Origin: Chlorokybus atmophyticus | Taxonomy: Eukaryota; Plantae; Mesostigma and Chlorokybus algae | Reading direction: 5' to 3' | DNA: 64,000 bases | NCBI GenBank assembly: GCA_009103225.1 | Contig: RHPI01003491.1 | Location: forward strand, 100,450 to 164,449 | Part shown: one piece after another, positions 1-64,000 of the stretch | Position numbering within the stretch: the stretch's first letter is position 1 | Layout: the number at the start of each line of letters is the position of its first letter | The notes under the pieces: generated by a model | What the model was told of the DNA's origin: nothing | The model's input: the letters and a program-made list of their open reading frames with translations, nothing else | Database searches by the model: none | Program-made: the position numbers and the translations under genes

Positions 1-115
1 CCCTCAAATCTTCTTCCTCCTTATGGCCACTCTGCTGCACTCCGCAAGAGCGAGAAGAACCCCATTCATGGGGCGCGGTGCTTGGCCTTCAATGACATCA
101 CCACCGTCTTCAGGC

Positions 116-848
116 CTTCGACTGTGGTCATGGAATGTCCGTGGCACCAGCGGGGAACACATATCACAATGCCTTTCTTGCCGTGAGACAGTTTTCTCCA
201 GGCTCAAAGCTATGCTTGAAAAAGGAAACGGCGTCTTTTTACTACAGAAATCAAGCTATCTCAAGAACATACTACTTCATGGGATGTTCAGCATGCGTGG
301 GAGGGAGGCTTGCAGTGGGCCTTGGCTGATGGTAGCAAAGGCGGAGCTGCAATCCTTTACTCCCGCATCCTTCAACCCCTTGTCATTGACTCCGCCATAG
401 CTGTACCTCATCGCTGCTGCTGGCTACGTCTAAGTTGAGACGGAGGGACGCTGCTGCTGGTCAGCGTCTATGCTCCTTCAACAGCACCACAACAACGTGC
501 AACTTTCTTCAACTCCCTTCACACCTCCCTCCCATCGACAGACTGGTGCGTGTTGGGCGGTGATTGAAATTGCGCTAAAAATGCAGAACTTGGTAGATCA
601 CACCATGGCATGCATTGAGGGATGGATCACACCGCCTTCACCACCTTCAAGCAACAACTGCACCTTGAAGATGTCTGGCGCAGTCATCATCCTTCCGAAG
701 TAGCATACACGTGGGACATCAGGCGAAACGGCTGGCTCGCCTAGATAGAATGTACGCCTCTCAATTTCTGCTCTCCTCTTTCAAAGACCCCTCCGTGCTT
801 GTCTCCGAATGGGCCTCGGATCACAAACCCACATATGTCAAGCTGCAA
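116..848 (+). mobile_element. Degenerate L1-type LINE apurinic endonuclease (ORF2 N-terminus) relic, probably intronic in the LRR gene
   Basis: Across frameshifts and stops: LWSWNVRG, LLVSVYAPS..QQRATFFNSL, CVLGGD*NC, LEDVWRSHHP..AYTW, RLDRMYAS, SDHKP, i.e. the APE motif series in order. Confidence 0.85.
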
Positions 849-931
849 TCTGCAAGCCGGTGTGAGAAAGGAAAAGGAATGTGACAGTTCAACGCCTCCC
901 TCATGCACAACGCAGAGTTCGTGTTGTGCAG

Positions 932-1766
932 AGACATTTCCCACAACAGAATGTTTGGGACGGTACCATCCGAGTGGGGCAGCTTGACTAACTTACAATA
1001 CTTGTGAGTGGATGGTGGTAATGTTTACGGGCCTTGTTGTTTGAGACTGACTCGGTTGTCTCACACACTGCTCAGGAGCAACAGAACATGCTGACAGTTA
1101 CTTGCACGAGCAGGTACCTTTTTACCAACCAGCTTTCCGGACCTTTGCCAAGTTCTTTCAGCAACCTGACCAATCTCAAGGAATTGTGAGTCGCTCCGCC
1201 AACAAGTTGTTGTGGCTGTCTGTGTGATGCATGCGTGCCACCTCAATTCATACGCATCAGTGACTCGTCTTACTGTGCGCATGCTGCGCAGCATTTTATA
1301 TGAGAACTATCAACTGTGCGGTGACTTCCCCACGTTCGGTCCACAATTCGAATACGCCGACAACAGTGGCACAAACATTGGCAACCCATGCCCATTGCCC
1401 CCTTTACCTTCACCTCCGCCACCCCCTCCTTCACCAAGTCCTCCCCCTCCTTCCCCCCCTCCTCTGCCAGTCTGCAGCAGGCCGCCAATGCCAGGACAAT
1501 GGCAGCACGGGAACAGAACCAACCGCACTCTCACCTGCACGCTCACCCTGACTAGAGGCAAAAGCGTCGCCACCCCGGGAGCCTGCTGTCTCAGGTGCCA
1601 GCGCACAGCCTATTGCCTCTTCTGGTCCTTCAACGGGAATGCCAAACACCGTGCCTGCAAACTGTTCGCCTCGGCTGCAAAGCCCCCTGTCTGCCTACCT
1701 TACAGCGGTAACCTGCGCACGGGGTCATCCCGGACCAACTGGGTATCAGGCAAATTGTGCGACTGA
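932..1766 (+). CDS. 3' part of an LRR - proline-rich linker - PAN/Apple-like extracellular protein (5' exons outside the window)
   Basis: Two 72-nt AG/GT exons (932-1003 DISHNRMFGTVPSEWGSLTNLQYL; 1114-1185 YLFTNQLSGPLPSSFSNLTNLKE) match the plant LRR consensus. Last exon 1292-1766 has SPPP repeats, then CCLRCQRTAYCLFWSF...CKLF. Confidence 0.8.
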
Positions 1767-1937
1767 AGATTTGGATAGGGCACATATCACACATGTTGCG
1801 TGGGAAAGCTGCTGGTAGTTGACTTTACGTTGTTAGAACGTGCAATGCTTCTCCTTCTCAAATAAGCGCTTACTTGGCGGTGGTACTGCAGTGATAGCTA
1901 GTCACATTTACTCAAAGCTTGGTAGCCCTACCCATGC

Positions 1938-2349
<412 letters not shown>

Positions 2350-5300
2350 NGTACAATTTGCAGCATGTTGTACAGAGTCCAGCCTTGATACTGTTAACCT
2401 GTTACATGATACTGTTAACCTGTTACATGCCGTCAACACTGATGGCAGTCACTAGTTTTGGTCGAACGCAGACAGGTGTACTCGTAGCTGCGCAGCTGCA
2501 TACATTGCTGCATCTCCGCCATTGAGAGAAGGACGGCGCTTTCACCAGCGGGTCCTCCTCCGCACGCACCTTGTGCCACCCCGCTGTCGTGCCGCACGAC
2601 AGCGGTGTTGGCATTACAGTTAGCACAGTACTAGCACTTGTAACGTTTTGTGCTTTTGCATTTCCCACACCAGCGAACAACATGCACACATCTCTGAGCC
2701 TTCAACTACACACACGCACACTCACTCACTTACACACGCGGAGCAACAGATCCAGACCAGCAGCGTCTCCCCCCTGCTCAAAAGATTTCGCAGCTGTCTG
2801 TGCAGCAGCGCCGCTGCCTTGCTGTAAAGAGTCTCAGAGTCTCTAGGCTCCACACTCTATACAGGGCGAGATGCATATCTCCAGCAATGAATCAGCAATC
2901 CAGTGTGCGTATTAAGATGCATGGCCATACGTGTAACATGTGACAGCTGAAATTGTCACTCCGAGTGGGAGTGGGAGTGGCATGGGCGTGGGGCGCAATT
3001 GCGTGGTTGGCCGTGCGAGCGAGTGCGCACTCACTCATGCGCATGCATGCTTAACACGCCCGGTACGTCAAGCTGTGTGTCTCAACATCCTGTGTTATTC
3101 ATGCGAATTCGTTATTTTATGCAGACAGTCACCAATGCAACGACGCCGTGACACGTGTGCTAGACACTTAAGTTAGGCGTGCATGCATATATAGTATACA
3201 TGCACGCTGTATTCACTGAAGTCGCTTTCCCCATCAATCCTCTGTAAGCGGACAACAACGGTGCGCATGCATGTGAGATTATACGCGGTTGAATGGCAGA
3301 TACTAGCCATGACGACAACCATGGTTGTCCGGTCCGACCAGACAGCAGAGCCAAAGCCCTCCACCCGCCACAACTCTGTGTGCGCATGTGTGTGCAAATG
3401 CATTTGCATGTGCACGCGTATGTCTGCGCATGTGCGTACACCCCAGCTTTCAAGACACATGCACGGTGCATGCTTGTGTGTGTGCACACACGCATAGCTT
3501 GCTGCACGAGGTAAAGCGCCCTACCACCTTGAAGGCCTGCTCAAGCATTTTTATTTGCGCATGGACCCGTCGACGGTTGCGCCGGGCGCTGTAGCTGTAG
3601 GTGGTTTACTCGTGCAGCATACTTGACACGATCCTCCACACATGGTGCTTGAAGCAATGTATGTGCTCGCTTGCTTGCCTTCCAGGCCTTCCAGGCATTG
3701 AATGTGTGCTGCGAGGCAATTTTGATGCGAGTTTCTACAAGTCATTTTAGCGTACAAACATTTCCTCAACCGCGGGTCGGGGCGGCTTTGATCGACAGGG
3801 GGCCTCCAATCATGCAAACACAGTCTACAAGAATACTTACAATCACTAGTACAAATTATGGTGCCGTATTAGTTTATTTTACTCTTTATAACACATTGTC
3901 ATCGGCTAATACGACGGATGACCTGTTGTGTAACCGGCCACTAATAATGCATGAAACGTATGTCTTACAAACAGTTTCACATTAAGTGCATACAACAACA
4001 AGCCCAACCAATGTGAATGCAATGAAAACTTGCATGGTTGGGCATATGCATTGAGCACATGTAATGCATATGCAATTGACTATGCACGTACCTATGCATA
4101 TGCTTTACGTATATAGCTGTACGTATGATATGCAGTGTCTATGACACTTTGAGGGTCTCAAGCTATGTGTGAGACTATTGGGTCAACGGTCTCACGCGTA
4201 TAACGCCGTTCCATGTACTGACATGTTGCCACAATGCATGAATACTGCAATTGTTTGATTGAGAGCATTAGTATTTTGTTAAATTTTATAGCAGTATATC
4301 AAGCTATGCCATATTTATATAATATATCGATATATGCCAACACAATGTATACCGACCCCATCATCATTACAACCGCATAACGTAAGGTGGTGCAATCCGC
4401 TCCTTAGCGTTGACAAAATAAATGTAAATATAGTAAAACTTAGTATACATACCACTCATTCATTCAATGAATCGAATGTATACTATATATTTTGGATTGA
4501 AAAATGCTTTACTAGTAATTGCTATAATTATTGCAAGCTTCGAAATAAATGCAATACACACAGTGCTATTGGAATTAGCAACATGTGTGCAAACTTTCAT
4601 TGTAACGCTAAGAGTGCATATTTGAGTACAATTGGTTGCCGTGCTGGCTGAAAACCGTATTCAAACATGCACCGTGACAGTGAACTTCAAGTGATATGCT
4701 ACATTGATTACACAAGTTAAGCTTTCCACAATCACACCGTCTTTGAAGAAAATTTTTCATTGTGTGTTAATTTTAAAAAGTTGTTGCTAACCTAATTGCA
4801 ATATGTATGCTTTGTAAAATATACCAATTTGTTTGTGGGTATACAACTCTGATTAGCAATGTGCCATAGTATTGTCAGATATTTGCGCCATAAAACAAAG
4901 AATGAGCTTGTAAATGGTTATGACATGCGTTTGTCCGCACGCACACATGCTATTGCAAGGCCTTGTTTTCGATATGCTACAATTATTATGTGCTATTTAC
5001 ATTGTCGTATTAACAATGTGTCTTCAAAATCAAAACCATATATGCCCCAAACCTGTTAATAAATCTTCATGAGCATAAACTTCTTGAGCAACCACGTCTT
5101 ATCATGGTGCATACCTTGCATAGATACTGTGTGGACTACGCGTATAAGATGGTTGTCCTCATCAAAGTAAAGCACAACAACAAGTTTGGAGAAAAGTGCA
5201 AGTTGAGTTGTTAAATTCATACTCGCAACTAAAAATAAGCGATACTTTCTCTCAATTTTACCTCACAACCGCAAATGCAATGCACTTTTGTGTGGAGATG

Positions 5301-6859
5301 CCTTGTTGTGTGGGTACGCTAGGCACACTGTAATCCACCCGTAATACACTTGTCATAATATAATACAATACGTGTGCGCTGTTCCCGTGTGGCTGTGAAG
5401 AGGGTGACGCATATGTGCCTTGTGTTCACACGGCGCTAGGCCTATGGGCAACTTGCTTGATGGCGTACCACATGTACGTGTCACAGTGTTTATGCGCATA
5501 CTGTAATGACACATCCGCAATACACGCAGGTTTATCACAATTTTTATTATGCACATTGTTTGCAGCTGTCATTGGGCTGATGTACATTGGTCTACACCAT
5601 GGCACAGCTCACAACGCAATACCAACATGTGTAGGATATAAGCATTTCTGTGATCGTGGCTCGCAATTGCACGACAAACATGACACATGCATAACATGCG
5701 CATGCATTGATACTTGAAGCTTTGGATTGGCAAGCAAATTGTTTAATAACCACCGGTGTAATGCCGGTTAGTGTGGAATAGGCTAAGATGGGCTTATGAA
5801 AGTATTCATAAGCAATACACAACCTCTTATGGTAGCGACTTTTGCTACCATGGCCTAGTCGGCTAAGCCCCGCGTTACAACCGGGCTATATACAAGATAT
5901 GTAGCAACCCATATACAAGCTAGGTGGCTATCTTCATTATTGCCCATACCACATTTGTTAATCCGCATGCGTTATTGCACACCCGCACAAAAAGCGCCAC
6001 AATCATTTAGCATTCACGCTCAAGTTGTGGCAGCATTGGATAGACGATTGACTCCCCTTTCTCTCTATCTTGCCCACTTCAATCGCCACCCTTCTTTTCC
6101 TCCTTTGCCCACTTCAATCGCTGCGCCCTTGCTTTAGTGCTTGCAAGGCCGCAGTGTCTACATTGGCAGTGCGCAACTGCGCGCACTGCCAACTCGACCA
6201 GCTAAGGACTGGTGACGGCTCAGTGCCGCATGTTGTGCAGTAGGTAATGGCTTTTGTTTCGAGACGGGGCTTGTGCGTGCACGTGTCGCTACGGTTGTCA
6301 TGCCATGAGCACTCGACACCTGCAGCATTGTACTGATTAGGGTGTTGAGAAATACAAATAGTCGTGCGCACACGCAACAGCAAGGGCTACTCTTTACAAG
6401 TAGAGGATGCTCTGTACATCACACTCGCCATCGACTAAATATTTGTACACTTATGCAAGACGAGGGGGGCTGTGCCACTGCCAGTCCGTGGCGCTCTTGT
6501 GACCAGGGAACGAACCATCATGCCAACAGATGGCAGGACGCAGGGTAGCAATGCAACCTTGGAACATCGCCTCTGTCCACACCACAGGCAGAGATTCCAC
6601 GGGAAGACGTTATACCGGTCGCGACATGTGTATGAACAAATTAATGGGAATGGACAATAGGGAAGGGCACCTTTGGGGTAGGACACCATCGCCGTTCCGC
6701 ACCCTCCAACCAAAGCAAAGGAGGCTCTATGAGTCCACGGGGAACGCACCTACTAGAGTCCTTCCTACACGCTGTGTTAGTCACTAGACATCGACACTTT
6801 ATATCACAAATCCCATACACTTACCACTTTAAGTACATGTTTTGCTGGCGCGATGGCCA

Positions 6860-7238
6860 TGTTGAAGGTATTCCTACATCCGGTTAGCTTGGCCTCTGCA
6901 TAAGAATACACGGAGAGGACCTCGATGACTCCTGACTGAGTCCGAGCAGACTGCAGAGCAAGGGCGTACAAGAACCGTTGAATCTTGATGGATACGGAGC
7001 CAAATGACATGTGGCGTAGCTTGTTGGATAGATCTTGCGGTTGGTGACGTGGTGCAACGTATAGCACGGGAGTTGATTGAGTGGATCGTACGGTATATCT
7101 TGTAGGCCAACAGTGTGTTTATCTAGTGTAGAATCTGTGTATAAGACCCCTGTGGACTTGTGTCCTTACTACAAGCTGTGGTGTTGTGATGTAGCGTGTC
7201 ACCTATGTGTATGTGCTTGTCACGTGTATATGTCAACA
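6860..7238 (+). repeat. Copia 5' LTR
   Basis: TG...CA ends, followed directly by the PBS; aligns end to end with 9297-9667. Confidence 0.9.
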
Positions 7239-7251
7239 GGTTATGGGCCCA
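7239..7251 (+). promoter_or_regulatory. Copia-type primer binding site (internal/half tRNA-iMet)
   Basis: GGTTATGGGCCCA immediately after the LTR's CAACA; same motif as the Drosophila copia PBS. Confidence 0.85.
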
Positions 7252-9296
7252 CACATGCATGTGTAGGTTAAAGTGTGTTGCAATTGTGTGTATAGCCGTG
7301 GTTGCTTCGGGACGACTCTGAAGAATTCAAAGATTGAAGGTTGAAAACTGCGAAGATTGATGGTTAAATACTATTTAGTAGTACTGAAGATTATGAAGAT
7401 TGGTGAGAAAGTTAAAAGCTTGGCAAAAGGCAAAGAAGGCGACTTGGAACTTTTGAAGCTGTCGAAAGTTGCAAGTTTTGAGAGGCTAAAGGCAACTTGA
7501 AGAATTGAGGCATGGACAATTTAAAGATCACATTTAAGCCACTCGAAGTTGACAACTATAGCACGTGGAGTATGAAGATGGAGTTGCTACTAATTTACAA
7601 AGATTTGTAGAAGTAATTTCAAAATACGTCAAGACAAGGTGCCTACCAGAGAAGGAAGTGTCTGGGCGACACAAGGAAGGAAGGCATTAGCCTTGATAGG
7701 CTTGAAAGTTGCGAAGCATCTGCTGGTGATGGTGAAAGAATGCAGCACCGCGAAGAAGCTGTGGTTGAAGTTAAAGAGCCACTTCAAGTCGTGCATGGCC
7801 AGAAGGCTACAGCTAAGATCAGAACTCAACTCGTTGCAAATGTTTAGCTGGGAGCCAATTAACAAGTTTGTAGCGCGGGTGAAAGCGTTATTGAAAGACT
7901 TGTTGGGTGTTGGCCATGAGCTCAAGGAAGTTGAGGTGGTGTGGGCTGTGCTCTCAAGCTTGCCCACCGAGTACAGAGTGGTCGTCACTATATTGGAGTC
8001 GACAATGGAAGAGTTGTCGCTGGACGGGGTGACATCGAGGCTTGAAGAACGACGCTTGAAGAAGGATGAAGAACTTGAGATTGGAGCATCGCCCGGAGGT
8101 GTGGCGTTTGCGACTTCAAAGGGTTTGGAAAAAGGGCGCCCAAGGCAGCAACAGAGAGTGTTGGCACTGCAGGGAGCATGGCCAGTTCAAGTACAAGTGT
8201 CCCAAGTTGAAGAGGGCAAAGACTGGTGGTGAGGTGAAAGCAATGGCGTTGCACGCATCAGAAGAAGAAGCAAATTATGTTGGGTGGGTGTTGGACTCGA
8301 GAGCTACAAGGCATCTCACAAATGACAGAAGCAAGCTTAGCAACTATACTCCTCTAACGAAGCCAGTGACGGTGGACTTTAGCACCAGGGAGATGTGCAT
8401 CTCCGATGCAAGGTTGGGAGTGAAGTGACGAAAGTTGTGCTCAAGGATGTACTGCATGTGCAAATTTGTTCTCGGTGCATATGGCCACGAGGGTTGGCGC
8501 AAGTGCGATGTTTGACATGAACAAGGCGAGGATTGTACTTAAAGGTGTCACACAGCTGGTCGGCATCAACAAGGGTGGACGCTACTACGTAGAGGAGGAC
8601 GGGGCACAGAAGATGGTTGCTGCTATGGCAAGAGTGGTTGAGAAGACATTTAAGACACCACATTGTCCAAGCAACAAAAAGGCACGAAAGGTTGTTGTGA
8701 CGGAAGCTCAGAGCTCGTGGGAGCTGCAAGAAGCTACGAGCAAGTGCTTGAAAGTAAAATGCCGAAGGTGGTGAAGAACGAAGTCAAAGCTATTACTGAA
8801 GACAAACGCTCTGTCAAAGGAAGACAGGTGCGGTAAGTAAAGGGCGGAAATGCGCATGTGCAGCAAGTACATGTGACAAAGAGCAAGCTGGAGCTTAAGC
8901 TTGCGGCCGACCCCTGTCCTATCCTACTTAAACATGCGACAAAAGTAATCTTGAGGTATGAAGCTTTAGGGACAATGTAACTACGCTTGGGATTCCGTAC
9001 CAATTATGTGCTAGGATAAGAGGAGTTTGTATCTAAGCTCCCTTCTTAATTGATGAGTAGTAGAAGCGAACTGACGGAAAAAGGCCGATGATAACAAGGA
9101 CTTCAAGATGAACAGGTTTCAAGTGTTGATGGGAAGCATGGAGGTGTTGGATCACGAAGAGCTTAAAGGCCGGGCTTTAATGGTCGCGCACGAGAAGAAG
9201 AAGGTCGTCAAGAAGAGAAGCAAGGAGCGCGTGGGAGTTCACCATGCGTGAGTGATGCAGGAGCAAGCGGTAAAGGTCAAGCTGCCCGCGTGGGAG

Positions 9297-9667
9297 TGTT
9301 AAAGGTATTCCTACATCCGGTCAGCTTGGCCTTTGCATATAAACACACGAAGAGGACCTCGATGACTCCGGACTGAGTCCGAGCAGAGCAAGGGCTTAAA
9401 ATAAACCGTTGGATCTTGGTGGATAGGGAGCCGAATGACACGTGGCGTAGCTTATTGTATAGATCTTGCGGTTAGCTACGGGGTGCAACTTATAGCACAG
9501 GATTCGATTGAGTAGAATGTACGGTGTTGCTTGTAGACCAGCAGTGTGTTTGTTTGGTGCAGATTGTAGCGTGTATAAGACCCCGCAGACTTGTGCAATT
9601 CAAGCGTAGTGTTGTGATGTAGCATGTCACCCATGTGTATATGCTTGTCAATGTGTGTATGTCATTA
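9297..9667 (+). repeat. Copia 3' LTR (diverged)
   Basis: Starts TGTTAAAGG after PPT-like GCGTGGGAG; terminal CAACA has become CATTA. Confidence 0.85.
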
Positions 9668-9699
9668 AAGCTATTGGCACGGCGCTCCGAAGCACTGCA

Positions 9700-12680
9700 C
9701 AAGGTAGAAGAGGCATGGACAAAGGGAGTGCACGTCCTAACACCTGCAGAGAGAGCTGAGGGGGTGTCGTTGCCATAGCTGCCTATCTATGCAGGGGTGA
9801 TTCGCTGAAATGTACCGGAGAAAGACGGAGTAAAAAAGAAGTGTGATGATCTTTTACAAGCTGGATTGATTGAGGAGTTGATCTCCACCTATGCGTTTAC
9901 TGTAGTCATGCCCATGAGAAAAAGACTCTGAGGGTAACTGGACACAGATGCGCATGTGTGTGGAGAGCACACCTGCGAATGCAACCACTCAGACGAACAG
10001 GTATCCGATGACTACTGCGGAAGACATTTTTAAAAACGTCGCTGACGCGAAGGTCTTTACCATCATCAACTTGCGTGCTGGCTTCCACCAGATAAACATG
10101 AAATGGCAGGCCAGACACAAGACTGCAATCTAGGGTAACCGCACTCTATATCAAAGGTAATGCTATTTGGCATGAAGAAGGCGCCAGCAGTTTAAGAGAG
10201 TGATGGACCGGGTCCCGAGGGGACTCTCCTTCACGCGTTTATACAATGATGATGTTCTGGTCTTCTCAGCGACAATGTGGAGGATCACATGAAGTATCTC
10301 GATGTAATATTTAAAGGGATTCAGGCTGCAAGAATAACTTGTCACTCTGAGAAGTACAGGTTTGCAACCGCCACTATGCAATATTTTGGGGCACGAGATT
10401 GTGCCTAGCAGAGTACAAGTGCAGAAAGCCAAGGTGGATGCCATTGGCCAAGTACCAGTCCCGACTAACATCCGCGGAGCATTCTTAGGGCTGGCAAACT
10501 ACTATCGTTTTCGCTTGTGAAAGCCTTTAGCAAGTTTACCAGACCCTTGAATGACCTGTTAAAGAAAGAAAACCATTGGCAATGGAGTAAATGTTGCCAG
10601 CAGGTATGTAAGCAGATCAAGGAGAAGCTTAGTGAAGCCCCATTGATAAGAAGACCTCACTACAACAAGGAGTTCATCCTCCATACGAATTGGAGCAAGT
10701 TGGGCATCGGTGCTGTGCTATGTTAGAAAGATAACTATGGAGCAAAATATGTGGTTGCATGTGCCAGCAGAAGGAACAACGAAGCTGAAGGCAACTACAG
10801 CTCCTGTGCAGGGAAATGTTTGGCAGCAGTATGGGCAGTTGTACAATTTAGGCCCTTCCTCTTTAAAAAGTGCTTCACGCTGTTGAGTGACCATCAGCGT
10901 TTGAAGTGGATGCTTACCAACAACCACTTGACAGGGAAGCATGCTCGCTGTGCGTTGCTCCTACAAGAATATGACTTCATCATCAAGCACAAGGCAGGGT
11001 TGGCCAATATGGACACAGATGGACCAAACAAAAACCCTGTTGCCAACACCAGGGAGGAGAGTGAGGCTCGGCATAATGATGGGCTAGATACCCATGTTGA
11101 TACGGATGTGGCAGCACTACTAATCATTGCAGGGTGCGCAATGACTAAGTATGAACAAGTGGTGAACACCCTCATTAACAGTGAAGAGGTGATCTGTTGT
11201 GCAGTAGAGGCTGAGGGGGTCACCCCCGCAAAAAGGACGATAACGTCAAGGATGTCATTTAGCTGGACCGAGACGCCCTGATGTACGCCATGAGAACCGG
11301 AGCCTACCCAACAGCTGCATGTTCGCTGAGCAAGGACCGCGTGTGACGCCATTTTTAGAGCTCCAGTTGGAGAGAAGGCAAGGTTTACAGGACAAGAAGG
11401 ATTGTGCCACCACTGTCAAATGAAGAAGAGATTGTGCGCAAGCTGCACCATCAACTGAAACATGTTTGGGTCAATCGCGCTGGCACTAGTGACCACGACG
11501 TATTGGTGGGCAGGAGTGGCAGCAATGGTTGCCGTAGTGCAACAATGTGTGGAGTGTGACAAGGTAAAGGCTAGCTTCAACACAAAGCCTCCACAGCTTC
11601 ACCCACCCCCCATCTAAGAATTGTTTATCGTTGGGGTTAGCACCTGGCAGGGGACCTACCTGTTAGTAAAAGAGGTTATTAGATCACTATAATGATGACC
11701 GAGCATTTTAGCAAGTGGGTGGAACTAACCCCCACTTGTAATGAAAGACAGCAACACTATCACGGAGGCCTTCCTCATCCAAGTGTTGAGCCGATATGGA
11801 GGGTGTGCAAAAGTGTTAACAAATCAAGGCATGGAGTTTCGGGGTAGGTTCGATGACTTGCTGCACGACTGCTTCATTGATCATTGCCGCACGCACCGCA
11901 ACCATCCCCAAGCGGATGGGATCATCGAGAGGATGGTGCAAATTGTGAACCAAAAATTGCGTAAATTTTGCCGCAGCCACAACAAAAGCGACTGGGATCT
12001 TTGGTTGCCATGAATTATGGGATATAGGTTCAGCCAACAGGCCTTGAGGGCATACAGCTCGTATTGTCGACTATATGGCCGCCATTCACAGCTGCCAGCT
12101 TTTATATACATATAAGCTAGCAGAGGCAGTTGTAATTTCCCAAGATGAGCAGAGCTTTGTTGAAAAGCTCACTGCCAGGGCAGCGTTGTGCAAATGCGTC
12201 ATGCCGATTGCAATGGACAACCTGGTCATTGCACAGCATAGAGATACTCAGCTTTACGCTCGAGTGCGCAGTGGGTTCTACAAACCCCGCATGCAGAAGT
12301 TTGAGGCAGGAGAGGTTATGTTTATGTTCACTGAAAAATAACGGATACGCTGGACACCACTGCTAGCAATATAATACTTAGAGTCAAGAAAGTGCGCAAC
12401 AATGGCGTACTTCTACTCGAGGGCAGGTGATGGCAGGACAGGTACAGAATGCATGAAAAATTGTGCCCTCCATCATCTACCCAACATTGATGGTGCCATG
12501 GACCTCAAGGCGGCTGTTGTTGACGCCAGTTGTTGATGTGAAGGCTGCGCACGCGCTGACGGAGAAGCCAGCATGCTGCTGTGTGACAGATGCGTAGCCG
12601 GTTGACACATATGGTGCCTGTTGCCACCATTAAACAAGGTTCTCAAGGGAGATTGGATGTGTGAGGCCTGCTAGATGCAG
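9700..12680 (+). mobile_element. Decayed Ty3/gypsy pol (RT-RNaseH-integrase-PHD), related to the 32.7-41.2 kb element
   Basis: Fragmented frames: KCDDLLQAGLIEE, NRYPM..AEDIFKNVADAKVFTIINLRAGFHQI, EFILHTNWSKLGIGAVLC, NNEAEGNYSSCAGKCLAAVWAV, HPQADGIIERMVQ; terminal PHD CEGCARADGEASMLLCDRCVAG*HIWCLLPPLNKVLKGDWMCEAC. Many stops and frameshifts. Confidence 0.9.
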
Positions 12681-12841
12681 TTGGCCCACTCGGGAGAGTA
12701 AGGGGCCGGCTGGAGGGGGTAGGGAAGCTCGTGTCCTGTCAACATTTATTTTTCATATTGGAGACACGACAATGTCTTTAACACAGCGCGCAACATCCCT
12801 AATGCACCGAGCGCACTAGCTTTACAATTGCACATGTACAG

Positions 12842-13358
12842 TTATTCTCCAGAGTACAAGCCTGCGTCCTCATCAGGATTATAAGGCTTGGTGTGCCATC
12901 GCACTTCAGAGCGGTGTAATGCAGGGCAACCTTGTGCATAGCGTTGTTGCTCACACCACACGCACTTGTGTACCCAGCCAGGCTCACCAAATTGGCACAA
13001 CTCTCGGCATATCTGGGAAGGAGGACACTCGGGGAAGACCATTGATTGGGTAACATCAGTGCTGTGTCGCTCCTCCCACCCTGTAGTAAGGTGTGGTAGA
13101 ATAACTTCCGGGCTTATCCTTCCATGTCGGCTCGTACACACGCATAGGTTTGGGCTTACCACGACAACGCAGAGGTATCAAGTATGCTGGCGTGTACCAG
13201 CAAGGCCATTCGCCAACCGACAGCCGGACGAGCGGAGGCGACGGGATCACCACCGCTGTGCCACCCCAACATGGCTCTGTCACCTCCACCTCCTCCTCCA
13301 CATTTGCTATGAGGAGGCCGGCGCTCACGGATGTAGTCACTCCTGCTGGGCCATACAT
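12842..13358 (-). CDS. Possible two-exon Cys-rich orphan ORF
   Basis: A GT-AG intron at 13081-13159 (79 nt) joins two open frames: ...YLIPLRCR-G-WEERH...CPPSQICRELCQFGEPGWVHKCVWCEQ...; no family recognised; start uncertain. Confidence 0.3.
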
Positions 13359-13799
13359 AGTGCCGCGCCGCCATTGCGAGCAGACCAACTCACATGCACA
13401 AGACCATGGCGTACAGCCTAAGGCATAAGGAGATGTGGTTATCTGCATGCTCGGGCACCCGGGCTCAGAATGTACATTTGCAAGTGGATATCGAGCATCA
13501 GCATACACGATGGCTATCAGCATGACACTATGGTATGGGCAAGCTGCATTGCCATCAGCTTGCTCCCCATGCATACTCCGTGTCCCGCCCTCGGTGTACA
13601 AAAGATGCAAGAGGGAGTTCACACATGCAAACCTATGTGCGAGGCCGAGCAGTGTCTTTGCCGTTGTTGTTTTGTCGCTTTACATTCATCACAATCTTGT
13701 AGACTACGTACTACCTACATATGATACCTAGCATATAGCATATACATACCATTGGCGGCATGCAGTACGCGTAGTCGTTATTGCATAGCTGCAAATGTC

Positions 13800-14500
13800 T
13801 CAACGTGGTCAGCAGCTTGTTCAACAGTTGGACGTTATTGCTGCATGGCTTCAATCAAGTCCGTCATGGCCGTGCGAAAGTGCGTTTTGTAGGTGCACAT
13901 GTGTGCAAGGGGTAACGAATGCGTGTTGTGAGTCCATGACACGCAACGGCATTGCGCACGGGGTGTTTGAAGCTACTAGCCTCTGCTGAGCAACAACGCA
14001 CGATGCCGTGGTGTGATATTGTGATATGTCGTCCAGAGGACGGCGGGCTTTATTTGTGCAGTTTGGTATAAATTCCGTTGTTTCTCTGTTAGGAACACCT
14101 CAAATTTGTTTGATTCTCATTATGAAATGATTTTAAAATAGAAGCACAGCATCCATATTTGTTCGTGCCACGGTGAGGATGTTCTGAGAAAATATAGGCC
14201 TCCGTCGGGCAAATATGAGCCTATGTATGACAGCTTCTCAAGGTCTTGTGCATCGACGACAAATATCATCAATGTAACGCAAGACGCCGCGCGTGCACTG
14301 TTGCAACATCTGTACATGTCCTTGTTGACGCGGATGCTGCATGCAAGTCAAACTTTAACTCATATGCTAACCAAAGTAATCATTGGCCAAATGCCCCCGG
14401 CATTGTTGCCCTTGGGGATGCCTTGCTATGTGAACATCTTATATGATGCTACTCGTACATAGAAGGTTTTCAGTAAAACACTCCAACAGTTGTATAAAAG
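13800..14500 (-). mobile_element. Penelope-like element RT relic
   Basis: FYVRV...QGIPKGNNAG, LANDY, AYELKF, VLRYIDDIC, then thumb HMCTYKTHFRTAMTDLIEAM, which aligns with the 27-kb relic. Broken by stops and frameshifts. Confidence 0.7.
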
Positions 14501-15244
14501 TGGCATGCTGCTATGCTTGACATGCGCACAATAGTTGGACATGCATGACACGGACAGCAGCATACCAATCAGCATGCAAGCACGCTAGTATACACCACCA
14601 CAAGGCTATATACACGGTTCATTCACACCAAACTCACTACGCTACTCTAGACCTCCCTGTTAGACATGCATGCATGTTGGTGGTGAATTGCCTGCCCACA
14701 TGGGCTGTATGCACCACAACCTCCATATACAAGCAACTACTGCACTTTCACATGAACTTGTATGCCGCGAAGCTTATGTACATGAGAAGCATCATCGGCA
14801 CTTTGCGAGCACCAGTCCTGCGGAAATAACAACGTCACCAGCGTTTGGTGGTGCAAACACTTGCTGCATTGTACATTAGTTAAGCATGATGATCGGTCAC
14901 ACATGCTCTCAACTAAGCATGTGTAGTATGATGGGTTGGTTCCCTCCTCAGGCAGCTAAGGCGCTGCAGAGAGTGCTTGCCTGATTACTATAACCAACCT
15001 GCGTGCAGTTATGTTGTGATCATCTTAGACACCGTCAGCGTGAATGACGATGCTGCACACGCACGTCGCGCACACGCACGCACGCACATTGCGTTGTGTG
15101 TGTGCATGCTGGCGCACCCAAGGACATTTGCTTTAGTAGTGACATTGGAGCTAAGACAGACGCCAACACAGAAATGCAAACGCCAGAGACCCAACACCTC
15201 AGCGCACCCAAACAAGGGTCGTGTACTCTCACCTGACTTAGCGT

Positions 15245-16886
15245 TTATTGGTGACGGCATGGTTCATATTCTCGAAGCTCTGTTTGCCTTCCTGCTGATG
15301 CATCAGACAGGCTTCGTTCCTGCGTGGGTTCAATGCGCGTACAGCCACTCTGTTTGGGCAGCAAAAACAATGCATTGGTTAGCACCATGTCATGTGTGTA
15401 TGACCGATGTCTCGCCCCCTTCTGTGAGACAGGTGGCGGCTTCGACGGCACCAATGCCGTTGGCATGTTACTGACAAGCTCGTCACACAAACGCACCTCC
15501 CAGGCCAGATCGCCAGAGGTGGCCGGCACTTTGCGAGGGAGGTCAGACGCTGTATACATTTGTATGTGAGAGAGAGTGAGAGAAAATAATTAGTAATAAA
15601 GTGCTTTTACGCAACGCACCTTCTGCACCTTCTTGTCGCTCTTCTGCCTTGTTACATCCAACGCCACATTGCCCAAACTCCTCTGGCTCTTCCTGCTTTA
15701 CTACAAATTCTTTATCCGCCTCATTTTCCTCCTCTTCATCCATGTGTACGCGTGTCTTTGTCGAGTGCACACCCGCCCTTGCCTTATAGATGCGATCCAA
15801 CGTGATTGGCAGACCGAGCGCAAGCTCCCTCTCAGCGCGGTCCACCACCCGCACGGCTTCCTCGTGTGTGAGGCAACAGCCGACATACAACGGCTTCTTG
15901 TTGATGTAGATCTGCACTTGCCATCTGTGATAGTTCTTCTGCCACGTCACGCCAACCCGGCGTGGAGGCGCCTCCTCCGCCCTGCCCTCAGTCCCTCCTC
16001 CTCCCCGCAGTGTTGTGGTGTTTGCTTTTGACATGCACGTGGCTGCAGACTGCTTTCCCTTGTCGGCAGTGCCTCGGTGACCTGCAAGCACAAAGACGTC
16101 CCAATCACGCAGTGGGGATCTTGTGCCACAATGCCACATTCAAACGCTGACTCAGCGTTTGACATTCACTTCATTGGATGAAGTGAATCTGATGCAGGGA
16201 ATGGTTAAATGCAACGACATTTTGAAACGGAACACACCTTGTTCCTGTGCTTCGGCATCCTGCTCTTGCTCATCCTCAGCCTTCTCCTCGTCTTCCTCAC
16301 CTCCTTGTCTCCCTGCCGTGCTGACCCCATGTGCTGGCCTGGCAGCATTCCCATCCTTCTTATGCCTCTTCATGGTGGGCGTGGCTGAAAGGTGTTTGCG
16401 CTTCCGTGCATTGGCTTTGCCATCTGCATGGCATCTAGCTTAGAAGCATGTTGCATCCAGTCCAGCATTTCTGCACATCTGCATGCACGCGCTGCTGCAC
16501 GCACGCGTGCACCCACACCGACCCACCCACTCACCCCTCAAACACAGATGCGCACGCAGACACGCTCTCAAGCATGCACTGCCGCGCACAGAATATGGCA
16601 AGCTTATACAAAGGACAATGTACCCTACTACATACCATACCACAACGCGATACCCTACTTGCACCACAGCTGTGCCATATGCACGCACGTGCATATCGCA
16701 CCTTCGTGCGAAGCGTGCATACGCACTGTAGTTGTACGATCCATGTTGTCCATCTGTGGCAGAATGCGTGCCTCTGCAGTGCTCCGCTCCTTGTCGCCAA
16801 TAAGGGTTGCTTTATCACACTGATGGCCGTCTGCAGAGAAAGGTCTATATGTTGGAAAGGTGTATACACATACGCGCGCTCCCCCC

Positions 16887-16968
<82 letters not shown>

Positions 16969-19900
16969 TGCATCAGAGTGGCACAACTTAAGGCACCTTC
17001 TTCATCCTCTTCTGTCTCTCCAAGTTCAGTACCACAACGCCCAAGTTCATCCTGCTCTTCACTCTTCACCACCACTTCGTCCTCTTCCTCCGTCGCCTCC
17101 TCGTCATCCAAGTGTATGCATGTTTTGGCTGGCTTAACCGCCCTTGCGTATCGATCCAACGTGATGGGCAGGCCGAGTGCTGCCTCCCTCATGGCACGGT
17201 CCATTGCGCGTGCGGCCTCCTCGTGTGCATGGTATCTGCCAACATACAGGTTCTTGCCATTGACGTTTATGTGCGCTCGCCATATGTGATCCCTCTTGTT
17301 CCATGTCACGCCCATCCGTCGGGTAGGCGCCTCCGTTTTTGCGCCGTCCGTCCTTCCTCGCAGTCTTGTTGTGCTGGCTTTTGATGTGCACGTGGCTGCG
17401 ATCTGTTGTTTGCGCTTGCTGCGCGCACTGGTGCGGCAACCTGCACAGACATCCCAGTCATATATTGTTGGAGCAGTGCAGCCCGCGTGTAACATCACAG
17501 CCAGTAGCAGTCGCAATGCGTGCAAATGGTCTGGAGTGGAACACACCTTGTTCTTTTGCTTGGGCTTTCATGCTGGAAGGACAACGATCTGCTACGTGTG
17601 GTAGTCCAAGCACGGCCTCCTCCTCCTCGTCCTCCTCTTCCTCCTCCGAGGAGTCCTGCTCCTCGGCTTCACTGTCTTCCTCCTCACTCTGACCAAGTTT
17701 TGCTCTAGCCTTTGCTGCTTTGTGCCTTCGCTCTTGCGTAATCGGCAGGCCGAGCAGTTTTTCCCTCTCAGCGCGCTCTCTCGCGCAGACAGCCTCCTCA
17801 AATGTATGGTAGGCTCCAACGTACACATACTGGCGGTTCGCACTGATTTGCACTTGATAGCAGCCAGCTCTAAACCTTACGCCAGCTCGGTGGTGGCGAG
17901 GAGCCGTTCCGCCCTCTGCGGGTGGCATCCATGAGTTGCTTGTCGTTCTTGCGTTTGTTGAATGTGGTGCCTAAATGCGCACCTATGTAAGCGTGTGCAT
18001 GCAGGCACGCCTGAGCACCCATATATGCTTACACGCAACAGCATGGGCACATGCAAACGCTTGTACCCGTATGCACAAGCATTACGCACACAAATGCACG
18101 CACATACGCTCGTACGTGCATGCCTATGCAGACACACGCATGCACACCCCGGCCTGAGCGCACACACACCTTTTCCCTCGTCTTCCTCTTCCTCCACTTC
18201 TTCGTCCGATGCGGGCTCAGATTGGATAATATGCTGAAGTATTCGTAGCTTGAGCTCCTCCTCCTCCTGCTCTTCCTCCTCCTCTGCCTCACCTCCCCGC
18301 CTGCCTGGCGTGTTGACTATGCGTGCCAGCCTGGCAACCTTCCCATCCTTCTTGAAAGCCCGGTCCAACGTGATCTTCACGCCAAGTGCTCGTTCCTTCT
18401 CAGCTCGTTCCCTCGCCCGCACGGCTTCTTCGTATGTCACGTAGCGCCCCACATACAATCGCTCGTTATTGGCTCTGATGTGCACGCGGTAACGGTAGCT
18501 TTTCTTGCACCACGTCACACCCAACCGGCTTCTAGACAACTCCCGCCCTCTCCACCTCATACCAGCGCCTTTTGCTGGAGGAAGCACCTCACGCTGAGTG
18601 CGCTTGGGTAAATTGTTGCCAGCATCTATGCGCACGAACTATTCAGTGCCACAAGTGATAGGTATTACCACTATACGATGACATGCACACACTGTACCGT
18701 GTTCTGCTTTGCAATCTTCATCATCATCTTCAGAACTAGAACTCAAAAGGCTTGCAGCTGCTTGCAGTACAGCTTGCTTCTCCTCCTCCTCATCGTCATC
18801 ATCTTCATCCTCCTTCTCTTCCTCACTTCCGTTGACACAATGTTTTTCTGCTCTTTCTGTTCTCGTCGCCAGTGGTGCTGTCTGCCCCTTCTCTGTGTTG
18901 CGCGCACAATCGAGTGTGATGCTGAGTCCACGCTTGCGCCTTCTCTCCGCACGCTCTCCCGCAAGCACGGCCTCCGCATGCTTGCGGTAGCAGCCGACCA
19001 GCAGCTGCTTGCCGCTTACATAGATGTGTGTGCAGAACATGCGTGATGTCTTCGACCACGTCACGCCAAATCGGTGGTGGTGCGGAGGAGGGCGCAACGC
19101 AGCCTTTGCCTTGATCTTGGTTCCTCCTCGCTCTTGCAAGACTTGCCCCCGCCTGTCCGTGGTGTTGGCTCGCCGAACGATGGTGGGCGTGGCTGGAAGG
19201 TGTTTGCGCTTGCGTAGGTTGGCTTCGTCATCTGCACAGACACGCATGCACAAGGTTGCTGTAGACTATGCCGAAAGAGGTGGTCAATGCATGCACTCTT
19301 TCGCATTCACTTTGAAAGCATGTGCACGTACATAGAACGCTGCATTGCATACGCTTACATGCGCTTGCAGGCACATGCTCTCAATGCAGTTGCATGACAC
19401 GCAATTGCACACGCATGCGCATGCATACACGCACGGGTGCCTCAGAGTTTGACGTTGCTCACATGGTATACCACACCATACCACGTCATACCATACCCGC
19501 ACCACACATCAACGCCATATGCCATTACTTGTGAACTGCTCACCTTCACGCAATGCCTGCATTCGCACAGCAGTGGTACCGGCTGTGGTGTCCCTCAGTG
19601 GTGTAATGATAATGTGTGCCTCTGCAGCGCTCTGCTTCTTGTCGCCGCACAGGGTTGCATTGACACACTCATAGCCGTCTGCAGACCAGGGGCTACGTCA
19701 ACAAGGTGTACACACACACACTCACGCATGCACACGAAGAGGGCGGAAGAGGGAGAGCGAGCGAGCGAAGTAGAGCGCGAGCACGTGCGTGTGAGAAAGA
19801 AAGTGGTTGTACACAATGCACCTTCTTCGTGTTCCGCTTCTCTCTGGTTGCATCTCACGCCACAACACCCAATTCCCTCGTGCTCATCCTTCACCACAAC

Positions 19901-22575
19901 TTTCTCATCTTCCTCCACCTCCTGACTATCCTCCTCTTCGTCCATAAGTACGTGTCTCTTCACGTGCGCACCACCCCTTGCCTTGGATGGACCCACTGTG
20001 ACGGGCAGGCCAAGCGCGTGCTGCCTCTCTGCGCGGTCCATCACGCGCGCGGCCTCCTCGTGCGTGCAGTAGCTGCCGAGGTACAGCAGCTTGCTGCCAC
20101 TGATGCCAATCTTCACTTGCCAAAAGCACTTCCTCTTGTTCCATGTCACGCCGACCCGGCGGGGAGGCTCCTCCTCCCGGCCGTCCTCTCCGCCCACCTT
20201 CTCACCTCCTCCTGCACGCAGTCTTGTTGTGTTTGCTTTTGATGCAAGAGTCGCCGCTTGTACTTGACCGTGGTGCCTTGGCAACCCGAAACATATACAA
20301 GAAGTCGGATCATGCAAGTATGACACAGTTGTGAAAAGTTGTGCAGTTGCATACAGACAATTATGAGAGTGCAGTGAACGGTATTGTGGGACGGTTTTCA
20401 AGCTTGGGAAGTGCAATATCAACCCAGTAGCAGGCGCGACTCTGGGCAATGCATGAAACAGTTTGCAACGGAACATACCTTGTCCCTTTCCATGGGCTGT
20501 CAGCTTGGAAGGATGTCTGTGAGCACTTTTTGAATATGTGATGTTTGCCGCTTCCTCCTCCTGCTCATCTTCTCTACTGTCGTCCTCCTCACTCTGACCA
20601 ACCTTTGCTGCTTTGTGAGCTCGCTCTTGTGTGATCGGCAGGCCGAGCAATCTCACCCTCTCGGCGCGCTCCCGCGCAGGCAGCCTCCTCAAACGTGCTG
20701 TAGGCTCCAATGTACACTTGCTGGCGGCATGCCGTAATTTGCACTTGATGGCAGCCACCTCTTCGCCTTACGCCGGCTCGGTGGCGAGGCGCTTTCCCGC
20801 CCTCTGCGGGTGGCATCCATGAGTTGCCTGATATTGTGTCTGCGTGTGGTTGGTTTTGTGCCTACATGCGCATATACACACGCATGTATGCTCAATCGCA
20901 CAACGCGCATGCACACACAGACACACATGCACACGCAAGGGTACGGGCACGCACGCTTGCCCGCATAAGCAACTGCGTGCCCACACACCTTCTCCCTTTT
21001 CCTCTAATGTGGGCCTGGAGGCAATAAAGCGCCTCAGTTTTTGTCGCTTGGGCTCCTCTGCGGCCTGCTCTTCCTCCTCGTACTCGTCGTCGTCCTCCTC
21101 GTCTTCTTCACCTCCCCACCTCCCTGGCGTATTGACTACATGCGTCGGCCTTGCAACATCATGACTCCCGTCCTTCGTGTATCTTCGGTCCAGCGTAATC
21201 TCCAGGCCGAGCGCGCGTTCCTTCTCAGCTCGTTCCCTTGCGCGCACAGCTTCGTCAAATGCCACATAGCCTCCCACGTACAAGCACTTGCCGTTTGCTC
21301 TAATGTGCACGCGGTAACGGTAGGTTTTCTTGCACCACGTCACACCCAAGCGGCCCTGAGATGACTCCCGCCCTCTTCGTCTCACACCGGCTCGCTTTAC
21401 TAGAGGAAGCACCTCACGCCGGGTGCACTTGCGTGAGTTGTAGCCCACATCTACGCGCATGGATCGTTCAGTGCCAAGTGGTAGGGGTTATCACTACACG
21501 TTGACATGCACACACTTTACCGTGTTCTGCCTCCCAATCTTCATCATCGTCTTCAGAACTTGAACTCATAGATACCGCGGCCTCTTGCAGTACAACTTGC
21601 TGCTGCGCCTCCTCCTCCTCCTCCTCCTCCTGCTCATCATCATCTTCCACCTCCTCTTCCTCTTCATCTCCCTCGAGACAACTTCTCATGGATCCGCCTG
21701 CTCTCGTCACCAGCGGTGCTCTCTGCTTGTCCTTCGTGTTGTACACGCGATCCAGTGTTATGTCGAGTCCATGCTCATGCTCCCTCTCCGCGCGCTCCCG
21801 CGCGAGCATAGCCTCCTCGTGCGTATGGTAGCAGCCCACTAACAGCTGCTTGCCGCTCACATTGATGTGTGTGCAGAACTTGCGCGCTGTCTTCGCCCAC
21901 GTTACACCAATGCGGTGGTGGCGAGGAGGAGGACGCGTTGAAGCCTTTGCCTTGCCGTAGGTTCCTCCTCGCTCTTGCGGAACGCGCCCCCGCCTCTTTG
22001 AGCTTGCATTGATTCTCCGCGCATGCAGGAGGGCGTTGCGCATGGCGAGAAGGTGTTTGCGCTTCCACGCGTTGGCTTTGCCATCTGCATAGACACGCTT
22101 GCTCAGTTTATCGGTTGCCATGCTGAGCGGATGTACTACATGTCGTTTTAGCATTGAACGTGCAAGGATGCTGTATGCAGTCCAGCGTCTACATATCAGC
22201 AGGCACGCATCCGTATTCACACATGCACACATGCACAAGCAAGCACATAGAATGTGCACGCAGTCACGTTCTTCAGCAGGCACATGCACACGTGCACAAG
22301 CACGCGCACAGAGTTCAGCAAACAAACGCAAGCATAGTGTACCACAGCAAACCATGCCGTACCGTACCCGCACCACGCATCCATGCTATGAGCACGCACC
22401 TGTGTATTGCGCACCTTCACGCAACTCCTGCATTGGTACAGCAGTGGTGCGGTGTGTGATGTCCGTCCACGGCAGGACGCGTGCCTTTGCAGCGCTCTGC
22501 TTGTCTCCGTGAAGGGTTGCATTGACACACTGATAACCATCTGCAGAAAAGAGGCTATGTTTGACAGGCGTACAC

Positions 22576-22653
<78 letters not shown>

Positions 22654-22654
22654 N

Positions 22655-22726
<72 letters not shown>

Positions 22727-24450
22727 TTGCAACACTGAGTGTTTGTACATGGCGCACCTTTGTTATCTTCTGGTCTTTCTCCTACCTCGTTGCATTCAAC
22801 GCCACATTGCCCAAACTCCTGAGGCTCTTCCTTCCTTTCGACAACTGCATCTTTCGCCTCACCTTGTTCTTCATCCATGTGTGTGCGTGTCTTCAAGCGC
22901 ACACCACCGCTTGCCTTTCTTCGATCCAACGTGATGGGCAGGCCAAGGGCGTGCTCCCTCTCTGCGCGGTCCATCACGCGCGCGGCCTCCTCGTGCGTGC
23001 GGTAACTGCCGAGGTACAGCGGCTTGCTGCCGCTGATGCCAATCTTCACTTGCCAACTGCATTTCCTCTTGTGCCATGTCACCCCCTGGCGGGGAGGCGC
23101 CTCCTCCCTGCCCTTTGTTTTGTTTGCTGTTGCTGCATCAGTGGCCGCGGGCTCCTTGCCTGCGGTGGTCAAGCGCTGTGTTGTGGTGTGGTGTGTGTGT
23201 GTGTGTGGTGGTGGTGGTGTGTGTGTGTGTGTGGGGGGGGATGCGGTCTGAACTGCTGGTTGTGTGTGTTTGACAGTGNNNNNNNNNNNNNNNNNNNNNN
23301 NNNNNNNNNNNNNNNNNNNNNNNNNNNNNNNNNNNNNNNNNNNNNNNNNNNNNNNNNNNNNNNNNNNNNNNNNNNNNNNNNNNNNNNNNNNNNNNNNNNN
23401 NNNNNNNNNNNNNNNNNNNNNNNGTGAGAGAGAGAGACATGAAGACACTTTCCTCTTGTCTGCAAAGTAGCACCTCTGACACTGTTCCCCACCTGCAAGC
23501 TGCTGTCTTGGTTGTGTCTGCCAATGTCGAGCTGATACGGCATGAACAGAATGCACGTCCAGATCTGCGTTATCATCATTGCATGTTGGCGAAAGCAGGC
23601 TGGCAGTCCCAATCTCACTTTCGTCCAATGCACTCTGACTCAGGACCCCTGCACAAGAACAGAAGAACAGCCATGAACACGCACACACACAAGCGCTCAT
23701 GCGTGCACACACACGCACGCTCGTGCACACACACTCCAAAAAGCAAGCAAGGTAAAGCTCGCTTGCAACGACTTGCAAGCGAGCTTCACCTTGTAAGCAG
23801 TGGAAGTACTCCGCGCGCACCGAGGCGGGCAAGTTATCGTCGCAATCGTTGGCAACCAGCTCTCCGCTCACAGCTATGTGCTAATGCAACCCAGTGCATT
23901 GCATGCATGTGCATGTTGTAAGGCCACAACATAAGAGCACACAGGTGACTGCAGGACTGCATAACATCCACCAGCACGAAGTGTACAGGGGTTCAAAACA
24001 ACAGGTTACACTACCTCCAACAGCTTGGCCATGCACAGCTTCCCCTGCCTTTCTGGGCGAGGAAAATGCCTCATGCCTCATGCTCTTTTGTGCGGTCATC
24101 ATGCAGTCATCTGCTTTGACAGAAACAAGTTGTAGTAACCAAGTTCAAAAGAACGGCAAGCACCAACAGCTCCAGTTCTTTGCAAGTACAATTGCTGCTT
24201 TGCTTGTGAGGGCATGGGCAGCAGGAAGGTAGCTGTTCACCCAATGATTGTCAACGCTGCTTACAACATGGCAAAGGCAGAAAGTCGCACTGCTTACGTG
24301 TGAAACAATTCGTGTTGAAGGACACAATGTGGCTACCTTGCAAGCGCAGACATGTCGCCGCCGCTGGCGGTGATCTTGCAGTAAGCTCTGGGCGAACAGA
24401 CGTGCTGCTTGCAAAACACACCGCTTGCCGCTGTATAGGCATGAATTAAT
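15245..24450 (-). CDS. Multi-exon gene encoding ten AP2-like DNA-binding domains, each followed by an acidic tract; built by intragenic tandem duplication of a ~2.9-kb exon block; 5' end uncertain
   Basis: Phase-1 AG/GT exons: 23159-22758, 22540-22415, 22084-21521, 21450-20989, 20803-20479, 20211-19822, 19678-19544, 19231-18698, 18625-18170, 17915-17547, 17440-16997, 16830-16702, 16423-16238, 16081-15620. All are multiples of 3 except 20803-20479. Motif GVTWxK...WxVxI...LYxGxYxTxEEAxRxxxRA. Further candidate exons at 23.5-24.45 kb and 15.25-15.55 kb. Confidence 0.78.
16890..16963. repeat. Intronic (GA)n microsatellite
   Basis: GA run in the A-E intron; the paralogous intron has a longer run at about 22577-22722. 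Confidence 0.95.
22577..22722. repeat. Intronic (GA)n microsatellite with a single-N join
   Basis: GA run; N at 22654. Confidence 0.95.
23279..23423. other. Assembly gap
   Basis: Run of N. Confidence 1.
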
Positions 24451-27189
24451 TGAGCCTGACCAGTGATATAGGCCTGAACCACGAGCACACATCATCAAAA
24501 TGCACATTTCCCTGGCACCAAACTTCATGACGTACACAAACATAACAAGCTGCATGGATGGGTCGTGGGCTAGATTGGCGGTTACATGCATGATGTGGAC
24601 AATTGATGCGAAACAAACGTGTGGCTCACTTGGTGCATACGTGGAAGTTGTGGAAGGTTGAAATAGAGGCTTAGATACACTTGATGACAGCGGTCATTAG
24701 AATGGGGTATTGAATAATGCATGACATTCTGTGCCGCTTGCATTAAGTACCCCCTTAACTTTAACTTTAAAATCTTGTACATGTGGTCTTACAGCTTGTT
24801 GTTCAATAGATTATACTATATGTCACAACTTGTTATTATACATGTGGTCTACGATCACCGCAAACATACCATACCACCAAATGCCGTACATTATACAAAC
24901 CTTAATTAAGCGCCGTTACAAATGATTTATCTTACGGGCCATCATGTCGTAATAAAGTGGCGCTGTTGGAACTTATGCTAGTTATGGCGACGCATCATGA
25001 CTTGTAACGCATAAGATTACATGACGTCATGTGACGATTCTAAGGATGATGTTTGTGATGTTTTAGGCTGATTTGATCTCAAGGACGTTCACAGTAACCG
25101 AGGCTATTGTGTGGCAGTCCGAGACATTACCAAGGTCCGAGGCTAGTGTGTGGCAGCCCCGACGCAAGTATGATGGTCAATGCAGCAGTGCCAACGCATG
25201 TAGTTTTGGAGATTTGTGTTCTAAGTCGGGGAGCAGCAAGGGGGAGTATATATGAGCGTCCCAACACGTGTTGGGGCAACTCTTGAGGTGCATGCTTCAC
25301 TCTTGTGCGTGGGGTGCCTAGTCTAGTTATTCAAGGGGCTCTCCCTCTCATCCCTAGTGGGTTGTGATGTTTGTAGCAGCCCTACACGTATGTGGGAAGT
25401 GTGATTGCGTGTATGAGTGCTAAAGCTAATCATGAGTGGAGAGGTTGGCGTCCATCCTCTCCTTCCTAGGTGCGGTGCTATGATTTCCCTGCAAGGTGCT
25501 GCACCAGTGGTGTTGATAGAGCTTTTATTTATAAGTCCTTACGCTTGCGCATGAGTTTGCCAAGCCAACCCCTAAGTAAGTGAGTTGTGCACGTCGCATT
25601 TGGCATTAACAAACCATGCAACATAATAGATTCTGTGTTATGAGAGCAATGCATATCAATTCATTCAGCACTTAATAGGTTATCGTGTGCTTGAACCCAA
25701 GTTGAAACCAATTGCAAGTAAACTTGAATATCGGCTAATGCAAGCATCACAAAAGCAAGCATGAAATTATATAGAGGCTGATAGGTAATGTGATACACTT
25801 AGCTAACGCGGTCATTGAAGCCTTCTTAAGACTTGGCGGTACTACTCGCATGCAGCAGCAAGAAAGGCTTGCCAATTGCAATCGACAACGTATAGTAAAG
25901 ACAACCTGTAGAGCGCAAGTTCATGGTGGAGGCCAAGCGCAGCTTTGTAGCAGCATGCGGCATGCACACTTAACACACATGACACCAAGACAGCTCGACC
26001 CGCGCCACGTAATGTACATTTCCAAAGGTACCATCATGTTACACATCACACAAGATGCTCTCTACCACAAGCTTGTCATAAGTACACCACACCTATTTAA
26101 ACACCTATATAGGGTATATCATGGAGGTAAGTAAAGCACAGCACAATAGCGAGCAATAGCATGAGTCAACACAAACATGTTGCCAACACCTACACAACAT
26201 GCAACCTCGACATACCAAACGGCATTGGCACAGCATGCAACATCGATAGCAGTCACATAATAGTGTGACAGCGCTCATGGACTTGCCGCACTGAGCGCCT
26301 CTAACGGCAGCTGTTTAGCTGCTGAGGCTGAGCACAGTTGGAAGACGATCCATAGTGAACGACACTGTAACAATGCTTGTGCTCACATGCACATCACACA
26401 AGTCATACAGCACGTGTGCACAAGTAAGCACAGTGTTCACACCGGAACCTTGCATTCCTCCGCGCACGCACACACGCACGCACGCACGTGTCTAGCGCAC
26501 ACACGCACACGAACACTACTACTTCTCATGCCAAGTAAGAACGCCTAGTGTGCCTTGGATCACGACTCTCTCAAGCATACAATAGCATACCCACAGCAAA
26601 GAGCAGAAAGCAAAGCTGGTTGTATTACACAGGGTTTTCCTACTTATATCAGCACCAAAACTAAGTAGGTTAATAACCAGGCATTTTGTTCATGATTTAC
26701 CAAAATTTAAGGACTGTATAAGTGCAGGCTGCTGCCCCTCGCGTTGGGTACCTTTCACGCGGCAGCTAACTGTGCACCCTGCGTCGTAAGGTATTGCACA
26801 GCGGAAGCTGACGAAGTCCGCAGTGCCTAGCTAGGTGTAATGTCACATGCGGCGGCAGTCACGTCGCTACTGGCTCGGCAAGCACGTTGCAGGCGAAGGC
26901 GAAGTTGCGCGCTGCAGTAGAGCCGGCGCCAGAAGGGCCTAATAAAGCCTTTGAAAACTCGTTATTAAGCCAAAAAAGGGGGCAAAACACATATTATACA
27001 TGCAGTAAAAAATGGAAAAGGGTCTAGGCTATTACAGACATGGTGGTGGCGGAGAAGAAGGAGGGAGAGGCGCAGGGGGGAGTCCGATCGGGCTATATGT
27101 GCGTATAAGAGAGTAGTATGATAGGTTGGTAGCACGCATGCTGTCCAGCACATGCATGAAGGCTTTGGGTGACCCTCATTTATTGCTGC

Positions 27190-27720
27190 GCTTTGCACCA
27201 TGCATTGTGCGACATGTTGACGACTTGTTTGTTGCAGGCATATCCAAGTTCCAGCAAGCGCTGTATTTGTCACTTGATGCTCATGGTCACTCAGTTAACA
27301 GCAGGCAACGCAGTGCCGTTCTTAGACTTACGTGTTCCAGACCAAGGAAGTTCGTGTGTGCACGAAGGTCTACAACAAGCGATTGCAAGCGGCATATGAG
27401 GGTGTGCTAGTATGAAGGGCCCCCCACCCGCCTTCCAACATAGCAAGATCAACCAAAGAGGGAGTTATCGTGTCACAGTGCATTCGTACTCTCCGCATTT
27501 GCACTTACCGCTCGCATTTTTTGTCGAAAATGGTGGTGCTGCTGAATGCTATGTATGCTTATGGACACAATCAACGACATTCGTTGCGGAGGTTGCGGGG
27601 AAAGCTATGGAGCATGCAAGGACGAGCTTATGACACGGTCTACAAACAATTGTATAACATGGTGCTACAACGGTTTGGGACCGGTGCAAGCAAAACAAGT
27701 AAGTTATATGTAAGTTGAGG
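27190..27720 (+). mobile_element. 5'-truncated Penelope-like element RT C-terminus
   Basis: IVRHVDDLFVAG, AVPFLDLRV, TKVYNKR, RAPHPPSNIARSTKEGVIVSQCIRTLRICTYRSHF..LLNAMYAYG; the frame ends shortly after the thumb with no C-terminal GIY-YIG visible. Confidence 0.8.
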
Positions 27721-29118
27721 GTAAGTGCGGTGTGGGGAGCAGATACGCTGCCCGCATACATGAGATCACTGCCTGCTAGACTTGCCGCTGCTCACTTGGG
27801 ATGCTACTGCTATGCTGGCTGTACATGTCACACACCAACTCAGCACACCGCATTCAGCATGCTTTACATATAACACCACCGGGCTATACTCTGCGCTACT
27901 CACGCAGCACACGCACAGCACTGCGAAAAGGGAGTGCGACGTGCTGTGCGTATGCATGCTGCGCGCTAATGGGCGCAAACCCTAACGACGCAGCCACAGC
28001 AGGGTGTATGACGCAGTTGTGGGTGGAGGTGGTCATTTGGGCGGAGGAGGAGGGGGAGTCCGTTGGGTCTGCTGCTGCTGCTGCTGCTTCGGCTAAGACT
28101 GGGCCGCTAACCAACGGCTGTTGTGCAGGTGAACGCATATGCATGTGCATGCTTACATGGCTAACGGGGTGGTAGGGATTGCGCAGCGTGTGAGGTAGTA
28201 AATGAACCCGATGATCAACCTGACAATGGTGTTGTTGGTATGCGCTATGTCGCTCTGCATGCTGCTGACTGTGCATGCCACTATGCATGTGCATTGCCGT
28301 TTCGCATTGTATGTACATACCTCGCTAGACATGCATGGCAATCACACTGTCTTTACCTACACGCATGTGCAGCTAGGTGGTCTTTAGCGTCTTTGCAGCA
28401 GCTTGAACAGCAGGCATACTCCCACTCCCACTCTTCTTTGTCCACACCCATCCTTGTATCCTATATTTTATACACCCTTTCTCCCGCCATCCCCTAGCAG
28501 TTCTGCTGCGTCAAACCCGCGTCCAAGGCCCCTCTGCCCTGCCCCTCTGCCCCACCCCTTCGGCAGCAGTGGTGCTGGCGAGTCATAAGGTCACGTTTGT
28601 ACAAAAATGCAAGTGATGCATGCGGTTAAGCATGGTGCAGCACTGACAGCGAACACTGACATGTCAATAATGACTGAGGGAGCGAGTTGTGCTTGGAGCA
28701 GGATAAATGTCCTACGACGTGGGGTGCAGCATAATCACGCGCAAAGCACATCAGATTAGTAATACATCACTGTTTTGTCAAGGTGGAACTGGAACAATAG
28801 TAAATATCAAAGATTGCAGCAATAGATAGGACACTAGCGTGCTGTTTCACATGCTAAGTGTACTGCAAAAGCAAAACAGTACACATTTACAGAACTAGCA
28901 AGTATCGCAGTTAGTCAAAAACTAAACTCCGCCCGCGCAATGCTTAAAGCTGGGACTCTAAACAGCGGAGAGTTCCTTCGCCTGCTCAATGGTGGAGCTG
29001 CAGGACAAGCTCCGCGTGAGGTCCAGAAGCATAGTTCTTACATGAGGTGGTGGCTATGCAACAGCGTGACCTATAGTGGAAATAAACAACCCCAGAGCCA
29101 CACTAACTTGGTGGGAAC

Positions 29119-31159
<2,041 letters not shown>

Positions 31160-31339
31160 GGTGGCGACGGCGACAGACCCTCTCCGCAAGCTTGCCTTCC
31201 GCTACACCCACAATATCACTTACACCTCCGCTTTGCTTGATGCTCACGCAACTCACTCACTCACTTGGGTTGTGGCTGTCACTGGCTGTGGTTGGCTGGC
31301 CCAGACAGGCTGGCCGCGCGGCGCCAGTGCAAAACAGCA

Positions 31340-31347
31340 GGATAAGG
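31340..31347. promoter_or_regulatory. Candidate I-box (GGATAAGG) upstream of GAPA
   Basis: Motif about 180 bp upstream of the GAPA ATG; I-boxes are typical of light-regulated promoters, but the match is short. Confidence 0.3.
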
Positions 31348-32719
31348 CCTCCGCATCACATGGGTCGCGTGATGGACTCTTTGGATTGCGACGGACTGCG
31401 CCGGTCAAGCAAGCCGGAGTTCCATCAGCGACCGCCATAATAACTTGTCAAAGGGGTCTGACTTTTCGTCAAAGAGTATTTGAGGCTTGAATCATCCATG
31501 CCGGATGAAGTTGACGGATGTCATCCGGCAAGGTGTAAACTACCAGCGACGATGCTGACAGCAAGCGGCGCTCGGCCGCCGGCGTTGCGGTACGTATAAC
31601 GCCAGCAGCATGACAATTGATTTGTGCTTCACATGGGTAAATGTGGGATGGTCAAATGACACACTGAATGTGCTTCACATGATATTTTAGGGCACGGGAG
31701 TCCATGATACCTTATAGTAATGATTTATGACAAGCGCACAACAATGCACTCACATCACTACACATTTTATTTTAGCACCACCATCACCACCTCAGTCTAC
31801 ATGGATTTCATGCTACGTAATAAAAATGTAAAAGCATGGGCAGGGCAGGCAAAATGGAGCAGCGGGGTAACGCGCAGCAGTGGACTTGTATAATTAGCAC
31901 GCATGAACGTACACGATCTGTTTGTATTCCAAAACAAAAAAGGCATATATATGCGAAGAGCAAAACAAAGACTTACTTACAGAGTTTGCAAAAATTGTTT
32001 AAATTACCTCGATGTATCCAATTCACAATACAATATATTATGTTTATTCATTTACGGAGTATTAGGAGTTCATCGGTAAGTTTATTATTAAAGTTTATTT
32101 AAAAGGTAATAAGGAGTAAAATGCATTTGTATTCATGTTTAACATTATGTAACATGACATGAATTATTGCATTTGCAATAGCACGTCTTCAGGTACGGAG
32201 GTTGCAATCATATATTTGCTGAAAAAGTCAACATACATTAACATAATGAGTGACATCACAGTCAAATCCATGCATGATGCCACACATGCTGATATAAGCC
32301 GCTGCAATAAGTGCAAAAATTGTCAGGCTGTTGCTTCATTGATCATTCTGCTGTATTGGATTCATACTCTATTAAGCACATGAAAGCATTGGAGGTGGGG
32401 GAGCATACAAACCATGGCATTCATGCATTGTGTAACATGGCGCCTTACCCCTTGAATAGTAAAAGTCGCTAAGGTAGCACATGTCTCATAATCATATATG
32501 TATAAGGTGTAATAAAGTATGCACCCTAGCTGCCCAGCTATGACACATGCAGTGTATAATAATAAAAATATACATCATATAGACTACCCATACCTATATT
32601 CACCCACATGGCTGTATTATAACAACACGGCTCCATTAATGCAGTGCCATATAAGCAGCCGCGCAGGTGCTGTACAACAATTTAGAGGGGCTCAGTCAGT
32701 CAGCGTCGTTGTCATGCAC

Positions 32720-33513
32720 TGTCATGCGCGAGCATGTAGTGTCATGTGCATGATGCCCTCGGGGCTGGCGACATGGATGGACCTTGGGATTTTGGCTCTC
32801 ATAGCCATTTTACATGGTTTATGTGTTGGGTTTTCATTGGGAACTCATGTTTGGGTCCTCATGGACGTGAGGGAGGTGTGTTCGAGGCGTATCCACAGTC
32901 AGATACGGAGCTGACAGCATATTTGGGTCACTATGGTATCTCGCACAGCTGTTTCGGAGTTGTGACTTTAAGAAGCCGTAACTTACAGTTGGAGTGGCGG
33001 TTTGGCCATGGGTTGGCGTCAAAAGATACGTCTTGAAGTGTACTTGAAGAGGATGAGCTTGGATAAGCCTTTCCTACCTGTTTACCGTTACTTATCAACG
33101 CCACCATGACTGTTACTATGCTGGTGCAGATTGACAGTTAGGGTAGTTGGAGAGTTGGTTGGGCTTGAGCTCAACGGTGGTATATAAGGCTTTGCTAGCT
33201 TGTTTCCTAGTTTGGTTGGATGCAAGTTGGCCTACTGGAGTGCAAGCAACACCTTTGGGAAGAGGTTCTTGGCTGAGCGGATGCGTGTGCACATGCTTGC
33301 ATGTATGGCGTGTGTGCACGTGTTCGTTGCTGTGCGTTGCTGTGCATGAAGGGGTGTGTGTCACTGTTGCGACTTTGATGCACCGTATGGGCTGCCTTAG
33401 CATGTACTTTGAGTGAGGATTGAGTTGGGACTGCTCTACACAAGTGAACGGCTGATTGCAAGTCAAGTTGTGGTCTACTTGCCTACCTTTTGCAAGGGGA
33501 CACGCATCTTTCA
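32720..33513 (+). repeat. LTR segment A1 (U3 remainder-R-U5)
   Basis: First 201 bp repeated at 40860-41060; contains TATATAA at 33181; ends TTTCA just before the putative self-priming site. Confidence 0.8.
33181..33187 (+). promoter_or_regulatory. TATA box of the element's promoter
   Basis: TATATAA 33 nt upstream of the segment complementary to the PBS (inferred TSS about 33214). Confidence 0.65.
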
Positions 33514-33526
33514 CTTGCATCCAACC
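33514..33526 (+). promoter_or_regulatory. Self-priming primer binding site (Tf1-type)
   Basis: ACTTGCATCCAACC (33513-33526) is the exact 14-nt reverse complement of GGTTGGATGCAAGT (33214-33227); no TGG-type tRNA PBS lies between the LTR and gag. Confidence 0.75.
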
Positions 33527-33572
33527 CATCAGCTGAGTTTGCTCGAGGTAGAAGCGAGTTGCAGGCGTGTTC

Positions 33573-35220
33573 ATGCCTTTGAGATCTGGTGAGGACTGGC
33601 ACGAGAGACCCACGAAGGCGGCTTTGAAGAGAAGAGCGCCGAGAGGGACGATCACTCCGGTGGTGGAGGGCGTCGCCGAAGAGGTGGAGTTGTCGAGTGA
33701 CGAGGAGTCCGACATCGAGGACAAGGGTGGAGAGATGCCTGATTCAGCTTCAATCATGGATAGCACACCGAGATTCAGTTAGTGGGAGGCCCGGCACGGC
33801 GGACCTACGCGACTTCATCGACCGCCTCGACTCCGAGATGGTCAAGTGGGAGTATCGGGACAAGTCGGGGTGGGACGAGCACAAAGCCTTCAAGATGTTG
33901 CCTCTATACCTCAAAGATGAAGCCCTTGGCACGTGGAGAGAGTTCAAGGAGCAGCTGGAGGTGAGGGAGAGGGCGTTGCGGCTCGGTGCACCGGCTGCGT
34001 TTGAAGCGGAGTGGAAGAAGGAGCAGCCCGTGACTGAGTTCAAGGCGCTCTTGGGGAAGACCTACCCACAATCAACACCCGCCAAGGTTCGTGAGCTGAG
34101 TTTCTTCAAGCGCAACGCCGGGGAGACGGCGAGGATGATGTATACGCGCATGCTCAAGCTCTTGACGGACACGGACTACAAGGTGATGACGGATCAGACC
34201 GCGGCGGTTGTGTACCTTCAACAACTAGAGGCGGACTTGAGGCTGAAGGTGGAGACCATGTTGACCACTCAGTCCGAGTTTGGCACATACACGCTTGCGG
34301 ATGTCTTCAAGGTGGCCGAGACGGCAGAAATTCAGCATGAGTACCTCAAAAACATTGACCGACAGCGTCGGGGGTTGAAGTTGCTTGAGATTTTGGAGGA
34401 GAAGAGCTCTTCCAAGCCCGCGGCAACATCGGCGGCAAGCAAGGCAGCTGGTGGGAAGCCAAAGGAGTTCAAGCATGCCAACAACGCGGTTGTGGAAGGT
34501 GTGTCGGGTGCCAAATGCTGGTCGTGTGGAGAGCAAGGCCATATTGCAAGGGATTGTGGGAAAGGCAAGAAGGTGGTGTGCTCTCATTGCAAGAAGGGTG
34601 GGCATGTTGATGCCAAGTGTTGGAGTAAGCATCCAGAGCTGCGTCCACAACAAGGAGCGGCAGTCGGAGCTCACTCGAGTGTGAGAGCGGAGCCATCAAT
34701 GTCGGAGGTGACAAGGGCATTGGCGGCAATGCAATCGGAGTATGCATCGTTGAAGAGCATGCTCGAGCGAGGGAAATGGCCCGAGAGAGGAGCGGAGGAT
34801 AAGCCAAGCAGCTCCGGAGGTTACCTCGCGTATAGTGCGCTCTCCGGAGGCACTAAGGTGGCAGCGGTTGCGACGACGAGAGCGTCGGCACGCCGAAACG
34901 CTGCCCCAGCTCCCCCGACTAGGATGGTTGAGGAGGAGGCCGCGCCCGTCCGCGAGGAGGGTGTGGATCATGATAGGATGCGGGCACCAGCTGCACGCAT
35001 GCCTATGTCATTTAAGTTGCTGCCAACAACCCCGTTGGAGCAAGAGAGTTCGCGCTCGGAGGGTGCGAAAGTGCAGCCGACTGCTACGGCAACGGCGCGA
35101 CATGATGTCGGCATCGGTGGCGGTGGTGAGCACAAGAGAGTGGAGGAGCTGCTACAGATGTGTAAAGCTTCTCGAGGGTGCCAAGATGCTTTCCCAACAG
35201 CCCGCAACTCAAGCCAATGA
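33573..35220 (+). CDS. gag: Gag with two CCHC zinc knuckles; frameshifted by a 4-nt duplication
   Basis: Removing TAGT at 33780-83 restores TPRFSGRPGTADLRDFIDRL; knuckles CWSCGEQGHIARDC and CSHCKKGGHVDAKC. Confidence 0.9.
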
Positions 35221-38200
35221 AGAAAACTTGGAGTTGACGGCGCCGTTGGAGAGCGTTGCGGCGGAGCTGGTCGGGCAGCCGCTTGTTTGCTTGAAGGACC
35301 TTGGAGTCAGCAAGGAACACGTGATGGAGCTGTTGCAAAGTGCTCTAGACACCACTAGGACTGCCTCGACAAAGTCTCATGACCATATGAGCAAGTCTCA
35401 TGAAGATATGGTGGCGCAAGCAGGCCGTATGGTTGCGCGCGCGGAGCTGGCGGCGCCCGAGGGGTCCGCGTCGGCGTCGAGTTCTCTCACTCAGCTTGAA
35501 GACAAGCTGGAGGAAGGTGTGGGGAGTGTAGGAGGGATGTTGGCAATGCTTCCCGCCACTCGGCCGGCCTTGAGAGAGAAGATATCGCCGAATGTGGCGA
35601 TGGTGGACAACCGTGGGGGGCACATCAGCCTAGACGGCTTCGTGCCAGATGTTGGCTTGGTGGATACAGGTGCACAACCTGTCAATATGGGTGCTAGAGC
35701 TGTCAAGGGGATGGGACTCAGCCCCAAGGAGTGGGAGCCATGCCCGGTCATGATCAATACCTCGGCGGGGACCGTAGAGGCCGTGTGCGGCATAACGGTG
35801 CAGCCGGTGGACATATGCTTGACTGCGGTGGGAGGTGCTACCACGTCCTTCAAGGTTCGATGCCTCATCACGGATGCGAAGGGGTACGATGTGCTGCTCG
35901 GACAAGACTTCTTGTTCCCCGTCGGCGGCGGCGTTGACAATTGGATCGAACAAGGGTTCTTTCGGCCGCGTTGGCGTGTGGGTGGAGGTGAGAAGGCCTA
36001 TTTTCCGTTGAGCATCACACAAGGGGGTCTTGAGAGGTCTCCAACCTCTGCATCTGCTGTGTGGGCGTGCTTGAGTCGCCGTTCAGTCAAGGGATGGCTT
36101 GGTGACAGCACCGACATGTACTATGACCATGTGGAGGAGGGGGAGAGTGTCCTCGCACACATGGAGGAGGGGAGACCTCCGGAGCTGGTCTATATGGCGC
36201 AAACTCAGTCACAAGAGCTGGAGTTGGCTTCACAACATCGTGCTCAGCGGCAACAAGAGGCTCAAGACAAGGTTAGCCAAGCATGGATGAAGGATGTGAT
36301 GGCATTGGAGCCGCCATTAATGCCCGAGGGTGTGAGAGCTGTTCATCCGCCTATCAACTACAGCACCGTCGAGTGGAAGGTCCCCGAGGAGGGTGTTGTG
36401 ATGGTAGAGCTATTTGATGGCATTGCAAGTGGGCTTGCGGCCGCGTTGAACGCCGGCATCAAGGTGCGGCGCTATATCTATGTGGACCCTTCGCCAACGG
36501 CGCAACAAGGTGCACAACATCATGTGAGGATGTTGTTGAAGAAGTATCCAGATCTGCTACATGAGGATGCGGTGAAGGGCTTTCAAAGCACATGGCCGCA
36601 AGACATTTGCTTGATAGGGCCACATCAACTTGCAGCTATCGGCCATGTGGATTTGCTTGTAGCCGGGTGGGAATGCCAAGGGCATTCACGGGCTGGTCAT
36701 GGCAAAGGATTGATGGATGCGCGCTCGTCATTGTTTTGGGAGTTAGTGCGCATCATCAACATGATTCAGCAAGGACAAGAGCAGCCCATGGCGTACATCG
36801 TCGAGAATGTACCAGCTGAAGATGACAAGCGCAAGCGCGTGCGAGAAGACTATCAGCTGGTGAGACATGTGCTAGGCCATGAGCTGGTCATGGATGCGGC
36901 ACGGCATGGTTCGCGCGCGCATCGGCTGCGTGTGAAGTGGACAAACCTCGCGCCGGTTGAGTTGCTTCGCACGGTGCAGCAAGAGTACTCTAGACCGCAA
37001 GGTTTGACAGTCAACCAGGTGCTGGAGCATGGGCGCACAGCACAACAGGTCAGCAAGGCTGATCGGCCGCCTCAAGAGGTGGTGAACCAGGTCGGGCACG
37101 ACATGGCGGCGCTGCCGACATTGGTGACATACCCAGGCTCTTATGCATTCCGCAAGGGAGGGCCAGGGCTGGTGTGGGACTCACAGAACAGCAGGTTGGA
37201 AGAGCCAACAGCTGGTGAGCGCGAGCGTGCGATGGGGTTCTTGTCCGGTGCGACAGCGGCGCCGGGACTGAGTGAACAACAGCGTCGAGTGCTGCTAGGG
37301 CAAGCCATGGACCAGAATAGCATGGTGTGGCTTATGGTTGTCTGCCTGGCGGCACAGGAGTTAGTAGCAAGCATCATGCCGATGCGACAGCAAGCACGTC
37401 GGGAGCCTGCGCCTCTGTCGAGGGGGTGGGAGCATTGTGTACATAATGAGGAGAGTAAGGGGGTGTCTTTTTCGCCTGTGACAGCTGCAAGTGGCAAGAA
37501 AGCGGCTGTAGATGGTGCCTTGAAGCAGGAGAAGGCCACTGACCAGACCATGGAGTGGTGTATAGGCGAGCATGTGACACCGCATGAGCGTGAGTGGCTC
37601 GAGGCATTGTTGGCGCGCAAGCGTGACTGCTTTGCCTACTCTACCAAGGAGTTGGGAGTCTGCAACTTCTACACAATGGACATTGAGTTGACCTCTCCGG
37701 AGCCCATCTTTCGTCGGCAGTATCGGCTGAGCAAGGTGGAGAAGGAGTTTGTGGCAGAAAAGTGTGTTGACTTGTTGGAGGCTGGACTCATTGAGGAGTC
37801 AACCTCGGACTTCGCGCCGACAGTGTTGCCGTTGAAGAAGGATGCACAGGGAAATTGGACCTCAAGGAGGATGTGTGGTGACTATCGGCCATTGAATGAG
37901 AAGACCAAGGCTGATCGGTACCCTATGCCTATCCCTGAGGCTATCTTTGATGACATCGGTGATGCAAAGGTGTTCTCCATCGTGGACTTGAGGCAGGGCT
38001 TCAACCAGATCGCCATCAAGCCCGAGGATCGTGGCAAGACAGCGTTTTGGGGAGTGGACTAGCTCTACCAATGGAAGGTCATGCCGTTCGGCTTGAAGAA
38101 TGCGCCTGTGAAGTTTCAGCGTGTGATGGACCGTGTGCTTCGTGGTCTACCCTTCGCAAGGTGCTACATAGATGACATCTTGGTGTTTAGCCACACGATG

Positions 38201-40645
38201 GAGGAGCATCTCGTGCACTTGGAGCGCGTGTTCGAGCGCGTGCGCGAGAGCGGCATGAGGTGTCACCCGGAGAAGTGCTTGTTTGGAGCTGATCGCATCC
38301 CGTATCTCGGCCATGAGATAGTGCCGGATGGCGTCCGTGTGCAGCAAGCAAAGGTGGATGCCTTGGTGCAAGTGCCCGCACCGACGGACATTAGCCGGCT
38401 TCGAGCGTTTCTCGGCTTGGCGAACTACTATCGGAGGTTCGTGGAGGGGTATAGCAAGATTGCAAAGCCCTTAAATGAGTTGTTGAAGAAGGACAAGGCC
38501 TGGTGCTGGTCGGAGGAGTGCCAACGTGCCTTTGAGCTTCTCAAGGAGAAGCTATGCACCGCGCCGGTGTTGAGACGGGCGGACTACAACCGTCCCTTCA
38601 TCCTACACACGGATTGGAGCCGTTTGGGCATTGGGGCCGTGTTGTGTCAAAAGGATGATGATGGGAAGGAGTATGTGGTCGCGTATGGCAGCCGAAGCAA
38701 CAATAACGCTGAGGCAAACTACAGCTCCTATGAGGGGGAGTGTTTGGCAGTAGTTTGGGCCATAGTTCACTTCAGACCGTTCCTCTATGGCCGTCCCTTC
38801 ACACTCATCACCGACCACCAGCCCTTGAAGTGGTTGATGACCAATGACAAGCTCACGGGGAAGCATGCCAGGTGGGCGCTCATACTGCAAGAGTATGAGT
38901 TTGAGATTGAGCACCGAGCTGGTGTTGACAACATGGACGCGGATGGGCTGAGTAGGAACCCAAACCCTTCATCGTTGGATGAGAGTGAGGCGAGGCATGA
39001 CTATGGCATGCCCGTGGCTGGGTTTTTGGCCTACCGTGTGGCTTCTTTGCTGGTGTTGGCGGGTTCGGTGGAAGCATGCGCATCCATGCGCGCAAACGCA
39101 GCTGGAGATAGCGACAACAATGGTGTAATGCCGCCTTTGGAGGCTGCACCAGCCCCAACGGTCAATGACATTGAAGGGGAGGAAGCCGAGGCTTCAAAGG
39201 ACATTTGGAGGGATGAGCAAGTGCTTGCTCACCTCAAAACCGGGCTGTTCCAAGCTGGTTGCAGCACGGCGACGCGAGATCGCGTGTGGCAACGCGCGCA
39301 ACGCTATCGATGGGAGGGAAACCACCTTGTGCGCTTGATGCCGGATGGAGGTGTGAGGATTGTGCCTCAACCACATGAGAGGAAGCCGCTTGTGGAGCTG
39401 CTTCATGAGAGGATGGGCCACTTTGGTGTCAAGAGGACACTTGGGCTCGTGCAATCAGCATATTGGTGGGCTGGCATGAAGTCTACCGTGGCGGAAGTTG
39501 TTGCAAGCTGTGTGGAGTGCGACAGAGTGAAGGCAAGCTTCAATGCCAAGCACCCACAGCTGCACCCTCTACCTATTCAAGGACTTTTCTATCGGTGGAG
39601 CCTAGACCTGGCCGGAGATCTACCAGTCAGCAAGAGAGGCAACCGCTACGTGCTCGTGATGATAGAGCACTTCTCCAAGTGGGTCGAGGTCGTGGCGCTG
39701 CCATCGAAGGAGAGCAAGCTTGTGGCTGAGGCTTTCCTTGATCAAGTCCTTAGCAGATTCGGTGCTTGTGCTGAGGTTCTCACTGACCAAGGCACCGAGT
39801 TTCGTGGCCAGTTCGATGACTTGTTGGCGCAAGCCTTTATCGACCATCGAAGGACTTCTCGTGACCATCCTCAAGCCGATGGGCTTGCTGAGCGAATGGT
39901 ACAGGTGGTGAAGAAAGGGCTTCGCAAGTACTTTCTCAACCACAACAAGAGAGACTGGGACTTGGCGTTGCCATGGTTGGCAATGGGCTATCGCATGACG
40001 CGGCAGGCTGCGTTGAGCTCATACAGCCCCTATTTTTTGTTGTATGGGAGAGAGCCCATATTGCCAACATCAATCCGGAGACAGGTTGAGCAGGAGCTTG
40101 ACTTGGAGGATCCCAATGTGTGGGAGAAGGAGATGGCAAAGCGTGCGGAGCTGTTCCGGTGTGTGATGCCGATTGCACTTGGCAACTTGCAAGTGGCACA
40201 ACACCGCGACACGCTGCGCTATGCCAGGGTGAGGAGTGGCTTCTACAAGCCAAGACTGCAGAAGTTTCAGCCCGGAGACTTTGTCTACCTGCAGAGAAAG
40301 ACCAAGGACACGTTGGATACGAGTGCGAGCCGCACCATCCTTCGTGTGAAGAAGCTTCTCAACAACGGTGTGTTGTTGTTAGAGGGAGCTGATGCCAGGA
40401 CCACTAAGGAGCACATGAAGAGCTGCGCTCCTTGCCATCTGCCAAACGTGGATGACAGTGTGGATCCGGCTCTGGCAATACCAGATGTGGGCCACCGTTG
40501 TGAGCGGTGTGGCCGAGCGGAAGGCTGGGACACCATGCTGCTGTGCGACGGGTGTGTTGCCGGTTGGCACATGGAGTGCCTTCGTCCACCAGTTGAGGAG
40601 ATCCCTGATGGGACATGGTATTGTCCAGCGTGTACGAGGACTTGA
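35160..40645 (+). CDS. pol: Pol: protease - C5 DNA methyltransferase - RT - RNase H - DDE integrase - PHD; one in-frame TAG at 38060-62
   Basis: LVDTGAQ, YDVLLGQDFL; RRMCGDYRPLN, MPFGLKNAP, CYIDDILVFS; FILHTDWS; HERMGHFG...CVEC; WSLDLAG, LTDQGTEF, QADGLAERM. The stop falls in AFWGVD*LYQW. Confidence 0.95.
36395..37350 (+). other. DNMT3-like cytosine-5 methyltransferase domain within Pol
   Basis: Motif I ELFDGIASGL, II VRRYIYVD, IV AGWECQGHS (Cys 36674-76), VI IVENVP, VIII AHRLRVKWTNL, IX ERERAMGF, X RRVLLGQAM. Confidence 0.92.
40499..40633 (+). other. PHD finger at the integrase C-terminus
   Basis: CERC...MLLCDGC..GWHMECLRPPVEEIPDGTWYCPAC (C4HC3). Confidence 0.95.
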
Positions 40646-40692
40646 GTAGCGTGTGAGTCAGCTGAAGGCGCACGAGGGCGTTGACGCTCAGC

Positions 40693-40701
40693 TGCAGGGG
40701 G
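40693..40701 (+). promoter_or_regulatory. Polypurine tract
   Basis: GCAGGGGG run directly before the B1 start (TGGTGACAC). Confidence 0.6.
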
Positions 40702-41224
40702 TGGTGACACGCATCTTTCATGCGTGTGTCAACTTCATGTGATGAGAGATGGTGCATGAGGCAGCATGACATGGTCTCATGGTGTATAATAGCATGCGTA
40801 CATGCATGGCAAGGAGGTTTACGATGAGTTCGAGTCACGATGCGGGAAGGCACGACAGCTGTCATGCGCGAGCATGTAGTGTCATGTGCATGATGCCCTC
40901 GGGGATGGCGACATGGATGGACCTTGGGATTTTGGCTGTCATAGCCATTTTACAGGGTTTATGTGTTGGGTTTTCATTGGGAACTCATGTTTGGGTCCTC
41001 ATGGACGTGAGGGAGGTGTGTTCGAGGCGTATCTACAGTCAGATACGGAGCTGACAGCATNCGCATCTTGGTGACACGCATCTTTCATGCGTGTGTCAAC
41101 TTCATGTGATGAGAGATGGTGCATGAGGCAGCATGACATGGTCTCATGGTGTATAATAGCATGCGTACATGCATGGCAAGGAGGTTTACGATGAGTTCGA
41201 GTCACGATGCGGGAAGGCACGACA
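40702..41224 (+). repeat. 3' terminal repeat block B1-gc-A2-(N)-B2
   Basis: B1 40702-40857, GC, A2 40860-41060, N at 41061, CGCATCT (matches A1 33503-09), B2 41069-41224 identical to B1. Confidence 0.8.
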
Positions 41225-42632
41225 GCACAACATCGTCGTCATGGTCTGCTCTTGCTCCTGCCAAGCCCTGACGCACACACCTTTGCGCAGGTGGTGCTCC
41301 CTACCCTATGCCCAGCTCTGCCCTACGCTCTACTGTTCAGTCTTGTGTTGTATTGGTGTAGCACTGCTCTGGGCCCCTCTGGTTTGTTTGCTTGCTTGTG
41401 TGTTGTGTTGTTACTCAGTGTGGAGTTAGCTTGTGTTGTTACTTGGCGTGTGTTGCACAACATTGCACATTGCATTTAAGCTTTATATACGGGTGTCATG
41501 CTATATTGTCTTGCATTCTCAACTATCATCTTCATATACATGCTGCTGCCGCCTGCTGCTCGAGACTTGCATATCATTGCACACACGAAATGTGTGCTGT
41601 AGTATAGGTGGTGAAGGCCCCAAGTGTAGAAATTGTGTTGGTGTTGTTGGTTTGTTCATGTGTGCTAGCTGCTTGCAAATGAGCATGTTTGTGGGATGAC
41701 TACGATGCATACCCTATACATAGTCTAAGCCCCATTCTGTGGCTCAACTGTTTGCCTGCTGCTCCTGGTGCTTGCTTGCGTGCATATGCTCTGCTCTGCA
41801 CGGGTTGCGGAGTGTTCTACTACATTTGCACCAACTCATCAGCCCATCCACCGTCATACATTGACGTTTGAAATCAACATTTTTATATGTATTCTTTACA
41901 ACATACTCACTCTGTTTCAGCTTATACGTTGTTGAGCAATAGCGAGAAGAGAGTCAACATGTTATGAGTTGATACCAAGCAATTCGAGTGTTAACATGGC
42001 AACTTGCGCAAGAGGCGCAAGCATAAGGCATTTAATCAATTCGCAAATCATGCGCACATACGCATAGTGTGCCAGCAGCAGCAAGCAAGCCAAGAACCCA
42101 AGCACAATTTATAGTAAACCCCGGGGCCTATGCTTTTCCTACACCAGCGCTGTTATGTGCGTGCAGTGTGTGGCCAAGCGGCAGTGACTCTCTGTGACCA
42201 ACCTGAGGATCATTGAGGCAAGCATGCGTGTCAATATAAGTGCACACGGATACATGCGCAAAGTTAGCATGAGTGCCACAACTGCCATTAAAATATTACA
42301 AACCCTGGGTCAAAGACGGCTCCCGCCACCATACTTCCCACCCTTCTTGCACCTCTTGCTATCAATTCCGTTCTGACTTCCATATCACCACTAAGCACTG
42401 CCGCCCAGCTCGACCTTCTTCATTGTGATCATGTCAATGCAGGGTAAAGTCGCTGAACGCAGCTAGCGCCAATGCAGCGCATCTTTGAAGTCCACGGCTG
42501 CAAATGTTTCTTAGCAACTGAGCTAGGCGACAACACCACCTGGGCTCAATTGTTGACAAACGCTTGCAGCCACGCTCGTGGCAACACGAATCAACATACA
42601 CCTATACGCTTATTTACATGCGGCATCATCTC

Positions 42633-45388
42633 TCAAGACCTTCCACTTTCCTCCTGGCGCAGACTGTCCTCAGGCAAGAACTCGCGTAGCGTTTGGATGA
42701 GTGTCGCAGCTTTGTATGAGAAAAAGCCCAGCAGCATTGGGACCAACACGAGGTGAATGCCAGTCTCTGGCGCATACAACCTGCACGAAGAGTGCACATT
42801 GTGCTTAACAACCAGCACTCTTGGAACAGAGAAAGCGGGCCGTGGTATCACATAATATGGCATACTGATACAGGCCATGCACAGACTGTGCTCAAAAGAT
42901 GGGTGCACATGGAACACGGCAAACTAAATAGCGGGTATGGTGATTGCAGCTGGCCCAAGCCGATTGCATGGCGATGTCACACAGTGACACGCGCAGCATG
43001 ATGTGCGAAATAGCAACCAGCAATGACTGGATGTGGATCAATGCAAAGCTTATGAACACACAATCACAACTTACGTGTTCCAGCGGTTGAAGAGCATCAC
43101 GAGCGCGACAGGGACGAGGAGGCGCGGCTGGACACCGCCAAACCCGCCACCTCCAATTGACTGCACGCTGCGGGCCAGCATGTTCAAATACGCCACGCTA
43201 CCCGCCGCTCCAATGGCGTAGCTGAGACACAACACCGAGAGCAAATGTTTGTTGCTACTTGCAAAGGTTATCGTGAAAAAAGAAGAACAGAAAACATGTG
43301 TGCGCGCATGCGTGTGTGTGCGCATGTGTGCGTGTGTGCGCTCGTGCACGTGTCAATACCCACCTTCCTGCCACTTCCGGTGTGTAAAGTAGGAACGCAG
43401 CGCCTGTCCCCGCGAGTCCGCACCCCATTGTCAGTAGCTTTAACTCCAGTTTCAGCTGCGCCCAGTTGCATAATGTCATACCACACTGCATGCTTGAACA
43501 CCGCGGACTTGTCTTCAATGATGCTGGCTTAATCGCATGCAACGAGAGCTTGCCTGGTCAAACCGCGCCTGTTCGCGTTGTCGTATCAATCTGACCTCTT
43601 CCGCGTCACCACTCGCCAGAGTAGACTTATGCGGCTTGAAAGGCAGCTGCAGACGCACAACTCAGTAACAAGTAATGCGCACAATACCATCAATCACACT
43701 GACAAAGACAGACAAGCACACGTGCACATGCACCCGCAGATGCGCGCACCCACCCACACGTGCGCGCGCCCACGCCCACCCATCTACGCACCCTTGCGCG
43801 TAAACACACGCGCGCACAGCCTCCATCCCTCTCATGTGCTAAGTCTCACCTGCGTGTCTGCATACTTGGCATCGCGCTCCCAACGCCTTTGCTCACCTCG
43901 TGTGGGCACAAAGAAGTACCTGCACACGCGATATGTGAACCTTACAGCACTCCAACAGATGTTCATGCGCCGAGTCATACTCTACATTAGAGAGCAAACA
44001 GCCACGACCATGACAGGACACCACCCACCTTTGTCTCGTGCGCTTCAACTGCAGCTTGCGGGCAACCTCTGCTTCGCGCTCCATAGCGGCAATCTTGGCA
44101 GGTGGCGGCTTGAGAAGCTCTTGCGACAAGTCCACATCAAGACTGCAGAAAAGTAAGAGGTTGGTGGCCTCTATGTAATCTGGTTTTTTGGACATGAACA
44201 TGGTCACTGCAGCTGTAACATGTCGCATGCATGGCATGTTAAAATGTATTACCTGTCAAGTGACAACGAGCGCCCGAGGCTCAAAAATCCAGATGGGGCT
44301 TCCTCTTTCTTCTGTACGAACATGATGCATTCTCTATTAGCAGCTACCAACAGAACAAACCTCGCATCTACGTTGTTGGCCCAGCAACCGATGTAGGTAC
44401 TGGATATAAGGAAACCTTCTTCAACAGTAATCTATTTGTCCACTATTATACCTCTCGCAGCTGCTTTTGCCGCTCTTCCTCCCTTTGAAGCCCGTCCAGC
44501 TGCTTCTGCCAGTCGACATTCCACATATACTCTGAAGTCTCTGTAATGGACGGCGCCTGCAGCAGATAGACAGAGTCTATGATGACAGTGCACATCAGTG
44601 ACATAACACCTCTTTCACAGACGTGTTTCTCGCTTAGTTTGTGACCGCACAAGTTTGACTATTGTTTGAGTGCTATTGGTAACAATGCCAAGCTTTACTG
44701 GTAGACAAACATACTGGAACAATGTGCAGCTGGTCATTGGTCATGTGTTGTTAACTAGTTGATTGGTTGATTGTGGAATGTGCACACAGTCCATCAGCAA
44801 CGACCTGTGGATTTATATGTGGATATATAGTGCATGATTAGCAAGTGACGACACAATTAGCTTTCGCATTGACGTGCTCAGTAAACCCAGGCAGAAGGGA
44901 CACTGACTGTTGCTGCAGCACTTGCCGCGATGAACACCAAGTAGCTTCGATTCTGGTTAACTTCAACAAGTTGAGATTGCACTACTTGAAGCTTTTTTTG
45001 GTCGACCACAGTTGTTAACATGAGATGCAAACAGTGAAGAGTATGTTGAGATTGTACTTACTACCATGAAACTGAATGCAGATTTAATAAGCACTGCAGT
45101 GCTTCTTCTTGCCAACCGGCCAACACAAGCAACTGTCCATCATTCAGCCACATTACTGTCAGTGTAGTTAACCATGCCAACAGCTACAAGGCACGTCACA
45201 GTACCATCCTCCATGCCATGCCATGCCATGCCATGTGAGAGCCGCACCTTCTTAGCAGCCCGCGGCTGCGGTCGGCTGCTGCTGGGCAGGCCCGGCTTGG
45301 CTGCGCCAGCGGAACCAGCATCCGGCTGGCTCCCGCTCGGCCGGGCGGCCGTCGCGGTGACCCGCAGAGCACACACGACGCTCGCCAT
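42633..45388 (-). CDS. CGL160: CGL160, chloroplast ATP synthase assembly factor (AtpI-like C-terminus)
   Basis: Transit peptide MASVVCALRV...; EYMWNVDW; YAIGAAGSVAYLNMLARSV..GVQPRLLVPVALVMLFNRWN; HLVLVPMLLGFFSYKAAT. Confidence 0.9.
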
Positions 45389-46559
45389 CGACACCGCTGA
45401 CGACACCACCGCCGCCGCCGCCTACGTGGCAGGCTACAATACTGAGCCAGGCTTTAATCTGGATTGAGCTATCGGAGGTTCGCATCCGGTTTCATTGACC
45501 AGGGTCCGTCAAACTTGAACCTTCTTCGATTAGGGTTGGACTGAGACATCTGCAATCCGGGTTGATGACTGCTCACAGCACGTGTCTCAATTAGGGCGTT
45601 GTGTAACACACACAAGTGCTTGCCTGTTCATCTGCGCCCATCGCATCCTGAATGCAGTACACATTTGGGAGGCTGTTGCAGTGTCAGTGTGTACAGTAGT
45701 ACTAAGAGAAAGGCGTCTTGCAATTACTGCAAGTGGAAATTGTTTCGTTTTGGGTTGTCACTTGTGCGTGAATTGGGTGGTGGCGTCTTGGAGTAAAGCT
45801 GGACAAGGAGGCCCGGCTATCTTCAGGTATGTTACAGATTTCACTTCGCCTTGCAACGTCGGGATTTGTTACAACTTCAACACATGGTTTTGAGTTGTCT
45901 TGCGATTGTTGAAAATCAAAGCAAAGCAAATCGCATCCTGGCGATTACTAACAGGCAAGGCATTGATTGTTGGCTGTCATTTTCTTTCCCTGCACTTTCT
46001 GTGTTTGGTTTTGCTCATGTGCGTATTACAGTGCATAAGTTCACAAACACACGGCACTCTACGCTTGTTTGGGTAAATAGTAAAACACAAGGTTGTTCTT
46101 TCTGCGATGTTCCTTACTGTACTTGTGTCAAACAAAACAATGTTTGTACTCTTTTCCCAGTGTTTAACCCCTATTCCGCGGCACAGTTTCTTTCATGCCA
46201 CTTCTACTTACTGTTTTCTATGAGTCCCTCTGTTTACTCTTGTACTTTTGTCGCTTTTCTTCACTGGTCATTGTGCGCACATATAGCTAATAGCATGGGT
46301 GGTTGTGCGAAGCAATTTCAAACTGTCATCAACAAGCCCTGAGAACAGAGCGAGCTTCTTACGTGCTGCGACGCATGCAGTTGACATATGCTAAGATCTT
46401 CTTGCTTGTGGAATTGTTTCTGTACTGTATTTATGCTATGGTGTCATGCTTTCGGAATATGTGACGATGAGCTTAGGACGGCTGCACATTTGCAGTTGGG
46501 TTGCAGTTCATTGCGAGGTGAATGGGCTCAAGAGCATGTGGGCAAGAGCTTGGAGCGTA

Positions 46560-46918
46560 GCGTGAGAGCGCAGAAAACACAAGGAACCACAACAGCAACA
46601 ACACCGGCAACAACAAGAACGCTACTACTGATGACCCGAGCCACATGATACCCCCACCACTGCCGCCAAGGTAAAAGGGCTGTAATAGTGCGTATGCGTG
46701 CGCGCGCACACATGCACACACACATATGAGCGTGTTCTCATGTTGTCTAATTTCAGACGATCTGCTTGTGTGGTGCAATATTTGTTCCATCAGGTCGGTG
46801 CGGCAAACAGCCACAGGCTACGCAGCAAGCAACAACAACCCGACCACCAACATCGCACGCGCATCACAACAACAACCACAACAAAAGGGCTACCAGCACA
46901 ACCCTTACCCTCCCACCC

Positions 46919-46973
<55 letters not shown>

Positions 46974-47643
46974 GCAACAGTACTACCACAACCAACAGCA
47001 GCAACAGCAGCAACATCCTCAAGGCAGCTACGCGCAAATCCACGCCATCGAGCAGCAGCAACAACAACATCCACAACCACCATACCAACATCAACAGCAT
47101 CCACAACACCAACACTACCATCAGCAACATCATCAAGAAGAGGCGTCCACTTCGGGCTTTCACAATGACACTGCCGAGACGAATCAAAGCGAGTCAGGTG
47201 AGTTCATAAGCGTGTGAGTGAGTGAGTGAGTGAGTGAGTTGTGTGCGTGGCTGTGTGTGTGTCATATGTGGACATGTTGTGTAGGGAGGATCCGGGTTGC
47301 CGTGCGTGTGCGTCCGCTGTCGGACACCGAGCGCGCCCGCAAGGAGAACCCCAACGTGCTGCGCGCCCTCCCCGACAAAACAACATTGCAGGCATGCGCA
47401 CAATCACATATGCACACACGTGCACGCTCGCTTGCGTGCGTGCGTGCGTGCACGCGCACTTTCACGTACGCGCGCATGCAAGTGCACGCGCGTGTGGCAG
47501 CCTGCCTGTGTGTGTATGTTGATGTTGTCGTCGTCGTCGTCGTCGTCGTTGTTGTCGTTGTTACTGAGGCAGCGCTGCATTTACTCAGGTTATCCAGCCT
47601 AATGCCCCCGCTAACATGCTCCCAAGAACCTTTCAGGTACACT

Positions 47644-47699
<56 letters not shown>

Positions 47700-47837
47700 C
47701 CATTGACAATGGTGTAACAAACATACAGTTTGACGCGTGCGTGGCGCCGGAAGTGCCGAACAGCCTCTTTCCCGAGGCGGTAGACGCGTATCGCCTTGTC
47801 GACGCCGCTCTTGAGGCAAGCACGCATGCGTGTATAC

Positions 47838-47868
<31 letters not shown>

Positions 47869-50800
47869 GACCACAACCACAACCACAACAATAACTACTA
47901 CCATTACTACAACAGGGGTATGCTTGCACTGTGCTGGTGTATGGGCAGACCGGCTCGGGCAAGACCTTCACGATGTTTGGTCGCGAAGAGGTAAGCACAC
48001 ACGTGTGTGTAAGGGTGTATGTGCGTGTGCGCACGTATTGTGTGTCTGCACATGCACGCACGGGTGTCCTTGTCCATGCGTGCGCTCGTGGGCATGCATG
48101 TGCATGCGTGTACATGAGTGCGCGTGCCGGCATGTGTGCTTGCGTGTGCACATGAGTGCGTTGCTGCTACGAGCTGCGTGCGCGTGCACCCCGCACGCAC
48201 ACGCACACGCATATGACCCCACCTCACACCCCCGTCCTTCCCCTCAGGCCATCGACTCCGCCCAGTACGCGGGTCACCCCGACGACGGCCTCGTGGTCCG
48301 CTGCATGTCGCGCCTGTTCGAGCGCGTCGCAGCGGCCAGCAGCAGCGGGGCAGGGAGTGGCGTAAGTAAAGCCCCGCGCAGTAAGGGGAGGCCGGAGAGG
48401 GAGGTGGAGTATGGCGTACGGGCAACGTACTTGGAAGTGTACAACGAACAGGTAGGCAAAATTATGCAGGTATGCCGTGACGCGCGTGTGCGTGGCTGTG
48501 TGCACATATGGAAAAGCTCGTTTCCATGCGCGCGTGCGTGTGTGTGCGTGTGCGCGCGCGCTCGTGTACATGCGTTTTCACAAGCGGTAAGGCCCCTGCA
48601 CACGTGGTTGGCTGTGTTGGGTACGAGCTGTTTGCGTAAACATGTGAGAGGGAATTGGGTGTGCGTGTGGATAGATGTACGTGCATAGGCAAGCGCACCC
48701 ACGCACCCACCCACCCACACACAGGTGAACGACCTGTTGCGGCTGACCAACCCCTCACGCGCGGTGAAGTTCGCGCCGCCGTCGCGTGCGGGGGAAGGGG
48801 GGGGACACTTCTACGTGGAGAACCCGCTGGAGGTGAGGTGTGAGGGCGTGGCGGACGTGTGGAGCGTACTAGCCGAGGGAGCGCGCAACCGCAAGGCAAG
48901 TACACACACATGTACGAGGAGTATGCTTGGCTAGTGTCAGGGTAGCGTAGACTTGTTGTAGTTGAATCTTGTATCAGCAGCATGCCTGCTAATCTGACAT
49001 CAGTACAACGTTACCCTGCAAGGGTAGAACTGTACACACAAACATAGGTTGTGGATAGCTTTTACGCTTCCACATATTGTGTGCCAGACTTACCTGTTGC
49101 GTGTGTCGAGTAGGTGGGGGCGCACGCGTTGAACAAGGACAGCTCCCGCTCGCACACGCTGCTTCAAGTGCACATCGACATCGTGACCAAGGGGGATGTC
49201 GACGCCGGCAACAGCAGCAACAACAACAACAACAGCCATCATCAACAACAGCAAAGCACGCGAAGGATAGGAAAGCTCACCTTCGTGGACCTCGCGGGTA
49301 TGTACTTATTGAGTACTGAATGCTTGGCATATTGAGTGGTATGCATGTCGGATTTGTTGATCTGAGTTGTTGTTCCGTGCATGTGTGCGTGTGTGTAGGG
49401 AGTGAGAGGCTGAAGCAGAGTTTGAGTAGTGGGGACATGGTAAAGGAGACCGGCAACATAAACCGCAGCTTGTTCGCGCTCGGCCAGGTGGGGATTGCAA
49501 TGTGGTCAAGTACAAGCCCCACACACCATTATTACGCATGCAACCTCGATGATACTGTGTTTATTTATTTATGCGGGCTACAATTGTCTCTCTCAGGTGA
49601 TATCTGCTCTGGGCGATACAAAGTCCGCTCGAAGCACAGCCCACATTCCATACAGAGACTCCAAACTCACGTGCCTGCTATCGGACTCTTTGGGCGGGTC
49701 CGGCTTAACTCTGATGGTGGCGTGCCTGAGGTGAGAGTTGAGAAGTGAATTGGTTGATCGAGTGCAGTCATTGCGGGTGTCGGGTCGTATTGTGAATGAT
49801 CTGACTGGTGTGTGCGGTTAGCCCGACCGCAGCGTCTGCGGAGGAAACGCTGGGGACTTTGTTTTACGCGAGCCGAGCGCGGAACATACACAACACACCT
49901 GTCGTGCACATGGATCCCGAACAACAGGTGCACACCTACCCACGCACACATACATGCGCTTGCACACACATGCAAGCGCACCTGCACGCGCAGCGGCACA
50001 CACGCTTAACCGCATATGCAGTACACATGATGTCCTTCTATCAAGTCAAACCTACCTGCATTGCCTGCAAATAGGTTGACCTGATAAAGCGACTTCACGC
50101 ATAGCTTGATGAAACCGTAAAACAGTCATCTTCACACCAGAGTGCTGATTATACAAATTTGACAATGACAGGAGATGGCGGCATTGAGAGCAGAGTTGGC
50201 GTTGATGAAAAAGGAGAATGCTCGCTTACGCACGCAGCTGAAAGAGAGGGAGGGCGGGGTCAATAACCGCCCGATGCTACAACAACAACAACAACCACAG
50301 CAACACTCGCACCAACAACAACTGCATCAAAATAACCGTACCGACTCCCCGCCCACTCCGATGGTACACATGCACAACGTTTGCACCTTATGTGGTTGTT
50401 ATGCTGTATGACAAGTTCTCATGAACACGCTCAGGTGGCATTGCTAGTATGGCTCATGTGGCATCTATATGTTTCATGACAGAGCGATAGTGCTGCCATG
50501 CGGCATGCGCGCGATGTGGATGAGGCCGAGGAGCAGCCAACAACATCGTACGCGTATCACAATAATGTCCAAAGTCATCATCATGACAACGCAAGGCGCC
50601 AGCACGCCGACTCGGCACCCTCAAGTGCTGGAAGGTGAGTATAACAACTTGGTACATAGTGCGTGCGTACATGCGTGGTAATATACGCCAATGTGCAGGT
50701 CTGTTTTGCCGCTGATACACAAGCCGCGTGTGAACGATCGGAAGCAACACCAACCCAATGGAATGCAAGCGAGTACGCACAACAACAACAACAACAAGCT

Positions 50801-51688
50801 GCAGCGTGACAGTCAGCGCCGCGCAGCCAATGTGAATAGCAGCTTCAATAATGGTAGTGTTAGCAGTGTTAGCAACCATAACAACTATGTCAATAGAGAT
50901 AGCAGTCCCACTAGCAACAGTACTCAGAGCTACGGTAGCAACAGGAGTAGTGCAAATAGAGTGAGAAATAGTGTGATCAATCATAACAATAGCAATGGTC
51001 AGTACGCCCGCAAATCCTCCCCCCAACGACACATAGAGGTAAGAGCCCACATGATTCTTGTTTATGTTTGTATCAGTGAACCAATTGTTGTTGTGATGAT
51101 GTGTGGTGGTTTCAGCCCTTAACCGTGATCGAGACAGCCCTCTCGCCTCCCACAAGTCAGTCTCCGTTGAGCCCGAAGATAACTCAGAGCTACGAGCAGC
51201 GCATGGCTGGTGTAGCCAGTCCCAAAAAGGACCACGTGGAGGTGAGTGTGGTTTATTGCTAGATGGAGAGATACGTGTGTTGACACACACGCAAGCGTAC
51301 ATGCGCACAGACACATGCGTGCACGTGTACGCACGCACTCTCACGCACGTGCGCACATGCGCGTGTGTGCATCCTTTGTTCGTGTATTCGCAAGCGCATG
51401 CAATTAAGACAATGCCCTATCTATGCCCATACTGGCACACACACGCAAGCACACATCCATACTTATACTCAAGCGCATGCGTGCACGCACACACACATCT
51501 GAGCACGCACACATTGGCAGCTACATCATCTCCGGATGGCGAACGCGAAGCTTGTGAAGGCGATCGAGGCGTTGCTGGCGCGGGAGCAAGCGAGGGAGCA
51601 GCAGCAGCACTTAACGGAGCTGCAGCAGTCTCATCTGCTGTCTGCTGTTAGCGCAAGCCAACCTATAAGACAGTTCGCCCCATTATGA
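46560..51688 (+). CDS. Kinesin motor protein, KIF12/kinesin-16-like, with Q/N-rich extensions; start uncertain
   Basis: [74 protein letters not shown]; coiled-coil tail ending QFAPL*. The subfamily call rests on remembered motifs ([17 protein letters not shown]). Confidence 0.9.
46918..46975 (+). repeat. (CAA)n encoding poly-Gln in the kinesin N-terminus
   Basis: CAA run within the in-frame exon. Confidence 0.9.
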
Positions 51689-52389
51689 CATACCGGATGC
51701 ATGCGCTTTGCACTTGTTAAGCAGAAACAGCGGCATGGGCACGCAGGGGTGCCAAGCGTGTGTGCGAGTTCGCTGGTGCATGCATGTGTCACACGCCAAC
51801 AGCCGGCCCTTGCGCAAATGCGCAATAATCTCAGCAGCAGTGTACTGTACGTAGATAACTCCTTCCCAAATTTCGAAATGTTGCTCTCGGCCTAGATTCT
51901 GCACGGAACTAATGTGAAGGCACCCATAATGCTGTCGGTCTAGGACTCATGGCAGCATTTTTCTACACGCCACGCAATGGTATCCAGTGCACAGTTACAA
52001 CATGAGAACAACACAGCATAACATTGTCGTCTTGAGTAACCATACAGATAGGACAGGCAACGAGACTGGCACAGGCAAAGTCAGCATGACACAAACATGA
52101 CAGTCACACTGACTTGTTTGCACATGTGCTGCTGTATGTTGAGTGCAATAACACTCCATGACAATTCAACCTGGATCGGCCCCGCCTTGCCCCCTTTCCT
52201 TAATTCCACGCATATAGCACATAGCCTGCACTGCAGCATTCTTCAACTTAGGTTGAACGCTACTTGCAAGCTACTACTTGTTTTCTACAGATGCCTGTCG
52301 TGTGCCGCCAGCGCAACAACACATAATGCCACTATAATAGGTAGTCCGACACACTAACATTCGCTAACATCATCATCGCATCCTTGTCA

Positions 52390-54805
52390 TCATCCCGGGA
52401 TGTGCCGGCGAAGCGCGCTCAACACAATGCCGGGAGCGCTCATGTGCGGGATGTGTCCTCGCGTGGGGAGTATCTCATACATGCATTTTGGCAACCTTGT
52501 CGCCATATACTGCGTGACCTGCATGCAACAATCACACTTATGAGAGTTGTACAATGAATAAACCCTCTCTTAACCTCAAGCGACTGCATAAACAAGACAA
52601 TACATGATGCACACAATACATGATGCACACAATAATGGTTGTCAATACGCTTTGAACATTGAGATGCGTGCTCTTGGACTGGTGCTAGCTGTGGCGCAAA
52701 ATGTACAAGGGCGTTGTACTGTACAGCATGCTTGTATCATGTACTGTCAGTTAGTCCTGCTATGTGTTTGTAAAACAGCAGTTCAGCCAACATGCTCATG
52801 CTGGACTGTAATGCTTTGCAGTGGCAGGCAAAACCCACCTCTTCGGGGACAGCGAGGTCTTCTCGGCCTTGAAGCAACACGCACGGTATCTCCACCATGC
52901 TTAAAGCATCCCTGAAATCAGTCTGCCAAGGAGAGACAGACATTTGAGCTCGTTCCTCCATTTGAATGTGTTGCACGATGCACAGCAAATGAAGTGCACA
53001 TACCAGGAAAGCGGTGCGGCTGACGCTGATAGCCACATCAGGACGCATGGAGATAAGGTGGCGAGAGAACTCCTCGATTGCCTCGCTATTGTCCTCGCAC
53101 ACCACTCTCGGAGCAAAACCTGCCCAGAAACTCCGATGAGTGCGTGTCTTTCATCATACGCATAAGCACATACCAGATGTACAAGTATCCCCACTCACCT
53201 GCCACCCAAGCCAGGTAGTTCTCGTGCATGCTTGCAAACACGCGCTCCAAGTCTTCCAGGCTGGTGTTTTTGGTGTGAACAGGAAACGACAATCAGGAAA
53301 CGTGACTTTGTGAGATATTCTGGTTGATGATTGACAATGTTACTCACGTGAATGGGCCATGGAAGTTCTCTTCGGGCAGGTTTACATAGCCAGGAGCCCC
53401 ACAAATGGCAATCAGCTTCTTAAACCTGTAGGGTTGCTCTATGGAGGCCAGCATGCCGGCGTTGGCCGACAGACTCGCACCAACGTACACGCAATTCTGG
53501 ACGTCGATCTCAGCAAACAACTCCAACACATCCTCGGCGTAACTGCATAACACAACATTAGCACAATGATGTGAGCCTTGCACACAGAGCCACTACTCCC
53601 TCCCACGAACAGTGCCACTACAAGCTTGTTCTTGGCTTGCGTGAACAAGCTTAGCGGTCGTTGGACAGCTAGCCATACACATATCAATCTAGTTGAGCCT
53701 TGGTTTGTTGAAACGTCAGCAGAAAAAAGACCATGCCACTGAAGGCGTGCTACCATACACATTATTTGTTGTCCCTAGAAGTTGCGAGTATTGGTAGAAA
53801 CAGATGAGTATTGTGTTAAGGATGAAAGCTTACCCGTGAAGATCCGCATAGCGACGGAAGTCATACTCCTCATCATTGGTCACTGCGGGAAGCCAAAATT
53901 ATGTCATTGTCTAGCAAAAGTCGGACAGTGACAACTGCAGACCCTGTGTGCCTTGCATAAAGCGTAAAAGTCATACTTACGAGAACAAGCGGCATCAAAA
54001 ACCAACACGCGGTAGTCTTCAATGAGGCCTGGCAGTATCCTCTGCCACGAAGACTGATCCGCCCCCAGCCCGTGAGCCAGGACCTGACAGAGACAAAGAC
54101 TGCTTGAGCAATGACTGCAGCGATAAGTGACACAGACAGGCAAGGTTTCAGTTCTTTTGGTTCGTCTGTAGGTGAATAACACTTTACTTCCAAAAACATG
54201 AAAGTGCAGTGTATAGTAATTGAAGCATTGCCTCACTAAGAGGTATTGGTCAACTGTTGCACGCGGAATGGCGCATTCCAGCTGCAGTAGTTCTGTAACT
54301 TAATGTAAACTAGACAGGTTGCTACACAACTGCACTGTGTAGCAACTTGGTTGCACAAACCCTGACGGGCACTGCCTGAGACATGTGGTTGCACATGTGT
54401 GATTGTGCGATACAATGTGTTATTACCAGTGGTTGCACTCAAGTTGGTTGAGCTCAAGCAGCCATGTTTCAGCTGCAGCAATGAACACTCAAGATTTCAC
54501 TTTAAAAGTCGGACACTGCTAATGGCTATGTGTTAAGGTCAATGAGGGGATGGGGTTCATGGAGCTGGTCTGTTTGTTGCATTCAGTGCCCATCACCAAT
54601 ACTACATTATGCTGCAACTGAGTGAGCACACGGACGCTACACAAACCATCCATCTTGCGATAAACTTGAAACCTACCACAAGCGTCTCGCCTCGGCCGTA
54701 GAGCTTGGCTTTGTGGCGTCTGGCCAACGGGCCAGACAGGTCTAGATGGCGCTTGTTGTTCTTGTCCGGCAAGACGCTGCCACGGATGAGCTCCGGAGCA
54801 TACAT
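52390..54805 (-). CDS. KAI2-like: KAI2/D14-like alpha/beta hydrolase
   Basis: Eight exons: HKAKLYGRGETLV|VLAHGLGADQSSW, YDFRRY, CVYVGASLSA, ENYLAWVAG|FAP, EFSRHLISMRPDVA, EDLAVP, GHIPHMSAP; Ser-Asp-His triad present. Confidence 0.92.
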
Positions 54806-56165
54806 GTCACGAGACCAGACCAGATCGGAGCAGAGCAGACCACAGGAGAGGAGCAGAGAAGAGCAGACCAATTGCTGACAATCCAACCCCAAGTGTTGCT
54901 CTTCTAGGCACTAAGAGCTCTCCCCGTGGTTCTACCCCTGTGGATAATGCACCATCGCAAACTACCTTACACGAGGCGCTAAGCAGGAGGGGACACAGCC
55001 GTGTGGACGACGTCACCGCCGCCCACACCGACACCGCTGCCAATGCCGCCCACAATGTGGATATGTGCTTGATTTATGTGTGAGTTACAGTGAATGAAGC
55101 GCTGCGAGTGAACTAATCTTAGTTCACCTGTTCATGTAACTTCTTGCTCGCGAACCGGTGCGACCGGTGCAGAAAAAGTCTTCGTTCGGACAAGATATAT
55201 GCCAGATATTCGTATCCGGCCTTGCTGTACCTGCTTTCGGTTACAACCGCACGGAATCGCACGAAAATCGGGCTAATCGGCATGACAAAGGTTGTGCAAG
55301 CAGCAAAATAGACCCTTTCTTGCGTTCCACAATACATCACAATCGCGGAATCTTTCGGGTTATAATTTTACGCTTGGCACTGACAAGTTGTCAGCGACAA
55401 CCGTACGGTACTGTAACGTGCCCTGACTGTCAGGCCGCCAACCAATGTGTCGACACATGCACAGCCTCACCTGGCTGCAAGCATAACGGGTAGCGGCATA
55501 TCCTGGATGCAAATCTCTGACATAAACCACCTTCCCACCACTAGGCCACCACTGGTGGGCCACCAGCGAAATGTGCTTGATACAATCAGTGCTGTACACA
55601 TGCACATTGCCAAGCTTGGCAAGCTTTTCAGCTTGCATCATTATGATGTGTTACTGGCTATTCTAGTTGTTAGCATAAGAGTATCGGGTATGGTCATCTT
55701 TACAAGACTTCAACATGAGAGAATGAACATGGTATTCATTATTGTGTAGTTTGCGTTTTGCTGTACTATTTCGTGTAAGCATGCTAATTGCCATGCAGAG
55801 TTTATATACTTATGATATCACATACGTTTGCAAAACTTTTGTTGCAATCGTCACATTGTCATGATAACAATTGTTGATTTATTGCGTAGCAATCAGCGCG
55901 CGCAGCTGAGCATCATGACCATCATGAAAAAAACGTGTTAAAGCTAATATTGTTGCCGGCACACATATTGCAACATATTGCAAAGCAAATGAAGCTTGCT
56001 CTTCATGTCAGTACATTGGTTTGCATTTAAAGGTCGGTAAGGGTGGGGTTGCGAGGTGTATTATTCATGCATACCCCGTTTAATTCAATTCAAGTTGAGC
56101 ATGATTGTGCACAGTGTTCATGTTCATGTCGACCATAATTCCCCTGCTTCAAGCCCCCCCCCCTC

Positions 56166-56333
56166 NNNNNNNNNNNNNNNNNNNNNNNNNNNNNNNNNNN
56201 NNNNNNNNNNNNNNNNNNNNNNNNNNNNNNNNNNNNNNNNNNNNNNNNNNNNNNNNNNNNNNNNNNNNNNNNNNNNNNNNNNNNNNNNNNNNNNNNNNNN
56301 NNNNNNNNNNNNNNNNNNNNNNNNNNNNNNNNN
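56166..56333. other. Assembly gap, followed by a (GT)n run to about 56390
   Basis: Run of N, then GT repeats. Confidence 1.
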
Positions 56334-56392
<59 letters not shown>

Positions 56393-57192
56393 TCCCAACA
56401 CGGTGCCTCTTGAGTCATTGCTTGCGGCACGTAACTGTTACTTGCAATCACGAAAGTTCATCGTCGCCAAGTTGACTACACATACCTTCTGACGTATTTT
56501 TACTTATATATCATCAGTACATATGTGCGTCTGCTGTGTACCTTGCTATGATAAACGGCGCCTCCGTTATTGCAAGCTGTGTTACACAGTACACGCTATA
56601 ATTTCTTATGATTTCCTCCGTACTCACGCACAAGTTCCACTCTATCAACATTGCACATAGCCGACTAGGTCGCACGAACATGCAATGACTACATACAACC
56701 TTAAAGTACAAAAGGTCTTTTAACCACGACGGTCAGTATGAACCATGGCTTTGATGGTTTAGTTGAGATGCACATGCGGATGGTGCAGGCCAATTGTGCC
56801 AGGTTTGCTTTGCTAGCACATCAACTTTACACCGGAGCTCAAGTCTTTCACGCACAATGACCGCATCATCAATTCGTATGCAATGATCACGCTTTGCTAT
56901 ACTTAACTCTGCCATGGTTTGCTATAACAATGTGCGACTACGATTTACGCTGCATGCACTACAACCGCATCAATGTACTCACACCCTACCTATAGAAGTT
57001 TGGGCCAACCTCCTACGTCGTGATTGTTGGCGTCGATGTGGTCGTGAACGACTGCTTGCTTGTGTCTAGCCTAACGAGCTTTGTGGGAACTCCCTGCTTG
57101 TGTATGAGTGCTTGAGTGCAGGGCATGGCATGGTGCATAGCACAACACAGGAGTTTATCTCTGTTTTGACATATACTACAGAGTGCTTATTC

Positions 57193-60100
57193 TCAGCTGT
57201 GTCCGCAACCTGTTAAACTTTGTATCCTTAGCCAGTCATCACCCACCAACCCTCTACCCAACAACTGTTCAATGCGAATCCCCTGCAGATGCCCTGAGCC
57301 AGGCGCTTGCACAGGCAGCTGCAACTTCATGCCTGGAGTTGGAAGCTCGATCTCGGTAAGACGAATGCAGGCAGCTGCTATCATTTGAAACACATTTGAT
57401 TTCACTTCATCACACCCCGACACATTTAGACTCTGCAACCTTTGCAGCCGGCTCAAAGGCACCCCGCGCACGCCTTTGCAACACGCCAGTGATAAATGTT
57501 CAAGACCTTTGCAATGGTGGACCATACTGTTCAAGCTGATGTCGGTCAAGCCGAAACAGCCCGCGAGCGATAGCTTACGCAAGTCAGGGTTGGATGCAGC
57601 AATCAACTCAATGTCGTCATCACGCAAGAAGGGTCTTCGCACCACTGATAAAGATGTCAAGCCAGAGAAGTGGCAGAGAGCTTTGTCGGTCCAGTTTGTA
57701 ACTGAGCCGCCAATGCGCACATCGCGCAGATGTCGGCAGCTGGCAATGTCCCTGATGCCGATATCGCTCAAACCCCGACACGCCACAAGTGATATCCGCT
57801 CAATGCGTGGGCACGCTGTCGCTATCAGCTGCGCAATGTCGTCGGCTACATGGCATTGGTCGAGGCAAAGCTCCCTTATGGTCTTGCCAGAAGCAGCCAG
57901 CAAAGCTTTCAGGAAAGGTTGTGCGGATGCATAGCGGAGTGCAGACACATCCGCAACTGATACCGCCGTGAGGTTCATCCATAAACCTCGCGACAATCTA
58001 TGGGAGGCAACATCCAAAGCCAACTCGCTCACATTTCGGCATCCGGCAAGGGAAAGCCGTCGCAGGCGCGGAAAATGTGTCACGAACAGACACAAAGCCT
58101 GGTCGCCAATGTTGCAGCCCGAAACATCCAACTCCTCCAGTGGAAAAGACAACAAGTTGTCTTTGATGGAGGCATCAGCAACGCTCGCCAAAGCATACTC
58201 TTTGTTACCCTCTATAGTCTCTTCTCCAACACGGGAGCGCACGCCTCGCAGGTCACTGTGTTGGCCAGAAGCCAACGTAATGCTCTTGCCGTGCCAGTAA
58301 TCGTTCAAGCTCTGGAATGTTTGATCGGTCAATCGCAGAAGGCCGGAGATGTTGAGTGAGACCAGTTTCAGCGCCAAGTTGATGAGAAGGAAAGTGATAG
58401 TGTAGGGTCCAATCTGCGAACAGTTGCTCAGGTTGAGGCGTGTAAGAGACACGGCTGTTCTGGACATTACGATGATGTCGGCTTCGCTCACAGCTGTGCC
58501 AGACACATCCAACTCCTCCAAGAAAGCCAACTGCTTCACTACGGGTGTAATCCATTGCACAGCCCTGATAACAAGCGCGCGCACAACACGCACCCACAGC
58601 TTGTGTCAATGATGTATCAACTTGTATGGGTACAATGCATACAAGTGCACATGCTGCTCAAGCAACAGGCTCAAGAGCGCGTATGCACATCACAACAACA
58701 TGAGAGTCTCACCTGCAGCCAGCAATGCGCAAAACACGCAGAGTGCGCCATAGCTTGTGTGCGATGACAGTTAAGCCGTCATTTGTGATCTGTGATAGAC
58801 CGCGCAGCGACAGCGTGTCCAACTGCGCAGACATATGTTGCCATGTCAGTCAAGAAAGATACGGCGCAACAAACAGCACGCAACATCCCAGCATGCTATG
58901 AGATGCTCATGCATCTTGTCTCGGTGTTATAAGAACAAGGTAGCTGGTAGATGCGTGCATTGGTACATGCGTGAGGGTGTGCGCATGCATATACGCACAC
59001 ATACACGACTGCAACACTGGTAATAATTTTCACAAATTATAACAACCAAATGTAGCAACCAAGTGCACGTGTAATGCACTAAATTCACAAGCAACACCCA
59101 GCTCACCTCACAGCAGTACTCTGCAATATGCATAAGTGCAACATTCGTGACTGCACTGCATTGATCGAGCACAAGCGTGCGCAGACTCCCACACGCTTTC
59201 GCCATGGCGCAGGCTGATAAGTCCGTCAAAGGAGCTGAGGAAAGGTCTAGAAAGGTGATGTCCTTGCCAGCTGGCACTATGACTTGCCTAACAAGCTGGT
59301 CCATATCTATGTTCCAAAGCCCTCGCAGGCATAGCTGTCTGAGATTCATGCATTTGGAAAGAGGAAACAACAGTGAAGTGTCCAGCCAAGTGCACCCCGC
59401 AAAGCAGCAACATTGAATGCCCGCCTGTGCTGCAGCCCACTCGACCGCAGCGCGTGTTGCCGGAGAGTACTTGCTTACTGTTAGCTCTTGCGCTTGCGGC
59501 CACCTACCTGTTAACACCAGTCTGTTCCATTGACTGCATACCTGCGCAAACACTCGTCAATCGGCGATCACAAGATTGAGCACTTGTCTACTCAGGACGA
59601 ATTGCACGAACACCCATCACCGGTAAAGTTGTCCAGTTGCACACACACATGCTTTATGTCATAACAGCAGAACATTTTCTCAATTGCTTGGCAGTACTCC
59701 CAAACAGCAAAGCTTCAGGTTGAGTTCAAGCTTGCTGTTGGTTCACATAGCTCCTTGATGGGAAAACGGGCCAGATCCCGACACCTGGATTGTGCTCTTT
59801 TTCTAAGAAGTACAAAGCGAAGCAAAGGAAGCACCACATATTACTGAGAAGCAAAGCAAGTATAGCATAGATTGGATAGCAGCAACAACAAAATCTGACA
59901 AACAGCAACCAAACGTTAAGTATGATCCACCTTTTGACTTCAAGTGTGTGTGGAGCTCAGAAAACAGTACCGTTGTGCAAGCTGGACCATCAATTTGACA
60001 TGATTCAGCTTTTCTAATAGTGCAAATATGATACCCAACTCCACAACAGGTGAACCCCCTCGTGGTGGTCTCTGTGAACGGGGTGTGGGAGGACAGGCGA

Positions 60101-60556
60101 AACCTCAATCCACCAAACTCTCATGTGTCCGCTGCAACTTACCAGCCTGGCTCTGGCAAGGTCTGCCACATCCTCCAAGCGGTCCAGCACCGCCCTCACG
60201 ACGTCGTCAGCCACAGGCACTTCGCCTCCCACCTCCACCTCCACCTCGGCATCCACCTTCCCTTTCGCCTTCTCCTCATCCGCCGCCGCCGCCGCCATGT
60301 TGTCCATGTTAATGATCATGTCGACGTCGTCGGCGGAGGTGTTTGGGGGCGAGGCGGCGGTGAGGCGGTTTGCCTCCGGGTGGGCGGCATGCGGTATGCC
60401 TGAGGGCGAGTGGGTTTGGAGGGCGGCGGCGAGGAGGGGCGCAGAGGCAACAGCAAGCGGCTCGGTAAGGACGGTGCTGAGGCTTCCAGCATGATTGAGT
60501 TTCGTCCTTTTGGTTGAATTCATTGCTCGTAGTTTCCCGAAAGTGACATTGTTCAT
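57193..60556 (-). CDS. F-box protein with Cys-containing LRRs (FBXL-type)
   Basis: F-box-like VPVADDVVRAVLDRLEDVADLARARLV; many LxxLxLxxCxxITDxxL repeats (LRKLSLAGCFGLTDISL, LRRLSLAGCRNVSE); long 3' exon. Confidence 0.85.
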
Positions 60557-60845
60557 TGCACAATTGTGTACTTTGGCGTGCTTGCTTGCTTATTGCTTCA
60601 TGGCGAGACAAACCAAGCTAAGCAAGCTTGCTTGGCAAGTTGCATTTGCTGGCTTTTCTTCAACAATGACGGCTATGTGCTGGGCTACCTAGCAAGCTTC
60701 GCTTGCTTGTCTGCTTGCTCGCTCACTTGCTTGCTGATTTGCTTGCTTGCATGTCAGCTTGCCTCCTTGGCATGCATGCGTGCATACACATGCTTAGTTA
60801 AGAGCCAGCGATCATACTGCACAGGGTGGTTGCAAGCTTTCGTGC

Positions 60846-61969
60846 ATGGACATTACCTGTCACAAACAATTTGCTCTATCCCTTTCAAGTCATGTGCACT
60901 GCAAGCCTTGGTCAAGCGTCACCCAGTGTTTTTGCATTCAGTCGTACACGAGTCTGGAGTCAGCTCGGTTTTGCATTTTTGCATCTCCAACTCCTATCAA
61001 CTCCCCATTCTGCTTAGCGTCGTGCCACGACATGCGTACCAGGCGTCAGGCTATCTCGTGCTAGAAGGTGTACCACGCAAAGCGGACACAACGCAGTCGC
61101 ATACAGATGACGATGAACAAAGCAGTCCGGTTGGCGACATGGAAGATCATGACTATGACACGCTTGTTGCACAGGTAGCTGAAGTTGTGTAGAATACATT
61201 GCGTTGGTACTTGGCATGTAAATCAAGATGTGAGCGTGTGTTCTACGCTTCTGATGCAGCTGCTCACTGTGCAGAGTGCGGAAGAAGACTGCGTGTACCA
61301 CATGTTAGAGTTCCACATTGTTTGGAATGAGATATACTGCGTGCCGCATCTACTCTTCACGGGCAAAACCCTTGGTGGGTACCCAATGGTTGCAAGAGTT
61401 GCACTTCAGCATGCTTACATGCAGATTACACCGACGCGGTTTGAGAAAAGGTGTCTGATGTTGGGTTTGTTGCATTTCCTTCCTTTTGCAGAGGGGAGGC
61501 CTTTGACTTCAGACGAGTTGTTGGCTTGTTTACCACAAGCAGGACGTGACCTCGCCAACCCTGACGCGCACGATGGATGGACTTTCATCACGCAACAGGT
61601 GTATACCACTGTACGCCAGATGGAAAGAGCTTTGGCCAGTAGTCTACGGCATTGTCACCACAACTTGGATATGCGTGCAGGATCACCCACACACAGGAAG
61701 GCCATGGTATGCACTTCACCCATGCGGCACACCCGCTCGCATGGCAGTTCTGCTTGATCAGGCTCGCCAGGTGAAACTTTACTCTATTTGCAATGTATGG
61801 TGCACTGTACGTTGCATTGTATGCTGTTTTTGAAATTGCAGTTGTTTAATCGTAGGTGACTGATGCGGGTCCAACAAATTGCGATAATTATTTGCTGTCG
61901 TGGTTCAGTCTGGTCGGCCCCGTTGTTGGGTTGTCACCGCCACTCAAAGCTTATGAGCTGGCAGGTTGA
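60846..61969 (+). CDS. ATG10: Autophagy E2-like enzyme ATG10; N-terminus uncertain
   Basis: ASGYLVLEG, LEFHIVWNEIYCVPHLLFTG, GRPLTSDELL, WTFITQQ|DHPHTGRPWYALHPCGT (catalytic HPC), YLLSWFSLVGPVVGL. Confidence 0.88.
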
Positions 61970-63497
61970 AAGGTTATGCAAAGGTATGTCAAGTGTGTAA
62001 GGATATGGGTTCCCGTTGAATGGCGTGCGTTGTGCGATGAGACGTGTACCTCTCTCACCCAACATAACTGACCAATGGCCTTGGCAGTCATTGCTTCAAA
62101 CATTGAGCTGCCATGTGCGCTGCTGCTTGTACCACAATGTCATTACCATTAGCTCCATGATTACATTTCCATACCCATGCAGCTGCAACGATGAGGTGAG
62201 TTTCAGGTTGAGACGGCCATACGCATGACGTGCACCACTGTATCTGCATGCCTATCTGTGAGTTTACAGCACAGCCTTCACAGTGGTCCTTGTGAAGGGG
62301 AACGGTTTGTGCCATTTGCGCCCACACCATGGCGGCTGGCAGGATGAGTGGGATTGCATATGCATGACGACCATGCTATGGAGCTCATCGCTTACAACGG
62401 TAGGAGCACAGAGCCGCCGTATGTTGTGTATGTCGTGCAGTTGTCATGGCACCCAATCCGTCGACAATACCTTTTCTTGAATTGTTGTTGCTTGTCATGT
62501 ATGCTGCAGACTGGACTCATTTCTGTGTTTATGGCCGCAGAAGCGTCTCATGCAGCGGCATCACTTTCGGTGATCGCCCTGGCTATGCAGCAGTTACGGT
62601 GCTTTGCTCGTGGCGATATCTACTGGCGGGATCATCTGCTTGCATGGTCTGCGGTTTGCTAGCACAGTCAATCCTCTTGCATTCGTCTTCGACAACCAAT
62701 GTCAGCTGCTGCACCCTTGCCATGCCGCTAACATACTTGCAGTGTACAAAAGGGGTGTGCTACTATGTGCATAAAGTATGCAAGGAGGGGATGTACAAAC
62801 AATGTGCACGGGATATGCATATGCACAGCGACAACCACCACCATCATAGGCTTATGCCACAAGCATTGATACTGTCACACGCTTCACCACCGGGCTACTA
62901 CTCAATTTTGCTTAAGTCACTGCCTGCACAGTGTGTGTCATTGTGTATCATAGGTATATGCGGTTATGTGACTGTCTGGTGTTAGTGGTTGTGTTGCAGC
63001 TGGTTGTGTCATGTTCTTGCTCCTGTCCTTACATGTGCAATGGAGACCGTGACTGGTTGCGCAACAAGACAGAAAGACTGCAATTGCCACTTGCACTGCG
63101 GCTGCTGTCTAGACTCAACCCTGTCAGACATCCCAAGTGCTGAGGAATTGACATGATGGCATGGATAATGTGATATGTCTGAACAATCAACAGCGCAAGT
63201 TGCCACCATACCGTTCTTACTTGCCCTTTTGGTTTTGCAGTGCTTCCTTCCTGCCATACTGTACGCGATACCACTAGTACTACAGGGTATGATGGCCCCA
63301 AGGGTGCACAGTATAATAGGGCTTATGTGCTTGCAGGCTTGGCATTGGCATGGCAACTGCAAGTAGCTGCACATCAAATAAACTGCACAATTGACACCGA
63401 CGCTTAGTACAAACATTTACAGATTGCTTACACTGCCCGCAGCCAGGCTAACAGTCAACTCTAATGACACCACCACCAAACACACGCTTTCCCTCTG

Positions 63498-64000
63498 CTA
63501 CCATGTACCAGGATTGCCTGATGATGGGTTTTCAAACGCCTGTAGCCATTCACACATATCAATTGCTGCAAGTAACCTCCTAGCAATTCACCAGTACAGC
63601 TCCATGCAGGGCAACATGTGACAGTACCTTGAAGCTCCAATCCGTTTGAATTGCAAACGGCTCTGAGATCTTGACGCCCTGCGCCGTAACTTTGGCGATT
63701 TGAATCTGCAGACATAGACGGTTAACACTGCAGGGTCCAGTCATTGCCTCATCAATGACGTCAATGACTTGCAGCTGAGGGCAGAACTTATCAGACCAAA
63801 ATAGCGTACAGCTACTAACACTTGCAAAGCAAAAGACCGCTGTGCAGTTAGTAAGCACTCACCTTGTTGATGGTCTGCTTGTCTCTGTAGTACAGCACTC
63901 TCATGCACTTTTCTAGCAACGCCCTGGCCTCAACCTGCGATAGATGCACTTATTAGTGCTTGGCTGCTTGCGGCAACACTACTTGCAAGGGTTTCATCAA
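63498..64000 (-). CDS. PBG1: 20S proteasome beta7 subunit, 3' exons (gene continues beyond the window)
   Basis: EARALLEKCMRVLYYRDKQTINK|IQIAKVTAQGVKISEPFAIQTDWSFK|AFENPSSGNPGTW*. Confidence 0.9.

Follow-up and report, generated by a model that had tools for sequence, protein, structure and literature searches.

The AP2/ERF proteins of land plants (e.g. AtERF1, 1GCC; WRI1, 7WQ5; TEM1, 7ET4), with which the locus described here shares both the domain family (PF00847) and the fold, contain one or two AP2 domains, and their two-domain AP2 subfamily is characterized by two repeats and a conserved short linker. Green algae are already known to have proteins whose AP2 domains number from 7 to about 13. 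The Coccomyxa protein CsuAP2-007 has 7 (PMC4982375), and our profile delineates 12–13 AP2 stretches in Cymbomonas (KAK3287254.1), 8–12 in Edaphochlamys (KAG2500020.1) and 7 in Mesostigma (Mv18901), the annotated Mesostigma isoforms having 7, 6 or 5 domains. The view of the initial annotation of this locus, that one or two domains are typical of plants, hence holds for land plants but not for green algae, where database proteins reach about 12–13.

Chlorokybus is an alga and an early-branching relative of land plants. We analyzed 64,000 nt of Chlorokybus atmophyticus (assembly GCA_009103225.1, contig RHPI01003491.1); this whole stretch is referred to as the window, and all positions are window coordinates. 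All ten AP2-like domains proposed earlier were located, each on its own exon, in a minus-strand array of 14 exons within 15245–23160. The features of the locus, from 5' to 3', are as follows:

24337–24442, minus strand: putative first coding exon, with an ATG at 24442 and a phase-1 donor, predicted from sequence only and having neither homology nor annotation
23790–23873, minus strand: putative 5' exon U0, 84 nt, AG/GT phase 1, with neither Pfam match nor homologue
23493–23648, minus strand: putative 5' exon U1, 156 nt, phase 1 on both sides, with a strong pyrimidine tract before the acceptor
23279–23423, no strand: assembly gap upstream of A1, beyond the repeated unit and within a putative intron or 5' region
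22758–23159, minus strand: exon A1, 402 nt, AP2 domain 22909–23106 (Pfam AP2 E=0.001), alternative in-frame donor at 22863
22415–22540, minus strand: spacer exon S1, 126 nt, preceded by an intron with a (CT)72 tract
21521–22084, minus strand: exon D1, 564 nt, AP2 domain 21735–21935, basic N-terminal part and long acidic tail
20989–21450, minus strand: exon C1, 462 nt, AP2 domain 21173–21370, alternative in-frame donor at 21112
20479–20803, minus strand: exon B1, 325 nt, AP2 domain 20609–20798, 2-nt deletion near 20673–20675
19822–20262, minus strand: exon A2, AP2 domain 19979–20173, ancestral acceptor lost (CGG)
19544–19678, minus strand: spacer exon S2, 135 nt, an exon of the public model
18698–19231, minus strand: exon D2, 534 nt, AP2 domain 18894–19094
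18170–18625, minus strand: exon C2, 456 nt, AP2 domain 18348–18545, with an earlier donor at 18293 used by the public model
17547–17915, minus strand: exon B2, 369 nt, AP2 domain 17716–17910
16997–17440, minus strand: exon A3, 444 nt, AP2 domain 17139–17336 (the best Pfam match), public-model donor at 17063
16702–16830, minus strand: spacer exon S3, 129 nt, preceded by an intron with (CT)38
16238–16423, minus strand: remnant exon R3, 186 nt, combining a D-exon start with C- and B-exon tails
15620–16081, minus strand: exon A4, 462 nt, AP2 domain 15780–15977
15245–15549, minus strand: last exon, 101 codons, with a TAA at 15245–15247 overlapping an AATAAA

The array is built from a five-exon cassette in the order A, spacer, D, C, B, which recurs every 2.82–2.93 kb; the corresponding direct repeats are spaced 2808–2933 bp apart and are 75–84% identical, consistent with the ~2.9-kb unit of four subtypes and a spacer described in the initial annotation. 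Its account of the exons is also borne out: all 14 have an AG acceptor and a GT donor in phase 1, these sites being canonical and conserved from block to block, the length of 13 is divisible by 3, with B1 (20803–20479, 325 nt) as the exception, and every domain is followed by an acidic tract. The remnant exon R3 is the leftover of a deletion that removed the D, C and B domains from the third block. Alternative B-exon acceptors at 20827 and 17938 were rejected, as they create a phase mismatch in B2, while the public-model acceptors at 20803 and 17915 restore phase 1. An origin of the unit from a mobile element was likewise set aside, as no transposase or HNH domain was seen in it and the retroelements of the window lie elsewhere.

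Homology between the repeats ends near 23107–23160, and 118 nt separate the A1 acceptor (AG at 23161–23160) from the assembly gap upstream of it, which is flanked by (CT)n and (CA)n runs; no array exon crosses the gap. A 438-aa ORF at 22555–23871 reads through the gap only because N was translated as X, and is an artefact. Of the whole structure, only the connection of the array to the putative 5' exons relies on the scaffold join; these exons, on the far side of the gap, are candidates proposed by splice-site logic.

Much of the array is already represented by an annotated gene, Chrsp41S05694, whose 1016-aa product (hereafter P0001) maps with 100% identity to ten window exons, beginning midway through A2 and ending at the 15245 stop. 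It joins A2 (part), S2, D2, C2, B2, A3, S3, R3, A4 and the last exon through the phase-1 junctions inferred in the initial annotation, and includes five whole AP2 domains, starting at residues 165, 325, 410, 567 and 798 with acidic or low-complexity stretches between them, and one partial domain. For these six domains, one of them partial, a single spliced gene is therefore the annotators' own model, in agreement with the earlier reading of the short ORFs as exons of one AP2 gene; one separate short gene per ORF was rejected, as the exons lack start and stop codons of their own and the public model splices them. As the start of the public model, an ATG at 20041, falls inside the AP2 domain of A2, the model is truncated at its 5' end. 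A word search with P0001 recovered only P0001 itself, so that neither an annotated protein for block 1 nor a long paralogue (559–1778 aa) came to light. The corresponding searches with exons D1 and A4 gave no matches, and hence neither short paralogues nor fragments derived from transcripts. No annotated protein that we found contains the four upstream domains or the 5' exons. In the C. atmophyticus genome paper, 9,198 and 9,066 of about 9,300 models in its two genomes are reported to have transcript support (PMC7027972).

Exons were searched as such, the sole spliced product searched being the database's own P0001, and exon pieces were joined only within the stop-codon simulation described below. 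P0001 scores 42.4 bits against the AP2 family (PF00847) and A3 36.7 bits, both above the gathering cut-off of 33.3. A Pfam AP2 match at E<1 was obtained in 6 of 9 domains; copies other than A3 fall below the Pfam cut-off (E 0.001–0.01) or have no match on their own, unlike land-plant AP2/ERF domains, but all of them align to A3 with 44–61% identity. The arginine-glycine-valine start of strand 1 and an EEAA-type helix are present in the AP2 domains of the locus as in land-plant members. The residues of strands 1–2, in contrast, are similar to the GV[ST]W-x-K type, a common one beyond land plants. The β-sheet motifs singled out in the initial annotation, namely WQKNYHRW, WAKTARKF, WCKKSYRY and VRFRAGCY, are indeed present in A4, D1, C2 and B2. 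No Pfam family matched the spacer exon, the last exon or the putative exon U1.

Subtype B is the most diverged of the four, yet B2 recovers A3 in a BLASTP comparison (1e-14), and its predicted fold is that of an AP2 domain. The model of its 65 residues (pLDDT 79.5) has strands at 11–14, 17–24 and 27–34 followed by a helix at 37–52, i.e. a three-stranded antiparallel sheet packed on one helix. The top eight Foldseek matches of this model in the PDB are AP2 domains of TEM1, WRI1 and AtERF1 (7ET4, 7ET5, 7WQ5, 1GCC), with probabilities of 0.99–1.00 and TM scores of 0.57–0.62, the E-values for so short a model being only 0.015–0.11.

The upstream block (block 1: A1, S1, D1, C1 and B1) has no annotation, but its divergence from block 2 has the pattern of coding DNA. 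Exons of the two blocks are 75–79% identical, whereas four of the five introns are 57–66% identical, the 70-nt D–C intron reaching 81%. Indels are multiples of 3 in 12 of 13 cases in the exons, as against 7 of 17 in the introns (Fisher p=0.007), and the ~1,550 nt of block 1 exons contain no stops, an outcome that has P about 0.0004 in the simulation if sites change neutrally at 12%. The dN/dS is 0.20–0.22 in the D and C domains and 0.43–0.56 in the tails, and the number of derived changes in A1 does not exceed that in the annotated A2. The in-frame exon indels, the absence of stops and the dN/dS of ~0.2 in the domains together indicate, at the level of sequence comparison, that block 1 evolved as coding DNA.

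The junction of B1 and A2 is where the array departs from the regular plan. A 2-nt deletion within the B1 domain shifts the frame and, if B1 is included, leads to a stop ~70 codons into the exon, while the ancestral acceptor of A2 reads CGG instead of CAG, so that A2 fits the array only through substitute phase-1, in-frame AGs at 20262, 20256, 20235 and 20211. Because of these two changes, a single ten-domain frame is absent from the locus as assembled, and the earlier claim that the whole array splices into one frame fails; skipping of B1 would restore the frame. As the assembly is short-read and Pilon-polished (SOAPdenovo + GapCloser; PMC7027972), a 2-nt error is not the likeliest cause of the deletion.

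Taken together, these observations make it probable that this is a real poly-AP2 transcription-factor locus of tandem cassettes, in which block 1 belongs, now or until recently, to the transcription unit of P0001. A phase-1 symmetric five-exon cassette was duplicated in tandem with a period of ~2.85 kb, giving two full blocks, a third block that lost D, C and B (R3), and an A exon at the end. Chrsp41S05694 covers the stretch from mid-A2 to the stop, and the upstream block is unannotated coding sequence that probably forms, or recently formed, part of the same unit. Skipping of B1 would then give a protein with nine domains; otherwise a shorter upstream product would be made alongside the annotated downstream one. 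Such a protein would be nuclear, each AP2 module probably contacting DNA via its three-stranded sheet; the different sheet residues kept by the four subtypes suggest that composite or clustered sites are recognized, and the acidic tracts between modules could be activation or self-inhibitory linkers.

It is less likely, though it deserves weight, that the locus comprises two adjacent genes, the upstream one (5' exons, A1, S1, D1, C1 and a truncated B1) ending at the B1 frameshift stop and the downstream one, which is the annotated model or a slightly longer version of it, starting near A2. Three lesions cluster at the B1/A2 junction, namely the 2-nt deletion, the CAG to CGG change and the growth of the B1–A2 intron from 106 to 216 nt, and the public model begins downstream of them. 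Furthermore, frame 0 is open from 20767 to 19598, an ATG near 20476 offers a candidate start for a 390-codon ORF running through the B1–A2 intron into A2, and A2 has lost the conserved ITLDR-type domain end and carries 21 derived non-synonymous changes to the 12 of A1. However, this excess is small, a start inside an AP2 domain is typical of a truncated model, phase-1 acceptors are still available in A2, and no poly(A) or promoter evidence was obtained at the junction.

That block 1 is a silent, recently dead duplicate composed of pseudo-exons, with only the annotated six-domain gene functional, we regard as very unlikely. Its B1 frameshift, the missing annotation and the failure of database searches to recover protein fragments would fit such a fate, but the stop-free exons, in-frame indels and low domain dN/dS described above do not; all five acceptors and donors are intact, and the A1 branch shows no acceleration, so any inactivation must be recent relative to a dS of ~0.7. 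It is most improbable that the assembly misrepresents part of the structure through chimeric copies, a wrong copy number or a spurious 2-nt deletion, as could happen when SOAPdenovo and GapCloser assemble a 2.9-kb tandem repeat from short reads (PMC7027972) and as the gap and a single N in microsatellites adjoining and within the array might hint, since exons of the copies are 16–25% divergent and most introns more so, which far exceeds what would collapse at k=85, and the public protein model matches blocks 2 and 3 base for base.

The tuning of the domain set by exon skipping, suggested in the initial annotation, is structurally possible. The symmetric exons are multiples of 3 in length, all junctions are phase 1 and all model donors end in G, which means that the symmetric exons would join in frame in any combination and that the junction codon, beginning with G, is never a stop. 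It is nevertheless quite unlikely that the locus is a combinatorial transcription-factor generator in which regulated skipping would yield proteins with different sets of the four AP2 specificities. In such a generator the long (CT)n tracts that precede the spacers and the alternative in-frame donors upstream of the acidic tracts might perhaps play a part, and the frameshifted B1 would be tolerated as a normally skipped exon. If the exons are used combinatorially, this would be a rare case of a set of DNA-binding domains chosen by splicing; as it stands, the locus is a well-described but ordinary example of an algal multi-AP2 gene. It shows AP2 modules multiplying through duplication of symmetric exon cassettes, with four sheet variants kept under purifying selection. 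It also puts right a public gene model whose start falls inside a domain and which lacks ~1.9 kb of conserved upstream coding exons.

Like the green-algal proteins with many AP2 domains, P0001 (in the annotators' model) has more than two in one gene product, but no orthology links them: foreign domains score 8–45 bits per domain, as against 92–117 for the five whole domains of P0001, and all nine locus domains tested are closer to another locus domain than to any foreign one. Relatedness was judged on these pairwise scores and not on a tree of 402 AP2 domains, in which the common ancestor of the locus's domains holds 85 tips with a support of 0.62. No close relative of the locus emerged in the searches run, and the array arose inside the Chlorokybus lineage through cassette duplication. 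Among solved structures the profile matched WRI1 only, and over single domains only. P0001 differs from the land-plant AP2 subfamily in lacking two repeats joined by a conserved short linker, its domain starts being ~90–230 residues apart with acidic tracts between them. The ApiAP2 proteins of apicomplexans, in which different domains bind different motifs (PMC2965767), are likewise large proteins that each contain several diverged AP2 domains, but they come from another lineage and no orthology with them is detectable. To our knowledge, ApiAP2 domains do not occur in duplicated exon cassettes. Tandem C2H2 zinc-finger arrays offer a functional analogy only, as small DNA-reading modules set in a row by tandem duplication and differing in their contact residues; their fold is unrelated and they are usually encoded on one exon, whereas each Chlorokybus module lies on its own symmetric exon.

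The array locus contains ten copies of a 65-residue motif, situated in stop-free stretches of the minus strand (15.2-23.2 kb). The motif opens with R-x-G-V-T-W and has L-Y-V-G at its centre, an EEA-type helix and an ITLDR-type end; its copies are 44-61% identical to A3 and share 11 invariant columns. From 5' to 3' in the gene the domains, which belong to four subtypes (A, D, C and B, one exon each), run A1 D1 C1 B1, A2 D2 C2 B2, A3, A4. Each of A1, A2 and A3 is followed by a spacer exon (S1-S3) of 42-45 codons, and the third block is without D, C and B, with a remnant exon (R3) in their place. The direct repeats are spaced by 2808-2933 bp and are 75-84% identical. The initial annotation is thus confirmed in its description of a minus-strand array of ten AP2-like domains in repeated cassettes; the four sheet motifs quoted in it were all found, as was an acidic tract behind every domain.

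In Pfam, A3 by itself lies above the PF00847 cut-off (36.7 versus 33.3 bits), six of nine copies give an AP2 match at E<1, and a nine-copy profile recovers WRI1 among solved structures. Two residues of the first hairpin have been lost in subtype B, which Pfam does not match on its own; the B2 exon matches A3 at 1e-14 (BLASTP), and its predicted structure (pLDDT 79.5) comprises a helix and three strands. The best eight PDB matches of the B2 model are AP2 domains of TEM1, WRI1 and AtERF1 (probability 0.99-1.00, TM 0.57-0.62), with weak E-values of 0.015-0.11, the model being so small.

A profile search of 1.84 billion representatives recovered as its top match P0001, a public protein model of 1016 aa (EukProt EP00898_Chlorokybus_atmophyticus_P005702; jgi/Chlat1/6132/Chrsp41S05694), which matches ten exons of the window residue for residue and confirms the organism as Chlorokybus.

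Exons of P0001, from residue-level mapping
20041-19822, minus strand: part of A2, beginning at a Met within the AP2 helix
between the A2 part and C2, minus strand: S2 and D2
early donor at 18293, minus strand: C2
17915-17547, minus strand: B2
early donor at 17063, minus strand: A3
between A3 and the last exon, minus strand: S3, R3 and A4
TAA at 15245-15247, minus strand: last exon

This indicates that blocks 2 and 3 are already one spliced gene in the annotation, with the same junctions that had been deduced from the sequence, and the start inside an AP2 domain implies that the model is 5'-truncated. P0001, the only spliced product used in the analysis, also passes the PF00847 HMM check suggested for the spliced product (42.4 bits; cut-off 33.3). 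A word search of protein databases with P0001 returned P0001 itself as the sole match, and those with the D1 and A4 exons returned zero protein matches. The proposal of a single spliced gene is partly supported: it stands, by annotation, for six domains, and the other four are conserved coding exons now cut off by a frameshift.

With exon acceptors taken as in P0001, AG and GT sites are present in phase 1 at 14 of 14 array exons, in A2 through substitute AGs. The earlier count of 13 of 14 exon lengths divisible by 3 is right, B1 being the sole exception.

Exon lengths (nt)
A exons: A1 402; A2 441 or less; A3 444; A4 462
Spacer exons: S1 126; S2 135; S3 129
D exons: D1 564; D2 534; remnant R3 186
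C exons: C1 462; C2 456
B exons: B1 325; B2 369

A1, C1, C2 and A3 possess a second in-frame donor within or before the acidic tract. The model's donors all end in G, so the junction codons are G-initial and never stops, as can be read directly from the sequence. We hypothesize that the domain set might be tuned through splicing. Two microsatellites, (GA)38 at 16889-16964 and (GA)72 at 22578-22723, are (CT)n in the gene sense. The first lies in the A-S intron of block 3 and the second at the equivalent place in block 1, with ~35-60 nt between the repeat and the acceptor of the spacer exon downstream; the block 2 counterpart is only a degenerate C/T-rich stretch (19737-19816), and a single N lies inside the block 1 run at 22654. 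Such long runs could serve as giant pyrimidine tracts.

As assembled, the ten-domain product of one continuous frame is impossible, because B1 is frameshifted and A2 has lost its ancestral acceptor. In B1, two nucleotides are deleted from a short GA/CG-rich stretch within the domain helix, which shifts the frame and leads to a stop. As the original frame 3' of the deletion is open up to the conserved phase-1 donor, the lesion looks recent; given that the assembly was built from Illumina data only (SOAPdenovo, GapCloser, Pilon; PMC7027972), a real deletion is more likely than an error. The ancestral acceptor position of A2 reads CGG, as against CAG in A3 and A4, leaving in-frame AGs at 20262, 20256, 20235 and 20211, and the B1-A2 intron, now enlarged to 216 nt, can be read through in frame. 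Skipping of B1 would yield nine domains; otherwise the locus would make two products, one with three domains upstream and the annotated one downstream. A 390-codon open frame (20767-19598, minus strand) spans the second half of B1 and the entire 216-nt intron and extends into A2; a retained intron would stay in frame, and translation from an ATG near 20476 could give a product whose A2 domain is complete. Transcript support, as a base rate and not a gene-specific figure, is reported for 9,198 and 9,066 of about 9,300 models in two genomes (PMC7027972).

Several lines of evidence indicate that the unannotated block 1 was preserved as coding exons during most of the period after duplication. Its exons are 75-79% identical to those of block 2, versus 57-66% for four of five introns (81% for the 70-nt D-C intron), and indels are divisible by 3 in 12 of 13 exonic but 7 of 17 intronic cases (Fisher p=0.007). 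There are zero stops over about 1,550 nt of block 1 exons, and when neutral change of 12% per site was simulated, only 0.04% of replicates remained stop-free. dN/dS is 0.20-0.22 for domains D and C, with 0.43-0.56 for the tails, A1 has fewer derived non-synonymous changes than the annotated A2 (12 versus 21; outgroups A3 and A4), and block 1 retains each of its five acceptors and five donors. Between blocks 1 and 2, dS is about 0.7 for the D and C pairs. The A1 (22909-23106) and A2 (19979-20173) domains show a lower dS of 0.26, which suggests that gene conversion occurred between A exons or that the duplication history was staggered.

Repeat homology stops around 23107-23160, and an assembly gap, with (CT)n and (CA)n repeats at its two ends, lies at 23279-23423, 118 nt upstream of the A1 acceptor. 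None of the array exons depends on it, and the ORF running across it is an artefact. Beyond the gap three putative exons, predicted from sequence only, connect to A1 solely via the scaffold join.

24442-24337, minus strand: putative 5' exon with ATG, phase 1
23873-23790, minus strand: putative 5' exon, phase 1
23648-23493, minus strand: putative 5' exon, phase 1

All three lack a homologue and a Pfam family match. Further upstream, on the same strand, an ORF at 29952-30527 with a glyceraldehyde-3-phosphate dehydrogenase NAD-binding domain (PF00044, 1.9e-31) is probably the next gene. The window also contains a copia-type gag ORF (7639-8229, plus strand; PF14223, 1.5e-24) and leucine-rich-repeat ORFs (57196-59553, minus strand; LRR_4, 1.3e-16).

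At E<=0.001 the nine-copy profile matched 8,843 proteins, and numerous stretches were present in many of them. By this profile, AP2 stretches number 12-13 in Cymbomonas KAK3287254.1 (1828 aa), 11-14 in a metagenomic protein of 1641 aa, 8-12 in Edaphochlamys KAG2500020.1 and 7 in Mesostigma viride Mv18901, and a Coccomyxa gene with seven AP2 domains has been published (PMC4982375; PMC7811268 cites it too). Among the best profile matches are proteins of bacterial and metagenomic origin that have 4-9 AP2 domains in tandem, including P0010 and P0167 (Longibaculum muris WP_270525718.1). Mv18901 has five annotated isoforms (P0005, P0162-P0165) with 7, 6 or 5 AP2 domains, in which alternative N- or C-terminal ends remove the first or last domain; this might be regarded as a loose precedent for transcript structure setting domain number. 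None of these Cymbomonas, Edaphochlamys, Mesostigma, metagenomic and Coccomyxa proteins is an orthologue of the Chlorokybus array. Foreign domains score 8-45 bits, whereas the five whole P0001 domains reach 92-117, and the best match is within the Chlorokybus locus for nine of nine domains tested; the array is therefore a lineage-specific expansion.

Follow-up and report, generated by a model that had tools for sequence, protein, structure and literature searches.

How does a Ty3/gypsy retrotransposon that encodes an ordinary DDE integrase come to be inserted as a circular permutation of its own reverse-transcription product? This question is raised by a nearly intact element in the window, by which we mean the whole 64,000-nucleotide stretch of Chlorokybus atmophyticus contig RHPI01003491.1 that was analysed (assembly GCA_009103225.1, positions 100,450 to 164,449). 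The first-pass annotation had described the element as reading A-internal-B-A-B, flanked by a 4-bp duplication, and had proposed integration from a 2-LTR circle cut inside U3. We confirm the layout and observe that it recurs in relatives from Klebsormidium, Closterium, liverworts and moss-associated DNA, indicating that the integrase probably cuts a palindrome inside the LTR of an end-joined cDNA, although the circle itself is inferred. The element (32720-41224) and its flanks are made up of the following features.

32716-32719 (unstranded): left copy of the 4-bp target-site duplication, GCAC
32720-33512 (+): A1, the 3' two-thirds of the RT-defined LTR (distal U3, R, U5), starting TGTCATGC, with a second TGTCATG at 32740
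33181-33189 (+): TATA box (TATATAAGG) inside A1
33214-33227 (+): inferred 5' end of the genomic RNA, acting as self-primer (GGTTGGATGCAAGT)
33513-33526 (+): primer-binding site of the Tf1 self-priming type (ACTTGCATCCAACC), directly after the LTR end
33697-35220 (+): gag ORF with a CCHC zinc knuckle
34835-38062 (+): pol part 1, with aspartic protease (about 35657-35914), DNMT3-like cytosine methyltransferase (about 36350-37357) and the N-terminal half of RT, ending at an in-frame TAG (38060-38062)
38081-40645 (+): pol part 2, in the same frame, with the C-terminal half of RT, RNase H (38507-38896), integrase HHCC (39371-39535) and core (39590-39871), and a PHD finger (40499-40633)
40694-40701 (+): polypurine tract (GCAGGGGG)
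40702-40857 (+): B1, the first 156 nt of U3, starting at the first base after the polypurine tract and ending GCACGACA, with a second CACGAT at 40836
40850-40867 (unstranded): internal att palindrome GCACGACA-GC-TGTCATGC, whose two arms are the ends of the integrated element
40860-41060 (+): A2, the first 201 nt only
41061 (unstranded): single N, probably a contig join hiding about 580 nt of A2
41062-41069 (+): last 7-8 nt of A2 (CGCATCT/T), joined to the first base of B2; the end-to-end joint of the two RT-defined cDNA termini, lacking 2-3 nt of U5
41069-41224 (+): B2, a second copy of the start of U3, ending GCACGACA at the insertion boundary
41225-41228 (unstranded): right copy of the 4-bp target-site duplication, GCAC

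With respect to the repeats, A1 (32720-32920) matches A2 (40860-41060) at 98% (4 mismatches in 201 nt), and B1 (40702-40857, plus GC) matches B2 (41069-41224, plus GC) at 100% over 158 nt. At the B1|A2 border, 7 of 8 arm positions of the palindrome are complementary. Single Ns and N-runs occur elsewhere in the window, so the N at 41061 is probably a contig join; the 7-8 bases after it match the end of A1 (33503-33510), and A2 therefore shows only 201+8 of about 791 nt, which fits roughly 580 nt missing at the N, close to the 590 bp predicted in the first-pass annotation. In relatives without gaps, A2 is full length. One small correction is needed: the primer-binding site is the self-primer complement at 33513-33526, so that the RT-defined LTR ends at about 33512 (...CATCTTTC) and the A2|B2 joint lacks 2-3 nt of it, rather than the 3-4 nt given earlier.

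The RT-defined LTR is B+A, since the polypurine tract abuts B1 and a 14-nt self-priming site abuts A1. The inferred self-primer, 33 nt downstream of the TATA box, is a perfect 14-nt complement of 33513-33526, which none of 300 shuffles reach. A self-primer complement of 9-16 nt likewise abuts A1 in the related loci L004 (Klebsormidium nitens), L087 (Calypogeia), L088 (Closterium), L012, L031, L035, L051 and L061, and by eye in L024 (nine related copies scored at 9-16 nt; at most 6 of 300 shuffles reach the observed length), with the upstream partner about 30 nt after a TATA box in the window and the moss family, whereas four older moss-family copies give 8 nt or no match and score at chance. 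The sequences differ between families but keep the same relation, and a G-run in the same position precedes B1 in the related families examined. Because the TATA box and the inferred RNA start lie in A, A1 alone can drive a normal RNA.

The coding content is that of a Ty3/gypsy element, with Pfam hits in the order protease, RT, RNase H, integrase and a DNMT3-like domain inserted between protease and RT (PF00145 hit; DNMT3A is the best PDB match at 5e-9; the homologous region is present in 64 related loci). The HHCC motif and the DD35E residues D509, D569 and E604 (nt 39605, 39785 and 39890) are conserved in 13 relatives, with D509 and D569 invariant and E604 in at least 90%. No tyrosine recombinase was found: there is no Phage_integrase hit at E<=1 in gag, in the pol pieces scanned or in six reverse-strand ORFs, nor at E<=0.01 in the three forward ORFs scanned whole, and the internal region is fully occupied by gag and pol.

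The layout is not a peculiarity of the window. We observe it in 14-15 complete and about 18 3'-end copies of relatives; it occurs in K. nitens (L004), Closterium (L088), the liverworts Calypogeia (L087) and Marchantia (L089), ENA contigs (L001, L005) and more than 25 JGI moss-associated contigs. Termini are TGTC...GACA, and perfect 4-bp flanking duplications occur in 10 of 21 copies with both ends visible (8 of 18 plus 2 of 3 more), with 3 of 4 bases matching in 4 further copies, against 0.3% and 3.3% by chance (the 0.3% estimated from mismatched left/right flank pairs). The CA-GC-TG core is found in L001, L004, L005, L006, L019, L024, L087, L088, L089 and the moss-associated family; its spacer is always 2 nt long at B1|A2 and is absent from the integrated ends, while the RT-defined ends have no conserved TG/CA across families. 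Furthermore, the A2|B2 joint differs from the exact end-to-end join by 0 to +/-3 nt in young copies, and in 22 moss-family copies its length classes show no phylogenetic signal (11 changes on the tree against a mean of 11.4 with shuffled labels), so it looks re-made at each cycle.

We suggest that the element belongs to a streptophyte clade of Ty3/gypsy retrotransposons whose members carry a DNMT3-like domain in pol and a PHD finger on the integrase, the published relative being KnitGypsy-Dnmt3 of K. nitens (de Mendoza et al. 2018, PMC5890265). The K. nitens copy L004 has the same A-internal-B-A-B order, a GGCA-GC-TGCC core in a near-perfect palindrome, a TCTT duplication and a self-priming site. 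K. nitens proteins are among the hits at 43-49% identity, although unnamed metagenome, Logan-assembly and unnamed NCBI-assembly proteins are closer, at up to 59%; with the K. nitens protein used for comparison, the window element shares only 43% identity (BLASTP best local alignment), and it is about 8.5 kb as assembled against 14.6 kb. The legend of Fig. 4c in that paper states that the repeat structure is that of a DIRS element, but the paper gives no termini, duplications, palindrome, priming mode or integration mechanism, and we found no published mechanism.

Our favored explanation, held with moderate confidence, supports the earlier circle model in outline, and every part of that interpretation that could be checked held. 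In this scheme, RNA starts about 30 nt downstream of a TATA box inside A, and self-primed reverse transcription, using the polypurine tract directly before B, makes an ordinary linear cDNA with LTR = B+A. The DDE integrase does not use those ends; instead, the U5 end and the U3 start are joined to each other, most likely as a 2-LTR circle, giving the imprecise A2|B2 joint. The integrase is then inferred to cleave after the CA on each strand of the CA-GC-TG palindrome, 99-183 bp inside U3, leaving two recessed CA-3'OH ends with 2-nt GC overhangs that are inserted with a 4-bp stagger. The resulting A-internal-B-A-B copy keeps promoter, R, primer-binding site, polypurine tract and a full downstream LTR, so that it is replication-competent and the layout is inherited. 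Everything is, however, read from integrated copies, with no circle, cleaved intermediate or enzyme activity observed, and the contigs that look circular (L005, L019, L065) can be explained as assembly-graph cycles and are not evidence for circles. In addition, a circle carries two identical palindromes, and cutting the other one would give A-B-A-internal-B, which is absent from about 18 loci where A1 is visible, while A-internal-B-A-B is seen about 30 times; the model thus needs a directional determinant that is unexplained. A sizeable class of A-internal-B copies (6 complete and about 7 partial) could come from 1-LTR circles, from later B1/B2 recombination or from a different repair route, which the data do not distinguish.

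This asymmetry would be explained by an alternative that we regard as possible but less likely, in which the same integrase chemistry acts on linear cDNA. The integrase would cut the palindrome of the 5' LTR only, for example because that LTR becomes double-stranded long before the 3' LTR is completed, and insert the two palindrome-derived ends, leaving the outer cDNA ends (U5 end and U3 start) facing each other as a break that the host repairs. End joining would give the imprecise, non-heritable A2|B2 joint and single-strand annealing between the two B copies would give A-internal-B. The scheme explains why only one permutation is seen and why A-internal-B copies with 4-bp duplications are common (L048, L064, L086); B is also short and fairly constant in length (99-183 nt), while A ranges from 288 to 1044 nt. 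This alternative is nevertheless purely inferential, requires the small B fragment to stay in the intasome until integration, and has no precedent known to us, whereas cleavage of circle junctions has one (PMC1905944). It is unlikely that reverse transcription itself makes a linear A-internal-B-A-B cDNA through extra priming sites or end-to-end template jumps, with normal 3' processing of its ends. The integrated ends do look ordinary, with 7-8 bp inverted repeats and TG...CA, and only one permutation exists, but no purine-rich tract lies before the palindrome in B in the families compared, so nothing would start the plus strand at A, and the polypurine tract and primer-binding site sit at the B start and the A end. 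A blunt-end origin of the palindrome would furthermore predict a longer spacer than the constant 2 nt, and even with a template jump making the joint, the left end still needs a cut at the palindrome.

Movement by a tyrosine recombinase, supplied in trans or hidden in the polyprotein and recombining a circle at B|A, is very improbable. The split-direct-repeat order is indeed the one typical of PAT-like and Ngaro elements (PMC8969392, PMC5890265), but 4-bp target duplications and TG...CA termini are signatures of DDE integrases, DIRS elements lack target-site duplications (PMC8969392), no Phage_integrase signal was found in the ORFs scanned, and the DD35E triad is conserved across the clade. 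Least likely of all is an assembly artefact at the N or a one-off rearrangement of a canonical element. A single N does sit exactly inside A2, and B1 and B2 are identical while A1 and A2 differ at 4 sites; independently of the N, however, the left flank abuts A and the right flank abuts B with a matching GCAC on each side, and the identical order is found without gaps in independent assemblies (L001, L004, L087, L088), including genome assemblies of Calypogeia (41.7-Mb record) and Closterium (1.9-Mb record) with repeats 98-100% identical. No relative with ordinary B+A LTRs at both ends was found, although same-family sister copies could not be collected from the window's own genome.

Among other known systems, PAT-like, Ngaro and TOC1/TOC3 retrotransposons (order DIRS) show the order A1-internal-B1-A2-B2 (PMC8969392), are usually modeled through a circular or end-joined intermediate, and DIRS elements also carry a DNA methyltransferase domain, Dam-like or, in SymbioDIRS, Dnmt3 (PMC5890265). 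They nevertheless encode a tyrosine recombinase and make no target duplication, whereas the clade described here has a DD35E integrase, 4-bp duplications, TG...CA ends and a gypsy-type RT/RNase H. The proposed cleavage is in line with that of HIV-1 and foamy-virus integrases, which make an internal, restriction-like cut at CA on both strands of the palindromic 2-LTR circle junction, turning a circle into an integration-competent linear DNA (PMC1905944, PMC1180852, PMC4372172). In retroviruses, however, the palindrome is the U5|U3 joint itself, so the product is the normal, unpermuted provirus and the route is a side path, while here the palindrome lies inside U3, the spacer is 2 nt rather than 4, the product is permuted and the route would be obligatory. 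Complementarity between the first nucleotides of the RNA and a primer-binding site directly after the 5' LTR is shared with Tf1/sushi-type elements, Tf1 probably priming in this way (work from H. Levin's laboratory in the 1990s), but Tf1 has canonical LTRs, integrates through its RT-defined ends, and has a chromodomain rather than a PHD finger on the integrase and no DNMT.

A broader reading, which we consider somewhat less likely than not, is that an entire, old clade of Ty3/gypsy elements has abandoned the RT-defined cDNA ends as integrase substrates and moves obligatorily through an end-joined (circular) cDNA. If so, the split-direct-repeat layout of PAT, Ngaro and TOC elements has arisen convergently with a different enzyme, and is a signature of integrating through a circle rather than of tyrosine recombinases. 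More speculatively, since the CAGCTG core consists of CHG sites and both this clade and DIRS elements carry DNA methyltransferases, the DNMT3 domain might mark the internal palindrome of resident copies, or one of the two palindromes of the intermediate, and so decide which one is cut.

The architecture itself was noted in one sentence in 2018, and what is new here is its breadth and the evidence bearing on mechanism. In practice, LTR-finding software that expects identical terminal LTRs will misannotate or miss this clade, or call it DIRS. Very young copies are present in Klebsormidium, Closterium and the liverwort Calypogeia, and Marchantia also carries a copy. Whether LTR-LTR circles are dead ends or integration substrates has been debated for retroviruses for decades; in these elements, nature seems to have made the circle, or at least the joined ends, the only productive route, leaving a readable scar in every insertion in the form of an imprecise U5|U3 joint inside the element.

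Repeat searches and BLAST confirm the permuted layout of the element, and reading of the sequence provides the flanks, the borders and the G-run. The features of the element are as follows:

32710-32719: target DNA immediately left of the insertion, reading TGTCATGCAC and ending in GCAC
32720-32920: part of A1 that matches A2 at 98%, starting with TGTCATGC
33214-33227: 14-nt stretch in A1, at the inferred RNA 5' end
33513-33526: primer-binding site directly after A1, complementary to 33214-33227
36350-37357: DNMT3-like cytosine methyltransferase, between protease and RT
38060-38062: single in-frame TAG, splitting the RT domain
40499-40633: PHD finger at the end of the integrase
40694-40701: G-run, directly before B1
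40702-40857: B1, identical (plus a GC spacer) to B2
40860-41060: A2
41061: single N
41069-41224: B2 (plus GC), ending GCACGACA and followed by GCAC

The internal border reads GCACGACA-GC-TGTCATGC. The single N at 41061 is one among other single Ns and N-runs in the window and is followed by 7-8 bases identical to the end of A1 and then by B2. The permutation does not depend on that gap, because the unique left flank abuts A and the unique right flank abuts B. We also observe that the target DNA at 32710-32719 repeats the element's own terminal 8-mer TGTCATGC next to the real end; this was not seen consistently in the other copies, and it may be chance or a target preference for end-like sequence.

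The internal region is filled by three ORFs: gag, with a CCHC knuckle; a pol ORF with protease, a DNMT3-like methyltransferase (best PDB match DNMT3A, 5e-9) and the first half of RT; and, after the in-frame TAG, a second pol ORF with the rest of RT, RNase H, an HHCC + DD35E integrase and a C-terminal PHD finger, which is present instead of a chromodomain. Gag and pol are otherwise open, and A1 and A2 differ at 4 of 201 sites. This copy is young but probably not autonomous as assembled. In an alignment with 12 relatives, D509 and D569 are conserved in all and E604 in at least 90%. Pfam scans at E<=1 gave no tyrosine recombinase signal in the gag and pol pieces scanned or in six reverse-strand ORFs. 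The DNMT3-like region is present in 64 related loci, and precomputed Pfam annotation lists a PHD finger for most close protein relatives. The core of the palindrome, CAGCTG, consists of CHG sites, although any link between methylation and the choice or protection of cut sites is speculation.

With respect to the LTR that reverse transcription would make, the 14-nt stretch at 33214-33227 lies 33 nt downstream of a TATA box and is perfectly complementary to 33513-33526, a length that 0 of 300 shuffles reach. The same relation holds with unrelated sequences in Klebsormidium (16 nt), five of nine moss-associated copies (9-16 nt; the other four, older copies score at chance), Calypogeia (12 nt) and Closterium (14 nt), and by eye also in a separate moss-associated family (L024). 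The complementarity covaries across several families of the clade. This appears to be the Tf1 type of self-priming. It follows that the RNA start and promoter are in A, that the primer-binding site abuts the A end while the polypurine tract abuts the B start, and that the RT-defined LTR is therefore B+A, with U3 = B plus the first ~490 nt of A. A1 alone can thus drive a normal genomic RNA that ends in A2, in line with the first-pass annotation, which had argued that the product would transcribe the same RNA. A second polypurine tract before the palindrome, which would let RT start the plus strand at A, was looked for, but no consistent purine run was seen in the families compared. A 15-nt direct repeat, GACACGCATCTTTCA (33499-33513, 40706-40720 and 41073-41087), lies at the end of A and 4 nt inside the start of B, that is, near both ends of the RT-defined LTR, and was considered as a possible template-switch homology. 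However, it is absent from the other families examined, and the observed joint is not the overlap fusion that it would predict.

The layout is neither an artefact nor a one-off. The best protein relatives are only 59% identical and the exact ORF3 product is not on record. Same-family sister copies could not be collected, so related families were used instead, which show the same order in independent data.

Related loci with the permuted layout (locus; source; layout seen; junction core; 4-bp duplication)
L001; ENA contig; polypurine tract-B-A-B, no gap; perfect 20-bp palindrome, GTCATGACA-GC-TGTCATGAC; left end off contig
L004; K. nitens scaffold DF237474; complete A-internal-B-A-B; GCACGGCA-GC-TGCCATGC; TCTT
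L024; JGI moss-associated contig (separate family); complete; CATGACA-GC-TGTCATG; AAGG
L087; Calypogeia fissa genome assembly (41.7-Mb record); complete, repeats 99.4% and 100%; CACGACA-GC-TGTCACAC; GTCA
L088; Closterium genome; complete, repeats 99.75% and 98.4%; CTCCGACA-GC-TGTCACC; AAAT
L089; Marchantia; same order, with an N-run in A2; CACGACA-GC-TGTCATGT; none clean

In addition, one scan of JGI metagenomes returned 80 loci, mostly from moss-associated samples, of which at least 25 carry polypurine tract-B(~175 nt)-[CA NN TG]-A(~300 nt)-B, and nine of these also have A1 8-10 kb upstream. Some of the loci are the same sequence from two samples (L007/L012, L045/L052, L036/L037 and L029/L055). 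We treat L029/L055, in which A2 is followed by unrelated DNA, and locus L053, in which B2 is truncated after about 15 nt, as rearranged copies and not as canonical ends.

The window contains a second related element, a decayed fragment at about 40-50% protein identity, and several other features outside the element:

9782-12771 (+): decayed relative running from RT to PHD finger, then a G-run and a short B-like stretch ending GACACGACA-AT-GTCTTT
6833-7222 and 9270-9650: two ~390-nt direct repeats (82-91% identical, about 2.43 kb apart), flanking the ORF at 7639-8232
7639-8232: copia-type gag ORF (Retrotran_gag_2, 1.5e-24)
15500-23900 (-): about three tandem units of ~2.8 kb (60-85% identical), carrying long reverse-strand ORFs with no Pfam match
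16888-16960 and 22578-22720: long (GA)n tracts bordering the tandem units
23279-23423: N-run
57193-58593 (-): leucine-rich-repeat ORF (LRR_4, 1e-16)
46550-50340: region rich in (CAA)n runs, next to an ORF (47645-48688) with a weak, sub-threshold kinesin-motor match

The decayed fragment has no DNMT, protease or gag upstream; it has no A or B2 downstream and is therefore uninformative, whereas the repeats around the copia-type gag ORF probably represent a truncated or non-autonomous copia-like element.

With both ends located by their motifs, 8 of 18 copies have perfect 4-bp flanking duplications and 4 more match at 3 of 4 bases, while mismatched left/right pairs give 0.3% and 3.3%, respectively; L087 and L088 add two more perfect cases. 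The termini are always TGTC...GACA. The 2-nt spacer of the internal palindrome is not carried at the ends and is always 2 nt long in the copies examined, and the RT-defined ends show no conserved TG/CA between families. In the window, the terminal 7-mer is repeated subterminally on both sides (TGTCATG at 32720 and 32740, CACGAC/T at 40836 and 40851). All this fits a DDE integrase acting on the palindrome arms. Cuts after CA on both strands of CA-GC-TG would leave exactly the recessed CA-3'OH ends with 2-nt 5' overhangs that normal 3' processing produces, although this last step is inferred.

The A2|B2 joint is the U5 end fused to the first base after the polypurine tract, with a precision that varies between copies.

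A2|B2 joint relative to an exact end-to-end join (copy; joint)
L087; exact
L088; two extra T
Window; lacks 2-3 nt
L004; about +/-1 nt

Among 24 moss-family copies aligned, the polypurine tract|B1 boundary is invariant, but the 22 whose joints could be classified carry 0, 1, 2, 3, 5, 6 or 7 nt between fixed anchors. On a tree built from B1+A2 with the joint left out, these classes need 11 changes, against a mean of 11.4 for shuffled labels, indicating that there is no phylogenetic signal. The joint therefore looks re-made at each cycle by imprecise end joining rather than copied from a template, although recurrent indels at an AT-rich site are an alternative reading.

Probing of all loci with family A and B sequences, together with the other families, revealed an unexplained asymmetry between layouts.

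Census of layouts (layout; count)
A-internal-B-A-B, complete; 14-15
internal-B-A-B, 5' end off the contig or lost; about 18
A-internal-B, complete; 6 (three with good 4-bp duplications)
internal-B followed by flank; about 7
solo A-B; 1 (L054, flanks AAGT/AAAT)
A-B-A-internal-B; 0

The derivative forms occur in the moss-associated family (A-internal-B copies and one solo A-B unit, at loci L009, L022, L047, L048, L064 and L086 and at L054:6059-6527 on the reverse strand), and they could come from recombination between the repeats, from 1-LTR circles, or from annealing repair at integration. Some contigs look circular, namely L005, an ENA contig with two perfect tandem B+A units (L005:11634-13977; internal-[BA][BA]-internal with a 400-bp terminal overlap), and loci L019 and L065, while locus L006 (L006:1-15423) shows two internal regions 94% identical, separated by a single B|A LTR (internal-B-A-internal). 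L005 and L006 are either tandem arrays or circles, or assembly-graph cycles. Because a single A-internal-B-A-B copy creates exactly such cycles in an assembly graph, L005, L019 and L065 were set aside as evidence for circles.

A 2-LTR circle has two identical palindromes, so random choice predicts A-B-A-internal-B as often as A-internal-B-A-B. Either something directs the cut, or the intermediate is not a simple closed circle. One alternative is that the palindrome of the 5' LTR is cut on linear cDNA and that the outer ends are joined by the host after integration, which would also yield A-internal-B by single-strand annealing; B is short and fairly constant (99-183 nt), while A ranges from 288 to 1044 nt. 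The sequence data do not discriminate between these models. The structural reading of the first-pass annotation is right, and the mechanism it proposed, in which circularised cDNA is cut by the integrase at the internal palindrome, is the best available explanation in outline, held here with moderate confidence, whereas we regard the linear-cDNA variant, which is close to it, as possible but unlikely.

The repeat order is that of PAT-like and Ngaro elements (PMC8969392), which use tyrosine recombinases and make no duplications. De Mendoza et al. (2018) described KnitGypsy-Dnmt3 and remarked, in the legend of their Fig. 4c, that its repeats are arranged as in DIRS while its domains are those of Gypsy; our full-text searches found no other paper on this and no mechanistic treatment. 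Internal cleavage of a palindrome by a retroviral integrase, and use of 2-LTR circles as an integration reserve, are documented for HIV-1 and foamy virus, but there the palindrome is the circle junction and the provirus is not permuted. Elements of this kind have been published but are barely characterised. The interest of the element described here lies in the clade-wide, conserved permutation and in the testable implication that a DDE integrase obligatorily linearises an end-joined cDNA at an internal site.
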